A DNA stretch of 59,421 bases, filler included, from Jimgerdemannia flammicorona (lineage: Eukaryota), in NCBI GenBank assembly GCA_003990765.1. It is 3 parts of 3 records of this genome, joined end to end, with 100 filler letters (N's around TTAATTAATTAA, not from the genome) between each part and the next. Parts side by side here need not be neighbours in the genome. Positions count along the whole stretch, not along the records: positions 39,684 to 59,421 come from RBNJ01001863.1; 2 more parts are not named here. One strand, 5' to 3'. Shown here piece after piece: positions 1 through 59,421 of the stretch; positions within the stretch are counted from its first letter, which is position 1; every line of letters begins with the position of its first letter. The notes beneath the pieces were generated by a model. That model was not told the origin of the DNA, did not search any database, and was given only the letters and a program-made list of their open reading frames with translations. The position numbers and the translations under genes were made by a program.

Positions 1-3000
1 CCGACAAAAGACCACCTTGTCTAACACCATCGCCACCCTTCCACCACTCTGCTCACAGATCCTTACCACCAAACTGCGATACCGACCCCCCTGAGGACCC
101 CAACCCACCCACCATCCAGTCAGCAGATCCCCCAACAGCTCCTCCCACCTCAATACCTTCTCTCGCAGCCCCAAACGCTGCCCCTCCTCAAATACAAAAA
201 GCCAATGGCCAGCTAATCCCACCCATAATGCTAATACCCACCCTACAGTGAGCTAACTATCACCCACCCCACCCACAAGCCGGGTCCTCAAGTCTACCCA
301 GCAGCCCCCCTCCCGCCCCAGCCTCCTCCCTACACCCAATCTATCCCCTATTTCAGCCCAAAATTCCCCCAAAACCTCACACTCTCCCAGCCAATGTTCT
401 GGCATCTGTACAATACCCTCAGCTTGCCCAACATCGTAGCACTCTTCACAGTCGAATCGTCCACCCTCTACCAAATGCCCCATGCAGAAATTCAGCATGA
501 AATTCCTCCGCAACATTCTCCACCATACCACCCAGAACTTGGGAGGCAGCCACTGCCGAACCTCTGCACTCTAAGACCAGATCCCTGCCCAGTCCCACTC
601 CTTGCCGATCTCTGCCATCTGCCAGCCACTCGGCCAAAGATCCTGGCCAAGCCCCTGCTGACACTCCACCCCCTCCCCAATATCGAACATAGCCAGCAGA
701 GTACCTTCCAGGAGCAGCCTATCCCAACACTATATATTAGGCCCCCACGCTGCCTCCCCCTCATTGCCCTGCCATCGCAGGCCAATTCAGTGAGCCCCAT
801 CAGTGACTCCCCACCAAAAGCCTTTGAACTGCAACCTCCGAAGTCCATTCAGTCCCACCAGAGAGATCAGGTCCCCAGAGGACCCTCAAGGGGATGTTCT
901 CATCTCCCACACCTTCTGTAGCAGAGGCACCCAACCTCCTCCCTGCAGTTCCACTGCTCTCTTCAACCACCAAGCTCTCAAACAGTGCAGCCTCTTAGGG
1001 AAGTCCACCAGGCCAAGACCTCTCCTGACTACTGGTCTCACAAGAGTATCCCGACTGACCTGGGACCTCCTCCCTGCCCAAATCCAATCTCTAGCCATCT
1101 TTGTCAGCTTCTTCACCACCCACGCTGGGAAGTCAAGGTGGTATGCCACATACCACAGCTTGGGGAACCAATATGCATTCAGGATTGACACCCGCCCTGC
1201 TAGAGAGATATGGTGGCCTCCCCAGCCTCAAAGGGCCTCCCCCCAAATATTCACCCTACTCTCCCACCACACTTGTGGCAAGACAGAACCATATACCGAG
1301 AGGAAGATGCCCAGATACTGCACCACCTCACCAGTAGGAACAATTGTTCCAATGACATCCCCACCCACTAGCCCATTCCCAAGCACCATCATCTCACACT
1401 TTTGCCAGTTGAGCTTCGCCCCTGAGTGATCCTCATACCATTCCACAGTCTCCTGAAGTGCCTCTACATCTGCCACTGACCCAAGTCCAACCACCATATC
1501 ATCAGCAAAGGCCCCCACCTTCCACACTTTACCATATATAGAAAGCCCTGCCACCTTCTGACGAATCCTATCCATCAACAGCTCCAGTGAAAGGGCATAG
1601 AGAATAGGGGACAGAGGGTCCCCCTGAGGAACTCCTCTTCCCAAGGAAAATGCCCTCCCATGGTGACCATAATACATCAGAGCTGCCCAGCTGCCTTCCA
1701 GCAGCCTCAGTATAGAGGCCCTAAATCTTGTGGGCACCCCAATTCGGTCCAATACCTTGCCCAGCCACACCTGCCATACATGGTCGTAGGCCTTCTCCTG
1801 GTCCAAAAAGACCAACCTTCCATCCAGTCCACAGGCCCGGGCCCCTTCAATGACACTATGCACCCATGCAGTCCCATCTCTGATAAGTCTGCCCCTAACA
1901 AAACCCCACTGCTCTTCTCCCAGCACCTGTTGGGCAATTTTCTGCAGCCTTGCGACAATCACCTTAGTCACCATCTTCCTGTCCATATTCAGAAGCATGA
2001 TCGGCTGCCAGTTCTTCCAGTCTTCCCTCCTCCCCTTGTCTTTGTACAACAGGGCCACCAATCCGAGATCCTGCTCTCCAACCCACTCACTGCTCTGAAG
2101 GACATGGTCACAGAGAGCAGCCATCTCACCCAAAACTCCAGGGACATTTACCATCTTCTTCCAGAAGTCCCATAGTAGTCCATCCTCCCCTGGTGCCGTC
2201 CCAAGTTTAGTTGCTGCCAGGATACTCTGGATCTCCTCTCCCTGCACCGGTAAGATCAAGTCTCCCAGACCAGCAACTGGCGGTGGCTCCCACTCTGCTA
2301 GTGAATCTGCAATCTCTGCTTCATCCGCACCCCCTACTCCCTCACTCCACAAGCCCTGCCATCTCTCCTTCAAAACCCCTAAGATTTGTTGTGTGCTATG
2401 CACCATGTCCCCATCACTATCCAGGACCCCATCCCACCGATGTCACACTCTCCTAGCTTTGAGAAGTCTTGATAGGTACTCAGTAGGCCGCTCCCCCTCC
2501 TCAAGCCCCTGCCACTGGAGTCTAGCAGCCATACCCCACATATGAGTCTCCTCTGCTTCTCTCAACACCTGTTGTAGTTCCACTATCTCCAATTTCGCCC
2601 TCTCTATCCTCCAATCCTCCACCTCAATGATAGTGTGCAAATCTGCCCACTCCATTTGTAGTCTCCTCAGCCTGTTGGAAGCACACCTCATACACCTCCT
2701 CCTCTGCCCCCCAGCCACTCTACCAGCCCCTCCCTAATAAACCCACACAGCCTCTTTCAATCTCATCCAGCAGACAGCCACCGGCAGACCCTCACCCCAC
2801 CAGATCAAAACTTTTGCCTGAATGTCCTCTATCCACAATCCCCACAATTTCTTCTCAGCCAGCAGGGAGGAGTTAAGGCACCAATGTCCGGGTCCATCTC
2901 TACTCCCCCCAAACTGCCCCTGCCCCAACAGTCCCCAGTGATCAGACCATAGGCACCACTCTACTTTCAATGCCTTCCAAACATCTGGACCCCAGCACTC

Positions 3001-3618
3001 TGCTGTCAGAATCCAGTCAATCCTTGTACCCAGGCCATTCATCCAATGTGTGAAGACCCTGGCATCACTCCACCTAGTTCTGCTCATGTCCCCTAAGGAG
3101 CTCAACATCTCCACCTCCTCCCATGCATCCAGACTGCCACTTCTACCCCCAGCACTCCTCCCTCCATCAGTTCTGTCCAGACGCTGATCCCAAACCATAT
3201 TAAAGTCCCCACCTAGAACATCGACCCCTTCCTCCAAGAGAATACCCTCCTCCAGCAGCCCCCTGATCCAAGCAATCCTCTCAGCCCTAACCGCAGGGCA
3301 GTAGCAAGAGCCCACCTTCACTGATTCCCACCCTGGTCAATGCCAATCTCCCCAGACCAAGCGATCACCCCAGCTCCTGATATCCCCCAAAACTCCTCTG
3401 CCCTTCCTCACCAGAATCGCTACCTTTCCAAACCAAGCAGTAGCCCCACCCCATTCCCTAGTCTACTCTACCTGATCATCCTCATCCTCACACCAAACAT
3501 CCTGTAGTAAAAAGAGATCAGCCTCCAATCCCTTGAGCCAAGTAAAAATGTTCTTATGCTGCCCAGAGCCCCTTAACCCATTCACATTCAAGGAGAAAAT
3601 GTTGGTTGTACTGTTCAT
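1..3618 (-). pseudogene. LINE-A ORF2 (AP endonuclease, reverse transcriptase, C-terminal Cys/His motif), broken by stops and frameshifts
   Basis: ORF-track pieces 3463-3663, 2734-3321, 2443-2718, 1228-2406, 886-1191 and 253-531 are collinear with ORF2 of LINE-C. The start is ATG-AAC-AGT at 3618. Confidence 0.9.
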
Positions 3619-3649
3619 AAGGAATACTGATATATGATTGTCCCATCCT

Positions 3650-5686
3650 CTACAAGTCCACATTCCGCTCCTCCTGCACCAAGTCTAAGTCACGTTCAGC
3701 AGCTAGTTCCCTCTCCCCAGCTTCCTGTGCCGCCAACTCTCCAAGGAGTTCTACCATAGCCTCATCTTCATGCTCCTCAAAGTCCTCCCGATACTCCAGA
3801 CAGATCTCCTGCCAGAGCCTCAGACCATGATGCTCTGCCCAACAGTATGTCGCCCGCTCCCCAGCAACCACCCCCAACTCCGCCTTCCTCACCTCATCAA
3901 CCTCATATCCCTCCTCCTCTAGGAAAATTGTCAGAATCTCCCCCTTCAGTGCCTCTACCATTCCATCACCATGCAGAACTCATGCCCAATGCTCCTCAGG
4001 TATTGCCTGCAGGTCCACTTCTCCCAACGCCTCTGCTGCAAGATTATCCATCACCTTATGCATCCACAACAAGTTCCCCACCTCCTTCCCTCCTGGAGTC
4101 CCTGGCCGCCCTGTATCCAACATCGTGGTATCAACTCCTACACTGGCAGCCTCATCCCACTCCTCCTCAGAGACATCCACCAGTTCGCCCTCACCAACTG
4201 CCACCACCTGACCCCCTTGTACCACATCAGGGATCCCAAAGCGCACCTGCTGGGCCCCCTGCATCCGCGTATCCTCCATCTTCCCTCTCTTCCCAACTGG
4301 GCCCCTCCTGATAAGTGGGGGGGGGGTGTCCTCCACCACCGGGTCCCACACTTCGAAGGTACCATCAGTGAATAGGCTCTTGTCCGGCATCTTCCCAGCC
4401 TCTGCCTTCTCTGCCTCCACCTCCTCCCCTCCTTTACCAGCCCAGACACTGGCCTTAACACCACCAGACTCCTCAGCTCCAACCACCTTCTTCTCCACTC
4501 CTCTGGTCATACTTGCCAACAGCTCCCTCTACCTCTTGCATCCCTGTGCCTGCTCCCACTGCTTCTTGTCTATATGGATATGCTTCCCACCCACCACCTC
4601 CAGGTGCGTCAACTCCTCATACAGTTTCCAGGCCCTTGCCCTCCTCTCCACAGCACCACCCAACTCCTCTAGCGCCTCCAACAAGTCCTCCTCCTCCTCT
4701 TCACTCCCTTTCACCCTCGACACCTTGCAGACAACAGCCCCCCACATCAGATTCGAAGGCCAGTCACTCGGTTTCCCTGTGGCCTCCTTGCCTGCCAGCT
4801 GAATCCTGTCATCGACATCCCCTGTCCTGATTGTGGTCCCCTCCCACACCTGGAAGCCTATATCTACCACATCACTGTACTCCACCATCACCTCCTCCAC
4901 CCTCTTCCTAGTCTCCTCCCTCATCACTGTGGGCACCCCCCTCACCAGCAGCTGTACCACCCTAGGGTCCCATCTCAGGCACCACACCATGGGAACTACC
5001 ACCTCTCCAACCATGACTCCAGTCTTCAGGGCCTCATCCAGCGGGCCCACCTCCTCAAAACCCACCTCCACCCCCTCCAAGCCCTTCAGGAACTTCACCG
5101 AGGCTGCCCCTTCCACCTGCTTCGAAATCAGCCCCAGAACCATCCTCGCTATCACTGCCAAGCCCCAGAAGCACAAGGTGACTGCAAACTCCGAAATCGA
5201 CTTCTTGAGCAACAGGGCCACCACCAGCCCTGTTACACTGTCCACTAGGTCCCTCTTCCACATCGGGAACCCCTGCCCCCCCTGGCCATCAGCTATCACA
5301 TCTCTTTTTTTTTCCTCCTGATCCACTGTCACGCCACCATCAGCAGTCCCACCACTACCCCCACCAGCTACTCCACTACCCCCCCCTCCCACTGACAAGG
5401 GCCCAGCTCCCTCAGCATTCCCAGCCTTCTTCTTCCCCTTCCCTCCTGTCTGTCCATCATGATCTCCCATCGGCCAGCCTCCTGTCCTCAGTGTGTCCGC
5501 GAAGCTCCTTCTCTGCTGCCCTCCAGCCCCCCCCCCAATGCTACTTCCACTACCCGAGCTGCCCTGTCCACCTGAGCCACCGAAAGACCCCATCCCCAGT
5601 CTATACCCTCTCCCGACATACTGCCAGTTGAAGGCCCCAGGTCCACCTGACCTAGTATGTGTATCGGCTTGCTTGCTAGTTGACAT
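3650..5686 (-). pseudogene. LINE-A ORF1 (Gly-rich N-terminus, RRM-like core, acidic helical C-terminus)
   Basis: Runs MSTSKQADTH... to ...ERNVDL* in three in-frame pieces and is near-identical to LINE-C ORF1 from EKKRDV onward. Confidence 0.85.
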
Positions 5687-5939
5687 TGCTTTAGTATCTT
5701 TCTCCAATAAACGACTTGAAAGTGTGTTGTAAAAGTGTGTGTAATGCGAATTGTGAGTGACGTGTGGAGTCTTTCCTTTGATATCCTTGAAATCTGTAAC
5801 TAGGACATTCTTGAATTTATAAAATATCTTCTTGAGTTCCTTCTTGAGTGAGAATTTATTTCTCATGATATAGCTATGCTTGTTCATAGATTCCTCCTTC
5901 TTGTGGTCCAGTTCAGTAATCATGGTAGTAGTGAATCCT

Positions 5940-6330
5940 CCTCTCTCTGTAGATCCAAATCCTTTCTTTCCTCTTTCTGTTTTCTCCAACTTCTTGACTT
6001 CTATGATTCTTGGCTGAAGAACTGGGAAGATCAACATCTGTGTCACTTCTTAATTGGAAATAGAATTGTAGGATTGTAATTCCTAGCAATAAGTAGTATT
6101 TCTCCAATATAATCTAAATTGATGACTCCTCCTTCAATTGTAATTTTACTCCTAGCCAGGCTGCTCCTTGTCTTGAGGATTCCAACATAGTCCTTTTGAA
6201 TAGTCATCTCTAGATCAGTTATCAGTAGGGTGTTTGTCTAGAGCTCTAGTACAGTTTTTTCTACTGTGGTAATATCTATTCCAGCTATATTCTCTGACTT
6301 GTATTCTGATAGAACTGCATCAGGATGAGT
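5940..6330 (-). pseudogene. dut: Gypsy-1 dUTPase domain (decayed)
   Basis: KTRSSLA, GGVINLDYIGEI and RGKKGFGST correspond to dUTPase motifs II, III and V. Confidence 0.85.
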
Positions 6331-8483
6331 CCTCTGAATCTTGACCTTGATTTCTTCTTCATCATCACTATCCTCCAGGAGGCCTGGTGGTTCATCATCC
6401 TCTTCCTCCTCCTCCTCTTCTCTTGTCTGCTTTTCAAGAGCCTTCTGTCTTCTTTCCTGGTAGATCCTTCTGATACCAATGCTATATTAGTAGCAGTCAT
6501 TGATGTGCTCACTACAGTACATTTTGATTCTTTGAAGGCAGACTTCTTATAGTATATATCCTTCTGTAATCTTCTTATATCAGTCTTCTTCACTGATCTA
6601 TCTGACTTTCTTCTTCTTTTTCTAAGTAGTTACCATATATATTTCTTCTTTCTCACTTTCTTCTTCCTCTATCTCAGGCAATACTCGTTTGTTGACATTA
6701 ATTGAAATTCACATCTTCTGGTCTTGGTAGATAATCTATATCTTCTAGACATTTGGTTGATTATTGCCTTGGCTTTATGAAGTCACTGAATGCTGATGAG
6801 GATATCATAGTTAGTGGTATTGGTCCTAATCACATCTACTGGAATAGTTGCTCTTCCAAACTTGATGGGAATATCTTGGATTTTTCCCAGAGGTGTGGCT
6901 CTTGTGTCATCTGCTGTGACAAATACCAATTTATTTGCTTCTTCAACTTTCCAACCTAGGCAGTCTGCTGCTTTCTTGCTGAGGAGACATTCTCCTGCTC
7001 CTGTATCAATAATGGCTTTGAAGATTCTATCTTCAATCTGACAGATTATATAGGCAGAGGTCTTGTGATTGTCTTCATTCTCTTTTTCTGAGTCTTTTTG
7101 AACATTATTGGCCTTGGTTATCTTTCAACCTTACTCTTTGGTTGTCTCAGCAAGTCCACATCTCTTTGCTATCTGAATGTAGATATTTCTGCCAGCTGAC
7201 TAAAGGTTATATTGATCTTTTGTTGACTGAGGTCCTTGAAGATATTATACTTAAAGGTCTTAGTTTTGTGAAGCTTCTTTTCCTTTTCTTCTTCACTAGC
7301 TAGAGTAGTTTCTCAGATGATATCTTGAACAGTCTGTTCTAGCTCCATATCTTGATCTATTTCTTCACCTTTACTTTCTGTAGTAGTCTCTATCTGCTTT
7401 TCTATAGAGTTCTTCTTGGGTCTCTCTGGTGGTCTCTTATAGGGTTATTTGCAGACATCTTTCATAAGTCTCAGCAGAGTAGGCTTCTCATTTCTCTTCA
7501 TCTGATTCTCCAATCTCCTTGAAGGTAATGGTGTTGACCTGTTCCTTATTTCAAGTAGCATTGCTTGACTGGGCATTGTGCTTAGTTTCACTCATATATT
7601 CATATAAGTAGTGGTCTTCTTCTCGACAAGTATAGCAGATACCTCTCTTCTTATCTAAGGTAACAGCAAATTTCTGAACTGAGCACCAATCTCTTTCTTT
7701 GATTTCTTTTATCATATCTCCTAGATGGAGTATCATTTTGGTAAACTTCTTGGTAAGTTCCTCCATAGGGTTGCTATTCCTCTGCTACTCAGTAGCTTTT
7801 GGCTGAGATGTGTTTTGGTTGATTACTATAGTAGAGATCACACTAGTTGCCTTGGATGCTTCAATGCTAACTCTAGTGACTCTTTCTATTGTATAGTCTT
7901 ATAGATATCTGACTATCTAGTATTGCTGGGCATAGTTGACTTTTTGTAATAGATCTAGGACTATTGGTGATGAGCAGATAGTTAGGGCTATTTCTGAGTG
8001 AACTCTTTTTATAAAGGTTGCCTCTGCTACATGATCTTATACGGTGGTAGCATAATTTGTAAGAATTATCTGATATAGAGAATGTGTTTGGATTCTTACT
8101 CATTCTCTAGTAAGTTGTGTTAAGCTGATTCTTCAGAACTTGCTTAATCTTATCTATATAGTAGATGACTTAGAGCCAGGCCTTCTGTACTACTAATACT
8201 GTATTGTCATCATTTCCCATATTAGTTGTGGCTGTGAATGCTGCTCTTACTGGTCCTTGGAGACTGAAGAGCAGGAGGGCTACTTGCTGTATTGCTGTCA
8301 GGATCTTTACAGCAGTATACTACTCAAATCATCAATGAAGATGATGATCAATTCCTCTGAAGTATATCCATAGAATGCTGTCCATCTTGTTTAGATGTCT
8401 TGATTCAATTTATATGATTGTTTGAGTGGTAGTAGTTGTTCATTATTTAGCTTAAAAGTGAGAGATTCATCTTAAATTATCAG

Positions 8484-8496
8484 TCAATGGATACCA
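8484..8496 (-). promoter_or_regulatory. Gypsy-1 primer-binding site (TGGTATCCATTGA, 3 nt after the LTR)
   Basis: The same ACT-TGG... block follows the LTR in Gypsy-2 (11315) and Gypsy-3 (31563). Confidence 0.75.
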
Positions 8497-8499
8497 AGT

Positions 8500-8934
8500 T
8501 GTAATGTAGCAGACACCTAACCTCAGAAGTATGGCAGATTTCTGTATCTTGAAAATTTGACTTATTCTGACTCTCACAGAGTTCTCAGAGTATAGGAGAG
8601 TGAGTTTGATGTGTATCTGCCTGCAGGCTTACTAGTACTTTTACTTTTTCTTTACTTAAACTATTTTGATCTGAGGTTTAATTCACTCTAAGATACTGGA
8701 TTATTTATACAAGTTTGCTAGCTATAAGATAGCTAGTTATTACTATGTTATGAGTCACTTTTTATAAATGTTAATCCTTGAAATCTGTTAAATCTTTGAT
8801 AATTGTCAAAAATTTAACATTTGTGAAATAACTACTATTTATAAGACTATACTATATCAGAAATTGGATTTAGATACTATGATCAAATATCTAATTCCCC
8901 TGATTCTTGTTTATAATTCAGATGAACCATCACA
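8500..8934 (-). repeat. 435-bp 5' LTR of Gypsy-1
   Basis: TG...CA termini. It aligns end to end with 31567-32001 (also 435 bp), and similarity stops at both ends. Confidence 0.88.
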
Positions 8935-9756
8935 CTATTAATATGATAGTATATATAGAATTAGTATATTTCTTAAGCCCTAAGTTAAAAATCTGATATT
9001 AATTAATAATTTAGAGATAATAATCTTACTTTTGAGAAATTATAGAGTAGAACTAAACCAGATATATCTCATCTATATATATTCAGATATAAGACTTATA
9101 TTTTAAACAAAAATAGTAATTAATATAAATTTCAGTCAAAAACTGACAAATATATATTTCTTAGATATTCCAGCAAGATATATAGGTTCTGAAATATTAA
9201 GAAATAATATATAGTAATTTTATATAATATATAGTTTAGAGAAAAAGCTAATGATAAGGAGATCAATATAAAAGTATCTATTAAAACATTCTCTTCTTCT
9301 CAGCTAGTATAAATAGAGTAGTCAATATAACTATTAGCTATTTCTCTGATATGAATTAAAATTATTTTCAACTACTAAATATATCTAAGCTAAGAATAAT
9401 AAATATCAAAGATAAAAATGATGAATTATCTAACAATAAGAGACCTATAAAGAGTAAATAAAAATAAAAGTCTTTCAATATTCATCAAGAAACTCATTCA
9501 GAATTATTAAGTTATTAGAATATATCAAAGATCTCTTGATATAGTAAGGATCATATAAGCTATACTAAAGTATATAAATATATAAATATCATAATATATA
9601 GTAAGCTATATATATATACTAAAGCTATAACTAGTCCTGATAGTAAGAAATAGAAGTGAGCCATAGATATAAAATACAACTTACTCATTTTGAATGGGAT
9701 ATATAATCTAGTATTTCTTCTATCAAACAGTTAAGTAATTAAATCTTATTAGATAT
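8935..9756 (+). mobile_element. Highly decayed Ty1/Copia pol fragment (integrase C-terminus to start of RT) that hosted both Gypsy-1 and Gypsy-2
   Basis: Manual translation gives KPDISHLYIFRYKTY...KYIFLRYSSKIYRF (cf. KPDxSHLRVFGCxAY...CIFLGYS..KAYR) and YTKAITSPDSKK*K*AIDIKYNLLILNGIYNLV (cf. YxEA..SP...W..AMxxEY.SL..NxTW.LV). Confidence 0.75.
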
Positions 9757-10008
9757 TGAAATAGTGATCTCAGAACAATGACATTATCACATGAGATAGC
9801 CTTTCCTAATAAGCTACTAGATCAGAGCATAAGAAGATTATACAGCATGACTCAACCAGACTATAAGATGAGTAATGATGACCAATTGTGAGTTATTATA
9901 ACTACAAGACAGATATCTTGAGGAATATAAAAGAAGAATTAAGAAACTGCAGTAGTAGCAATCTAAACAAGGCTCACAGAAATAGTTCAAAAGACTTACT
10001 ATAAACAA

Positions 10009-10810
10009 ATGCCTGCTACTCACCAAACCTCAAGGACCAGGAACTACAAAAGTCCTTCAGTCCAGGAAAGATCAGAAGAGCCATGAGGACCTACACAAGA
10101 AGGACTCCTAGCCTCAACCTAGGTACTGGCGACCCTTATCATTATAACCTCTACTTCTATAAAATGGAAACAAGGATCACTATCACTACTGAATATCTCT
10201 AGATGTGGCAGGAATATGAAATAGGAAATCTCCTCTACCAGGAATTCTCTCAGGCTAGTTCCTAAGAAATACAAGATGCCACTCTCATAAATATATATAA
10301 AATAAGGATAGCTAAGAAGATTCATCTGGTCTTCAGATATGCTCTATAGTCAATCTCCATCTTGGAGTATATCAGAGTCTCAGACTTTAAGGAACTATCA
10401 GTCTGCTGTATAATTGCACTGGAAGTATTAGTGGCCACAGAAGTCCAATCCACCATCACCCTCAATAGTGATGAGGTAGAAGAGTTCTGAAATCCCATCC
10501 TCAAGAACAATTCTGATCAATTGCTATAAGGATTAATCTCAGTATTCTAAAGCCCCAGTATCCAGATTAGATCTCCCCAAGACTCCACATTTGTTCCTTA
10601 TTCTTTAGAAGAGAACCTCATAGATTGGAGAGCTCCAGATCTCCTTGATTTTCCCACTACTGAATGTAATGATATTATCAGCAATGATATAACATATACA
10701 AAATATGTAAAATGGATAAAATATTCACAAACCTCATTTTTTTTGAGGATATCCTGACCTCTAGCAGTGATGAAGATGAAGCCCCCATGGTTCTGAACAT
10801 TCTGCTCTAA
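10009..10810 (+). pseudogene. LTR-encoded accessory ORF, 5' LTR copy (decayed)
   Basis: ATG-CCT-GCT...NILL-TAA, homologous to 15324-16127. Confidence 0.7.
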
Positions 10811-11070
10811 GTTCTTGGTAACACCAAAATCTTCTGACATCCATTTTTTGTTTAACTGAATTCTACTAGCATTCTTTTTCTATAATACCTGAATCTTTGT
10901 ACACTCTTTTTCTATACCACCAAAATCTCCTAACATTCTGAACTTATGCAATCATTTGTACAGACACTTGAATTTGTACTTACAACTATAGTTTTCTGTA
11001 TTTCAGTATTTTATTTGGTTATTTGAATTTATATTTAGCTTTATAACTTAGCAATTATTGAATTATATTT

Positions 11071-11078
11071 TATATAAA
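11071..11078 (+). promoter_or_regulatory. TATA box of the Gypsy-2 LTR
   Basis: TATATAAA ~240 bp before the LTR end. The solo LTR has GTATAAATAC at the equivalent site (15111-15120, minus). Confidence 0.55.
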
Positions 11079-11314
11079 TATCTCTCTTCTTTCCTTTGAA
11101 ATATAGTTAGTTCCAATTTACTTATACTCAATTCTACACAAGCAATCTAAGAGATAACAAGATAGTTTAAAGATAAGAAGTTTGAGGACTATAAGATCTT
11201 AGGAAGGCACTCCAATAAGAACTTGCTTATAACAAACTTGTGGTTAGTCTAAGAGATATATCTTAGAGAGAAACTGATATATTTGAAGGACTCAGCAACC
11301 ACTATGTGATAACT

Positions 11315-11332
11315 TGGTACCCATTGGCTGGT
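11315..11332 (+). promoter_or_regulatory. Gypsy-2 primer-binding site
   Basis: TGGTACCCATTGGCTGG immediately after the LTR, conserved with the family I PBS. The cognate tRNA could not be identified by eye. Confidence 0.7.
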
Positions 11333-13479
11333 GATTCAAAATAAATCCCTCACTTTTAAGCTGAAAAACAAACAACTACCACAACAACTACTCTGACTAC
11401 AAGAGTCATCTCTGCAAGAATTCAAGATAATATAGAAATACATCCTCCTATATTCTATAGATATACTACTGAAGAGTCAATCCTGATCTTCATTGAAGAC
11501 TTTGAATAATTTGCTACTATATGAGCTCTTGCCATGGATGCACAATTGGCCCTTCTATCAGTCAGCCTCAGAGAACCTGCTAGAGACAAGTTTAATACAG
11601 TGACTATTGCTGATACTGGTGCAGCCAAACTTGCCAATATGAAGAACTTTCTCAGAACTACATACTATACTGAAGAGATCAAGCAAGCTCTCAAGGATCA
11701 ACTCAATACTATCTGCTATAGACTAAGTGAAGATCCCAACTTATTCTATACTCAAATCTGCCACCAAATTGTCTTGGCTGACTATGATGATGCCCTTAAG
11801 AAACAAATAGCTAATTCAACCTTCCTTAAAGGAGTTCACTCTGAAATTACTCTAGCAATCTGGTCTACCCCAGCTGCTCTGACCCTTGACCAGAAAGTGG
11901 TCTTTGCACAGAGATATTAGACTGTTAGACACTCTACTGAACACTCAATAGAGAAAATAACTGGCATCAAGATGGAGCCACAAAAGCCAGCCAGTATAAT
12001 ACCCACTATAGTCATCAATAGACAACTATCTCTCACCTACTCCCAAGGCAGCCAAAGCTGATCCAGTAGAGGAACTCACCAAGCAGTTTGTGGAGATGAC
12101 TGTATACCTTAGTAATATTATTAGAGAAGTCCAAAACACCAACAAGAGATCAGTACAGAGATTTGTAGTTACTATAGAAGAATGCAATATCACATACTTC
12201 AGATATGGAGAAGAAGGCCACTATACAAAGAGTTGTATGACCAAAACAAGATATAAAGCCCAACTAAGTAATGCTACTAGAACCAGAGAACAAACCAATT
12301 CAGTAGTCATTGAGGAGATTGGTAATACTGATGATGAAGAATACTACAAGGAGTCTGAATTCTACTCTATTACTGAAGGTACCAGAATCTGGTCCAAGCC
12401 CTATGAAAGAAGAGTAACAGCAAGCCAGTTGGAAGACCAAAGAAGACTCCAGCTGTTACTATTTAAAGCAAGACTCAATCTAAGAAGATTGATCAAGATA
12501 TAGAGTTAGATAAAGCTGTCTACCAAATTATTGAAGGCACTACTTCAGTCTCAGAAGAAAGCAAAAGCAAGAAAGAACAGAAGCTATGTAAGATCAAGAT
12601 CCACCAGTATGATATCTATAAGGACCTTAAGGAACAGAAGGTCAATACTACTTTTGGACAACTAGCTGAAGTCTCTGCCTTTAAATAGTAGTTTAGAGTA
12701 GGACTTGCAAACACTATCAAGAACCAAGAGTACAAGATCATAGAAGCTCACAATGTATAAGAAGATGAACAAGAAGACACAGATAAAAAATCTGAAGACT
12801 AGCACAAGATATCAGCCTATACCTCATATTAGATTAAAGATTGTATCTTTGATGCCATCATTGATACTAGTGCTAGAGGATACCTCATAAGCAAGAAGAC
12901 AATTGACCACCTAGGCTGGGATATTGAAGAGTCTACCAAAATAGTCTATATTATAGTAGATGATATATGAGCTACTATCCCAGTAGATATGATTATTATA
13001 AGCACTACCAACTATGATATCCTTATTAACAATCAATGGTTTCATAAGGCCAAGGCTGTCATTGACCTCAATGTCTAGAAGATGTAGATCAACTATAGAG
13101 GAAGAAAGGTATGGGTCTCTATCAATATCCACAAAGGAGTACTACTAGATATGGAGAAGGAGATGAAGAAGACACAGAAGTCTTCATACACTTAGTATAC
13201 AAGAACAAGAGCAAGACACCTAAGCTCACAGATGAGTAGTGGTACAACAAGATCATAAATGGCTATATATATCTCTCAAGGAAGTTGCCCTCATGGTACT
13301 AGGATGTACTGCTCTGAACATCTGAATAACTACTGGTTCTATATCAGTAAAGTCAGAAAAATCCATCAACAAAAGTATGAGCAAGAAGCTGTTGAAGCAA
13401 AAAAGAAAGCCAAAAAAGATGATCAGCCCCCAGAGCTTCAAGCTGATAGTAATGATGAGGAGGAACAAGAACCAGACAA

Positions 13480-13890
13480 TACTCCCAAGATTAAGAAGTT
13501 TTACCCTGAAGTCAAGATCTCAGAATATAAGACTGAAGGAGCTATAGAAATAGACCTTGCCAGCATTCAAGATGCTATCTTTGAACCACAGACCACCACT
13601 CTACTTGGCACTGGAATTGGAGTTAAGTTACCAGAAAACTATCAAGACCAGGAGCAGTCTGACCAAAAGTGAAATCTCAGTTAAAGGAGGAGTAATTGAC
13701 CCTGATTATACTGGCAAGATCTTCCTTATAGTCAGGAATCACAACTCTACCACCCTATTTAGAGTCAAGAAGTATGATAGGATTGGCTAGATGCTGATCC
13801 ATGAAGTCAAGAAGCCCAAGATCACTGAAGCCATTGAACTTATCAAGATTAAGAGAGAAGAACAAGGCTTTGGATCTACTGGAAGAGGAG
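13480..13890 (+). pseudogene. dut: Gypsy-2 dUTPase domain between protease and RT
   Basis: GAIEIDL, KTRSSL, GGVIDPDYTGKI, DRIG*M and REEQGFGSTG match trimeric dUTPase motifs I-V. Confidence 0.9.
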
Positions 13891-14881
13891 CCTATACTGC
13901 TATCAAGATTACTGAACTTGAGTACAAGAAAGACAAGAACCAGAATAAGTATACATATATTATTAGAGAAAACTTTCCTCTACAAAAACAACTTCTCAAG
14001 ATCTTGCACCAAAATGAAGAAGTACTTGCTACAGACTTCAGGGATATCCACAATCAAGAACCCAAGTACTATCATAAAGTTTGCCACTGACAATACCAAG
14101 CCCATCTATCAGAAAGCTAGATCCAAACTACCTGCCTACAGAGAATGGCTGTGGGCAGAACTCAAGAAAATGAAAGAAGCTGGAATCATCAAGCAAGCTA
14201 TCAGCCCCTGGGCTTCACTTATTATCCTCACTCTAAAGAAAGAAGGCAAGCCTGGAGAGTTTACCCCAAAACTCTATATTTATTACAGAAAGCTCAATGC
14301 AATTACCAAGAAGGATAGGCAGCTCTTACCAAATATTTAAGAAATTCTTACTACTCTTAGAAGTGAAGCCAAATACTACACTATGTTGGATCTGTTCTCA
14401 GGCTTCTATTAGATTGGTCTCACTCAAGATACTAGTGAGAAATCAGTCTTTATTACACCTGATGCTACATATGTCTATCTGTGAATATTATTTGAAATAT
14501 ATATACCCCAGTAAGTTTTCAGTGAATAATAAATAGAGACTTCAGTAATGAGATTGGAAAATGGCTCTTTGTCTATATTGATGATGTGATCATCTTCAGC
14601 AACACTATATGGGAATATATCAACTATATACAGCTGGCTCTCAAGAAGCTAAAGTAGCATGGCCTCTATATCAAGCCCAAGAAGTATAAGTTTATAGCTC
14701 AGGAAATCACCTACCTAGGACATATCATCAACCAGAGTGAAATTCACACAGACTCTATGAAGATTGAGGCTGTTATAGCCTATCTAAGATCCAGAACAAC
14801 TATAGAAGTCTATGTCTTCCTTAGACTGGCCTCCTACTATAGAAGATTCATCAAAGGATACTCTAACATTATAGTACCTAT

Positions 14882-16369
14882 TGTTACATAGTGGTCACTG
14901 AGTCCTTCAAATATACCAGATTCTCTTTAAGGTGTATCTCTTAGACTAACTTAAGTTTGTTATAAGCAAGTTCTTATTGGAGTGCCTTCCCAAGATCTTA
15001 TAGTCCTCAAACTTCTTATCTTTAACTGTCTTATTATCTCTTAGATTGCTTGCAAGGAAGTGTGTATAAATGAAACCAGAACTGACTTTATTTCAGAGGA
15101 AATAAGAGGGGTATTTATACAAAATATAATTCAATAGTTGCTAAGATATAAAGCTAAATATAAATTCCAATAACTAAAACTACTAAGTTCCAGGGTTGGC
15201 ACTGATGGTTGTACAGATTCAGGATGTTGGTATAATTCAGTATCACATCAGAATACCTGTGCTGGAATAATTTTGCATCACCTCAGAATGCCAGTGCTGG
15301 TATTATTCAGTGTAATAAAGAACTTAGAGCAGAAAGTTCAGGATCATGGGGGCTTCATCCTCATCATCAGAAGTCAGGATGTCTTTGAAGGAGATGAGGT
15401 CTGTGAATTCATCATTTTTGTATATTTCGATGTCACATAGGATACTGTCATCGCCGATGACATCATCACATTCAGTAGAGAAATTGGGGGCTCTCCAATC
15501 TATGAGGTTCTCTTCCACAAAATAAGGAACAAATGTGGGGTCTTGGGGAGGTCTAACCTGGATGCTTGGGCCTTGGAATACTGAGATCAATCCTTGCAGG
15601 AATTGGTCTGGGTTGTCCTGAAAGATGGGATGCCAGAAGTCTTTTACTTCATCACTATTGAGGGTGATAGTGGACTGGGCTTCTGTAACCACCCTGGCTT
15701 CTAGTGCATTGATATGGCAGGATGACAGGTCTCTGAAGTCTGAGACTCTAACATACTCCAAGTTGGGGATTGACCATGGTGTATGCCTGAAGATCTGATG
15801 GATCTTCTTAGCTGTTCTTGTCTCAAATATATCCTTGGGAGTGGCATCTTGTAGCTCTTGAGGGCTAGCCTGTGGGAACTCCTGGCAGAGGAGGTTTGCT
15901 ATTTCATACTCCTGCTATATTTGGAGGTATTCAGTAGCAATAGTAATCCTTGTTTCCATTTCACAGCAGTAGAGGATAAAGTGATAGGGATCTGCAGTAC
16001 CCAGGTTAACACTAGGAGTCCTTCTTGAGTGGGTTCTCATGGCTCTTCTGATGTCTTGGAACATCCTTTCCTTGACTGAGATACCTTGGTAATTCCTTAA
16101 CCTTGAGGTTTGGCAGGCAGCAGGCATTTTATTTGTGGTAAGTCTTTGAGCTATTTTGGGATTGGTGGTTCTTGTTGGTTACTGCTACTGCAGTTCCTTG
16201 ATCCTTCTTTTATATTCTTCAGGATGCTTATACTGTGGTCACAATGACTCACAGTTGGTCATCATTACTCATCTCATATGTTGTATGATCTCCTTGTGCT
16301 CCAATCTGGTGGCTTGTGAGGAAAGGCTGTCTCTTGTGCTGATGTCATCATTCTGAGGTCACCGTTATA
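14882..16369 (-). mobile_element. Solo LTR (1488 bp) of a Gypsy-2-related subfamily, inserted antisense at the RT/RNase H junction of Gypsy-2, with 4-bp TSD CTAT
   Basis: Termini TGTTACA...GTTATA (decayed TG...CA), with CTAT at 14878-14881 and 16370-16373. Host pol (NIVAPIYKLLKK) resumes on the right. Confidence 0.9.
15324..16127 (-). pseudogene. LTR-encoded accessory ORF of unknown function, best-preserved copy (267 codons, one internal TAG)
   Basis: ORF-track pieces 15915-16127 and 15324-15761 are in the same frame, and the intervening codons are open (QEYEIANLLCQEFPQASPQELQDATPKDIFETRTAKKIHQIFRHTPWSIPN). The single stop is TGG in both other copies. Confidence 0.8.
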
Positions 16370-18470
16370 CTATCTATAAGCTACTGAACTACAACATTGT
16401 AGCACCTATCTATAAGCTACTGAAGAAGGAGACTAAATTCAAATAGACCAAAAAACATCAAGAAACCTTCAATGAACTCAAGATCAGATTGACCCAAGCA
16501 CCAATCCTCAGAAGACCAGATTGGAATCTAGAGTTCATCTTACAGACAGATATAACTACTATAGGACTTAGAGTAGTCCTAGCTTAGAAGAAAGATAGAT
16601 ATAAATATATTATCTCCTATATAAGCCAAGGTAATCATGAAGTAGAACAGAACTACTAGTCATGTAAGCTTGAATGTTAAGCAGTAGTTTGGGCAGTAGA
16701 CAAATTCTACTACTACCTAGCTAAAAAATACTTCACTATTCAAACAGACCATTCTGCTCTTGCCTAACTATTCTACACTCTGAACTCCAAAGAAATATAT
16801 GCTAGATGGAATTACAGACTATAAAAGTATGACTGTACTATCAAGTACCACTCAGGAAGAACTAATACCAATGCTGATATACTCTCAAGTACACCCCAAA
16901 ATACCCTCATCAAGACTATTCAACATGAATAAGGAGCTATACTATATATTAATCAGCTATCTTAGGCAGCAGAAGATGCCCAACTATCTTGAACTCTGGA
17001 CTATTACCATTATCAATCAGACTTGGAAACAATTTAAACTAGTCAATACTATACTCAGAAAAGAAGGAAAGCTCATAATACCTGAATATAAGAAGTATTA
17101 AGTAATGAAGGAAGTATATGAATAAGGATAGCTAGGAGGAACCAACATATATAACAAAGCAAAAAGAACCATGTTGTGGCCTAAGATGGAAGAAAACCTA
17201 CACCAATATGTTAAAGAGTATAATAAGTGTCAAAACCAGAAATAAGATCAATAAGATCAGGCATCTGGGTCATCAAAAATTGAGCCTATTTCCTTCCACC
17301 ACATTGTAATAAATATCATTAGACCACTACCAGTAACAGTATCGAGAAACTGCTATATTATAGTTATCATAGACCTCTTTACTAAATAAATAGAAGCAGG
17401 AGTATTACAAGAAGCCAATACTCTCTCTATAGCCAACTTTCTGTACTGAGAAATCATCTGTCACTACAAGACACTAAGGCAAATCACCACAGACTACAGC
17501 ACAGAATATTTCAATGGATTCTACAAGATAATATATTAGAAATACAAGATTTAGCATATCAAAAGCACTACATACCACTCTTAAGAAAATGAACAGACAG
17601 AAAGAACCAACAAGACCCTCAAGAATATCCTAGTGAAGATCTCAGATATATAACAATTGGGATAACTACCTCCCAACTATCCTCTCTATCCTACAAGATA
17701 TATAGTCACAGAGTATACACTTTACCTCAAGAGAACTGCTCTTTGGAGAAGAAGATTCTAATGGAACCTCAGCTACAAATCTAGATCTAACTTAGAGATA
17801 GATTGACTCAGAAATCTGGAGACTACACCAAATCAGGAAGAAAGCTGAAGATTACATTATTAAGTCATAAGCACTGATAAGGAAGAATGCAGAAAGAATC
17901 ACAAGACCCTAAAACCCATCCAAATCAGAGAAAAGGTTCTACTGTATCAAAATATGGTAGAAGTCTCATGGTTATGAAAACTGGATCCCAAATAGGAAGG
18001 ATCCTTCTATATATAAGATATCAAGAGAACTATCTTCTGTCTTAGAAAACTCTCAGAGACCATACTGCTTACTTTGATATATAGAAACAGACTCAAGAAG
18101 TACCATGAACCTATACAAGAGAAGTAAAACATAATGACTACCCATAAGGTTCTAGTTTACAAATCATAACAGTATGTCCTATAACTAGTAGGCACTCTGT
18201 CTGGACTATTTTTTAAGTGATATGGTATTAACAACTACTTATTTGTAAGACTTTTGAAGCCAGAGAAGTTCAAACCATCAACTAATTGATCAAGATCAGA
18301 ATCAGGCCCTTGTTCTATATAAAGAGAGTAATTCTTAACTATTATGCCAAAATATATAAAGAAAATACCAGCTCATAAATACCACTTTTCAACTCCCTAC
18401 CAGAGGTTATGGGATCAGCAAATTTTCAGACTGAATCAATAAATAAGGACATTCAAGAGAAGATCTTTAT

Positions 18471-18482
18471 TTAGGAGGAAGA
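18471..18482 (+). promoter_or_regulatory. Polypurine tract of Gypsy-2
   Basis: TTAGGAGGAAGA directly before TGTAATAG, the start of the 3' LTR. Confidence 0.75.
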
Positions 18483-19742
18483 TGTAATAGTAATCTTAGA
18501 ATGATAACATCATTATAGGAGACAGTCTTTCCTTATAAGCCACCAGATCAGAGTAAAAGAAGATCATATAGCATGACTCACCTAGGCTATAAGATGAGCA
18601 ATGATGACTAATTATATGTCATCATGACTACAAGATAGATATCTTAAGGAATATAAAAGAAGGATCAAGAAACCACAGTAGCAGCAATCCAAATAAGGTT
18701 TACAGAAATAGTTCAAATGACTTATTATAAATAAATGTCTGCTACTCATCTAACCTCAAGGTCTAGAAACCACCAAGGTCTCTCAGTCTAGAAAAGGATA
18801 TTCTAAGACATCAGAAGAGCTATAAGGACCTACTTCTAGTCTCAACCTGGGTACTGGTGACCCTTATCATTATATTCTCTATTGCTGTGAAATGGAAACA
18901 AGAATTACTATCACTACTGAATACCTCTGGATATGGCAGAAAAACGAAATAGAAAATATCCTCTACTGGGAATTCCCTCAGGCCAGTCCCCAAGAAATAT
19001 AAGATACCACTTCCATAGATGTATATAAAATAAGGACAGCTAAGAAGATTCATCATGTCTTTAGACATACATCATAATCAATCTCCAACTTGGAGTACAT
19101 CAGAGTCTCAGACTTTAAGAAACTGTTAGCTCACTATACAAATGTACTGGAGGCTATGGTGGCCACAGAAATCCAATCCACCATCACCCTCAATAGTGAT
19201 AAAGTAGGTGAGTTCTGGAATTCCATCCTTGAGAACAATTCTGATCAATTTCTGCAAGGATTGATCATTTCAAGGCCCCAGCATTCAGGTTAGACCTCTC
19301 CAAGACTCTATATTTGTTCTTTATTTTGTAGAAGAGAATGAGAGCTCTGGATCTTCTTGCTTTCTCTACTACTGAACATGATGATACATATCATTAGTAA
19401 TGATGTCATTAGTGATGATATCATCTTATATGATATATGCAAAACATGTAAAATGAATAAAACATTCACAGATCTCATTTCCTTCAAGGATATCCTGACC
19501 TCTGGCAGTAATGAAGATGAAGTCTTCATGGTTCTGAACATTTTGCTCTAAGTTCTTATTAACACTAAAATCTTCTGGTATCCTTTTTCTATATAACTGA
19601 ATTCTACTAGTATCTTTTTTCTATAATATCTGAATCTTTGGACATCTTTCCTATACCACTGAAACCTACTAATATTCTTAACTTGTATAACTATTTGTAC
19701 AGATACTTGAATTTGTACTTATAATAATAGTTTTTTTTTTTT
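18483..19742 (+). repeat. Gypsy-2 3' LTR (truncated), including a decayed accessory-ORF copy at 18735-19551
   Basis: Aligns with the 5' LTR. ORF pieces 19090-19293 and 19357-19551 match the solo-LTR ORF. Confidence 0.88.
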
Positions 19743-19842
19743 NNNNNNNNNNNNNNNNNNNNNNNNNNNNNNNNNNNNNNNNNNNNTTAATTAATTAANN
19801 NNNNNNNNNNNNNNNNNNNNNNNNNNNNNNNNNNNNNNNNNN
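19743..19842. other. Artificial contig linker (N44-TTAATTAATTAA-N44)
   Basis: Exactly 100 bp with a six-frame stop spacer, identical to 39584-39683. Confidence 0.98.
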
Positions 19843-22800
19843 TACTTGGACTGCCCTTTATTACCAAAGTCTATAATGTATACAATACAATGACACCCCT
19901 GTCCTCAACCAATGCCTCGGGGGCCCAAGCCCTCTCTCTCATCCTCCCCCTGCCCGAGCACCACCCAATTACCCACTACCCAAACCCTCCCACCACTCTT
20001 CTGGGTGATATGCCGACCAGACCCCTGCGGAACCCCCCACCCATCCCCCAACCCCGCCACCAACTATTCAAAATATCCAACATCAACCATTCCCACCTAG
20101 CCATCTTGTCACCAACTCTGACCTGTCACCCTTCCTCAAAGACATAAACCCAGTGCCCTGCCAGCCCCACCTACATAGCCAAAGCCCAACTAAGTGTCAG
20201 CCACTCGTCCCTAACTCCACCCACCAGACACCAGCGGAGCTCTCCCCACCTCCCCCCTTCCTCTCCCACCCTGGCCCCCAGCTCAACCCTGTCCTTAATA
20301 CCTCTCCAAAACTCCCCCAAGACCTCGCATTCACCAAGCCAATGTTCAGGCATTTGTATCACTCCTCCCTCCTGACCAACATTGAAGCAATCCTCGCACT
20401 CGAATATCCCACCATCCACCAAGTGTCCTGATCGATAGTTCAACATCACATTCCACCATAGGACCCACCACCACACTACCCAGAACTTGGGGGGCAGCCA
20501 CTGCTGCACCCATTTGCTCCAAAGCCAGAGTCCATTCCAATCCCACTCCTCCCCAATTCCAACCCTCTGCCAGGCTTCTGGCTACAGGTCCCTGCCGAGG
20601 CCCTACAGACACTCCAGACCTTTGCCAAGCTGAAAGTCCTCCACCAGGACCCCACCCAATAGAAGCCTGTCCCACTGCCACATCCGTGGTCCCCAATCCT
20701 CCTCGGCTTCCTCACCTCGCCACTGAAGTTCAATCTTCTTAGTACCATCCACCACCCCCTACCAAAAGCCTGTAAATCACATCTTCCTGCTCCCTTCCAT
20801 AGCCACCATCGCAAGTAGATCTCCAGAGCCACCATGTGGGGAGTACTGAACCTCCCACAACCTCTGCATGAGGGGCACCCACTCCCACCCCCTGAGCTCA
20901 CTCGCCCTCCGCAGCCACCAGGCTCTCAGACATAGAAGTCGCTTAGTAAAGTCCACTAAGCCCAGCCCACCTCTTTCCAGGGGCAGTGTGAGTACCTCCC
21001 AACCAACCTGGCTTCGCTGTCCTCCTCAGATCCACGACCTCACCATCTTCAACAACTCCTTAACCACCCAGGTAGGAAAATTCAGATGATATCCAACATA
21101 CCACAGCTTCGGTATCTAGTACACATTCAACACCATCACCCTTCCGGCAAGGGACATATGCCGGCCTCTCCATCTCAGCAAAACATTACCCCACTCCAGA
21201 AGTTTACAGTCCCACTATGCTCGGGGAAGAAGAGATCTGAACACTGAGAAGTAAATCCCCAAGTAGTGCACTGGTTCACCTGCCAGCACCACCATCTCAA
21301 TAACCTTGCCACCAACAATTCCGGTGCCCAACACCAGCATCTCGCATTTGTGCCAGTTAAGTTTAGCACTAGAACCCTGCTCATACCATTCCACAGTCCT
21401 CTGTAACTCTCCCACATCTCCCAAGGAGCCCAGCCCAACCACCATATCATCAGCAAAGGCCCCCACCTTCCAGTTTACCCCTAAAACATCCAAGTCTCCA
21501 ATCTTATGCCGAATCCTGTCCAGTAGTGGCTCCAGGGAAAGAGTATACAATATGGGTGACAAAGGGTCCCCTTGTGGAACCCTGCATCCCAGGAGAAAGG
21601 TCACCCCCTGGTGGTCATTGATGACCAATGCTACCTGACTGTCCTCCAAGAGGCTGATTAATGCTCTTTGGACCCCTGGCGGAATGCCAATCTGCTTCAG
21701 CACTCCTTCCAGCCATAATCTCCACACTCTATCATAAGCCTTCTCTTGGTCCAGAAACACTAATCTGCCATCCACCTCTGTAGCCTGAGCACCTTCAATC
21801 ACTTTATAAACCCAGGCCGTCCCATCTCGAATCAACCGACCACCAACAAACCCACATTGCTCCACACCAAGAACCTGCTGGGTGATGCCCTGCAACCTCA
21901 TCACCAAGATTTTCATCACCAATTTGTGGTCTATATCAAGAAGCATAATCAGCCGCCAGTTCTTCCAGTCCTCACACCTCCCCTTGTCCTTAAAGAGCAA
22001 AGAGACCAGCCCTAAGTGCTGTCCCCCAATCCAGGCACCAGACCGAAGAACTCTATCACACATAGCAGTCATTTCCTCTAGTACCATACCCACCCCAGCC
22101 ATCTTCTGCCAAAAATCCCAGGGAAGTCCATTCTCTCCCAGAGCTGTCCCCTTACTCGTTAAGGCCACAACCCTGCAAATCTCCTCACCACTCACCAGGT
22201 CCCCTAATACTCCAAGTCCTATCACAGGTTCTGGGTGCCAATCCCCCAGCTGTCTTTCAATGTTCAGGGCATCCAATCTCCCATCCTCCTCACTTCAAAG
22301 ATTCCCCCACTGGGTTCGCAGTAGGTCCAGAATTGCCAGCATCCCCACTACCAGCTTGCCATTCTCATCCAAAACTCCCTCCCACTGCTGCCTCATATGT
22401 CATACTTGTAACAACTGTGACAAGAATCTGGTAGGCCTCTCCCCCTCCTCAAGTCCCTGCCACCACAGGCAGGCCACCATTCCCTGCAACTGCTCCTCCT
22501 CCTCCTTGCATAGTACCCCTTTGAGCTCCTCCACCTCCTGCCATATTCTCGCAATATGCCAATCAGTCACAGCCCCATCCTCCAGCACACCTGCCCATCT
22601 TTTTATGAGTGCTGCTAGACGCCGCAAGGCCTACAGCACCCGCCACCTTTGCTGGGCACACTTTCCTTTCCCTGCCTCCCTCCAATACTCCTGAGCCTTT
22701 ACCTTTAGCCTTCTCCAGTAGTCCCCAATTTCCAGTCCTAGTTCCCACCACCTGCCTATATTTCCAACCACCTCTGATTCCCATCTCTCCCACAATACCC

Positions 22801-25591
22801 TATCCTCCAATAGGGAAGAATTCAGTTACCAATGTCCAGGCCCATCCTCATTTCCCCCAAACCTCCCCCCTCTGAGCAGCCCTCAGTGATCAGACCATGG
22901 ACACCATATGACTTCCAGTACTGACCAGATATCTGTCCCCCAACACTCCACCATTAGAACCCAGTCAATTCTAGATCCCAGTCCTGCCACCCAGTGGGTG
23001 TACATCCGCCAATTAGCCCAAAAAAGTCTTCCTGAGTCTACTAGAGAACACAACCTCTCCATCTCCAACCAGTCACCCAATCCACCACTTTCACCCTGCA
23101 TGCCTCTCCCTCCATCAGTTCTGTCCAACTCCTTATCCCATACCATGTTGAAGTCACCCCCCATACAGTCTAACCCAACTTCTCCCAACACACCAGCCTC
23201 CTTCAATCCTCGGATCCATTCCACCCTCTCCCCTCTCTCAGCTGGGCAGTAACAGGACCCGACCATCAGCGGGCCCCATCCAGGCCTCTTCCACACTCCC
23301 CACACCACTCAAGACCCCCAATGTCCAATGTTCCCAATGTCCCCCATCCCTTTCCGAATGAGAATACACACTTTCCCCCTCCAAACTGCCATGCTCCCCC
23401 ATTCCCTAGTCTAATTCTGCAAGTCCACATCTACCTCATACTGAACATCCTGTAACAAGAAGAGGTCCGCATCCAGTCCCTTAAGCCATCCAAATATATA
23501 CTTCCTCCTAGCTGCTCCCCACAATCCATTAACGTTCAGTGAGAATATCCTAGTTGTACTGTTCATATTGGAATAATGTTGTAAAAGAGACCCAGCCTAG
23601 AATTCCATGCTCATCCCATCCCCAGCCAGATCTAAGTGCCATTCAGCTTCCAAGTCCCCCTCTGCAATATCCTATTCCTCCAGTGCCCCCAAGAGTTCCT
23701 GGCAATCCGCCCTGTCCACCTCCTCTATATCTGCCCTATAGTCCAAGCAAACAGCATGCCACTTCTCCAGTCCCTTCCTCAAATTCCACAAGAACAATGC
23801 TCTGTCGCTCGCAATCCTCCTAAGTTCCTCCTCCCACTGATCATCAACCTGATACTCCAACAACTCTAGGAGGACTGCCAGGATCTCATTCCTCATCTTT
23901 CTCGGCACCTCCTCCCCCCTAAGGATCTCCTCCCAGTGTCTTTCTTCCATCACCCTGAAATCCTCACCCCCCAACTCTTCAGCCGCAACCCCTTCCAGAG
24001 TCTTCTACATCCACTTCTTCTTATCTACTGCCTCTGCTGCACCCCGGGCAATTTGTCCCCCATCCACCTCAGGGTCCACCAGCACACTCCTCCTTACAGA
24101 CTCATCCCACTCCTCATCCGGCACATCCAGCAACTCCTCCTCTCTCTCACCTCCAACCGGGACACTATATGTAGGGTGCACACCCTCGCCCATTTTGGCA
24201 TCTGCCTCCAAGTTGCCCACTCTCTCTTCCCCTACTCCAATCTGAGCTGCACTCTATACCAATCCTCCCCCTTTAGCCCAGGTGCTCTCTCTCAACCCTG
24301 CACCTCTCTCCCCTGAGCTACCACTAGCCCTACCCATATCCAACGTCACCAGCAGCTCCTTCTGGATACACCTACCCTGCAACTTCTCCCAGGCTCCTTT
24401 TTCCATCCGGACTCTCTTCTCCTCGACCTCCCCCACTACTGTTCTGGTCTCAAACTCCTTCCAGGCCAATTTCCTCCTTGCCACTGCTCCTTCCAGATCC
24501 TCCAAGGCCTCCAATAGGTCCTCCTCCTCCTCTGGGGTCCCCTTCACCCTCATGACCTTGCACTCCACAGGTCCCCACCTCAGCACTGCTGACCAGTCCC
24601 TCGGCTTCCCTGTATTCTCCTTTCCAGCCAGCCGCACCCTGACATTGACATCACCAGTCCTTAGCTCCATGCCCTCTCAGACCTTGAACCCAACATCTAC
24701 AATCTCGCCATACTCCTTGATCACCTCTACAACCAATTCCCTGGTCCTCTCCTTCGACATGGTAGGGAGGTCCAACACCATCAACTGTACCACTCGGGGG
24801 TCCCAGTACATGCACCAGGCCATAGGGACCACAACTCTGCCAACTGTCACCCCCTTCTCCATGGCTGCCAACAAGGCATCTTCCTCCTCAAACCCTACCT
24901 CAATCCCTTCTTTTTCCCTCAGAAACTTCACTGACGCAGCCCCCTTAGCCTCCTGCACCACAAGCCCCAAGATCATCCTCGCTGTCACTACCAAGCCCCG
25001 GAAGTACATCGTGACTGCAAATTCTGACCATGATTTCTTGAGTAATGGGCCAACACCATCCATCACACCATCCGCCAGGTCCCCAGGCCTCGTGCCCACT
25101 CCTCGACCCAAATCTCTAATTGCCATCACATCTGGATTTTTTGCCAGATCCTCAGTCATAACCTCATCAGCAGTCACATCTCCAGCCCCTACTCCCGCTC
25201 CTCCCCTGTCACCAGAGACACCCCTGGGTACACCTCCCAGGCCCCCAGCAGCCGCCATCGACACCTTCCCCAAGCCCAGCCAACCATCCAAGCCTGAGGC
25301 CATCTTCCTTATCCTGACCTTATCAGTAAAGGTCGACCTCTCCCCACCTTGTTGTCTCAGCCTGCCTCTCCCTCCACCGCTGGGACCCTGGCTAGCCATC
25401 GAGGCACCCGGCATCCCCAAACCATCTCCCCTCCTCCCCACCTGCTGCCAGTCAAAGGCACCAGTACTCCCCTGGCCAGTATGCTCACCATTTTGATCAT
25501 TGCCATCCATGTTGAAAGTCGCTGAACACCAAAAACATTGTGAAAAGTATTGTCGAAGTCTTGTGTCACCTGAATGTTACCGGTGAAAGGT
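19843..25591 (-). mobile_element. LINE-B: essentially full-length L1/Tx1-like LINE of a second subfamily (ORF1 25510-23597, ORF2 23566 to ~19845), decayed
   Basis: APE, RT and Cys/His motifs as in LINE-A. The 3' end AATAAAGGGCAGTCCAAGT lies at the contig edge, and the 5' UTR matches LINE-C up to ACCTTTCACC. Confidence 0.93.
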
Positions 25592-27921
25592 CCAAAGATG
25601 GGTTATGATTCTGTTCTTCTATCTGTGGTTACTTGTGTTGGGGTCTTGAACTGGCAGATGATTTCTTTATAAAAGAAATCAGCAATTAACTATACATTGG
25701 CTTCCTTGAGAGGTCCTGCCTCCATCTATTTCATGAAAAGGTCTACAATGACAATGATATATTGGTTGCTAGTCAAAGTCAAAGATAGGGGACCAATCAC
25801 ATCTATTGTAATATAGGCAAATAGTACTGGTTCTATGTATGCTAATCCTGGGGCTTGGTTTTGTTGATCTTGTTTCTACTTCTGGTATTTGTTACAGGTC
25901 TTGACAAATTATCTGATATCTTCCTCTATTCCTGGCTACCATATTGTTCTTCTTGCTTTATTATATGTGTTTGTTCCTCCTAGATAGCTAAGTTTATATA
26001 CTGATTTCATTACTTACTCCTTCTTGTATTCTGATATAACTAGTAGTTTTTCTTTCTTCAATGTTTCTCTATCAGTTTCAAATTGTTTCCATATTCTGTT
26101 GATAATCATTTGTGTCCATTCTTCCAGATATTGAGACATCTTTCACTGTTCCAGATAGGTGATAATTCTGTAGTAAAGCTCTTTATTTATAGTTGATTTA
26201 CTGGTTGAGAGTTCTTTAGAGTGTCCATAAGAGGGCGTTGCATTGGCATTGATTCTTCCTGAGTAGTGTACAATATATACTTGTAACTTTATGATCTATC
26301 TGGCATAGATTTCTTTGAGTTACCCAGTGGTCAGTAGCTAGGTGAGGGCTAAGTGATCTGTCTAAATGATGAAGTATCTTCTAATAACTGTAAGACATTC
26401 TAACTTATAGCATTTATATCCTTTTTCAGCTCCTCAGGTTCCTCAACTTAAGTATATAATGATATACTCCACTTTATCTTTCTTTTAGACTAGGACTACT
26501 CTTAGTCCTTGGGTGCTTACATCTGTCTACAGAATAAATTCTTAAGTCTAATTGGGTCTTCTGAGAATAGGTGTCTGGATCAGTCTAACCTTAAGTTCTT
26601 TAAATGCTTTTTGTTGCCTACCAGTCTATTGAAACTTGGTATCCTTCTTATTGAGTTCATAGATTGGGCCTATGATGTTAGAGAATTCTCTAATGAATCA
26701 GTGATAGTATAAGGCAAGTTCCATGAAGGCTTAGGCTTCAGTAACTGTGGTGGGTCTTGGATATACTACTACTGCTTGAATCTTGAGGGAGTCTGTGTGC
26801 ATTTCATCTTGATTAATAATATAGCCAAGATAGATGATCTCAATTTTTATGAATTTGCACTTCTTGGACTTGATGTAAAGACCATGCTATCTCAGCTTTT
26901 TCATCATCTGCTGAATGTGCTACAGATATTCTTTGGCTGTCTTGCTATAGATGATAATATCATCTACATAAACTATCATCTATCTTTCCATATCATAGCA
27001 GAAGATTTTGTTTATCATTCACTAGAAGCTTGCAGGGGTATTGTATATTCTGAATGGTATTTGCAAATAGATGTAGATTCTGTCTGGAGTGATGAAGGCT
27101 GATTTCTCACTTGCTGTTTCTGTGAGTCCAATTTGGTGGAATCCTGAGTATAGATCCAAGGTGCTGTAGTACTATACTTTGTCTCCCAGAGTTATAAAGA
27201 TGTTATTGATGAGGGGTAGTGATTTGCAATCCTTCTTGATAACTATATTGAGCTTTCTGTAATCAATACAGAGTCTTGGTATAAATTCTCCAGACTTGCT
27301 TTCTTTTTTTGAGACTAGTACAACTGGTGAAGACCAGGGGCTACTGGTCTCCTTGATGATACTAGCTTCTTCTATCTGCTTGATTTCTTCTCTAAGCCAT
27401 TCTTGGTAAGCTAGTGAGACAGGTCTTGTCTTCTGATAAATTGGTTTGGTACATATCTCCAGTATCTATATTATAATAGTAGTGTGGAGTCTTTCCTTTG
27501 ATATCCTTGAAGTCTGTAGTGAGGACATCCTCAAATTCATGGAGTATTTTCTTGAGCTCCATCTTGAATGAGAATTTATTTCCAATAGTGTAGCTATACT
27601 TATTTATAGTTTCCTCCTTTTTGTACTTCAGCTCAGTAATCTTGGTACTAGCAAATACTTCTCTTTCAGTAGATCTGAATCCTTTCCTTTCTCTTTCTGT
27701 TTTCTCCAACTTTTTGACTTCCATAATTCTTGGCTAAAGAACTGAGAAGATCAATATCTGTGCCAGTTAGTCCTTCTTCTTGATTGGAAATAAAATCATA
27801 GAATTGTAGTTTCTGGTAATAAGTAGTATTTCTCCAATATAATCTGAATTGATGACTTCTCCTTCAATTGTAATTTTGCTCTTAGCCAGACTACTTCTTG
27901 TTTTGAGGATTCTGATATAGT

Positions 27922-27923
<2 letters not shown>

Positions 27924-27952
<29 letters not shown>

Positions 27953-29260
27953 GATTTTCTTTTTTTATTTTTTTTTAGTCACTTAGACTGCCCTTTATTA
28001 CTGAAGTCTATAATGTATACAATATGATATCCCTGTCCTCAACCAATACCCTGGGGGCCCAAGCCTGCTCCCTCATTCTCCCACTGTTCGAGCACTACCC
28101 AATTACCCACTATCCGAACCCTCCCACCACTCTTCTGGGTGATATGCCACACACAGACCCCTGCAGAATCCCCCACCCATCCCCCAACCCCACCACCAAC
28201 TATTCAAAATATCCAACATCAACCATTCCCACCTAGCCATCTTGTCACCAACCCCGACTTGTCGCCCTTCCTCAAAGATATAGACTCAATGCCCTGCCAG
28301 CCCTACCCACATAGCCAAGGCCCAACTAAGTATCAGCCACTCATCCCTAACTCCACCCACCAGACGCCGGCGGAGCTCTCCCCACCTCCCCCCTTCCTCT
28401 CCCACCCTGGCCCCCAGCTCAACCCTGTCCTCAATACCTCTCCAAAACTCCCCCAAGACCTCACATTCACTAAGCCAATGTTCAGGTGTTTGTATCACTC
28501 CTCCCTCCTGACTAACATTGAAGCAATCCTCACACTCGAATACCCCACCATCCACCAAGTGTCCCGACTGAAAGTTCAACATCACATTCCACTATAGGAC
28601 CCACCACCACACTACCCAGAACTTGGGGGACAGCTACTGCCTCACCCATTTGCTCCAAAGCCAGAGTCCATTCCAATCCCACTCCTCCCCAATTCCAACC
28701 CTCTGCCAGGCTTCTGGCCACAGGTCCCCGCTGAGGCCCCGCAGACACTCCAGACCTTTGCCAAGCTGAAAATCCTCCACCAGGACCCTACCCAATAGAA
28801 GCCTGTCCCATCGCCACATCTGCAGTCCCCAATCCTCCTCGGCTTCCTCACCTCACCAACGAAGTCCAATCTTCTTAGCACCATCCACCACTCTCTACCA
28901 AAAGCCCATAAATCGCATCTTTCTGCTCCCTTCCATGGCCACCATTGCAAGCAGATCCCTGGAGCCACCACATGGGGAGTACTGAACCTCCCACAACCTC
29001 TGCATGAGGGGTACCCACTCCCACCCCCTGAGCTCGCTCACCCTCTGCAGCCACCAGGCTCTCAGACATAGAAGTCACTTAGTAAAGTTCACTAAGCCCA
29101 GCCCACCTCTTTCCAGGGGCAGTGTGAGCACCTCCCAACCAACCTAGCTTCGCTGTCCTCTCCAGATCCATGACCTCACCATCTTCAACAACTCCTTAAC
29201 CACCCAGGTAGGAAAATCCAGATGATATCCAATATACCACAACTTCGGCATCCAGTACAC
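27924..29260 (-). mobile_element. LINE-B2: 5'-truncated (~1.3 kb) LINE-B copy with poly(A) tail and 15-18 bp TSD
   Basis: Poly(T) 27924-27976. TSD ATTCTGATATAGTCC(TTT) at 27909 and 29261. The body is near-identical to 19843-21125. Confidence 0.95.
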
Positions 29261-31566
29261 ATTCTGATATAGTCCTTTGGAATGGTCATCTTCAGACCAA
29301 TTGTAAGTAGAGTGGTTGTCTGAGGTTTGAGTACAGTTTTCTTCACTATAGTGATATCTATTCTAGTTGTACTTTCTGACTTATATTCTAGTAAGACTGC
29401 ATCAGAATAAATCTTCCAAATCTTAATCTTGATTTTCTCTTCATCATCACTATCTTTAAGGAGAACTGGTGGTTCATCATCTTCTTCTTCTTTCATTTTC
29501 TTTTCTTCTCTTACCTGTTTCTCAAGGGTCTTCTCACTTCTTTGGTGGTAGATATCCTTTATTTTACTAGTATACTGATAATACTCATTGATATGCTCTA
29601 TGCAGTACATTCAGATCTCATGGGAGCAGACTCTTTGTAGTATATATTCTTTCATAATCTTCTTGTACCAGTCTTCTTTGCTCATTTATCTGATTTTCTT
29701 CTTCTTTTTCTGAGTTTTTACTATGTAGGCTTCCTCTTATTCACTCTCTTCTTCCTCTATCTCAGACAGAACTCCTTTTTTGACATTGATCAGAATTCAC
29801 ATCTTCTGTATATTCAGATCAATTTATAAAACTATTAGTTATTAATAAGAATATCATAGTTGGTTGTATTGATCATAATTATATCTACTAGAATGGTTAT
29901 TCCTCCAAACTTGATGAGAATATCTTGAATCTTTCTCAGAGGTGTGACTCTTATGTGATCTGCTGTGATGAATACCAATTTGGTTGCTTCTTCAACTTCT
30001 CAACCTAGGTAGTCTGTTGCTTTCTTGCTGAGGAGACATCCTCCTGCTTCTGTATCAATAATAGCCTCAAAGACTCTATTCTCAACTTGACAGATTATAT
30101 AGGCAGAGGTCTTATGATTGTCTTTGCTTTCTTTTCCTAAGTCTTCTTGAATATTATTAGCCTCAGTTATCTTTCATCTTTGCTTCTTGATTGTTTCAGC
30201 AAATCTGTATCTCATTTGCTGTCTAAATGTAGATACATATTTCTACTAGCTGGCTAAAGATTACATTGACCTTTTATTGACTGAGATTCTTGAAGATATC
30301 ATACTTAAAGGTTTTGGTTTTGTGAAGCTTCTTCTTTTCTCCTTCACTAGCTAGAGTAGTTCCTTGGATGATATGTTGAATAGTCTGTTCTAGCTCTATA
30401 TCTTAATCTATTTCTTTATCTTGACTTTCTGTAGCAGTCTCTATCTGCTTTTCCACAGAGTTCTTTTTGGATCTCCCTGGTGGTCTCTTGTAGAGTTCTT
30501 TGCAGACATTCTTCTTAATAGTCTATATAGGATAGGCCTCTCATTCTTCTTTATCTGATTCTCTAATCTTCTTAAAGGTAATGATGTTGGCCTATTTTTT
30601 ATTTTGAGTAGCATTACTTAGCTATGTCTTGTGCTTGGTTTTGCTCATATATTTATATAAGTAGTGGCCTTCTTCTTCACAGATATATGTAGCAGATACC
30701 TCTCTTCTTATCTGAGGTGATAGTAAATTTCTGAACTGGCCAGCAGTCTCTTCCTTTAATTTCTTTTACCATATCTTCTAGATGGGCTGTCATTTCAGCA
30801 AACCTCTTGACAAGTTCTTCCATAGGGTCACTATTTCTCTGCTCTTAGTTGAGGTGTATTTTGATTGATTACTGTAGTAGGAATCATACTGATTGTCTTA
30901 GGTGCTTCAATTCTGACCCCAGTGACTCTTTTCATTATATGGTTCTGTGAGTGTCTGGCTATCTAGTATCACTGAGCATAGGTGACCTTTTGTACCAGAT
31001 TCAGAACTATTAGTAATGAGTAGATGGCCAGGGCTATCTCTAAGTAGATTCCTTTTATAAAGGTTGCTTTAGCTACTTGATCTCTGATGGTAGCAGTATA
31101 ATCTACAAGGATTATCTGATATGTATTAGATTCTGGTGTAGAATGTGTTTGGATTCTTACTCATTCCTTAGTATATTGTATTAAGCTGATCCTTCAGTAT
31201 CTGCTTGATCTTATCTATATAGTATATGGCTCAGAGCTAAGTCTTCTATACTGCTAGTATAGCATCATCATCATTTTCTATATGGATTGTAGCTATAAAT
31301 GCTGCTCTTACTAGTCCTTGGAGACTGAAGGGCATAAGAGTTACTTGCTGTCTTACTGTTAGACTCCTTATAGTAATATATTGCTCAAAATCATCAATGA
31401 AGGTAATAATTGACTCATCTGAAATATAACTGTAAAATACTAGTGGTCTTATATCTATCTTGTCTAGATGTCTCAGTTGTATAGTTGTTTGGATAGTAGT
31501 GGTTATTCATTGTTTAGCTTGAAAGTGAGGAATTTATCTTAAATCACTAGTCAATAGGCACCAAGT

Positions 31567-32001
31567 TGTAATATAGTGGATGCTTAACCTTAGAAGTATA
31601 TCAGATTTCTGTATCTTGAAAACTTGATCTTCTTTGACTCTGCAGAGTCCTCAGGATACAGGGGTGGGTGAGTTCAAAGTATATCTGTCTGCAGGCTTAC
31701 TAGTTCCTTTGTTTCTTCTTTGTTTTGAACTATTTCAATCTGAGGTTTATTCACTCTAGATACTGGAGATATTTATATAAGTTTGCTAGCTATAAGGTAG
31801 CTAAGTTATGACTAAGTTATGAGTCACTTTTCATAAATATTAATTCTTGATATCTGTGAATCATTGATGATTGTCAAGGATTAATATTTGTGAAATGACT
31901 GCTATTTGTAAGGCTATACTATATTGGAAATTGGGTTCAGATACCATGATCAAATATCTAATTCTCCTAATTCTTATTCCTAATTTGGATCAACCATCAT
32001 A
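31567..32001 (-). repeat. 435-bp 5' LTR of Gypsy-3
   Basis: Matches 8500-8934 and is followed on the minus strand by ACT-TGGTGCCTATTGA (PBS, 31551-31563). Confidence 0.88.
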
Positions 32002-32813
32002 ATAGTAAAGATCTCTATTTTTTAAGAATTTCTCTTTTTTATTACTTTTAAATTATTATAGTATTTTTTGAAAATTACAAAATACTTTTCTATAATTGCT
32101 ATCTTATCTACTAGTTTAGTAAGAAAAGAATACTAATATTAAGAGAGAATAGATATTTAAATATATATATAGTAGTAATAAATTATCTGAAAAGACTTCT
32201 CACTGATATATTAATTCTCATTATCTCAGATTTCATTAGATTATTTAACTAGTAATTATTGAATATAATATATCTTTGATATATATTTTTTATATTAATC
32301 TAATATAAAAATAGAGTTGTTATAAAGAGTCTAACTTAATAAATTATATTGCAATACTATATCTCAGTCATAAGCACTGTAGATTGATGTATATTATTTA
32401 TATATAATATAAACTTAAACTACTTATCTGATTCTGAAGACCAATTAAATAATAATAATAAATTGTTTTGTTTAATTATTTAATTTTGCTTATTTTATTT
32501 TTGTTGAAAAAATTGGTCTCTTCTGCAACAAACAAAACCAACAAACATACCAATGAAGCAAAAGATGATGCAGTTCTGAAAAGCTAAGCACTGGGATGCT
32601 AGTTTTGGTTAAGCTTTCTTCCCCGCGTTCGGCGCTTAGTTTGTACTGTGTGGAATATGCGATGGAGTTTGAATACAGACTTTTATATATGGTGATGAAG
32701 TAGAAAAAGTTTATTTTTAACATCCAATTGCTAACCTATTTTAGATAAATATAGAAGACATGACTGACATGAATAGTTAAACATTAAGATACAAAATAGA
32801 GTGACGACAGCAT

Positions 32814-34248
32814 TCAGCCTCGACGATCTTTTATCCGTCTTTGACCTAAGCTCACGGCAGGGTACACCTTGTCAGGAAGATTGCTGCAGGCCGTTCCGTA
32901 ATTGGTTCCATTGATCGAAATGGCACAGATATGGTCATTTTGGTTTAAATGTAAGGTTATGACATCGCCATTTTGAACACAGTTTCTGTAATCTCTCCAA
33001 TTTTTTTTTGATAAAATGCTTGTTGCCCATTGATGTAGGAATAAAAATCCCATGAATATAACTGGTCTGACATGTAACCATCAAAATTTGTTAATTCATC
33101 TCCAACGAGCCCAATCATACAAAAGCTACTCGATCCAATGGATTCAACGACAACGTCCCATTCGCATAGACCATTGTCCCGGGGTCGAAAAGCCGTGCTG
33201 TCTGTATCGGATCCCCCAATGAAAGCTCTGCTACCTTGCCATCTTTCGAAACGACCACATTAGAACCGATTTTCGATCCCACTGGAGATTGACATTGTGA
33301 CGCGCCTCTCCGCGACTTGCAGCCGGATGACCCGTTGGGCATACGGTGTTCTTGCAGGCATGATGGCCAAACGCCATGTAGTGAGAGGTCTCCGCAAACG
33401 TGTCAACTGCCTCCGTGAGGATCTTGAGTCGATGCGGGCAAACGAGTGTGAGGTCAAAGTGCCTCAACATTTTGAGCAGCATGGCGCGCGACGTACCATG
33501 TCCTGGCCGAACCTTGCCGTTGCACCCCACAACCACATCGTTGATGTCATGCAGAACAGGCACAGCGCTCCGAAGCCGACGGCGCATCCCCAGACCCAGT
33601 CGACGAAGCACAGCAACAGGTCATGCTCGGGAGTGAAAAGGGCGGCTGCCTCCGTGAGGAGCATTCGAGGGCCTCTTCGGAGAGATCGGTCAGTTTACCG
33701 ATGGCGAGCTTGTGAGCACGGAAAGGATTGAGGAACACGTCGTAGAGGTCCTTGTTGGCTTCGCTCCACGGTATGGCAGCGATGGCTTCATTGAGCAACG
33801 ATGAGGCGACACCAAAATCGGCGAGCGTTCCAGTACCATCTTCATGAGCTTCGGGAGGAGGAGAAAGCTTGCTGCGCGATATATCCCTACCGCGACGGAG
33901 ATGTTGACAGCGTTGTCGATGGTTTCGGTGTAAGTAGAGCTGAGGACAATGTTGATGATGTCGTTGAGGACAACGCGACGAGAGGAACCCTCTCGCATGT
34001 TTCTGCACAGCATCGCTTTGAATACTGGGTATCTTTCAAGAGACCAGACGAAATTAAATGTCATGAAAACCGACGAACGCGACTGCAAGAAATCGAAATC
34101 GGACAAACCTTGAAGCCATTACGGCACGGCATGCGCCTAGCTCGACACCATCAGCGCAGACGATGATGATATCGTGGTAGGTTGGGTCTTTCCAGATGGA
34201 GGCGATGTCACCCTTGAAACTAAAAACGCTGTCGGATTGCTCGACCAT
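32814..34248 (-). pseudogene. BTB/POZ-SPRY-like gene copy 1, frameshifted pseudogene
   Basis: The protein matching copy 3 is split across frames (34054-34416, 33690-34106, 33547-34008, 33464-33664, 33231-33611, 32814-33053) by many short deletions. Confidence 0.85.
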
Positions 34249-35097
34249 GTTTACAAAGCGAGAGGGAGTCTGTTTGAGATGGGAGGTGTACGGAAAATAG
34301 TCCTTTGTTTTTATACTAAATCGTGGCGCACTGCTTATAAGTTTGGTCGACGTGTACAAAAGAAGCCATTTCGGCGGTAAGCTACATGACAAATGGGACT
34401 TAGTTATCGAATACAATACACCTTCGATGTATTTCTTATGTGCTAATATCGAAGTTCCTATATCGTCAATCTAGCATATGAGAATGGAGTGCATTGTGGA
34501 GAGTCTAACTCAACGCATTGCATCGCGATTTCATGCCCAATGTAGGTTGATGGACAATTCATATGAAATAAATATAAACTTCGCCTGATTCTGAAGATGA
34601 TTTGCCCGATTATTTTATGGTTTTATTTGTCAAAGTTGTCAAAGCCAATCTCTAGTGCCTCGAATTGAACCAACAAATATAAAGGTTGTGTATATGCACC
34701 GAAAATTTAAGTTGAGGTCCCAGAGCTCCTAACCATCAATCCTATCCAGTAGAATATATCCGAAATTGAAATTTCGTCCATTCGAGATGCTAAGCCTTTG
34801 TTCCTGCCTGGCGCTTATGAGGCAGGGAATTTTGCACAGCGAGGATAATTGATGGATCTCGGTGTCCCAGATTATAGATGGAATGTATAGTGTGATACAT
34901 CTGACAATGAAAATAGGAATAGTTATTGTGCTACATAACATTCAATCAAGCGCACTATTTAATGTGAATATAATAGACATCACAGCATATTTAAGACATC
35001 GGACTACAGCTACAATATATACAACTCAGAAAATTATGAAATAGGTTTTGGTACAAAATAATGATATTTGCAAACTAACTTTTTATGACCTCATCAT

Positions 35098-36424
35098 TCA
35101 GCTTCGACGATCTTTTATCATGTACTTGCATCCTACACGTAAGGGCACGGCTGGGTACACTTTGTCGGGGATATTGCACCAGGCTGTCCCGTAATTGACT
35201 CCATTGATCGAAAGGGCAATTTAGGTGCCATTTTCAATACGTTTACCGTATTTGAGGCATTCGGACTGATTATCAAAATATGCGAATTTTTCTCCAACGA
35301 GCCCAATCATACTGATGCCGTGGGTTTTATGCGATCCAATGGATTCAACAATAATGTCCCATTCGCATACGTCGTTGTGAACCTTTGTCCCGGGGACGGA
35401 AAGCTGTGCTGTCTGTACTGTCTGTACTGTCTGTGGCGAAACCCCCGATGGAAGCTCCACAACCTGGTCGTCTTCCAAAACGACCACTTGAAAGCCGATT
35501 TTCGATCGATGCCACCGGAGATTAGCATTATGACGCGCCTCTCCGCGGCTTGCAGACGGATGACCCGTAGGGCATACCGTGTTCTTGCAGGCGTGATGGC
35601 AAAACGCCACGTAGTGAGGAGAAGTCTCTGCAAATGTGTCAACTGCCTCCGTGAGGATCTTGAGTCGATGTGGGCAAATTAGCGTGAGGTCAAAGTGCCT
35701 ATCATCGATGTCATGTAGAACAGCACGGCGTTCCGAAGCCGATGGCGCGTCCCCAGACCCAACCGACGACACACAGCAATAGGTCGTGCTCGAGCGTGGA
35801 AAGGGTCGCTGCCTCGGTGAGGAGCAGCTCGAAGGCCTCTTCACAAAGGTCAGTCAGCTCACCGACGGCGAGCCTGTGAGCACGGAAAGGATTGAGGAGA
35901 ACTTCATAAAGGTCCTTGTTGACTTTACTCCACGGGATGACAGCGACAGACTCATTGAGAAGCGATGAGACGACACCAAAATCAGCGAGGTCGTGCGCGC
36001 GTTCCAGCACCATCTTCATGAGCTTGGGGAGGAGGAGAAAGCTTGCTGCGTGGTATATTCCTACCGCAACGGAAACGTTGACAGCGTTGTCGATGGTTTC
36101 GGTGTGAATAAAGCCAAGGACGATGTTGAGCACTGTCGTTGAGGACAACGCGATCAGAGGAACCTTCTCGCATGTTTCCTTACAACATCGCCTTGAGGAC
36201 TGGGCATCTTTAAAGAAATCAGATTAAATTAAATGCCATGAAAAACGATGGAAGCAATTGTGAGAGAGCCGAAATCAGACAAACCTTGAAGCCAATATGG
36301 CACGGCATGCGCCTAGTTCGACGCCGTCAGCGTAGACGATGATCACATCGTAGTAGGTTGGGTCCTTCCAGATGGAAGCGATGTCATCCTTGAGACTAAG
36401 ACCGCTGTTGGATTGCTCGACCAT
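35098..36424 (-). pseudogene. BTB/POZ-SPRY-like gene copy 2, pseudogene with frameshifts and larger deletions
   Basis: Pieces 35711-36148 and 35221-35844 match copy 3, with deletions near 35700 and 35220-35280. Confidence 0.85.
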
Positions 36425-37094
36425 ATTTACAAAAACAAGTGAAATAAAGGGGTCTATTTGAGATGGTTGAGGTGTGGTTTCGGCTGCGGAAAGAATTTCT
36501 TTGTTTTTATAGCGCAGCGTTGATAATGTTGGTCGAATTGTGCAAAAGATGCCATTTGGCGTTAATTATTGAACACAATACACCCTCGATGCCTTTCTTA
36601 TGTCAATCCGGCATATGAAAATGGAGTGCATTATGGAGAGTCCAACTCAACGAATTGCATCACGATGCCGCGCCTCGGTCATAAGCACTGCAGGTTGATG
36701 CGCATTGTTTGTATGGACGATATAAACTCCTTGCTTGATTCTGAAGATCAATTAAATAATAAAAAATTAATTATTTTATTTTTGTTGAAAAAATTGGTCT
36801 CTACTGCAACAACCAAAACCAACGAACATGCCGATGAAGCAAAAGATAATGCGGTGCTGAAAAGCTAAGCACTGGAATGAGCGCTTAGTTTGTACTGTGT
36901 GGAATATGCAATGGAGTTCGAATACAGACTTTTATATCTGGTAACGAAGCAGAAAAAGTTTATTTTTAACATACAATTGCTAACCTACTTAAAATAAATA
37001 TAAAAGACATGACAAATATGAATAGTTACAGCTACAATGTATATAGCTTATGAAAACATTAAGATACAAAATAGAGTGACGACAGCATTCAGCC

Positions 37095-38577
37095 TCAACG
37101 ATCTTTTATCCGATACTTGCTTCCTTGACCTAAGCTCACGGCAGGGTACACCTTATCGAGAAGGTTGCTGCAGGCCGTTCCATAATTGGTTCCATTGATC
37201 GAAATGGCACAGGTATGATCATTTTGGTTTAAATGTAAGGTTATGACATCGCCATTTTGAACACGGTTTCCGTAATCTCTCCAATTTTTTTGATAAAATG
37301 CTTGTTGCCCACCGGTGTAGGAATAGAAACCCCATGAATATAACTGGCCTGACATGTAACCATCAAAATTTGTTAATTCATCTCCAACGAGCCCAATCAT
37401 ACAGAAGCTATCCGATCCAATGGATTCAACGACAACGTCCCATTCGCATAGACCATTGTGAGCCTTCGTCCCGGGGTCGGAAAGCCGTGCTGTCTGTATC
37501 GAAGCCCCCAATGGAAGCTCTGCTACCTTGCCATCTTCCGAAACGACCACATTAGAACCGATTTTCGATCGATCCCACTGGAGATTGACGTTGTGACGCG
37601 CCTCTCCGCGACTTGCGGACGGATGACCTGTAGGGCATACGGTGTTCCTACAGGCGTGATGGCAAAACGCCATATAATGTGGAGAGGTCTCCGCAAACGT
37701 GTCAACTGCCTCCGTGAGGGTCTTGAGTCGATGCGGGCAAACGAGCGTGAGGTCAAAGTGGTTCATCATTTTGAGCAGCAAGGTACGCGACGCGCCGTTT
37801 CCTAGCCGGACCTTGTCGTTGCACCCCGCAACCATATCATTGATGTCATGCAGAACAGCGTGGCGCTCCGAAACCTGCGGCTTGTTATCGTTGCGTCCCC
37901 AGACCCAGTCGACGACGCACAGCAACAGGTCGTGTTCGGGAGTGGAAAGGGTCGCCGCCTCGGTGAGGAGCAGCTCGAGGGCCTCTTCGGAGAGATCGGT
38001 CAGCTCACCTATGGCGAGCTTGTGAGCACGGAAGGGGTTGAGGAGCACATTATAGAGGTCCTTGTTGGTTTCGCTCCACGGGATGGCGGCGACGGCTTCA
38101 TTGAGCAGTGATGAGGCGACACCAAAATCAGCGAGATCATACGCGCGTTCCAGCACCATCTCCATGAGCTTGGGGAGGAGGAGAAAGCTTGCTGCACGGT
38201 ATATTCCTACCGCGATGGAAATGTTGACAGCGTTGTCGATGGTTTCGGTGTGAATAAAGCCCAGGACGATGTTGAGCACCGTGGAGGTGATGTCGTTGAG
38301 GACAACACGATGAGAGGAGCCCTCTCGCATGTTTCCGTACAGCATCGCCTTGAAAACCGGACATCTTTCAAGAGACCAGACGAAATTAATTGTCATGACA
38401 GAACACAACTGTATAAGAGAATCGAAATCGGACAAACCTTGAAGCCAGTACAGCACGGCATGCGCCTAGTTCGACGCCGTCAGCGCAGACGATGGCCACA
38501 TCGTGGTAGGTTGGGTCCTTCCAGATGGATGCGATGTCATCCTTGAGACTAAGACCGCTGTCGGATTGCTCGACCAT
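37095..38577 (-). CDS. BTB/POZ domain protein with C-terminal SPRY/concanavalin A-like domain, 469 aa, two coding exons (38577-38438, 38364-37095)
   Basis: Exon 1 MVEQSD...YHDVAIVCADGVELGACRAVLASR joins via a 73-bp GT...AG intron (38437-38365) to CPVFKAMLYGNMRE, restoring the BTB consensus. The C-terminus WDVVVE...MIGLV...WGFY...GDVITLHLN...INGTNYG...VYPAVSL is SPRY-like. Confidence 0.88.
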
Positions 38578-39583
38578 GTTTACAAAAACGAGGGTTCTGT
38601 TTGGGATGGTAAAGAATTTGTTTTTTATATCCAAATCGTGGCGCAGCGTTGACGCGAGAAGTTCGTTTAGAGAGTTGAGTTCTGGATATATACATATTTT
38701 ATTTCACTTTATCAGCATGTAATACTTTGTAATTGTTGGTTCCATTTGTGGCAATGGTCATCTTAAAACCACATCACATATATGGAATACTTTGCGTCAT
38801 ATGTATGATATGGGTATATACTCAAATGTATGATACAGATATTCAATGTATGATGCCAGTACCTGTCGACCCTTATAGATTTGCCATCCCACACCCAAAT
38901 GCTTGAACGGGGCACGCCAAGTTTCAGGTGTAACGATTGGCGGGATGGTATATGAGGTTGCGGAGAACTTTCGTCGACGACGAGGCGCGGACATTAATAA
39001 CTGCTGATATCTGGGTTGTTCAAATTCCGATGGGGTGATGGCGTCGATTTGCAAGAGATGAAAGACGGACCACTGACCCGCTGAGAAGGAAGATGGTGTG
39101 GAGGGAGACTCAAGGAAGGCTGTGCCGTGTCGGCCAACGTGACAGAAGAACATGGTGGTTGAGGTAGGACGAGGGGCGTCGATTTGTTCGCGTCATCAAA
39201 AAAAAAAAAAAAAAATGACGAGTCCTGTCTGAGTAAAGACGACCGGATAATGAACTTGACGATCAACTATCGCTGAGTCGTATTTATATTATTTACGGGC
39301 TAAATTGTGAAAAAATAAATGCTCGGCATGACAGAAAACAAACCATGACTCAGAAAGTTGATGACCCGCGGGCGGAACCCTATTGCAATTACTATTTTGC
39401 AGGTTCATGCCACGAAGGGCGCCAAAATCAGGTTCTGGCTGGATTTTCCATCTGAGTCATAATTAGGAGAATATTCTAGCTACTAATGATACCGCCAACC
39501 CCTTCGCCGACGAAGTCCCACACGATATTGCTAGATCGTTCAGAGACGGAGGGCACAAAGCATGGCGTGTGACGGGAAAAAAA

Positions 39584-39683
39584 NNNNNNNNNNNNNNNNN
39601 NNNNNNNNNNNNNNNNNNNNNNNNNNNTTAATTAATTAANNNNNNNNNNNNNNNNNNNNNNNNNNNNNNNNNNNNNNNNNNNN
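39584..39683. other. Artificial contig linker (N44-TTAATTAATTAA-N44)
   Basis: Same 100-bp spacer as 19743-19842. Confidence 0.98.
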
Positions 39684-40329
39684 ATAAATTTCTGATATTA
39701 ATATATTATAATTTCAAATTTCAAATAAATATCTTTAAAATTCATAAAGTTATTAATTTTTAAAAATAGTTAAATATTTTTTTGTCTAATAACTATTTCT
39801 AGTTAGCGTAACTCAAGTTCAGCTATCTATCTATTAATAAGAATATGAGACCAGAATCTACAAAAGAAATTCTGACAGAAGCAAGAGTGGAGATCTTATT
39901 ATTACTATATTTACAACTATAATACTGATAGATTCAAGCTATTTTGAGATCTCTAATATCAAAAATAAGAAGGAGAATATCAATCTTTCAATCTTATAGA
40001 TAAAGAAAAAAGTAAACAGATTATATATAAGAGAGGAATTTAATCTCTTTATTTACCAATATTTAGATAGTAATATTAATTCTTAAAATTACAGCAATAT
40101 GAGACCATAAGAAGTAGATAAGATAGAAAATCTACAAGATAATCAACTTAGAGAAATTAAGCCTTAACTGACAGATTACTCAAACTTACTTATATATTAC
40201 TTAAGAGTTATAGATATAGAACTATATCATCTTTGAGTTATATTACTTAATATATAAATATACACTATTTGGAATAATAAACAATACTCTCTCTTCTACC
40301 TTCTTTATATTCCAACTAAGTTATAATAA

Positions 40330-42200
40330 AGGTTATGAGTCCAACTTAGTAGCTAATAAGAAATATCTCTCAAGACTATATACTACTCTATATCAAAATA
40401 TCAGTATAGATGAACTAAGAAATCAGTATAAGCATAATAAATACAGTTGGTACAGATACCCCCAGAGTGGGTAAAATAGTTACAGTTTTTGTAACAAATA
40501 TAAATATAGTCAAGAAGTCAATCCTAATCTTTGATGATAAGAATTATACTATTTAGATATTTTATATAAGCAATCTCCTAGAAGAATATAGCTTGACAGA
40601 GTATATAAAATCATAGATTTATATTTAAAATTATAATACTATAAATAATTAATAAGTATTATAAGAGATTACATTTAATTATCAAATCAATAAATCAAGC
40701 TTATAATGTATGCTATAGTAGTCTATAATATATAAAAGACTCCAAGAAATTATTATATATAAGTATTCTTATCAAATCAATTTCATCTGAAATCTCAGCT
40801 ATTCAATTTATAAATAAAACCAAGAGAGAGTATCTATAAATATACTGATCATATTGATAATCTAGTGAATCAGGTAAATTCTTTAAGCATATTAACAGAA
40901 TATATCAGTAATAAAGATAATATTCTAAGCCTTATAAGAGATCTCTCTAAGGCATATAATATCATAGTAACAGCTATGTACAAGAATAGAAAGCTTGTAG
41001 ACTACAACTATATAATAATAAGTCTCATTAATAAAGAGATTTATTAAGGAAATGATTATAACAATAATGATAAAAAAGTATTTTATAGATTATATAGATA
41101 AGATAAGAAGTGTTAATAAGATCAAAAATGTAAAATATTTCATAGAAACCATATTACTATTGTAAGTATAGATATATACAGAATAATTACTATTATAAGG
41201 ATAAGGAGAATAATAATAATAAGTATAAAAGTCAGTATTAGTAATATGAAAGTAATTGAAAGAAATGTGATAATAAAGAGCAACATAATGCAAATACTAT
41301 TAAAACTGAAAAAAATTATAGTAGAGACATATTCTATATATAATAATATATATTAAGTATTTGAAGATAATATTATCCATTTTTATATATAAGCCATATA
41401 CGTTTTAGCCAATAAAAAATAATAGTAAATAACTCTATAGAAATATTGTAAAGTTTGCTAGTACTTTCTAAAATATATTATATACTCTAAAGAGAGAAAT
41501 AGTATATAGTTTTAAAATGATAAGTATATTATAATATAGTTGAAATAAGATAATCTTTATATAATCAATAGTATACTAAGTAATACAAAACTCTCTATAT
41601 ATATAGTAACTATATCTAATATATCTAACATATAGTATTAATACTTAAGATATATAGAGAAATGGAGTCTGGAAAGGATAATTAGAACTTGATCTATATA
41701 AAGATTATTAGTAATATATATCAATAATAACTTCTATATAAATTATATTGCAAACTAAATATTCTGATATCTATTTAAGAAATGGATGAAATGTATATAT
41801 AGTATATTTAATTTAATCTATATAGATATATATGGTCTGATGTATACTACTTTCTATAGAGAGAAGAGATATTTTATCATATTTATCAATAACTATATAT
41901 ATAAGATATATGTATATTTCTTATCAGGAAAGTGTAAATTCTTAGAGAAATTCAAAGAGTTCGAAGTCATTATGGTAAATAAAACAGAATATATAATATA
42001 TAATATATGCTCAGATAATAAAAGTAAATATATCCATAATGTATGAGAAAATATGATATATATCATTAGACAACAGTACTATATACACAATAGCAGAATA
42101 GTATAACTGAGTATTTTAATGATATGATTATAGAAATGTTATATATGATGATTAAAATGACTGGACTATTATATTCTTATTAGATTGAAACTATTAATAA
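40330..42200 (+). mobile_element. Very decayed Ty1/Copia element (PBS, gag, integrase)
   Basis: PBS-like AGGTTATGAGTCC at 40330 (cf. copia GGTTATG[A/G]GCCC) and gag-like 40865-41047. The integrase 41786-42046 reads LIYIDIYGLM...RYFIIFINNY...VYFL...KFKEF...SDNKSKY (cf. LIHSDxCGP...YFxxFIDDY...LRSDNGGEY). Boundaries are approximate. Confidence 0.8.
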
Positions 42201-44828
42201 ATAATATCAACTAAGATTATAAGTCAATGAATATGCAATAATTAGTTTACTTGTAGTCATAGGTTAGGTACAAGATATAGAGGTCTTATATTATATTTGT
42301 ATTTCAGTTCTAAACATTTAGTATCAGAGATATTTAGTACCATAGTGATTTAGTACCAAAGAAAAGAATAATTGATATAAATAATGTAGTCTATAGTACT
42401 TGTTAAGACATATACTACTTAGATATATATATCAGTTACTTAACAAAATAGCACTCATTCACTCTTCCACTCATTACCTTTCTTCTTATATACTCTTAGT
42501 TATTAATATTTGTATATTATGCCAATACAATCTCTCTTCTCATGGTCAATAAAAAATCAGCTTACTTTATATCTACACTATACTGATCTCTTCTTTATTA
42601 AGTGAGTTCTATGTTTCCTCTATGAGAGTCCTAATGAAGACACTGATGATGCCAACATTGTAGTATCCTATCTTATGAATATTCAATCTCAAACTATTAA
42701 GGAAGCAGTTCTATCACATACTACTCTATGTATATTTCTATCTATATAGTATCTATGCAGTCTAGCCCAATACTCTCTCTTGTTTTAGATGATATTATGA
42801 ACTGCTTTACTAAATAAAACTACCACCTCAATGACCATTTCAATCTAATTCATCTCAATCAGACTTCTGTCCCTCAACTAATTCACTCAGTACAACCCCC
42901 TCTCATCAATAGTAGTATTACCCTTAATCATACCACTATCTCATTCTCTACTGCTCTATCCACTGCCCCTTCTCCACACATGCCACCAGATTTTGATATC
43001 TTGGCTGGTAAATTACCATCTCTTTCTTTACCAGTTACAGTTATTCAAAATATCAATCTCTCTTTAAAGTATAGACATATCAATCAATATCTTCTAGCTA
43101 TTTTGGTCAATAACTCATTCCAGGTATCAGAAATTAGTTAGTTGCTGGAATACTATTTAACATTGAGTGTCCCTATAAATGAGCACTAATTTGTCAAATC
43201 TCTGAATAAATTGAGCATATATATTATTACTAAGAAAGCTACCTCTCTATTTAAAAATCTCTCAGACATCTCTATCTTTATCTCTAGCCTACTTATATAC
43301 TGTAGCATTATTCATAATACCTATCCAGAACTAACTAAACTTATGCCATTCCTCTCTTATACTATCAACTTTGTCTCTCTGATAGCTACATTACTCTAGT
43401 ATACACTACTTAACTATTATATTGTCTTTCATAATAAATATATTGCTGAAGTCACCCATAATTGTATTTTGGCTATATGGTACTACTGTTGGACTAAATA
43501 TAACCATGATCTATTCATGTCTCTGAGATTTCATCAAAAGCCACTGGTACCTGTCACTACTATAGTCTTGTTTTCTAAATCATTATATTATGTATATTAG
43601 ATGTTTCCCTCAATATATACTATTCACAGCTCTAGACCCTCCAAACTTCTACTGATATACCATAACTACAATAGCTCTCTTTCTGATAGTACTCCAATAT
43701 AGGACTCTAGCTACCACTAGTCAAATATATTTATGCTTATATATGTTCAAAGTGTGGCTTCAACTACACTTAACTAGAGTATCTCAACAACTCTCTAGGA
43801 ACTTACTCTCAACTATGCAATACTCACTAGCAATATCCTTCTACAGCCAGTTCTGAAAACCTGTCTTCATTGTCCTCTCTCTATACTCCTCATTATTGCT
43901 ATCTGTGAAATTCAAGCTTACTTACCTCCACTCTCCTCTGCTCTCTAACTAGCTGTCTGAACAATAGCTCTCACTATATATCCAGACCAGGATCTTGCTC
44001 AAACTGCTATCAATACTATTTCTCAAGACATTCTTATAGACTTAAATAGTACTCAGTACAATCAGATTGGTATTAACCACTAGTCTATACTAAAGCAATC
44101 TTTAAGGACACTATCTGGAAAGTAGTAGCTGGTCATGTCTGTAGCTCTTCCTCAATTCTACCATTCTTCCTATTTCACTCCTTACCTCTAGGCATAATTA
44201 CAAAGAGAAATTCATTATCCAAATGGTAAAATATCTATGATCTCTCCTGGCCCCAACATAGTCTCTCTATTAATACTAATATTAATACAGATATCTATCT
44301 CATATTCTACATATGTTTTGATATGGTCTGGACCTTATCAGAATTTTAGTTAGAGCTGCCTACTTTCTAAAGTAGACCTCACTGATGCTTATCATTATAT
44401 ATATATCCATCTATTAGATTGAGAATTACTTAGATTTGAATAGTTAGGATAGTACTACTTTGACTGCTACCTCCTGTTTGATACCAGCTCTTCTCTATTC
44501 TCATTCAATATCTTTGCTAAGCTGCTCATATAGATTGCTCATCACTAAGGCCTCCAATATTTCTTTCATTATAAGGATGATTTTATTCTTATATCACTAT
44601 TAAATATTCTCTCCCTCATATCCTCTAATTGCTCTCAGTTTCTTCACCTCTGTCACTATCTTGGATAGATAATGTAACTGTATAAAATCATCAGACCATT
44701 GATATATAATATCTTTCTGAGTATCAAACTAGATATAGTTAATATGAAGATATATTCTCTAGCTAGCAAACTCTCTGACATTATAGACAAGCTTTGCCAA
44801 TGGCCATCTCAATATACTTACTCTCAAA
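42200..44828 (+). mobile_element. Decayed DIRS/Ngaro-like (tyrosine-recombinase class) retrotransposon: gag-like region and RT; truncated by Gypsy-4
   Basis: At ~44180-44760: PLGIITK...KW*NIYDLSWP...KVDLTDAY..I.IH..D*ELL.FE*LG*YYFD.YLLF..SSS...F..FA..L.*I...HYKDDF, the DIRS-type RT signature. The recombinase is not in view and the left boundary is approximate. Confidence 0.75.
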
Positions 44829-46124
44829 TATAATATAATATGCCCAGCTCAATAGAGGTAAATTACAAGATTGAGAGTTGATATAGTTTGGCTTAAGCCC
44901 ACAGTTACTTTGTCAAAAAGCAACAAAATGTTCTGTGATTTCTCATTAGTATTTAGTAGTATAATAGTCAATTTGGATATAATAGTTAATTTTCTTATAG
45001 GGATAGTTCTTAGGTATAGCAACAATTTCAGATTTCTTATACAGAATGATCTGATAATTTAGTAGTTTCTTCTTAAGTGATGGGTGATCTCTATATAGTT
45101 TATCAATCTCCAAAAGTATGCAATTTCTGTTATAATGATCTTTATGTGATCATCTTAGTGATACTATTTATACTAATTTGGTATTGAACTCAATTTGGTA
45201 CAGATTCTCCTGAATTGGCAGACTTCTTGAGTATAGTAGATAACTTGGATAACTTGGATAATACAGATTCTTCCTGAATCAGCTCTTCTGGAAAATTACT
45301 CAGATAGTTAACAACTTGATAACTCAGATATTTTGGATAACTTTGATAACTCAGATAATTCAGATATCTTGGGTAACTCAGATGGTGGATTCTTGACAAG
45401 CTATATCAATAATTGACTTCATTTGTATGGGGTTACATTATAGATATACTCTACTGTAAAGTTATTTCAGATAGATGGCTTGTGGTAAGATTCCTATGCA
45501 AGTTCTCTGAAAATAGTGGATTCTTCTCTTCTAGCTTATCTGGTAAGTAAACCAAAATATAACAAACTCTTCTTTATATCAGAAAGTAGACTAGAGTGGA
45601 AAGTAAGCTCACAATCTCCTAGTAAGGGCTTTAGAGTAGGTATTTCTCCTAAATATTGCAATACTTCCTAGATCAATTGGCTTTTCACAGACATATCTCT
45701 TGAAGAGTAGTAGGCAGACTTATCTTTTGCTTTTGAACTTTTCAGACTCTTCCTTATATCAGAAAGCAAACTGGAGTTAAAATGTATTCTTAATTTCAGA
45801 CTGAGGTTTATTCACTCTTATCTCTGAGATATTTTATATAGTTGTGATTACTATCTGGTTACTATATAGCTAATTATAGATAAATACCTATTATAAGTGT
45901 TTCTGAATTATATAGTATTCCTGAACAGATATAGTATACTAGACCAGTATAGTGTCCTGGTTCAGTATAGTATACTGGTTCAGAAATAGATAAATATACT
46001 ATTTCTAGTATCTCTGACCAATTATACAGATTGGTGTAATAAAGCAGTCTTAGTTGCCTAGTGTACTAGATATAATATATAACTAATTTATAATTTTGGT
46101 GGTATACTTCTGCTAGTCATTACA
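44829..46124 (-). repeat. Probable 3' LTR of Gypsy-4; left boundary uncertain
   Basis: Starts TGTAATGACT after a decayed purine tract. It contains ~20-bp tandem repeats (45900-45985) and then the TATA + AATAAA block shared with family I LTRs (45801-45840). The left end is placed where the DIRS RT reading stops. Confidence 0.55.
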
Positions 46125-46164
46125 TCAGTCTCTAATAAAGGATATTCTGTTCTTAGATTATCTT

Positions 46165-46569
46165 TTAGTTATCATTCTAATATATATAAGCATCCTCAGC
46201 ATCAATATCTAAAATCTCATCTTCATTTGCATTCAAGTTACTCTATTCAACAGATTCTTCCTCTTTCTCTGAGAATGGAATTTCAAGATAGTTGATGATA
46301 CTCAGATAGGTAGCAGAATTTATTCCTTATATATCATTCAGAAAGAACTGTACCTGTATCATTGCTGGAGTATTTCATTTATAGATTGTATATAGTCTGT
46401 CTATAGCAATAGTATTTATTTAATTCAGACCAGTGGAGTTTCTAATATAGATCAGGTCTGAAGCTGGAAGGTTTTGTAACTATTCTCTAATTACATAGTA
46501 GACCTGTAGCTAGTAGACTTGTAGTAGGTACCTGGTAAATGTGAGGTTCTTCTGATGGATTTGATTCAT
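46165..46569 (-). pseudogene. Decayed accessory ORF (~135 codons) between integrase and PPT of Gypsy-4
   Basis: ATG at 46569 opens a single frame whose stops are all TAG/TAA/TGA explicable as C-to-T or G-to-A changes. It has an acidic tail and resembles the Gypsy-2 LTR ORF. Confidence 0.5.
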
Positions 46570-49509
46570 TCAAGGGAATTTCTATTGGCTTGGAAGAATT
46601 GTGGTAGGGGAATCTAGAGATACTGGTCAATTGTCTGATTTATAATATAGAGAGACATATATCTTGAGGCAGTTGATATGTACTAGTGTTCTCAGAGTTT
46701 ATTTCTCCATACTTCTTAAATAGATATTAGTTTCTCTGATATTGTATATAAGATAAGATCCTTCCTATTTGGGCTCCAATTTGGTAGCAAAGTTTGTTAC
46801 AATTATACTTCTCTAAACTAGTACTTGATCTCTAATCTTAATCTTCTGATTCTTCTGCTTCTAGTTATAGTACCTCTTTTGACTTTCTTGGGCCTTTATA
46901 ATCTGAACTCTGGCTTGATTATGTAACTGTTCTGCCTTCTTGAGAAGATCTCTGAGGTTCTCATGGTCAGTAGTTCTGGCTTTTTTTTAGCAAACATCAT
47001 CTCAAATGACTTTGGTTTAGTAGAGGCAGCAGGGGTGTCCTGAAATTTCCATAGAATCTCAGATAAGCAGAGATCCTAGTTGATAGAATTAACTTAGGTA
47101 AATCCTTTCAAGACAGTCTGATTCATTCATTCTATCATACTGTTGGTCTAAGAGTAGTATGATATAGTTCTTTTGAGATAGCTCTTATAAATTCAGATAT
47201 AACTTATGATTATAATGTTGATGAATTCTGTGCCTTAGTCAGAGATGAGTTCTTCTAGATGTCTATATCTGAGTATGAGCCTATAGAGGAGGCCAATGAT
47301 GGTCAAGACATCTGTAATTTCCATTGAAAAGGCTTCAGACTACTTGGTCAGATATTCTACAAATATTAGGATATATTTATTCCTTTTTGATATAACTAGT
47401 AGAGGTCTAATTACATCTACTCCCTATCTCTTGAAGATATTGTCTAATAGTGTAATTAGTTACAATAGTGCTTGATAGTTCTTCTTCCCTTGATACTTCG
47501 GGCAGGTATTATATTTCTTGAATATGTCCTGAACTTGTATTCTGAGTTTGGGCCAATATTAGTATATTATATGTAGCTTTTCTTCTACATTTACCTGTTC
47601 TCGGTAAGCCTCCTAGTGTTCTTTTCAGATGAGATCTTCTTGTGCTTTAATAGTCAAAAGAGCCTCCTTTAGAGTGCAGTTTATTGGTATATCTTTTTTA
47701 TAATTCATTGGAGTTAGCAGGAAAGTACATCAATATTATTGTGAGATTTTCCTACTTTGTAGATAATGATGATATTGTAATCTTGAAGAATAAGAAACTA
47801 GTAGACCAGGATTCCAATAGGTTCCTTATGGTTAAATAGTTATTTGAGAGTAGTATGGTCAGTTATCAGAGTGAACTTTTTCTAATAAGATAATGTTTGA
47901 ACAGAGTAACTGCCCATATAACTGTAAGGCATTTCAGTTGGTTGCTACTATAGTTGGTTTGCTGCTGATTGGTTGCTTAACTTATATAAGCTATTATATA
48001 GTACTGTTGATCAGATCCTTCTTAGGCTAGAACTGCTCTGAGGCCATCTTTGAAGATATCTGTATATAAGATGAATGGCTTCTGTAGATTGGGCCAGATC
48101 AGGATTTGTACTGTAATTATGCAGTGCTTGAGTTTCTTGAAGGCTTTCTCTTATAATTCTGTCTATTTATAAGGTACTTCTTTCTTGTAAAGGATTTGGA
48201 TTAGAGTAGTAATTTGGACAAAGTTCTTGATAAATCTTCTATAATAGAATATCAATATTAGGAATAATAATGTTTTCTTCAGAGTCTTAGATACTGGCCA
48301 ATTGTTGATCTTCTCAGTTTTCTTAGGGTCTGTATGGATTCATTCTTACAAAACTATAAATCTAAGAAATTCAAGTTTCCATTTCCCAAAGTAGCATTTT
48401 TTGACATTAAGTCTCAGATAATTCTTATAAGTAAGCTTGAAGAATTCTTCTAGATAGTATAGGTATTCTTCAAAATTTGCTGAGTATATATTGATATCAT
48501 CTATATACACAATCAGACAGTAGTGGATTAATGGGCTATAGACTGAGTTCATCATTCTTTAGAAGGTGGGAGATGTATTGCAAAGTCCAAAGAGCATTAG
48601 AGATATTTGAACAATTTTTCTAGAGCAAGAATAACTGTCTTTTAAATATCCATAGGGTCTATGAAGATCTCATGGAATCCTGTGAAATGGTCTATACTGC
48701 TGAAGTATCTGGTATCTTGTAACTGATCTAAGAGATTATCAATTCTGGGCAATGAATAGGTATCTTTTTCAGTGACTGAATTGAGTTACTGTAGTCTATG
48801 TAGAGACTTCATCTTTCTTTCTTTGGTATAATAAGTATAGGGCTGGCCCAGGAGCTGGTAGAGGGTTGGATGACTCTATTGTCTAAAAGTTCCTAAATGT
48901 GTTTCTTTTTTAATATTTTTAGATGATGGAGTAATCTATAGAATTTCTGCCAGATAGATGTTATATTTCCTATATTTACACTATGGTGGTATGATGGGTG
49001 GTATGGCAGGTTGCCATAAAAGTAGTGAAGATAGCTTGATATTTATGAAGAAGTTCTACTAGTTATTGCTATTGCTGAGGTGTCAATTCCTCTGGAAGGC
49101 TTTACTGTCTCCTAGTTCACAGAGGGGCCTTTTCTTTCTTCTGAGACCTTTTGCTATTTTTCAATAGGTTTATCTCACAGACCTCTCTGTGGGTTTGATT
49201 GAGGAAGGGCACTTGATGTCCTATGATGATTTCTTTTGACAAGATGATGCTTTCTTAGCTCTGGTTGGTTGGTTGAGAATGTATGAGATTCATCTTATCA
49301 GGAAATGTATATCTCTTAATTTTTAGGTTCAGAATATCTTTATTAGATTCGAAGAAGAGGTTTTGGGAGTTGGTTAGTATAAAGATTTCAAAGATGGTCT
49401 GCTCTCTAGGTTCCAGAATGAGATTCTTATACAATTTAACTAGGTAGTGATATACTTACTAGAGGGCATCCTTCTTAAGGTGGTTGACCTAGAGAAGATT
49501 TACTTTCTT

Positions 49510-49900
49510 CTTGCCTGAGCTTCCAAATCCTTCAGCTTATCTTATTCCTTTGATCAGTTTGGAAACTTCTTATAATTGAGGGGGTCTTGACCTTCATGAA
49601 GACTGCTTGAGCAATCTTCTAACATCTAAGAATTCAGTAATATTCTGTACTACTGTTATGCAAGATCTTGATTTCAACCCTATACTCCAGGTCTATGGTT
49701 CCTTCTCCTTGTCTGGTAAGTCCAGATCTTGAGGTCAGCTGAATGTAAGTTCCTTTGGATGGCTATATGACTAGTCTGGGGCTGAATACTGATATTCTTC
49801 CAGACTTGATGAGTTCATTGTCCAGACTATAGAGGTCATATCCTATATCTTCTTGGTGAGCTTTGGTCATAGGTTGGGCTTTGAAATATAGTAAGATATA
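49510..49900 (-). pseudogene. dut: Gypsy-4 dUTPase domain
   Basis: IGYDLYS, IQLTSRSGL, GTIDLEYRVEIKI, IAQAVF and R*AEGFGSSG. Confidence 0.85.
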
Positions 49901-52900
49901 CTGGGCAATATCTTTGCTGAGTTCAGACTATCTTTGGGCTGAAGCTCAACTGGTAAGATATCTCTAGGCTCTGATATTGAGGTATAGCCATCTGGCTCCA
50001 GTAGAGGAATCTCAGAGATAGTTGATTTCTCATTTTCCTATAGGGTTTAGGGCTTCTATGAAGTTGGTGGCATCTTCTACCCATCCTCAGTAAGTTGTAT
50101 GTCTGATGAGGGCTAGGATATCTTCTCCTAAATTATAGATCTTGAGGGTCTTCTTCCTGGTTTCTTAGTCTGACTTTTTCAGTCCTGAGTTCTATTATCT
50201 CCTCTCTTTAGAGTGTAGACTATAAGAGGAGAATCTTCTGGTGGCTGCAGTCTCAGCAGTCTGAGTGTCTTCTATGATTGCAATATCCTATTGTTTGAAA
50301 ATACATTTCCTGGTTATTGATTTTATGTTATCTTGGGAATTAGTATCCATCTTGGTCCTAGGTTGAGAAAAGGGTAGCCAAGGGATATACTTCTATTATG
50401 GTAAAGAGATCTTGTCCTCTGGTTTAGCTTTGTAATTTGGTAGTAACTTTCTGGAAGATAGTTAACTATACAATTATAGTTAGAAGTTCTGGTCTTTGGG
50501 GTTTCTGTCTTTCTTGTTGATCCAGTAGATAGCACTGATAGAAGTAGTCTTAGAGAGAGTAGAAGATCATTTGATATAGACATCTTTCTAGCTAAAAGGC
50601 TCTCTTCTAATATATTTCTAGTTTTGGAATAATGATAACTATACTTGGTCCTTCTTCAATATTCCAGGTATCATTGTTTTCTAATAGGATCCAGTGAGGG
50701 TCATCCTAGGAAATTAGTTTGGAGACCTCATCTTCTTTGGGTACTTCTTGTTCAGAAACCTCCTGTTCAGAGGTTTCTTCTTCCTCAGATGATTCTAGAT
50801 CTCAGATATTTCTTTTTCTTTCTGCTTCACTTAGGATAGAATGTGTCAGGCGAATTCCTTATACCAATGATGTTTGAGGAGTGCTCAGGGCACTTATGTC
50901 TTTTGAGACAGGTAGGGCATCCTTTGATCTATCCTGCAATGACTCCAATTGTAATAGAGATAGTATTCCTAGCCAATATATTGTCTTCTGGTCTGTCATC
51001 TACTAGGCTGATTCAGAGATTGGACCTGAGATCATTCCTATCTTCAGATTCTGATACCTTATTTATGGTAGACTCTTCACTACTAGCATGTTCTTTCTAG
51101 ATAGTAATCTGCTTCTTTTTCATTGATTACTTATAGCTAGTCATCTTAACTCTGTACTTCTTGCCTCTGTAGTGTAATTTGAGTACTTTTTGACTGATAT
51201 TAACAACTGTATTCATTTCCTTCATCCAGTTGGTATCAGGAATTATATCATAGATGACAGCTTTAGTGACAATAACTTTTGAGATAGAAAACTGAATATT
51301 TCTCAGGAAGATAGAAATGTTTTATACTTCTCCAAGGGGTTGGGTTTAGGCTCCATCTGCTACTATGATGCTGAGGTTGGATGGTCTATCAATGGGCTAT
51401 AATAGGGTGTCCAGAAATTATTTAGCAATGATACAGATAGTTGCTCCTATATTATTGAGGGTTTTTATGTTTTGTCTATCAATATCTCTATATAGATAGG
51501 TACTGATATATCTTTCTGTAACTTGAATAGAGATGGGAGCTAATTCTTACTGTAGGATTGGGACTTGGCCAGCACTAGACCTAGTAGCTCTCAGCAGTTT
51601 ATTTTGGACTCCAGCTGGTATCAGTTGCAAGAATTGCAGGAGAGAGACTTCTATCTTGGCTTCTTGAATCTTTTACCAGGCTTCATTGTAGATATCTCTA
51701 GGTATAGTCTTTGGGGTATATTTCTTCTTAGGCTTTGGAGTGGCAGATTCTCATTCTTCTTGCTATTTCTTCATTCTCTGGAGGTAATTCATTTATTTTA
51801 GGAACAAAAGGTAAGGGAGATCAGAGAGGTATTTCTACTTACTTCTCTTCATATTCTTCATCTTCTTCTTGAAGTCTTCTGCTGGTATTCCTGGATGGTC
51901 TTTCTATAGATCCTGCCTTTTCTCTATAGGATAGACTGTCTTTCTGTTAATGATCTTGGCTAGATATAAGCACAAGTCACTGTAGTCTTTATTGTTACTT
52001 TCTTCTTCAACTTCTTCAACAGGATGGGCTTCAGTCTTTTTGTACTGAGTTTTGTTCTTTCAATTTGATCATTCTGAGTCTTTTCAGTCACTTCTTTTGT
52101 TGTTACATTCAGTGATATAGTGTCCAAATTGTCCACAGTAGAAGCACTGGACTTAGGCTCTGTCTCAGACAGAGTATCTTCTTTCTTCTTGCTGGTAACT
52201 CCTATTATCTCTAAATAGATAACCTTGGTTCCTTTGTAGTATATACCCTCTGTTGTCTTGTGGGTAGCTTTGGATTTTGCATATAGTGAGTTTTTTTTGA
52301 TTTATCCAACCAATCAATCCAACTTGGAACTGAGGTCTTAAATTTTGTTCCTATTCTTCTATTCTTTTGCTGGTTTTCTTTTTTTGGAACTTTCCTATCC
52401 TTGGAGAAGTCCTTATAGAGCCTTGACTAAGATATCCTCCTTGTCATCCGTTTTGTCATAGTCACTTCAGGTGGTTTCTTATCTGATATCAAAAAAACCT
52501 CAAGCTATATCTACTTGTTCTTCAGATCTTCTAATGCCTAGAGTATTGATATACTGAGCAATATTTGGGAGTATCTCATTCATAAAGGTCATTAGACCTA
52601 TAATGTCTTAGTTGGTAACATTGAATCTAATAGTATGCATTGTCTTTGGAATTCTTATAAAGAATGCTCTGAGTGATTCTCTAAGATTTATCTTCATTTC
52701 CATAATGGATTCTTGAGCCTTATAGTGGGTCTCATTTTCTGATTACTTCTTAATAAGCCAGTGGGTCATAAATTCATACTCTGCTAGCCAGATTGATACT
52801 ACATTGATGGCTGCTCCAAAGTCTGAGTTTATATTATTCTTTATTGAGATGAAAATTCCTTTGACTGGCTCTCTGAGTTGGGCTTTGTAGATGATAACTT

Positions 52901-53623
52901 TTCTTTCAAGAGAGAGGTTTAGGAGGGCTGCAATTCCTTTAATTCCATTAAAGAATTCTCTTGAGTCTTCTTCTGGATATCCTGTAAAGATTGATAATGA
53001 AGTGACCATTTCATTATTACTGTCTTCTTATTCTAGTTCTGGTTTCAGTACTGATACTGCCTCTGATTCTGATTCTGATTTACTTTCTGAATTATTACTA
53101 AAGTTTGGGGTACTTGGGTATCCTGAAAATGAGGTTATAGATCTTAGACAAGATGCAATAGATCTGGGTATTCATGAAGTAGCTATTTCTTAGTCTTCTT
53201 GTCCTGTGATAACTGGTGAAAGAGATTCAATAAGCAAAGTTAGTGGGTCTCCTATAGGAAGTCAGGCTTGTGTAATGAGATCTTCTAGTTCTTTGTATAA
53301 TCTAGTTGATCTAGAGAAAGTCTGTTAGTATTGACTGTGGATTTTGTGCTGTGCTGGCTTTCTGTTGACATCCTTCCAATACTGGATAGTTGGTATGTCT
53401 TGAAGTAATGACTTCTCTTCCAGTTCCAATACTGGTAATAACTACTTCTCTAGTAGTGGCAGAGATTGGTATTGTATCAAATATATCCAGTTTGACTGTA
53501 GGTTCTTATGAGCTGAAAGGTTACATAGATTTTGAAATCTTCACCTTTCACCAGTAACATTCAGGTGACACAAGACTCAGACAATACTTTCAACAATGTT
53601 TTTGGTGAATGGCGACTAGCAAC

Positions 53624-55662
53624 ATGGAGAGCAATGAACATACAGGTATGCATACTAGATTGGGTGGACCTAGGGCCTTCAACTGGCAGCAGGTGGGGAG
53701 GGGTTATGTCCTGGGGATGGGGGCCTTCAGAGGGCTGAAGAATGGTGAGGGCTCTGGAGGGGGACCAGTGTCCAGTGGCAATAGGGGAAGGTCTAGTCTC
53801 TCGAGTTTCGCCAACAAAGTTAAGGTGAGTGGGTGGCCAGCTGGTACTAGGGCTGGTGCTGCTGAGGGGAAGGGCAAGGCGAGCCTTGGGAGGGGGAGAG
53901 GTGCTCCAGCTGTGAGTGCAGGCATAGGGGCTGGAGGTGCTGTGGCTGGGGGGATGACTGTTGATAGGGGTGTAATGGGGAATCAGGAAAAAAAAAGAGA
54001 TGTGATGGCTGATGGCCAGGTGGGGCAGGGGTTCCCAATGTGGAAGGGGGACCTGGCGGATTGTATAATGGGGCTGGTGGTGGCTCCATTGCTCAAGAAG
54101 TCAATCTCGGAGTTTGTGGTGACCTTGTGCTTCTGGGGCTTAGTGGTGATGGTGAGGATGGTTCTAGGGCTTGTTTCGAAGTAGGTGGCTGGGGTGGCCT
54201 CAGTGAAGTTCTTGAAGGGTCTGGAGGGGGTTGAGGTGGGCTTTGAGGAGGCAGGCCCACTGGATGAGGCACTGAAGACTGGAGTCGTGATTGGGGAGGT
54301 GGTGGTCCCCATGGTATGGTGCTTGCAATGGGACCCTAGGGTGGTGCAGCTTCTAGTGAAGGGGGTGCCTATGGTGACTAAGGAGGAGACTAGGAAGAGG
54401 GTAGAGGAGGTGATGATTGAGTATGGTGATGTGGTGGACATTGGCTTTCAGGTGTGGGAGGGGACAATGATCAGGATGGGTGATATTGATGTCAGGGTTA
54501 GGCTGGCAGGCAAGGAGGCCATGGGGAAGGCAAGTGACTGGCCCTCTGTGCTGATGTGGGGGGTGTTCATCTGCAAGGTGTTGAGGGTGAAAGGGAGTGA
54601 GGAGGAGGAGGAGGAGGAGGAGGACTTGTTGGAGGTGCTGAAGGAGATGAGTGGAGCTGTGGAGAGGAGGGCAAAGGCCTGGAAGAGGTATGAGGAGTCG
54701 ATACATCTGGAGGTTGTGGAGGAGAGGCATATCCACATGGACAAGGGGCAGTGGGAGTGGGCACAAGGGCGCAGGAGGCAGAGGGAGCTGCTGGCGAGTA
54801 TGACAGTCAAGGTGGAGAAGAAGGCTGTTGGGGCCATAGTGTCTGGGGGTATCGAAGCCAGTGTCTGGGCTGGTAAAAGGGTAGGGGAGGTAGAGGTGGG
54901 CAAGGAAGGAGATGGGAAGGTGCTGAGCAAGAACCCTTTTACAGATGGCACCTTTGAGGTCTGAGAGCTGGAATTGGACTCCACCCCCCCCCCCCTCTGA
55001 TCAGGAGGGGCCCAGCTGCGAAGAGATGGAAGACAGAGAATGTGCTGATGCAGGGGGCCCAGCGAGTGCATTTTGGGGTCCCTGACGTGGCAAAAGGGGG
55101 CCTGGTGGTGGCAGCTGGTGAGGATGAGCTGGTGGATGTCTCTGAGGAGGAGTGGGATGAGGCTGCCAGTGTGGGTGCTGACACCACAATGTTGGATGCA
55201 GGACAGCCAGGGACCCCGGGGGGGAAGTAGGTAGGAAACCTGCTGTGGATGAGCAAGGTGATGGATAACCTTATAGCTGATACACTGGTAGAGGTGGACC
55301 TGCAGGTTATGCCTGAGGAGCACTGGGAGCGGATTCTGCATGGTGAGGGAGTGGTGGAGGCATTGAAGGGGGAGATTCTTGTGATCCTCTTAAAGGAGGA
55401 GGGTTATGAGGTCGATGAGGTGAGGAAGGCAGAGCTGGTGGTGGCTGCAGGTGAGCAGGCAATATATTGCTGGGCTGAGCAGCATGGTTTGCAGCTCTGG
55501 AGAGAGACCTGTTTGGAGTATCAAGAGGAATTTGAGGAGAGGGAAGATGAGGTGATGGTAGAACTTCTGGGAGGGTTGGAGGCACAGGAGGCTGGGGAAA
55601 AGGAACTAGCTGCTGAATGGGAATTGGACTTGGTGCAGAAGGAGCTGAATGTGGACTTGTAG
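53624..55662 (+). pseudogene. LINE-C ORF1 (in-frame stops)
   Basis: Pieces 53609-54184, 54185-54964, 55042-55230 and 55249-55662. Confidence 0.85.
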
Positions 55663-55692
55663 AGAATGGGATCACTTTTAACATTATTCCTT

Positions 55693-58600
55693 ATGAACAG
55701 TACAACTAACATTTTCTCTTTGAAAGTGAATGGGTTGAGGGGTTCTGGACAGTGTAAGAACATTTTTACTTGGCTCAAGAGTTTGGAGGCTGATCTCTTT
55801 TTACTACAGGATGTTCGGTGTGAGGATGAGGATGATTGGGTGATGTGGACTAAGGAATGGGGTGGGGCTACTGCTTGGTTTCAAAAAGTGGTGATTCTGG
55901 TGAGGAAGGGTAGAGGTGACTTGGAGGGAATCAGGAGCTGGGGTGACTACTTGGTCTGGGGAGATTGGCAGCAGCCAGGGTGGGAGTTGGTGAGGGTTGG
56001 CTCTTGCTACTGCCCTGTGGTTAGGGGTGAGAGGATTGCTTGGATTGAGGAGCTGCTGGAGGAGGGTATTCTCTTGGAGGAAGGGGCCGATGTGATTGGG
56101 GGGGACTTTAATATGGTTCAGGATCAGTGTCTGGATCACACTGATGGTGGGAGGAGTGCTGGAGGGAGGAGTGGTGGCCTGGATGCATGGGAGGAGGTGG
56201 AGAGGCTGAGCTCCTTAGGGGATATGGGCAGAACATGATGGGGCAACTCCAGGGTGTACACACATTGGGTGAATGGCTTGGGTACAAGAATTGACTGGAT
56301 TTTGATGGCGGAATGCTGGGGAGCAGATATCTGGAGGGTATTGGAGGTGGAATGGTGCCCATGGTCTGATCACTGGGGACTGTTGGGACAGGGGCAGTTT
56401 GGGGGGAGTGGAGATGGACCTGGACATTGGTGCCTCAACACCTCCCTGCTGGCTGAGAAGGAGTTGTGGGATTCATAGGTAGAGGACATTCAGGCAAAAG
56501 TTTCTTGCTGGAGGTGTGAGGGTTTGTCAGTGGGCATCCAGTGGATGAGATTGAAAGAGGCTGTGAGGGTCTATTGGGGCGAGGCTGGGAGAGAAGCTGG
56601 GAGACAGAGGAGGAAGCATACAAGATGCACTTTTGGCAGGCTGAGGAGATTGCAAATGGATTGGGCAAGGTTGCTTACTTCTAATGGGGTAGAGGATTGG
56701 AGGTTAGTATGGATTAAATTGGAGATATTGGAACTACAACAGGTGCTGAGAGAAGAGAAGGAGGTGCATATGTGCAGTATGGCTGCTAGGCTCTGATGGC
56801 AGGGGCTTGAGGAGGGTGAGTGGCCTACTAGATATTTATCCCATCTGCTCAAAGCTAGGAGGGTGAGGCATCAGTGGGATGGAGACCTCGATGCCGATGG
56901 AGATATGGTACATGGCATGCAACAGATCCTAGGGGTTTTGAAAGAGAGATGGCAGAGTTTGTGGAGTGAGGATGAAGGGGGTACTGATGAGGTGGCTATT
57001 GATGATGCATTAGGGGAATGGAGGCCGCCACAAGTGGCTGGACTGGATGACTTGGCCTTACCGGTGTGAGGTGAGGAGGTCCAGAGTGTCCTTATAGCAA
57101 CTAAAACTGGAACAGCACCAGGAGAGGAAGGACTACCATGGGACTTCTGGAAGAAGTGGTCAAGGTCTCCGGCATTCTGGGGGAGATGACTGCTCTCTGT
57201 AATCATATTCTTCAGCATGGTGAGTGGATTGGAGAGCAGGATCTTGGGCTGGTTGCTTTATTGTACAAAGACAAGGGGGGGAGAGAAGACTGGAAGAACT
57301 GGCGACCGATCATGCTTTTGGACATGGACAGGAAGATGGTAACTAAGGTGGTTGTTGCAAGGCTGCAGAAGGTTGCCCAACAGGTGTTGGGGGAGGAGAG
57401 CAGGGCTTTGTTGGAGGTAGGCTCATAAGAGATGGGACTGCTTGGGTGCATGGTATCATTGAAGGGGCCTGGGCTTGCAGCCTGGATGGAAGGTTGGTCT
57501 TTTTGGACCAGGATAAGGCCTATGACCGGGTCCAGCGGGTTTGGTTGGGAAAGGTGTTGGATTGTATTGGTGTTTCCCCTGGATTTCAGGCTTCAATGGT
57601 GAATCTGCTTGAGGGCAGTTGGGCGGTGCTGATGTGTAATAGTCACTGGGGTCAGGTGTTTACCTTGCGAAGAGGGGTTCCTCAGGGGGACTCCTTGTCC
57701 CCTATTCTTTATGCTCTCTCATTGGAACCACTTATGGATAGAATTCGCCAGAAGGTGGTGGGGCTCTCTATCTATGGCATAGTGTGGAAGGTGGGGGCCT
57801 TTGCAGATGACATGGTGATTGGCCTTGGGTCTGTGGCAGATGTCAAGGCACTTAAGGAGATGGTGGAATGGTATGAGGTACACTCTGGGGCAAAGCTCAA
57901 CTGGCACAAGTGTGAGACCATGGTGCTAGGAAATGGACTGATGGGTGGGGACATCATTGGAACAATTGTCCCTATGGGTGAGGTGGTATGGTATCTGGGC
58001 ATCTTCCTCTCTGTATATGGTTCTGTCTTGCCATGAGTGTAGTGGGAGAGCAAGGTGACTACTTGGAGGGAGGCCCTTCGAGGTTGGGGAGGATGCCATA
58101 TTTCTCTAGCAGGGCAGGTTTCAATTCTGAATGCATACTGGTTCCTCAAGCTGTGGTATGTAGCATACAACCTCGACTTCCTGGCTTGAGTGGTGAAGAG
58201 GCTGACGAAGATGGCTAGGGATTGGATTTGGGCAGGGAGGAGGTCCCAGATCAGTTGGGATACTCTTGCAACACCAGTGAATGGGGGAGGTCTTGGCCTT
58301 GTAGATTTCCCTAGGAGGTTGCACTGCTTGCGAGCCTGGTGGTTGATGAGAGTGGCTGAACTACAGGGAGGGGGTTGGGTGCCTCTGATGTAGAAGATGT
58401 AGAAGATGAGAACCTCCCCCTGAGGGTCCTCAGGAGATCTACTCTCTTTGGTAGGGCTCAATGGAATTCGACGGCTGCGATTTAGGGGCTTTTGGTAGGG
58501 AGTGGTAGATAGAGCACACAGAATTGGTCTGCACTGGTGGGGCAATGAGGGGGAGGTGTTGTGGGGTCCTCATATGTGGAGATGGGATAGCCTGCTTCTG

Positions 58601-59381
58601 GGGGGTACTCCACTTATTGCTTTTGATATTGGGAATGGAGTGGAGTGTCAGCAGGGTCTTGGCCAGGACCTTTGGCCAGGCAGCTGGCAGGCAGTTGGGA
58701 TCGGCGAGGAGTGAGACTGGGCAGGTATTTGGTCTTGGAGTGCTGAGGTGTGGTGGTGGCTTCCTCCCAAGTTCTGGGTGGTGTGGTGGCACCTGTTGCA
58801 GAGGAACATCATGCTGAATTTCCACACTGGGCATCCGGTGGAGGGTAGTTGTTTCGACTGTAAGGAGTGTTACAACGTTGGGCAAGCTGGGGGTTTGGTG
58901 CAGACACCAGAACATTGGCTGGGAGAGTGTGAGGTTTTGGGGGATTTTTGGGTTGAAATAGGGAATAGGCTGAGTATAGAGCACAGGACAGCAGGTGATG
59001 GAGATTTCTGGGGGGTCTTGAGATCTCAGCTAGTGGGGGGGGTGGGGGATTGTTGGCTGACTATTGGGTGGGTGTTGGCAGTTTGGATGGGTCTAGCAGA
59101 ACAATGGCTTTTTGTGTTTGAGGAGGGGTGGCAGATGAGCCTGTAGGAGAAGGTTGTAAGGTGGAAGGAGCTATTGGGGGATCTGTTGACTGGATGGTGG
59201 GTAGGTTGGGGTCCTTCCAGGGGGTGGTGGCAGGGTTTGGTGGTAAGGATATGTAAACAGAGTGGTGGGAGGGTGGGAGTTGTAATTAATAGAGTAGTGT
59301 TTCATCGAGTAGAGGTAGGGGGGAGGGGCCCCCCTAGGGGGATTGGATAGGGGGTGGGCTCACTGTATTTATATAGGATAG
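55693..59381 (+). pseudogene. LINE-C ORF2 (APE endonuclease, RT, CxxC...HxxxxC), decayed
   Basis: Pieces 55666-56238, 56254-56478, 57138-57428, 57446-58036, 58190-58393 and 58748-59146. The last frame continues to TAG at 59379-59381. Confidence 0.9.
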
Positions 59382-59421
59382 ATGGGTGTAATAAAGGATG
59401 AGTCCAAGTGACTATAAAAAA

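Follow-up and report, generated by a model that had tools for sequence, protein, structure and literature searches.

Can the LTR of a Ty3/gypsy element hold a complete gene, and how would such a gene be expressed? Retrotransposon LTRs are normally regarded as non-coding control regions, and genes that lie wholly within an LTR are, to our knowledge, textbook matter for a few vertebrate retroviruses only. The question is raised by a ~1.5-kb repeat in a window of 59,421 nucleotides from Jimgerdemannia flammicorona, which consists of three chunks of ~19.74 kb, artificially joined. An earlier interpretation made without database searches (hereafter the sequence-only reading) had described three copies of this repeat as LTRs that contain the same ATG-to-TAA frame. 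All three copies were found (Table 1), and we analysed their borders, the coding character of the frame, the signals around it and the predicted protein.

The repeat and its borders

Two of the copies bound a degraded Ty3/gypsy element that spans from 9757 to at least 19742, the third copy of the repeat ending at 19742 because of the N/TTAATTAATTAA linker. The LTRs are direct repeats with the termini TGTAA...GTAACA, i.e. a TG start and a CA end, and the primer-binding site (PBS) that adjoins the end of the 5' LTR reads TGGTACCCATTGG. Pfam matches in pol come in the order dUTPase, RVT_1, RT_RNaseH_2, Integrase_H2C2 and rve, which fits a pol of the order PR-dUTPase-RT-RNaseH-integrase, the Ty3/gypsy order plus an extra dUTPase before the RT; no Pfam match for a protease was obtained in the degraded pol frames. 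A dUTPase between protease and RT is shared with PosPlaTy3-5, a dUTPase-bearing fungal Ty3/gypsy element of Postia placenta, for which the passages on this element describe no LTR-borne gene (PMC2864245). Bdelloid elements can contain a dUTPase too (PMC5408684).

The remaining copy is a solo LTR, inserted in the opposite orientation to the host element and to both its LTRs and flanked by a 4-bp target duplication (CTAT at 14878-14881 and 16370-16373). Soil-metagenome contigs document both of its borders. At the 14882 end, they join the LTR to a PBS-like sequence, TGGTGCCCATTGG... (loose ends at 14881), which is the same sequence as the PBS of the host element, and at the 16369 end, they join it to AGGAGGATG, which resembles a polypurine tract (PPT; loose ends at 16367). 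Moreover, the empty pol site is bridged by two metagenome contigs, from 14863 to 16392 and from 14870 to 16408. With a PPT before it, a PBS after it, a 4-bp target duplication and pol domains, the repeat qualifies as a genuine LTR of the Ty3/gypsy (Metaviridae) type. The contigs, which join the two LTR ends to PBS and PPT and reveal the empty site, place the entire ORF inside the LTR, as the sequence-only reading had assumed. In the window's subfamily, the whole ORF is found between the LTR ends and is not an internal-region ORF of the aORF or ORF3 kind. This residence is directly shown for the window's subfamily only; for the metagenome locus L001, it is indicated by colinear motifs. In the metagenomes, depth was higher over the LTR than over the pol flanks, a depth that is the sum over contigs and neither a measure of copy number nor a sign that solo LTRs are in excess.

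The other metagenome locus, L002, appears to be organized differently. Its stop codon is immediately followed by GGAGGGAGGAT-TGTAATAAG, which resembles the PPT and LTR start (TGTAATA) of the family, and the gene may lie just outside the LTR in this subfamily. As the L002 subfamily seems to keep the gene there, a shift of the polypurine tract may be what brought the gene into the LTR.

Table 1. Features of the host element and of the solo LTR, in positions of the whole window
Feature	Position	Strand	Remarks
5' LTR of the older host element	9757..11312	+	ORF copy is a pseudogene, ATG 10009 to TAA about 10809
Primer-binding site TGGTACCCATTGGCTGG	11315..11331	+	Read directly after the 5' LTR
Degraded gag-pol, split by the solo LTR	11534..18472	+	Frames read through, X at stops
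gag with CCHC knuckle	about 11534-12503	+	CCHC motif read in ORF 12012-12503
dUTPase	13605-13883	+	Pfam E 2.4e-13
RT	about 14514-14729	+	RVT_1 E 8.5e-10
Solo LTR, 1488 bp, younger subfamily	14882..16369	-	In host pol at the RT/RNase H junction
AATAAA poly(A) signal	15087..15092	-	LTR position 1278; 27 nt past TATA-2 start
TATA-2 TATAAATA, candidate genomic-RNA promoter	15112..15119	-	LTR positions 1251-1258; downstream of ORF
Tandem repeat, 35 bp x2.4, enhancer-like position	15228..15310	-	Between ORF stop and TATA-2
LTR-borne ORF, 267 codons + TAA	15324..16127	-	LTR positions 243-1046; one TAG at 15915-15917
TATA-1 TATAAAAG, candidate ORF promoter	16207..16214	-	About LTR position 156; 87 nt upstream of ATG
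RNase H	about 16447-16830	+	RT_RNaseH_2 E 1.5e-23
Integrase	about 17081-17578	+	Integrase_H2C2 E 1.8e-6; rve E 0.0027
Polypurine tract AGGAGGAAGA	18473..18482	+	Read directly before the 3' LTR
3' LTR of the host element, truncated at the chunk linker	18483..19742	+	ORF copy (ATG 18735) is a pseudogene

The ORF and its relatives

The notion of one frame common to all copies holds for the solo LTR, with its 267 codons, but not for the flanking copies, which are pseudogenes. The copy in the 5' LTR is 80% identical to the solo ORF and is interrupted by 6 stops and by 8 indels, of which 3 shift the frame (13, 1 and 2 nt), and that in the 3' LTR is 78% identical, with 4 stops and 11 indels (8 frameshifting). 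As had been read, a single TAG breaks the solo ORF; it is located at codon 71, which is TGG in both flanking LTR copies and encodes W in the homologues. The sequence-only reading had mentioned neither the minus strand of the solo ORF nor the better conserved TATA box upstream of it. All three window copies are dead, and intact members are found in soil metagenomes. No further family copies beyond the three LTRs were detected in the window by tblastn with five family members as queries. L002 has a weak DNA match at 51.7 kb, which does not belong to the family.

Database searches gave five matches among 1.84 billion representative proteins and 11 in a collection of 5.8 billion clusters, each of the latter on a short metagenome contig. 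The intact metagenome ORFs, of 271-342 aa, represent about five subfamilies and are 27-81% identical to either the window ORF or P0001; such database ORFs are a biased sample, as gene callers output open frames only. Six ORFs are intact and full-length (P0001, 271 aa; P0009 and P0011, 323 aa each; the L002 ORF, 291 aa; P0019, 342 aa; P0021, 325 aa), and all six begin with MP(A/P). P0019 is encoded on a 4.8-kb contig. A scan of metagenome loci yielded L001 and L002, and no family members were found in the viral contigs scanned. A search for longer or fused forms of the protein returned none, which is weak evidence. At the DNA level, blastn aligned the solo LTR and L002 over a single 29-nt block, around the start codon. 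Among the 12 listed of 32 metagenome indels, none falls in the ORF. One run (X11) shows two in-frame deletions, of 120 and 189 nt, and a third joint of low depth that skips 82 nt, not a multiple of three.

DNA of intact or near-intact ORFs was compared for three copies, namely the solo LTR, L001 and L002. The pairwise pN/pS values of 0.283/0.683, 0.434/0.715 and 0.394/0.732 correspond to JC dN/dS ratios of 0.20, 0.28 and 0.20, with dS saturated and with protein-guided codon alignments, which bias toward the ORF frame. The solo ORF thus has a dN/dS of 0.20-0.28 relative to L001 and L002, and the overall value of about 0.2-0.3 speaks for purifying selection. In the control frames, pN/pS was 0.89-1.24, about 1 in four of the five, and it was 0.55-0.71 in the antisense frame that shares third positions. 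Substitutions by codon position in the three pairs ([88,71,133], [131,102,156] and [124,101,164]) show a third-position excess, and the ORF frame has 0-1 stops compared with 14-39 in the other frames. The constraint is stronger on the core of the protein (pN/pS 0.34-0.54) than on its tail (0.69-0.92). Judged by these substitution patterns, the ORF is a genuine gene whose protein is maintained by purifying selection and conserved over about five subfamilies.

Candidate transcription signals and possible modes of expression

TATA-like motifs are frequent in AT-rich DNA, and the solo LTR has one on each side of the ORF. The upstream motif, TATA-1, is invariant in all five aligned copies, which belong to three subfamilies, and lies 65-87 nt upstream of the ATG in non-coding DNA that is otherwise barely alignable across subfamilies. 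Between it and the ATG, directly before the latter, is a conserved block, GACTYAYYAYAAA. The downstream motif, TATA-2, confirms the position of the ORF upstream of a TATA box that the sequence-only reading had reported. The subfamily-specific repeats after the ORF are also present as described, the host 3' LTR having a different one (32 bp x2.2, 19564-19635) at the same relative place as that of the solo LTR. TGTATAAATACCCCTC is common to the solo LTR and L001, which is from another subfamily, and its 5' LTR version is mutated; similarly, TATAAATACCCCTC and a downstream AATAAA are common to subfamilies A and B. The AATAAA is found in the solo LTR and L001; the decayed 5' LTR has AATATA instead. 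L002 has no apparent TATA-2. No motif was found in common between the sequences ahead of the two TATA boxes of the solo LTR, the window copies have no AG acceptor at a conserved place before the ATG, and none of the RNA runs on record is listed with the LTR sequence. In L002, one 33-nt motif flanks the ORF on both sides, which we treat as an anecdote.

We consider it probable that the ORF is an LTR-resident accessory gene with a putative promoter of its own, which uses the poly(A) signal of the LTR. The conserved motifs suggest that the LTR could be a self-contained transcription unit. Transcription from TATA-1 would produce an mRNA of ~1.1 kb that carries the ORF (243-1046) and ends at the AATAAA of the LTR (1278), and TATA-2 (1251), with the tandem repeats ahead of it, would direct the start of the genomic RNA. 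The ORF would then belong to U3, each retrotransposition would place a copy of it in both LTRs, and the 5' LTR, the 3' LTR and solo LTRs could each express the protein. What would place the ORF in U3 is solely the downstream pair of TATAAATA and AATAAA, and a second TATA precedes the ORF. Since TATAAAAG is conserved upstream of the ORF, a promoter in every LTR is favoured over expression from the 3' LTR only.

TATA-1 might instead be the sole promoter of the LTR. The genomic RNA would then start upstream of the ORF, R-U5 would measure about 1.3 kb, and the ORF would be the first cistron before gag, with no gene in U3. There is a parallel in Ty1, whose Gag starts inside the 5' LTR; TATA-1 is the best conserved non-coding motif (5/5 copies), and its downstream counterpart is not evident in L002. 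However, the TATAAATA-27 nt-AATAAA pair, which is conserved between subfamilies A and B, and the tandem repeats just upstream of it resemble a classical U3/R border, the genomic RNA would have to bypass a poly(A) signal 1.1 kb in, and gag would require reinitiation past a 267-codon ORF, so that we give this arrangement perhaps one chance in a handful. Somewhat less probable still is an accessory ORF in env position that is expressed from a spliced subgenomic RNA and is in the LTR merely because the PPT lies upstream of it, in which case LTRs alone, including solo LTRs, would be silent for the ORF. Expression from spliced messages is typical of the ORF3 genes of LTR retrotransposons (PMC5408684), and the succession of stop codon, PPT-like tract and TGTAATA in L002 suggests that the gene can sit immediately on either side of the LTR border, depending on the subfamily. 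Nevertheless, TATAAAAG is conserved at a fixed distance ahead of the ATG in three subfamilies, and the window copies show no AG acceptor at a conserved place before the ATG.

Two other explanations deny the ORF a role in the element or its existence as a gene. Gene capture by retroelements is known, for instance in crocodilian ERVs (PMC4299795), and the LTR could have picked up a host gene or a fragment thereof as a passenger with no function in the life cycle of the element. We find this quite improbable, given the handful of matches in very large protein collections and their location on short metagenome contigs, the failure to find a longer or fused form, the LTR-type TATA-1 block of both L001 and L002 (with TATA-2 as well in L001), and the purifying selection across subfamilies that have diverged to 27-55% identity. 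It is even harder to believe that there is no gene and that the frame is open by chance or conserved as regulatory DNA only. The three window copies are all broken and no RNA run on record is listed with the sequence, but at these base compositions a frame of 291-323 codons would be open by chance with a probability of about 1e-8 to 1e-6, six full-length ORFs are intact, and the third-position excess of substitutions is accompanied by control frames without constraint.

The protein and its possible role

By the sequence searches performed, the protein belongs to no described protein family. The window ORF has no Pfam family at E<=10, and 15 members have none that is relevant at E<=5, a match to ATG5_HBR (3 of the 15, best E 0.028) having been discarded. 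A sequence profile search of the PDB gave 0 matches, and Foldseek gave 0 at E<=0.001 against the PDB and viral models, with query models of low confidence. VIA-align against 48,161 chains reached a best Z of 4.3, under the stated noise level for helical models, and the best match in the ESM Atlas scored 0.83, with a model of its own at pLDDT 0.35. The possibility that the ORF is a gag or pol fragment, raised along with the sequence-only reading, is not borne out: alignment of the family profile with the gag pieces of the element by hhalign gave probabilities of 0.05 and 0.06, and there are no matches to gag or pol Pfam families.

The helical core and acidic tail predicted earlier agree with the residue composition and with AlphaFold models, albeit of low confidence. 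The N-terminus is basic, with a net charge of +1 to +8 over the first 40 residues. It is combined with a helical core of ~170 residues and with a tail of 55-126 residues that has a net charge of -14 to -27 and contains 16-33 bulky hydrophobic residues. The pI is 4.5-4.9, and a transmembrane segment is absent (maximum KD19 1.07). For two distant members, AlphaFold predicted the same helix order and a beta-hairpin, with a tail of low confidence after them, both models being poor (pLDDT 53.6 and 50.3). RNA export factors of the Rev/Rex/CERV kind combine an arginine-rich RNA-binding motif with a leucine-rich export signal. Two of the seven full-length sequences scanned have a tight basic cluster, RRAMR.R, and NES-like patterns are present at positions that are not conserved.

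Acidic activation domains typically have a tail of this kind, in which negative charge is combined with many bulky hydrophobic residues. From its composition alone, we tentatively suggest that the protein might be a trans-acting regulator of the element. Its most likely role would be that of a transcriptional transactivator or an anti-silencing factor acting on the LTR, and an adaptor for RNA export or packaging is the alternative. A more speculative proposal, which we regard as possible but doubtful, is that the LTR is an autonomous cassette made of promoter, ORF and poly(A) signal, so that every LTR, including solo LTRs, would be a working gene for a trans-acting factor. That factor would combine a basic N-terminus, a novel helical core and a tail of the acidic activation type, and would represent a new kind of retroelement regulator that switches on or protects the LTRs of its family.

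How does this compare with known systems? In MMTV, a betaretrovirus of vertebrates, the 'LTR ORF' in U3 is sag, which encodes a type II membrane glycoprotein. Like sag, the window ORF is a complete gene inside an LTR that would precede the promoter of the genomic RNA and enter both LTRs in each cycle, provided that its deduced position in U3 is correct. Unlike Sag, the protein of the window family is acidic and has neither a hydrophobic segment nor a Pfam family, and the element is a Ty3/gypsy element without env. Tas (bel1) of foamy viruses, a protein of ~300 aa whose acidic activation domain is C-terminal, has its own internal promoter and acts on the LTR, and lentiviral nef overlaps the PPT/U3. 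Both tas/bel1 and nef are 3'-terminal regulatory genes near or in U3, as the window ORF would be, and Tas is the closest functional analogy to our reading. However, tas is located mostly upstream of the LTR, whereas the window ORF is wholly downstream of the PPT, and no similarity was found in sequence or in modelled fold.

Additional ORFs of LTR retrotransposons have also been reported elsewhere. The aORFs of plant elements are presented as units of their own next to gag and pol, and the wording 'in/within/inside the LTR' does not occur in the review that deals with them (PMC7264820). The ORF3s of bdelloid rotifers are separate from gag/pol and expressed from spliced messages (PMC5408684), and CERV is an additional ORF of Cer1 in C. 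elegans (PMC10309623). The aORF/ORF3 systems share with the window ORF the status of an extra, element-family-specific gene of unknown or regulatory role in gypsy-type elements. Unlike them, the window ORF is found inside the LTR, with a candidate TATA of its own.

What is new here is that a gypsy LTR contains a conserved gene, that its product represents a new protein family and that the gene has motifs of its own that resemble a promoter and a terminator. If these motifs work, gene dosage would scale with the number of LTRs, and solo LTRs would be more than inert scars. In the manner of complex retroviruses, the element family could exert control over itself in trans. It also offers a testable case of the movement of an accessory gene across the PPT/U3 border. 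Pipelines that mask LTRs would hide such a protein family, which may explain why it is represented only by unnamed ORFs from metagenomes.

Cytosine methylation targeted to transposons is known from fungi and plants. The observed/expected CpG ratio is 0.01-0.07 in the gypsy element, 0.24 in a LINE and 1.08 in a BTB-SPRY gene, whose atlas neighbours are divided among Nematoda, Haptophyta and Mucoromycota. CpG depletion is thus restricted to transposons in the window, and the BTB-SPRY gene, in chunk 2, is spared.

The LTR and the frame within it

Chunk 1, the first of the three parts of the window, contains an old, heavily mutated LTR retrotransposon. Its pol frames, translated with X in place of stops before Pfam domain matching, yielded in order a dUTPase, RVT_1 (E 8.5e-10), RT_RNaseH_2 (1.5e-23), Integrase_H2C2 (1.8e-6) and rve (0.0027). 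This is the domain order of Ty3/gypsy elements, except that protease and RT are separated by an additional dUTPase. A dUTPase in this position is described for basidiomycete gypsy elements (PMC2864245) and likewise for bdelloid-rotifer elements (PMC5408684). As the chunks are joined artificially, sequences that meet at a linker are not adjacent in the genome.

Features of the window
Feature	Position	Strand	Detail
5' LTR of host element	9757-11312	+	
Primer-binding site (PBS)	two bases past 5' LTR end	+	TGGTACCCATTGGCTGG
gag of host element		+	CCHC knuckle present
dUTPase domain	13605-13883	+	Pfam E 2.4e-13
Solo LTR	14882-16369	-	
ORF in solo LTR	16127..15324	-	267 codons + TAA; single TAG at codon 71
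Pol target duplicated in tandem, ~36 bp	16370-16441	+	...CTATCTATAAGCTACTGAAC TAC AACATTGTAGCACCTATCTATAAGCTACTGAAG
Polypurine tract (PPT)	18473-18482	+	AGGAGGAAGA, directly before 3' LTR
3' LTR of host element	from 18483, cut off by linker at 19742	+	
Linkers	19743-19842; 39584-39683		N44-TTAATTAATTAA-N44, between chunks of 19742, 19741 and 19738 bp
Non-LTR retrotransposon copies	1-6050; 20000-25600	-	
Non-LTR retrotransposon copy	28000-28600		
Non-LTR retrotransposon copy	53500-59000	+	
BTB + SPRY frame	37095-38465	-	intact, 456 codons

A third copy of the repeat, in the opposite orientation to the host element, splits pol between RT and RNase H. It is flanked on either side by CTAT and is only 73-75% identical to the host-element LTRs over most of its length (88% in the last 300 bp). 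The copy is therefore a solo LTR that belongs to a younger subfamily and is nested within the older element. Contigs of four public runs (2120, 489, 209 and 52 contigs; three runs labelled soil metagenome or 'organism A', one 'organism B') were aligned to 14600-16700 at no less than 80% likeness. Those departing at 14881 run into CCAATGGGCACCAAG, the reverse complement of which is the PBS after the window's 5' LTR, and for those departing at 16367 the reverse complement of the continuation includes AGGAGGATG, resembling the PPT before the 3' LTR. Two contigs bridge 14863 to 16392 and 14870 to 16408, which is the empty pol site. Both LTR ends are thus confirmed by independent copies, and the ORF, which occupies LTR positions 243-1046 of 1488, falls entirely between them, as the sequence-only reading had it.

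The empty-site contigs skip 1528 bp, i.e. the LTR, the TSD and 36 bp, so that the tandem duplication of pol beside the solo LTR is private to the window copy. Contigs of run X11, labelled 'organism B', carry two in-frame ORF deletions (120 and 189 nt) and, in the downstream repeat region, an insertion of 22 nt; a third joint skips 82 nt, out of frame. These contigs show that another labelled organism has related variants of the LTR.

Selection on the ORF and decay of its window copies

In 5.8 billion protein clusters, a word-indexed search returned six matches to the window ORF and 11 to a 15-sequence profile; among 1.84 billion representative proteins, HMMER run exhaustively gave five. All homologues are unnamed or 'hypothetical' ORFs, and the metagenome contigs that carry them measure 0.6-4.8 kb. 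Six of these ORFs are intact and full-length, each starting MP(A/P), and these natural sequences were used in place of a consensus or repaired ORF. Among the homologues, P0001 (271 aa) and the ORF of metagenome locus L002 (291 aa) share 73% and 43% identity with the window ORF, P0019 (342 aa) and P0021 (325 aa) share 37% and 33% with P0001, and P0009 and P0011 have 323 aa each.

Selection was measured on the three copies with DNA, namely the solo LTR and loci L001 and L002, in a protein-guided codon alignment; database ORFs are selected to be open. Pairwise Nei-Gojobori pN/pS values were 0.283/0.683, 0.434/0.715 and 0.394/0.732, and the Jukes-Cantor-corrected dN/dS ratios 0.20, 0.28 and 0.20 with dS saturated, far from the value of about 1 that would have spoken against the earlier proposal of a gene. 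When the same nucleotide alignments were shifted to five other frames, pN/pS was 0.89-1.24, except in the antisense frame with common third positions (0.55-0.71), and 14-39 stop codons appeared, versus 0-1 in the ORF frame. Constraint is tighter in the core (first 216 columns, pN/pS 0.34-0.54) than in the tail (0.69-0.92). An open frame of 291-323 codons would arise by chance at these compositions with a probability of 1e-6 to 1e-9. The ORF is located in the LTR and its protein is under selection; we have high confidence that it is a protein-coding gene which selection has kept across about five subfamilies.

None of the three window copies is functional. The lone TAG reported for the solo ORF is indeed its only premature stop; both other copies have TGG and the homologues W at this codon. 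The claim that all three copies share one frame holds as homology only, since the 5' LTR copy (80% identity to the solo ORF) is broken by six stops and eight indels and the 3' LTR copy (78%) by four stops and 11 indels. Transitions dominate the substitutions (116/157 and 132/173, respectively), and CpG observed/expected is 0.01-0.07 in the gypsy element and 0.24 in the non-LTR retrotransposon (LINE), as against 1.08 in the chunk-2 BTB-SPRY gene. The window copies have therefore decayed by transposon-targeted deamination. The solo ORF has cysteines where homologues have arginine (YCCE vs YRRE), changes that fit the same process.

Candidate transcription signals and possible modes of expression

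The 5' parts of five copies (solo LTR, 5' LTR, 3' LTR, L001 and L002) were aligned. In all five, TATAAAAG (TATA-1) is unchanged, 65-87 nt upstream of the ATG, and a conserved block, GACTYAYYAYAAA, immediately precedes the start codon; with blastn, the solo LTR and L002 could be aligned over no more than a block of 29 nt around this codon. Downstream of the stop codon come tandem repeats, subfamily-specific as first described, and past them TGTATAAATACCCCTC (TATA-2), with AATAAA 27 nt from the TATA start; the earlier placement of the ORF upstream of a TATA box thus stands. This pair occurs in both the window's subfamily and L001. It resembles a typical U3/R boundary in which R is short, and would put the ORF in U3, as originally proposed. 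TATA-1, absent from that proposal, points to a promoter belonging to the ORF itself, with the LTR's poly(A) signal ending the transcript. In that case the LTR would make up a whole transcription unit, from TATA-1 through the ORF to the poly(A) signal, and the protein could be made from solo LTRs. On these motifs, we consider it moderately probable that the ORF has a promoter of its own, shares the poly(A) signal and lies in U3.

A leader ORF within a very long R-U5 seems unlikely to us. We give still less credit to a spliced 3' ORF devoid of its own promoter, given the invariant TATA-1; spliced messages are typical of the extra ORFs of bdelloid-rotifer LTR retrotransposons, which are separate units (PMC5408684). 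For a frame conserved across subfamilies, a captured passenger gene appears very improbable, and the pN/pS ratios and stop counts make it hardly credible that there is no gene.

In L002, GGAGGGAGGAT-TGTAATAAG (1249-1275) directly follows the ORF stop codon and resembles the PPT and LTR start of the family, AGGAGGAAGA-TGTAATAG; TATA-2 is not evident within the following 287 nt of this short contig. In the L002 subfamily, the gene may stop right at the PPT and lie outside the LTR, in which case the PPT/LTR border would have moved across the gene during the history of the family. L002 also has a 33-nt motif (GTCAGGCGGAAC..TCAGAACA.AAG) at 170-202, ~95 nt upstream of TATA-1, and at 1481-1513, downstream of the ORF, with 82% identity between the two. 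The motif may serve as a common regulatory site; nothing corresponding to it turned up in the window's solo LTR.

Among retroviruses, MMTV carries the whole sag gene within U3, nef of lentiviruses overlaps this region, and the tas gene of foamy viruses is driven by an internal promoter of its own and encodes an acidic activation domain. The ORF represents an accessory gene that its LTR retroelement carries at a location known only from a few retroviruses. We found no description of a gene residing in the LTR of an LTR retrotransposon in the open-access literature, where coverage was limited and absence is not proof. A review of plant aORFs has no phrase placing an ORF in, within or inside the LTR (PMC7264820).

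The encoded protein and other elements of the window

The protein family has not been described previously. The window ORF matched no Pfam family at E<=10, a PDB sequence search gave zero matches, and hhalign probabilities to the element's own gag were only 0.05 and 0.06, which contradicts its being a gag/pol fragment. ATG5_HBR, the sole Pfam match among 15 members at E<=5 (3/15, best E 0.028), was discarded. A search for longer or fused forms came up empty, which is weak evidence.

AlphaFold2 models of two distant members, from alignments of 15 and 17 sequences, were poor (pLDDT 53.6 and 50.3). In both, a short helix comes first, then one of 37 residues, several more as far as about residue 150, a further helix, a beta-hairpin and a low-confidence tail, in agreement with the helical core first noticed. 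With these poor models as queries, Foldseek returned nothing at E<=0.001 against PDB or viral models, and the top Z of VIA-align over 48,161 chains was 4.3, under the tool's stated noise level for helical models. The first 40 residues have a net charge of +1 to +8. Past a conserved I-x-W-R/E motif, the tail comprises 55-126 residues, of which 16-33 are bulky and hydrophobic, and with a net charge of -14 to -27 it is acidic, as first noticed; its length differs through in-frame indels, and a conserved (V/I/T)LNF motif forms its end. The pI is 4.5-4.9, and transmembrane segments are absent (maximum KD19 1.07). From this composition, the protein might tentatively be a regulator that acts on the family's LTRs, with the acidic-hydrophobic tail as its activation domain; alternatively, it could be an adaptor for RNA export or packaging.

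The non-LTR retrotransposon is GC-rich (51-55%) and strongly C/G-skewed, with endonuclease (Exo_endo_phos, E 2.4e-5) and RT (RVT_1, E 1e-27) domains. The BTB-SPRY gene (Pfam E 7e-7 and 7e-8) has paralogous fragments close by, at 33.5-36.2 kb, and its closest Atlas clusters are divided among Nematoda, Haptophyta and Mucoromycota.

Follow-up and report, generated by a model that had tools for sequence, protein, structure and literature searches.

The locus raises the question of whether a decayed frame lying after the integrase of one Ty3/Gypsy family and a frame lying inside the LTR of another descend from the same accessory gene and, if they do, how that gene came to occupy two positions. The stretch of DNA analysed (the window, 59,421 nucleotides from Jimgerdemannia flammicorona, filler included) consists of three contigs split by linkers, so that adjacency across a linker carries no meaning. 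It is rich in LINEs and in AT-rich, CpG-depleted LTR elements, and the features used here are collected in Table 1. The element hosting the post-integrase frame (family B, "Gypsy-4") is of Ty3/Gypsy type, since the PR-RT-RH-IN order, a GPY/F integrase end, LTRs, a PBS and a polypurine tract (PPT) are all present. The 5' end of the window copy has been severed by a LINE. The D-type element has had its integrase end cut, and its post-integrase region is therefore absent from the window. Three tandem copies of about 2.15 kb of a host-like gene were observed on the minus strand at 32253-38645; CpG is not depleted in them, and the copy at 37095-38465 contains BTB and SPRY domains (Pfam). The stretch at 40000-42800 is degenerate and extremely AT-rich (19-24% GC), with no long frame.

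Table 1. Features of the window, in window coordinates.
Feature	Position	Strand	Remarks
N-TTAATTAATTAA-N linkers	19743-19842, 39584-39683		Window made of three separate contigs
Family B element, decayed Gypsy	44828-53542	-	
Decayed gag-pol body, family B	46627-53542	-	dUTPase near 49730, RT-RH, IN
Integrase C-terminal GPY/F module and stop, family B	46627-46800	-	
Third ORF, family B ("Gypsy-4"), decayed	46165-46643	-	Helical core and acidic tail
Decayed polypurine tract, family B	about 46125-46136	-	About 30 nt past the ORF stop
3' LTR, family B	44828-46124	-	TATA-like and AATAAA core at about 45841-45807
5' LTR, family A element	9750-11311	+	Decayed ORF 10009-10811; PBS next
Family A integrase-PPT spacer	18103-18482	+	No detectable core domain
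3' LTR, family A element	18483-19742	+	Decayed ORF 18735-19552; reaches contig end
Family A solo LTR, nested in another A copy	14882-16371	-	
Family A LTR-borne ORF	15324-16127	-	262-aa type; the "LTR ORF" of the initial annotation
Family D-type element	25600-32008	-	RT groups with D; split and cut by LINE insertions
GC-rich, strongly C-skewed LINE copies	33-5348, 19844-25590, 27981-29264, 53543-59276		Inside Gypsy elements, truncating their ends

The initial annotation described a decayed frame between integrase and PPT at 46165-46569 of the minus strand. This frame reads as quoted there, with seven internal stops and an acidic tail, and is flanked by the integrase stop (46629-46627) on one side and by the decayed PPT (about 46136-46125) on the other, with the LTR from 46124. 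The frame was correct but its start was not. Alignment to better-kept copies placed the true start at about 46643, overlapping the integrase end, with the integrase stop 14 nt past the position of the ORF start. In the same alignment the ATG is missing from the window copy, which has also undergone a 33-nt deletion and a 1-nt frameshift near 46565; the methionine at 46569 is accordingly a product of decay. All seven stops fall within the 46569-46168 part. The family A LTR ORF with which the frame had been compared is likewise present, but one residue quoted as W is a stop. No copy of the ORF was detected in the family B LTR, for which a sister LTR was examined.

Open frames were found among the relatives of Gypsy-4, whose sister subfamilies carry an ORF of 170-171 aa. 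A search of the same genome with a less decayed family B copy returned 1,649 first-look candidates, and 28 of the 150 scored matches were stop-free by hand count. Twenty stretches picked from these 28 were tested for openness, and each of the 20 has an open frame of 169-171 codons from Met to stop. The subfamilies B3 and B4 were recovered using a metagenome relative as query. In most copies the ORF lies on the sense strand between the pol stop and the PPT; of 94 copies, 49 have an ATGA in which the start overlaps the integrase stop, and in 40 the start precedes that stop by 14 nt. Over the family B core, dN/dS was 0.04-0.35 in the 41 computable pairs of 45, compared with 0.54-5.6 for a shifted-frame control on the same DNA, and the window copy itself gave 0.17-0.31. 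Outlying values came from one family C pair (4.49, at a dS of 0.015) and one family F pair (0.71). The family B ORF is a conserved gene under purifying selection.

Additional families were identified from the flanks of retrieved loci and from 40 sampled 10-kb stretches. Family C has a 350-aa ORF within a 2.4-kb LTR, while family D has a 153-aa ORF after the integrase and a 470-bp LTR that holds no ORF. Family E is a chromovirus with a 365-aa ORF within a 2.06-kb LTR. Family F is an old 2-kb repeat with no adjoining pol seen, and its copies are likely solo LTRs. A survey of ORF position relative to the PPT, proposed in the initial annotation, showed two placements of the ORF: it follows the integrase in B and D, and the LTR contains it in A, C and E. 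The core domain was not detected in the A spacer, the C spacer, the B LTR or the D LTR. A second motif past the core, of the I.VFQGP type, is common to A, C and F; B and D end before it. With dUTPase motifs in A, B, C, D and E, open sister copies and purifying selection, the proposal of an old accessory-gene family of dUTPase-Gypsys is supported. In the chromovirus E the dUTPase motif was seen at loci L317, L318 and L246, and the LTR starts of the L317 element are about 6 kb apart. A seventh family, G (888 first-look candidates), is old and heavily decayed and carries the same core 3' of a chromodomain-like stretch (L326:9173-9520 on the plus strand; L337-L351).

The proposed parallel between the family B frame and the family A LTR ORF had been drawn by eye. 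Direct BLASTP of the two window copies aligned only the acidic tails, at 11.5 bits (E 9.4); another run gave 11.2 bits. As this pair is not significant, the by-eye alignment alone is no evidence. In the six-family alignment the second of its blocks (TIAIDRLYTIYK against TRTAKKIHQIFRH) keeps its register, and the first is displaced by three residues. At the level of sequence, the A/B parallel is detectable only through family profiles and intermediates. The profile-profile comparison suggested at the outset gave a partial answer, with B against A no more than suggestive at 11-31% in hhalign (E 0.0005-0.003), above 25 of 25 shuffles, and a stronger link via D. All-against-all, with 25 column shuffles per family pair as control, the hhalign probabilities were 99% for A-C, 92% for A-F, 72% for C-D, 71% for B-D (E 4e-5) and 62% for A-D, followed by C-F at 45%, A-B at 19% (E 0.001), B-E at 11% and D-F at 8%; no shuffle scored as high in any of these pairs. 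D-E was above its shuffles, yet at only 1%. B-C, B-F, A-E, C-E and E-F were within the shuffles, B-C being matched by 2 of 25 and B-F by 21 of 25.

Profiles that left out one or more families were searched against 3.3 million six-frame residues, a reversed copy of which served as control. The profile built without B recovered B at 15.8 bits (iE 0.0011), with 68 B hits above the reversed maximum of 4.9, and the profile lacking both B and E reached B at 10.1 bits (iE 0.07). With the LTR-borne families only (A+C+F), D was found at 34 bits, but B at just 5.6 bits, which is not significant; the B+D+E profile retrieved A at 25.6 bits. These values are to be read with a selection bias in mind, as D and E were first spotted partly through weak hits of the B profile. 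The six cores, each of about 110 aa, align nearly gap-free around Y-x-(I/L)-G-x-x-L and an A-K-R-I-(Y/H)-x-(L/I)-(F/Y) helix, and the string LREARTAK is common to B3 and the family A copy L020. The top ESM Atlas clusters for B and D are of equal length and size. A helical core common to the six families is likely.

The initial annotation had placed the frame in an "env-like" slot, which is apt for its position between pol and the 3' LTR but not for the features of the protein. No transmembrane anchor or signal peptide was found, the maximum 19-residue hydropathy (KD) being 0.07-1.17 in six family representatives. The family B protein has no cysteine, and the B and D proteins are 153-171 aa long. 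Pfam returned no family at cut-off for five proteins (the host BTB/SPRY gene aside) or for 26 core members, and no envelope family at cut-off. The best PHROGs match had an E of 0.0014, for one of the 26 core members. A PDB sequence search with the joint profile gave two hits (E 0.06 and 0.57), one of them a designed coiled coil.

A model of the D core calculated from the joint alignment is all-helical (pLDDT 88.6, pTM 0.77), with helices at residues 2-41, 47-54, 58-71, 75-80, 86-89 and 94-114, and the B-only model has the same helix order at poor confidence (pLDDT 57). The core is predicted to combine a long helix with a helix-turn-helix unit. The helix-turn-helix domains of ParB, SopB and VirB, together with DUF3102 (PF11300), are the top or near-top fold or feature leads for the D model. 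In the structural ranking, DNA-binding domains of SopB, P1 ParB, VirB and Spo0J took places 1, 3, 4, 7 and 30 (Z 4.3-3.4). The SopB match had a Z of 4.3 and an rmsd of 4.7 over 82 aligned residues, which, like every structural Z-score obtained, is below the tool's background for helical proteins (7-14). With the B-only model SopB ranked 22nd (Z 4.2, rmsd 2.7, 52 aligned). Relative to ParB, SopB and VirB, the match stays at a Z of about 4, an rmsd of 4.5-7 Å and 10-17% identity, and the ParB N-terminal domain is missing. A DUF3102 protein was rank 3 in BFVD for the D model (E 0.44), and the Atlas leads include DUF3102 and DUF6192 clusters. Foldseek gave nothing at E<=0.001 with either model, including against the PDB, and the PF11300 profile gave 0 candidates at first look in the same genome. 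These results point weakly, although consistently across three tools, to a ParB/DUF3102-type helix-turn-helix fold. The last 45 aa of the A, B, C and E proteins contain 12-17 D+E, and D has no marked acidic tail (8 D+E, 5 K+R). The pI of the whole B protein is 4.4-4.6, and the low pI of the core is unusual for a simple DNA binder.

To explain the two positions, the initial annotation had proposed that the PPT shifted upstream and so brought the gene into U3. This explanation is not supported for family A. The A and D families have in common the integrase end (76% at the DNA level over 299 nt), the PBS and the PPT, and the similarity extends, in a better-kept A copy, to the 75 nt adjoining the LTR, a stretch that takes in the end of D's ORF (69%, E 0.003). 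Since A keeps both D's PPT and the tail of D's ORF, the PPT of A has not moved. Its slot between integrase and PPT holds a different sequence of about 375 nt without the core. Past the ORF stop, A and C show no purine tract; the median longest run there is 4 and 5 nt, respectively, versus 12 in D.

The RT-RNase H tree contains the pairs A+D (100) and B+C (99) and sets E apart, so that each pair joins one LTR-type and one post-integrase family. One row labelled E (L212) is an A-type RT situated at that locus, which leaves the groupings unaffected. In the ORF tree, A, C and F group together (89/89, unstarred) and a B+C grouping was rejected (p-AU 0.005), while A+D was not (p 0.087), long branches meeting at that point. 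The LTRs of D and C have a 55-nt TATA-AATAAA core in common at 93%, which is undetectable in A. An origin of the A LTR as the ORF plus an old D LTR was considered and rejected, the A LTR having no detectable homology to that of D. The median distance from the ORF stop to the downstream TATA core was 239 nt in A, 287 in D, 306 in B and 394 in C, measurable in 40 of 43, 34 of 36, 65 of 74 and 17 of 19 copies, respectively. This similar spacing leaves room for an ancient shift of the LTR boundary, in either direction. It is from the position of the TATA that the ORF would be assigned to U3.

Taken through family D, these comparisons make it very probable that the B ORF is homologous to the LTR ORF. 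The opposite view, in which the proteins are unrelated and match through amphipathic helices, acidic tails and a similar position, fits the failure of the direct, B-C and B-F comparisons and of the LTR-only profile to reach B. It is nevertheless improbable, as D bridges in both directions above shuffles, B is recovered when left out, and the alignment is collinear with few gaps and has its matches in the core, not in the tail. Given homology, the conflict between the ORF and pol trees indicates that LTR-plus-ORF modules likely moved between lineages. The inside-LTR state may have spread as such a module across pol lineages, or both copies may have been present in an ancestor, with one or the other lost; on balance, a history of either kind is favored over a recent PPT shift in A. 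A single early event, in which a PPT lying 5' of the ORF took over plus-strand priming at the A/C/F root and later exchanges only spread the gene, would agree with the clustering of the LTR-type ORFs of A, C and F and with a stop-TATA distance that is alike inside and outside the LTR. We consider it rather unlikely, given that A's PPT is D's, with D's ORF tail still before it, that no relic purine tract is seen past the stop in A or C, and that the chromovirus E also has an LTR ORF, which may make the LTR state older. The A/D pair offers a natural experiment on the entry of a gene into U3, its two members agreeing in pol end, PBS and PPT and differing in their LTRs and in the position of the ORF.

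As for function, the modeled helical core would bind DNA and, with the acidic tail, would regulate the element's own LTR. Judged on the fold leads and the acidic tails, a DNA-binding LTR regulator, either a transactivator or an anti-silencing factor, is a tentative proposal whose chances fall slightly short of even. To be expressed, the ORF would depend on stop-restart coupling in B and D, and in A, C and E on either an internal promoter or one in U3. A homologous core that instead binds RNA or a host silencing protein, and acts as a regulator of translation or packaging or as an RNAi suppressor, appears unlikely, if well within reason. The stop-start overlap with pol does suggest coupled translation, the Atlas leads for B and D include a phage translation repressor (PF01818) and a closterovirus coat protein, and the strong CpG depletion of the repeats implies heavy silencing pressure. 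Against this, the fold rankings favor ParB-type DNA-binding domains, and the named RNA-binding clusters have low feature counts in the Atlas (122-143 of 256). An env-like membrane protein, for which the position between pol and the 3' LTR would speak, is hardly credible for a small protein with no 19-residue stretch above KD 1.17, no Pfam hit and, in B, no cysteine. Taken as a whole, the reading of the frame as a decayed, selected, non-envelope accessory gene that has its core in common with the LTR ORFs and would encode a DNA-binding LTR regulator seems to us as easily right as wrong. An extension of it, in which a lineage-wide family of transcription regulators with a ParB/DUF3102-type helix-turn-helix of prokaryotic or phage origin would pass as an LTR-plus-gene cassette from one Gypsy lineage to another, including those of chromoviruses, is doubtful. 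If true, a regulator gene would be present in every one of thousands of solo LTRs, and the elements would be "complex" in the manner of foamy viruses.

Extra ORFs in LTR retrotransposons are mostly orphans whose origin and function are unknown. Here, one accessory family is traceable over six or seven lineages in one genome and in two positions, and the open natural copies, the selection data and a confident fold model allow a direct test for a Gypsy-encoded LTR regulator or anti-silencing factor. Accessory genes just before or inside U3 are well known from the 3' end of retroviruses, as in foamy-virus Tas/Bel1, MMTV sag and lentiviral nef, and Tas is a DNA-binding activator with an acidic region. 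The ORFs described here resemble these in gene position by U3; there is no link in sequence or fold, and those genes belong to retroviruses. With regard to a Tas-like promoter, the mapping covered the positions of TATA-like and AATAAA signals in the LTRs of A, B, C and D.

Wide protein searches outside the genome yielded close relatives only, all of them in metagenome records. These numbered 7 among 99 candidates for B, 5 among 202 for A and 16 among 244 with the joint profile. The B-only profile found five relatives among 1.84 billion representatives. No description of the family was found in the literature searched, subscription papers and supplements lying outside its scope. Sense additional ORFs between pol and the 3' LTR, env-like ORFs included, form a known class, aORF-3S, in the sections seen of PMC7264820. 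The B ORF is like these in being sense, located between pol and PPT, kept across copies and without an evident cellular donor; the B and D ORFs differ from the class as portrayed there in being small, in having no transmembrane stretch and in a start that overlaps the integrase stop, and the B ORF further differs in having relatives wholly inside the LTR in other families. In plants, Retand Gypsy elements carry TRP28-domain ORFs in antisense, according to the parts consulted of PMC11963269; the B ORF is sense, and no sequence link was seen. For bdelloid retroelements, excerpts of PMC5408684 describe ORF3s common to diverse lineages and encoding env, a GDSL esterase or a DEDDy exonuclease. These resemble the present case in that one ORF type occurs across distant LTR lineages, several with dUTPase, with modular exchange, whereas the core found here matches no Pfam family. 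Fungal Gypsy elements with a dUTPase between protease and RT have been reported, and a figure legend notes an extra ORF of unknown function in some element (PMC2864245). The dUTPase placement is the same, and the available passages of that paper describe no such family and no LTR-borne ORF.

Further observations concern the spacer, the LTRs and the youngest copies. The family A spacer (in the window and at L334, L005 and L017) prolongs the integrase frame by some 115 codons, up to where the ORF stop of D lies, and its frame has stops at the same few places in most of 18 copies; it is possibly a decayed integrase extension or a separate small ORF. From the TATA-like box to AATAAA there are only 26-27 nt in the A, B, C and D LTRs, which implies that R is very short. 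Many contigs of about 1.1-1.8 kb hold near-identical open copies of B4 (L143-L152) and D (L335-L336), a pattern suggestive of very recent amplification; B3 copies (L112-L140) are more decayed.
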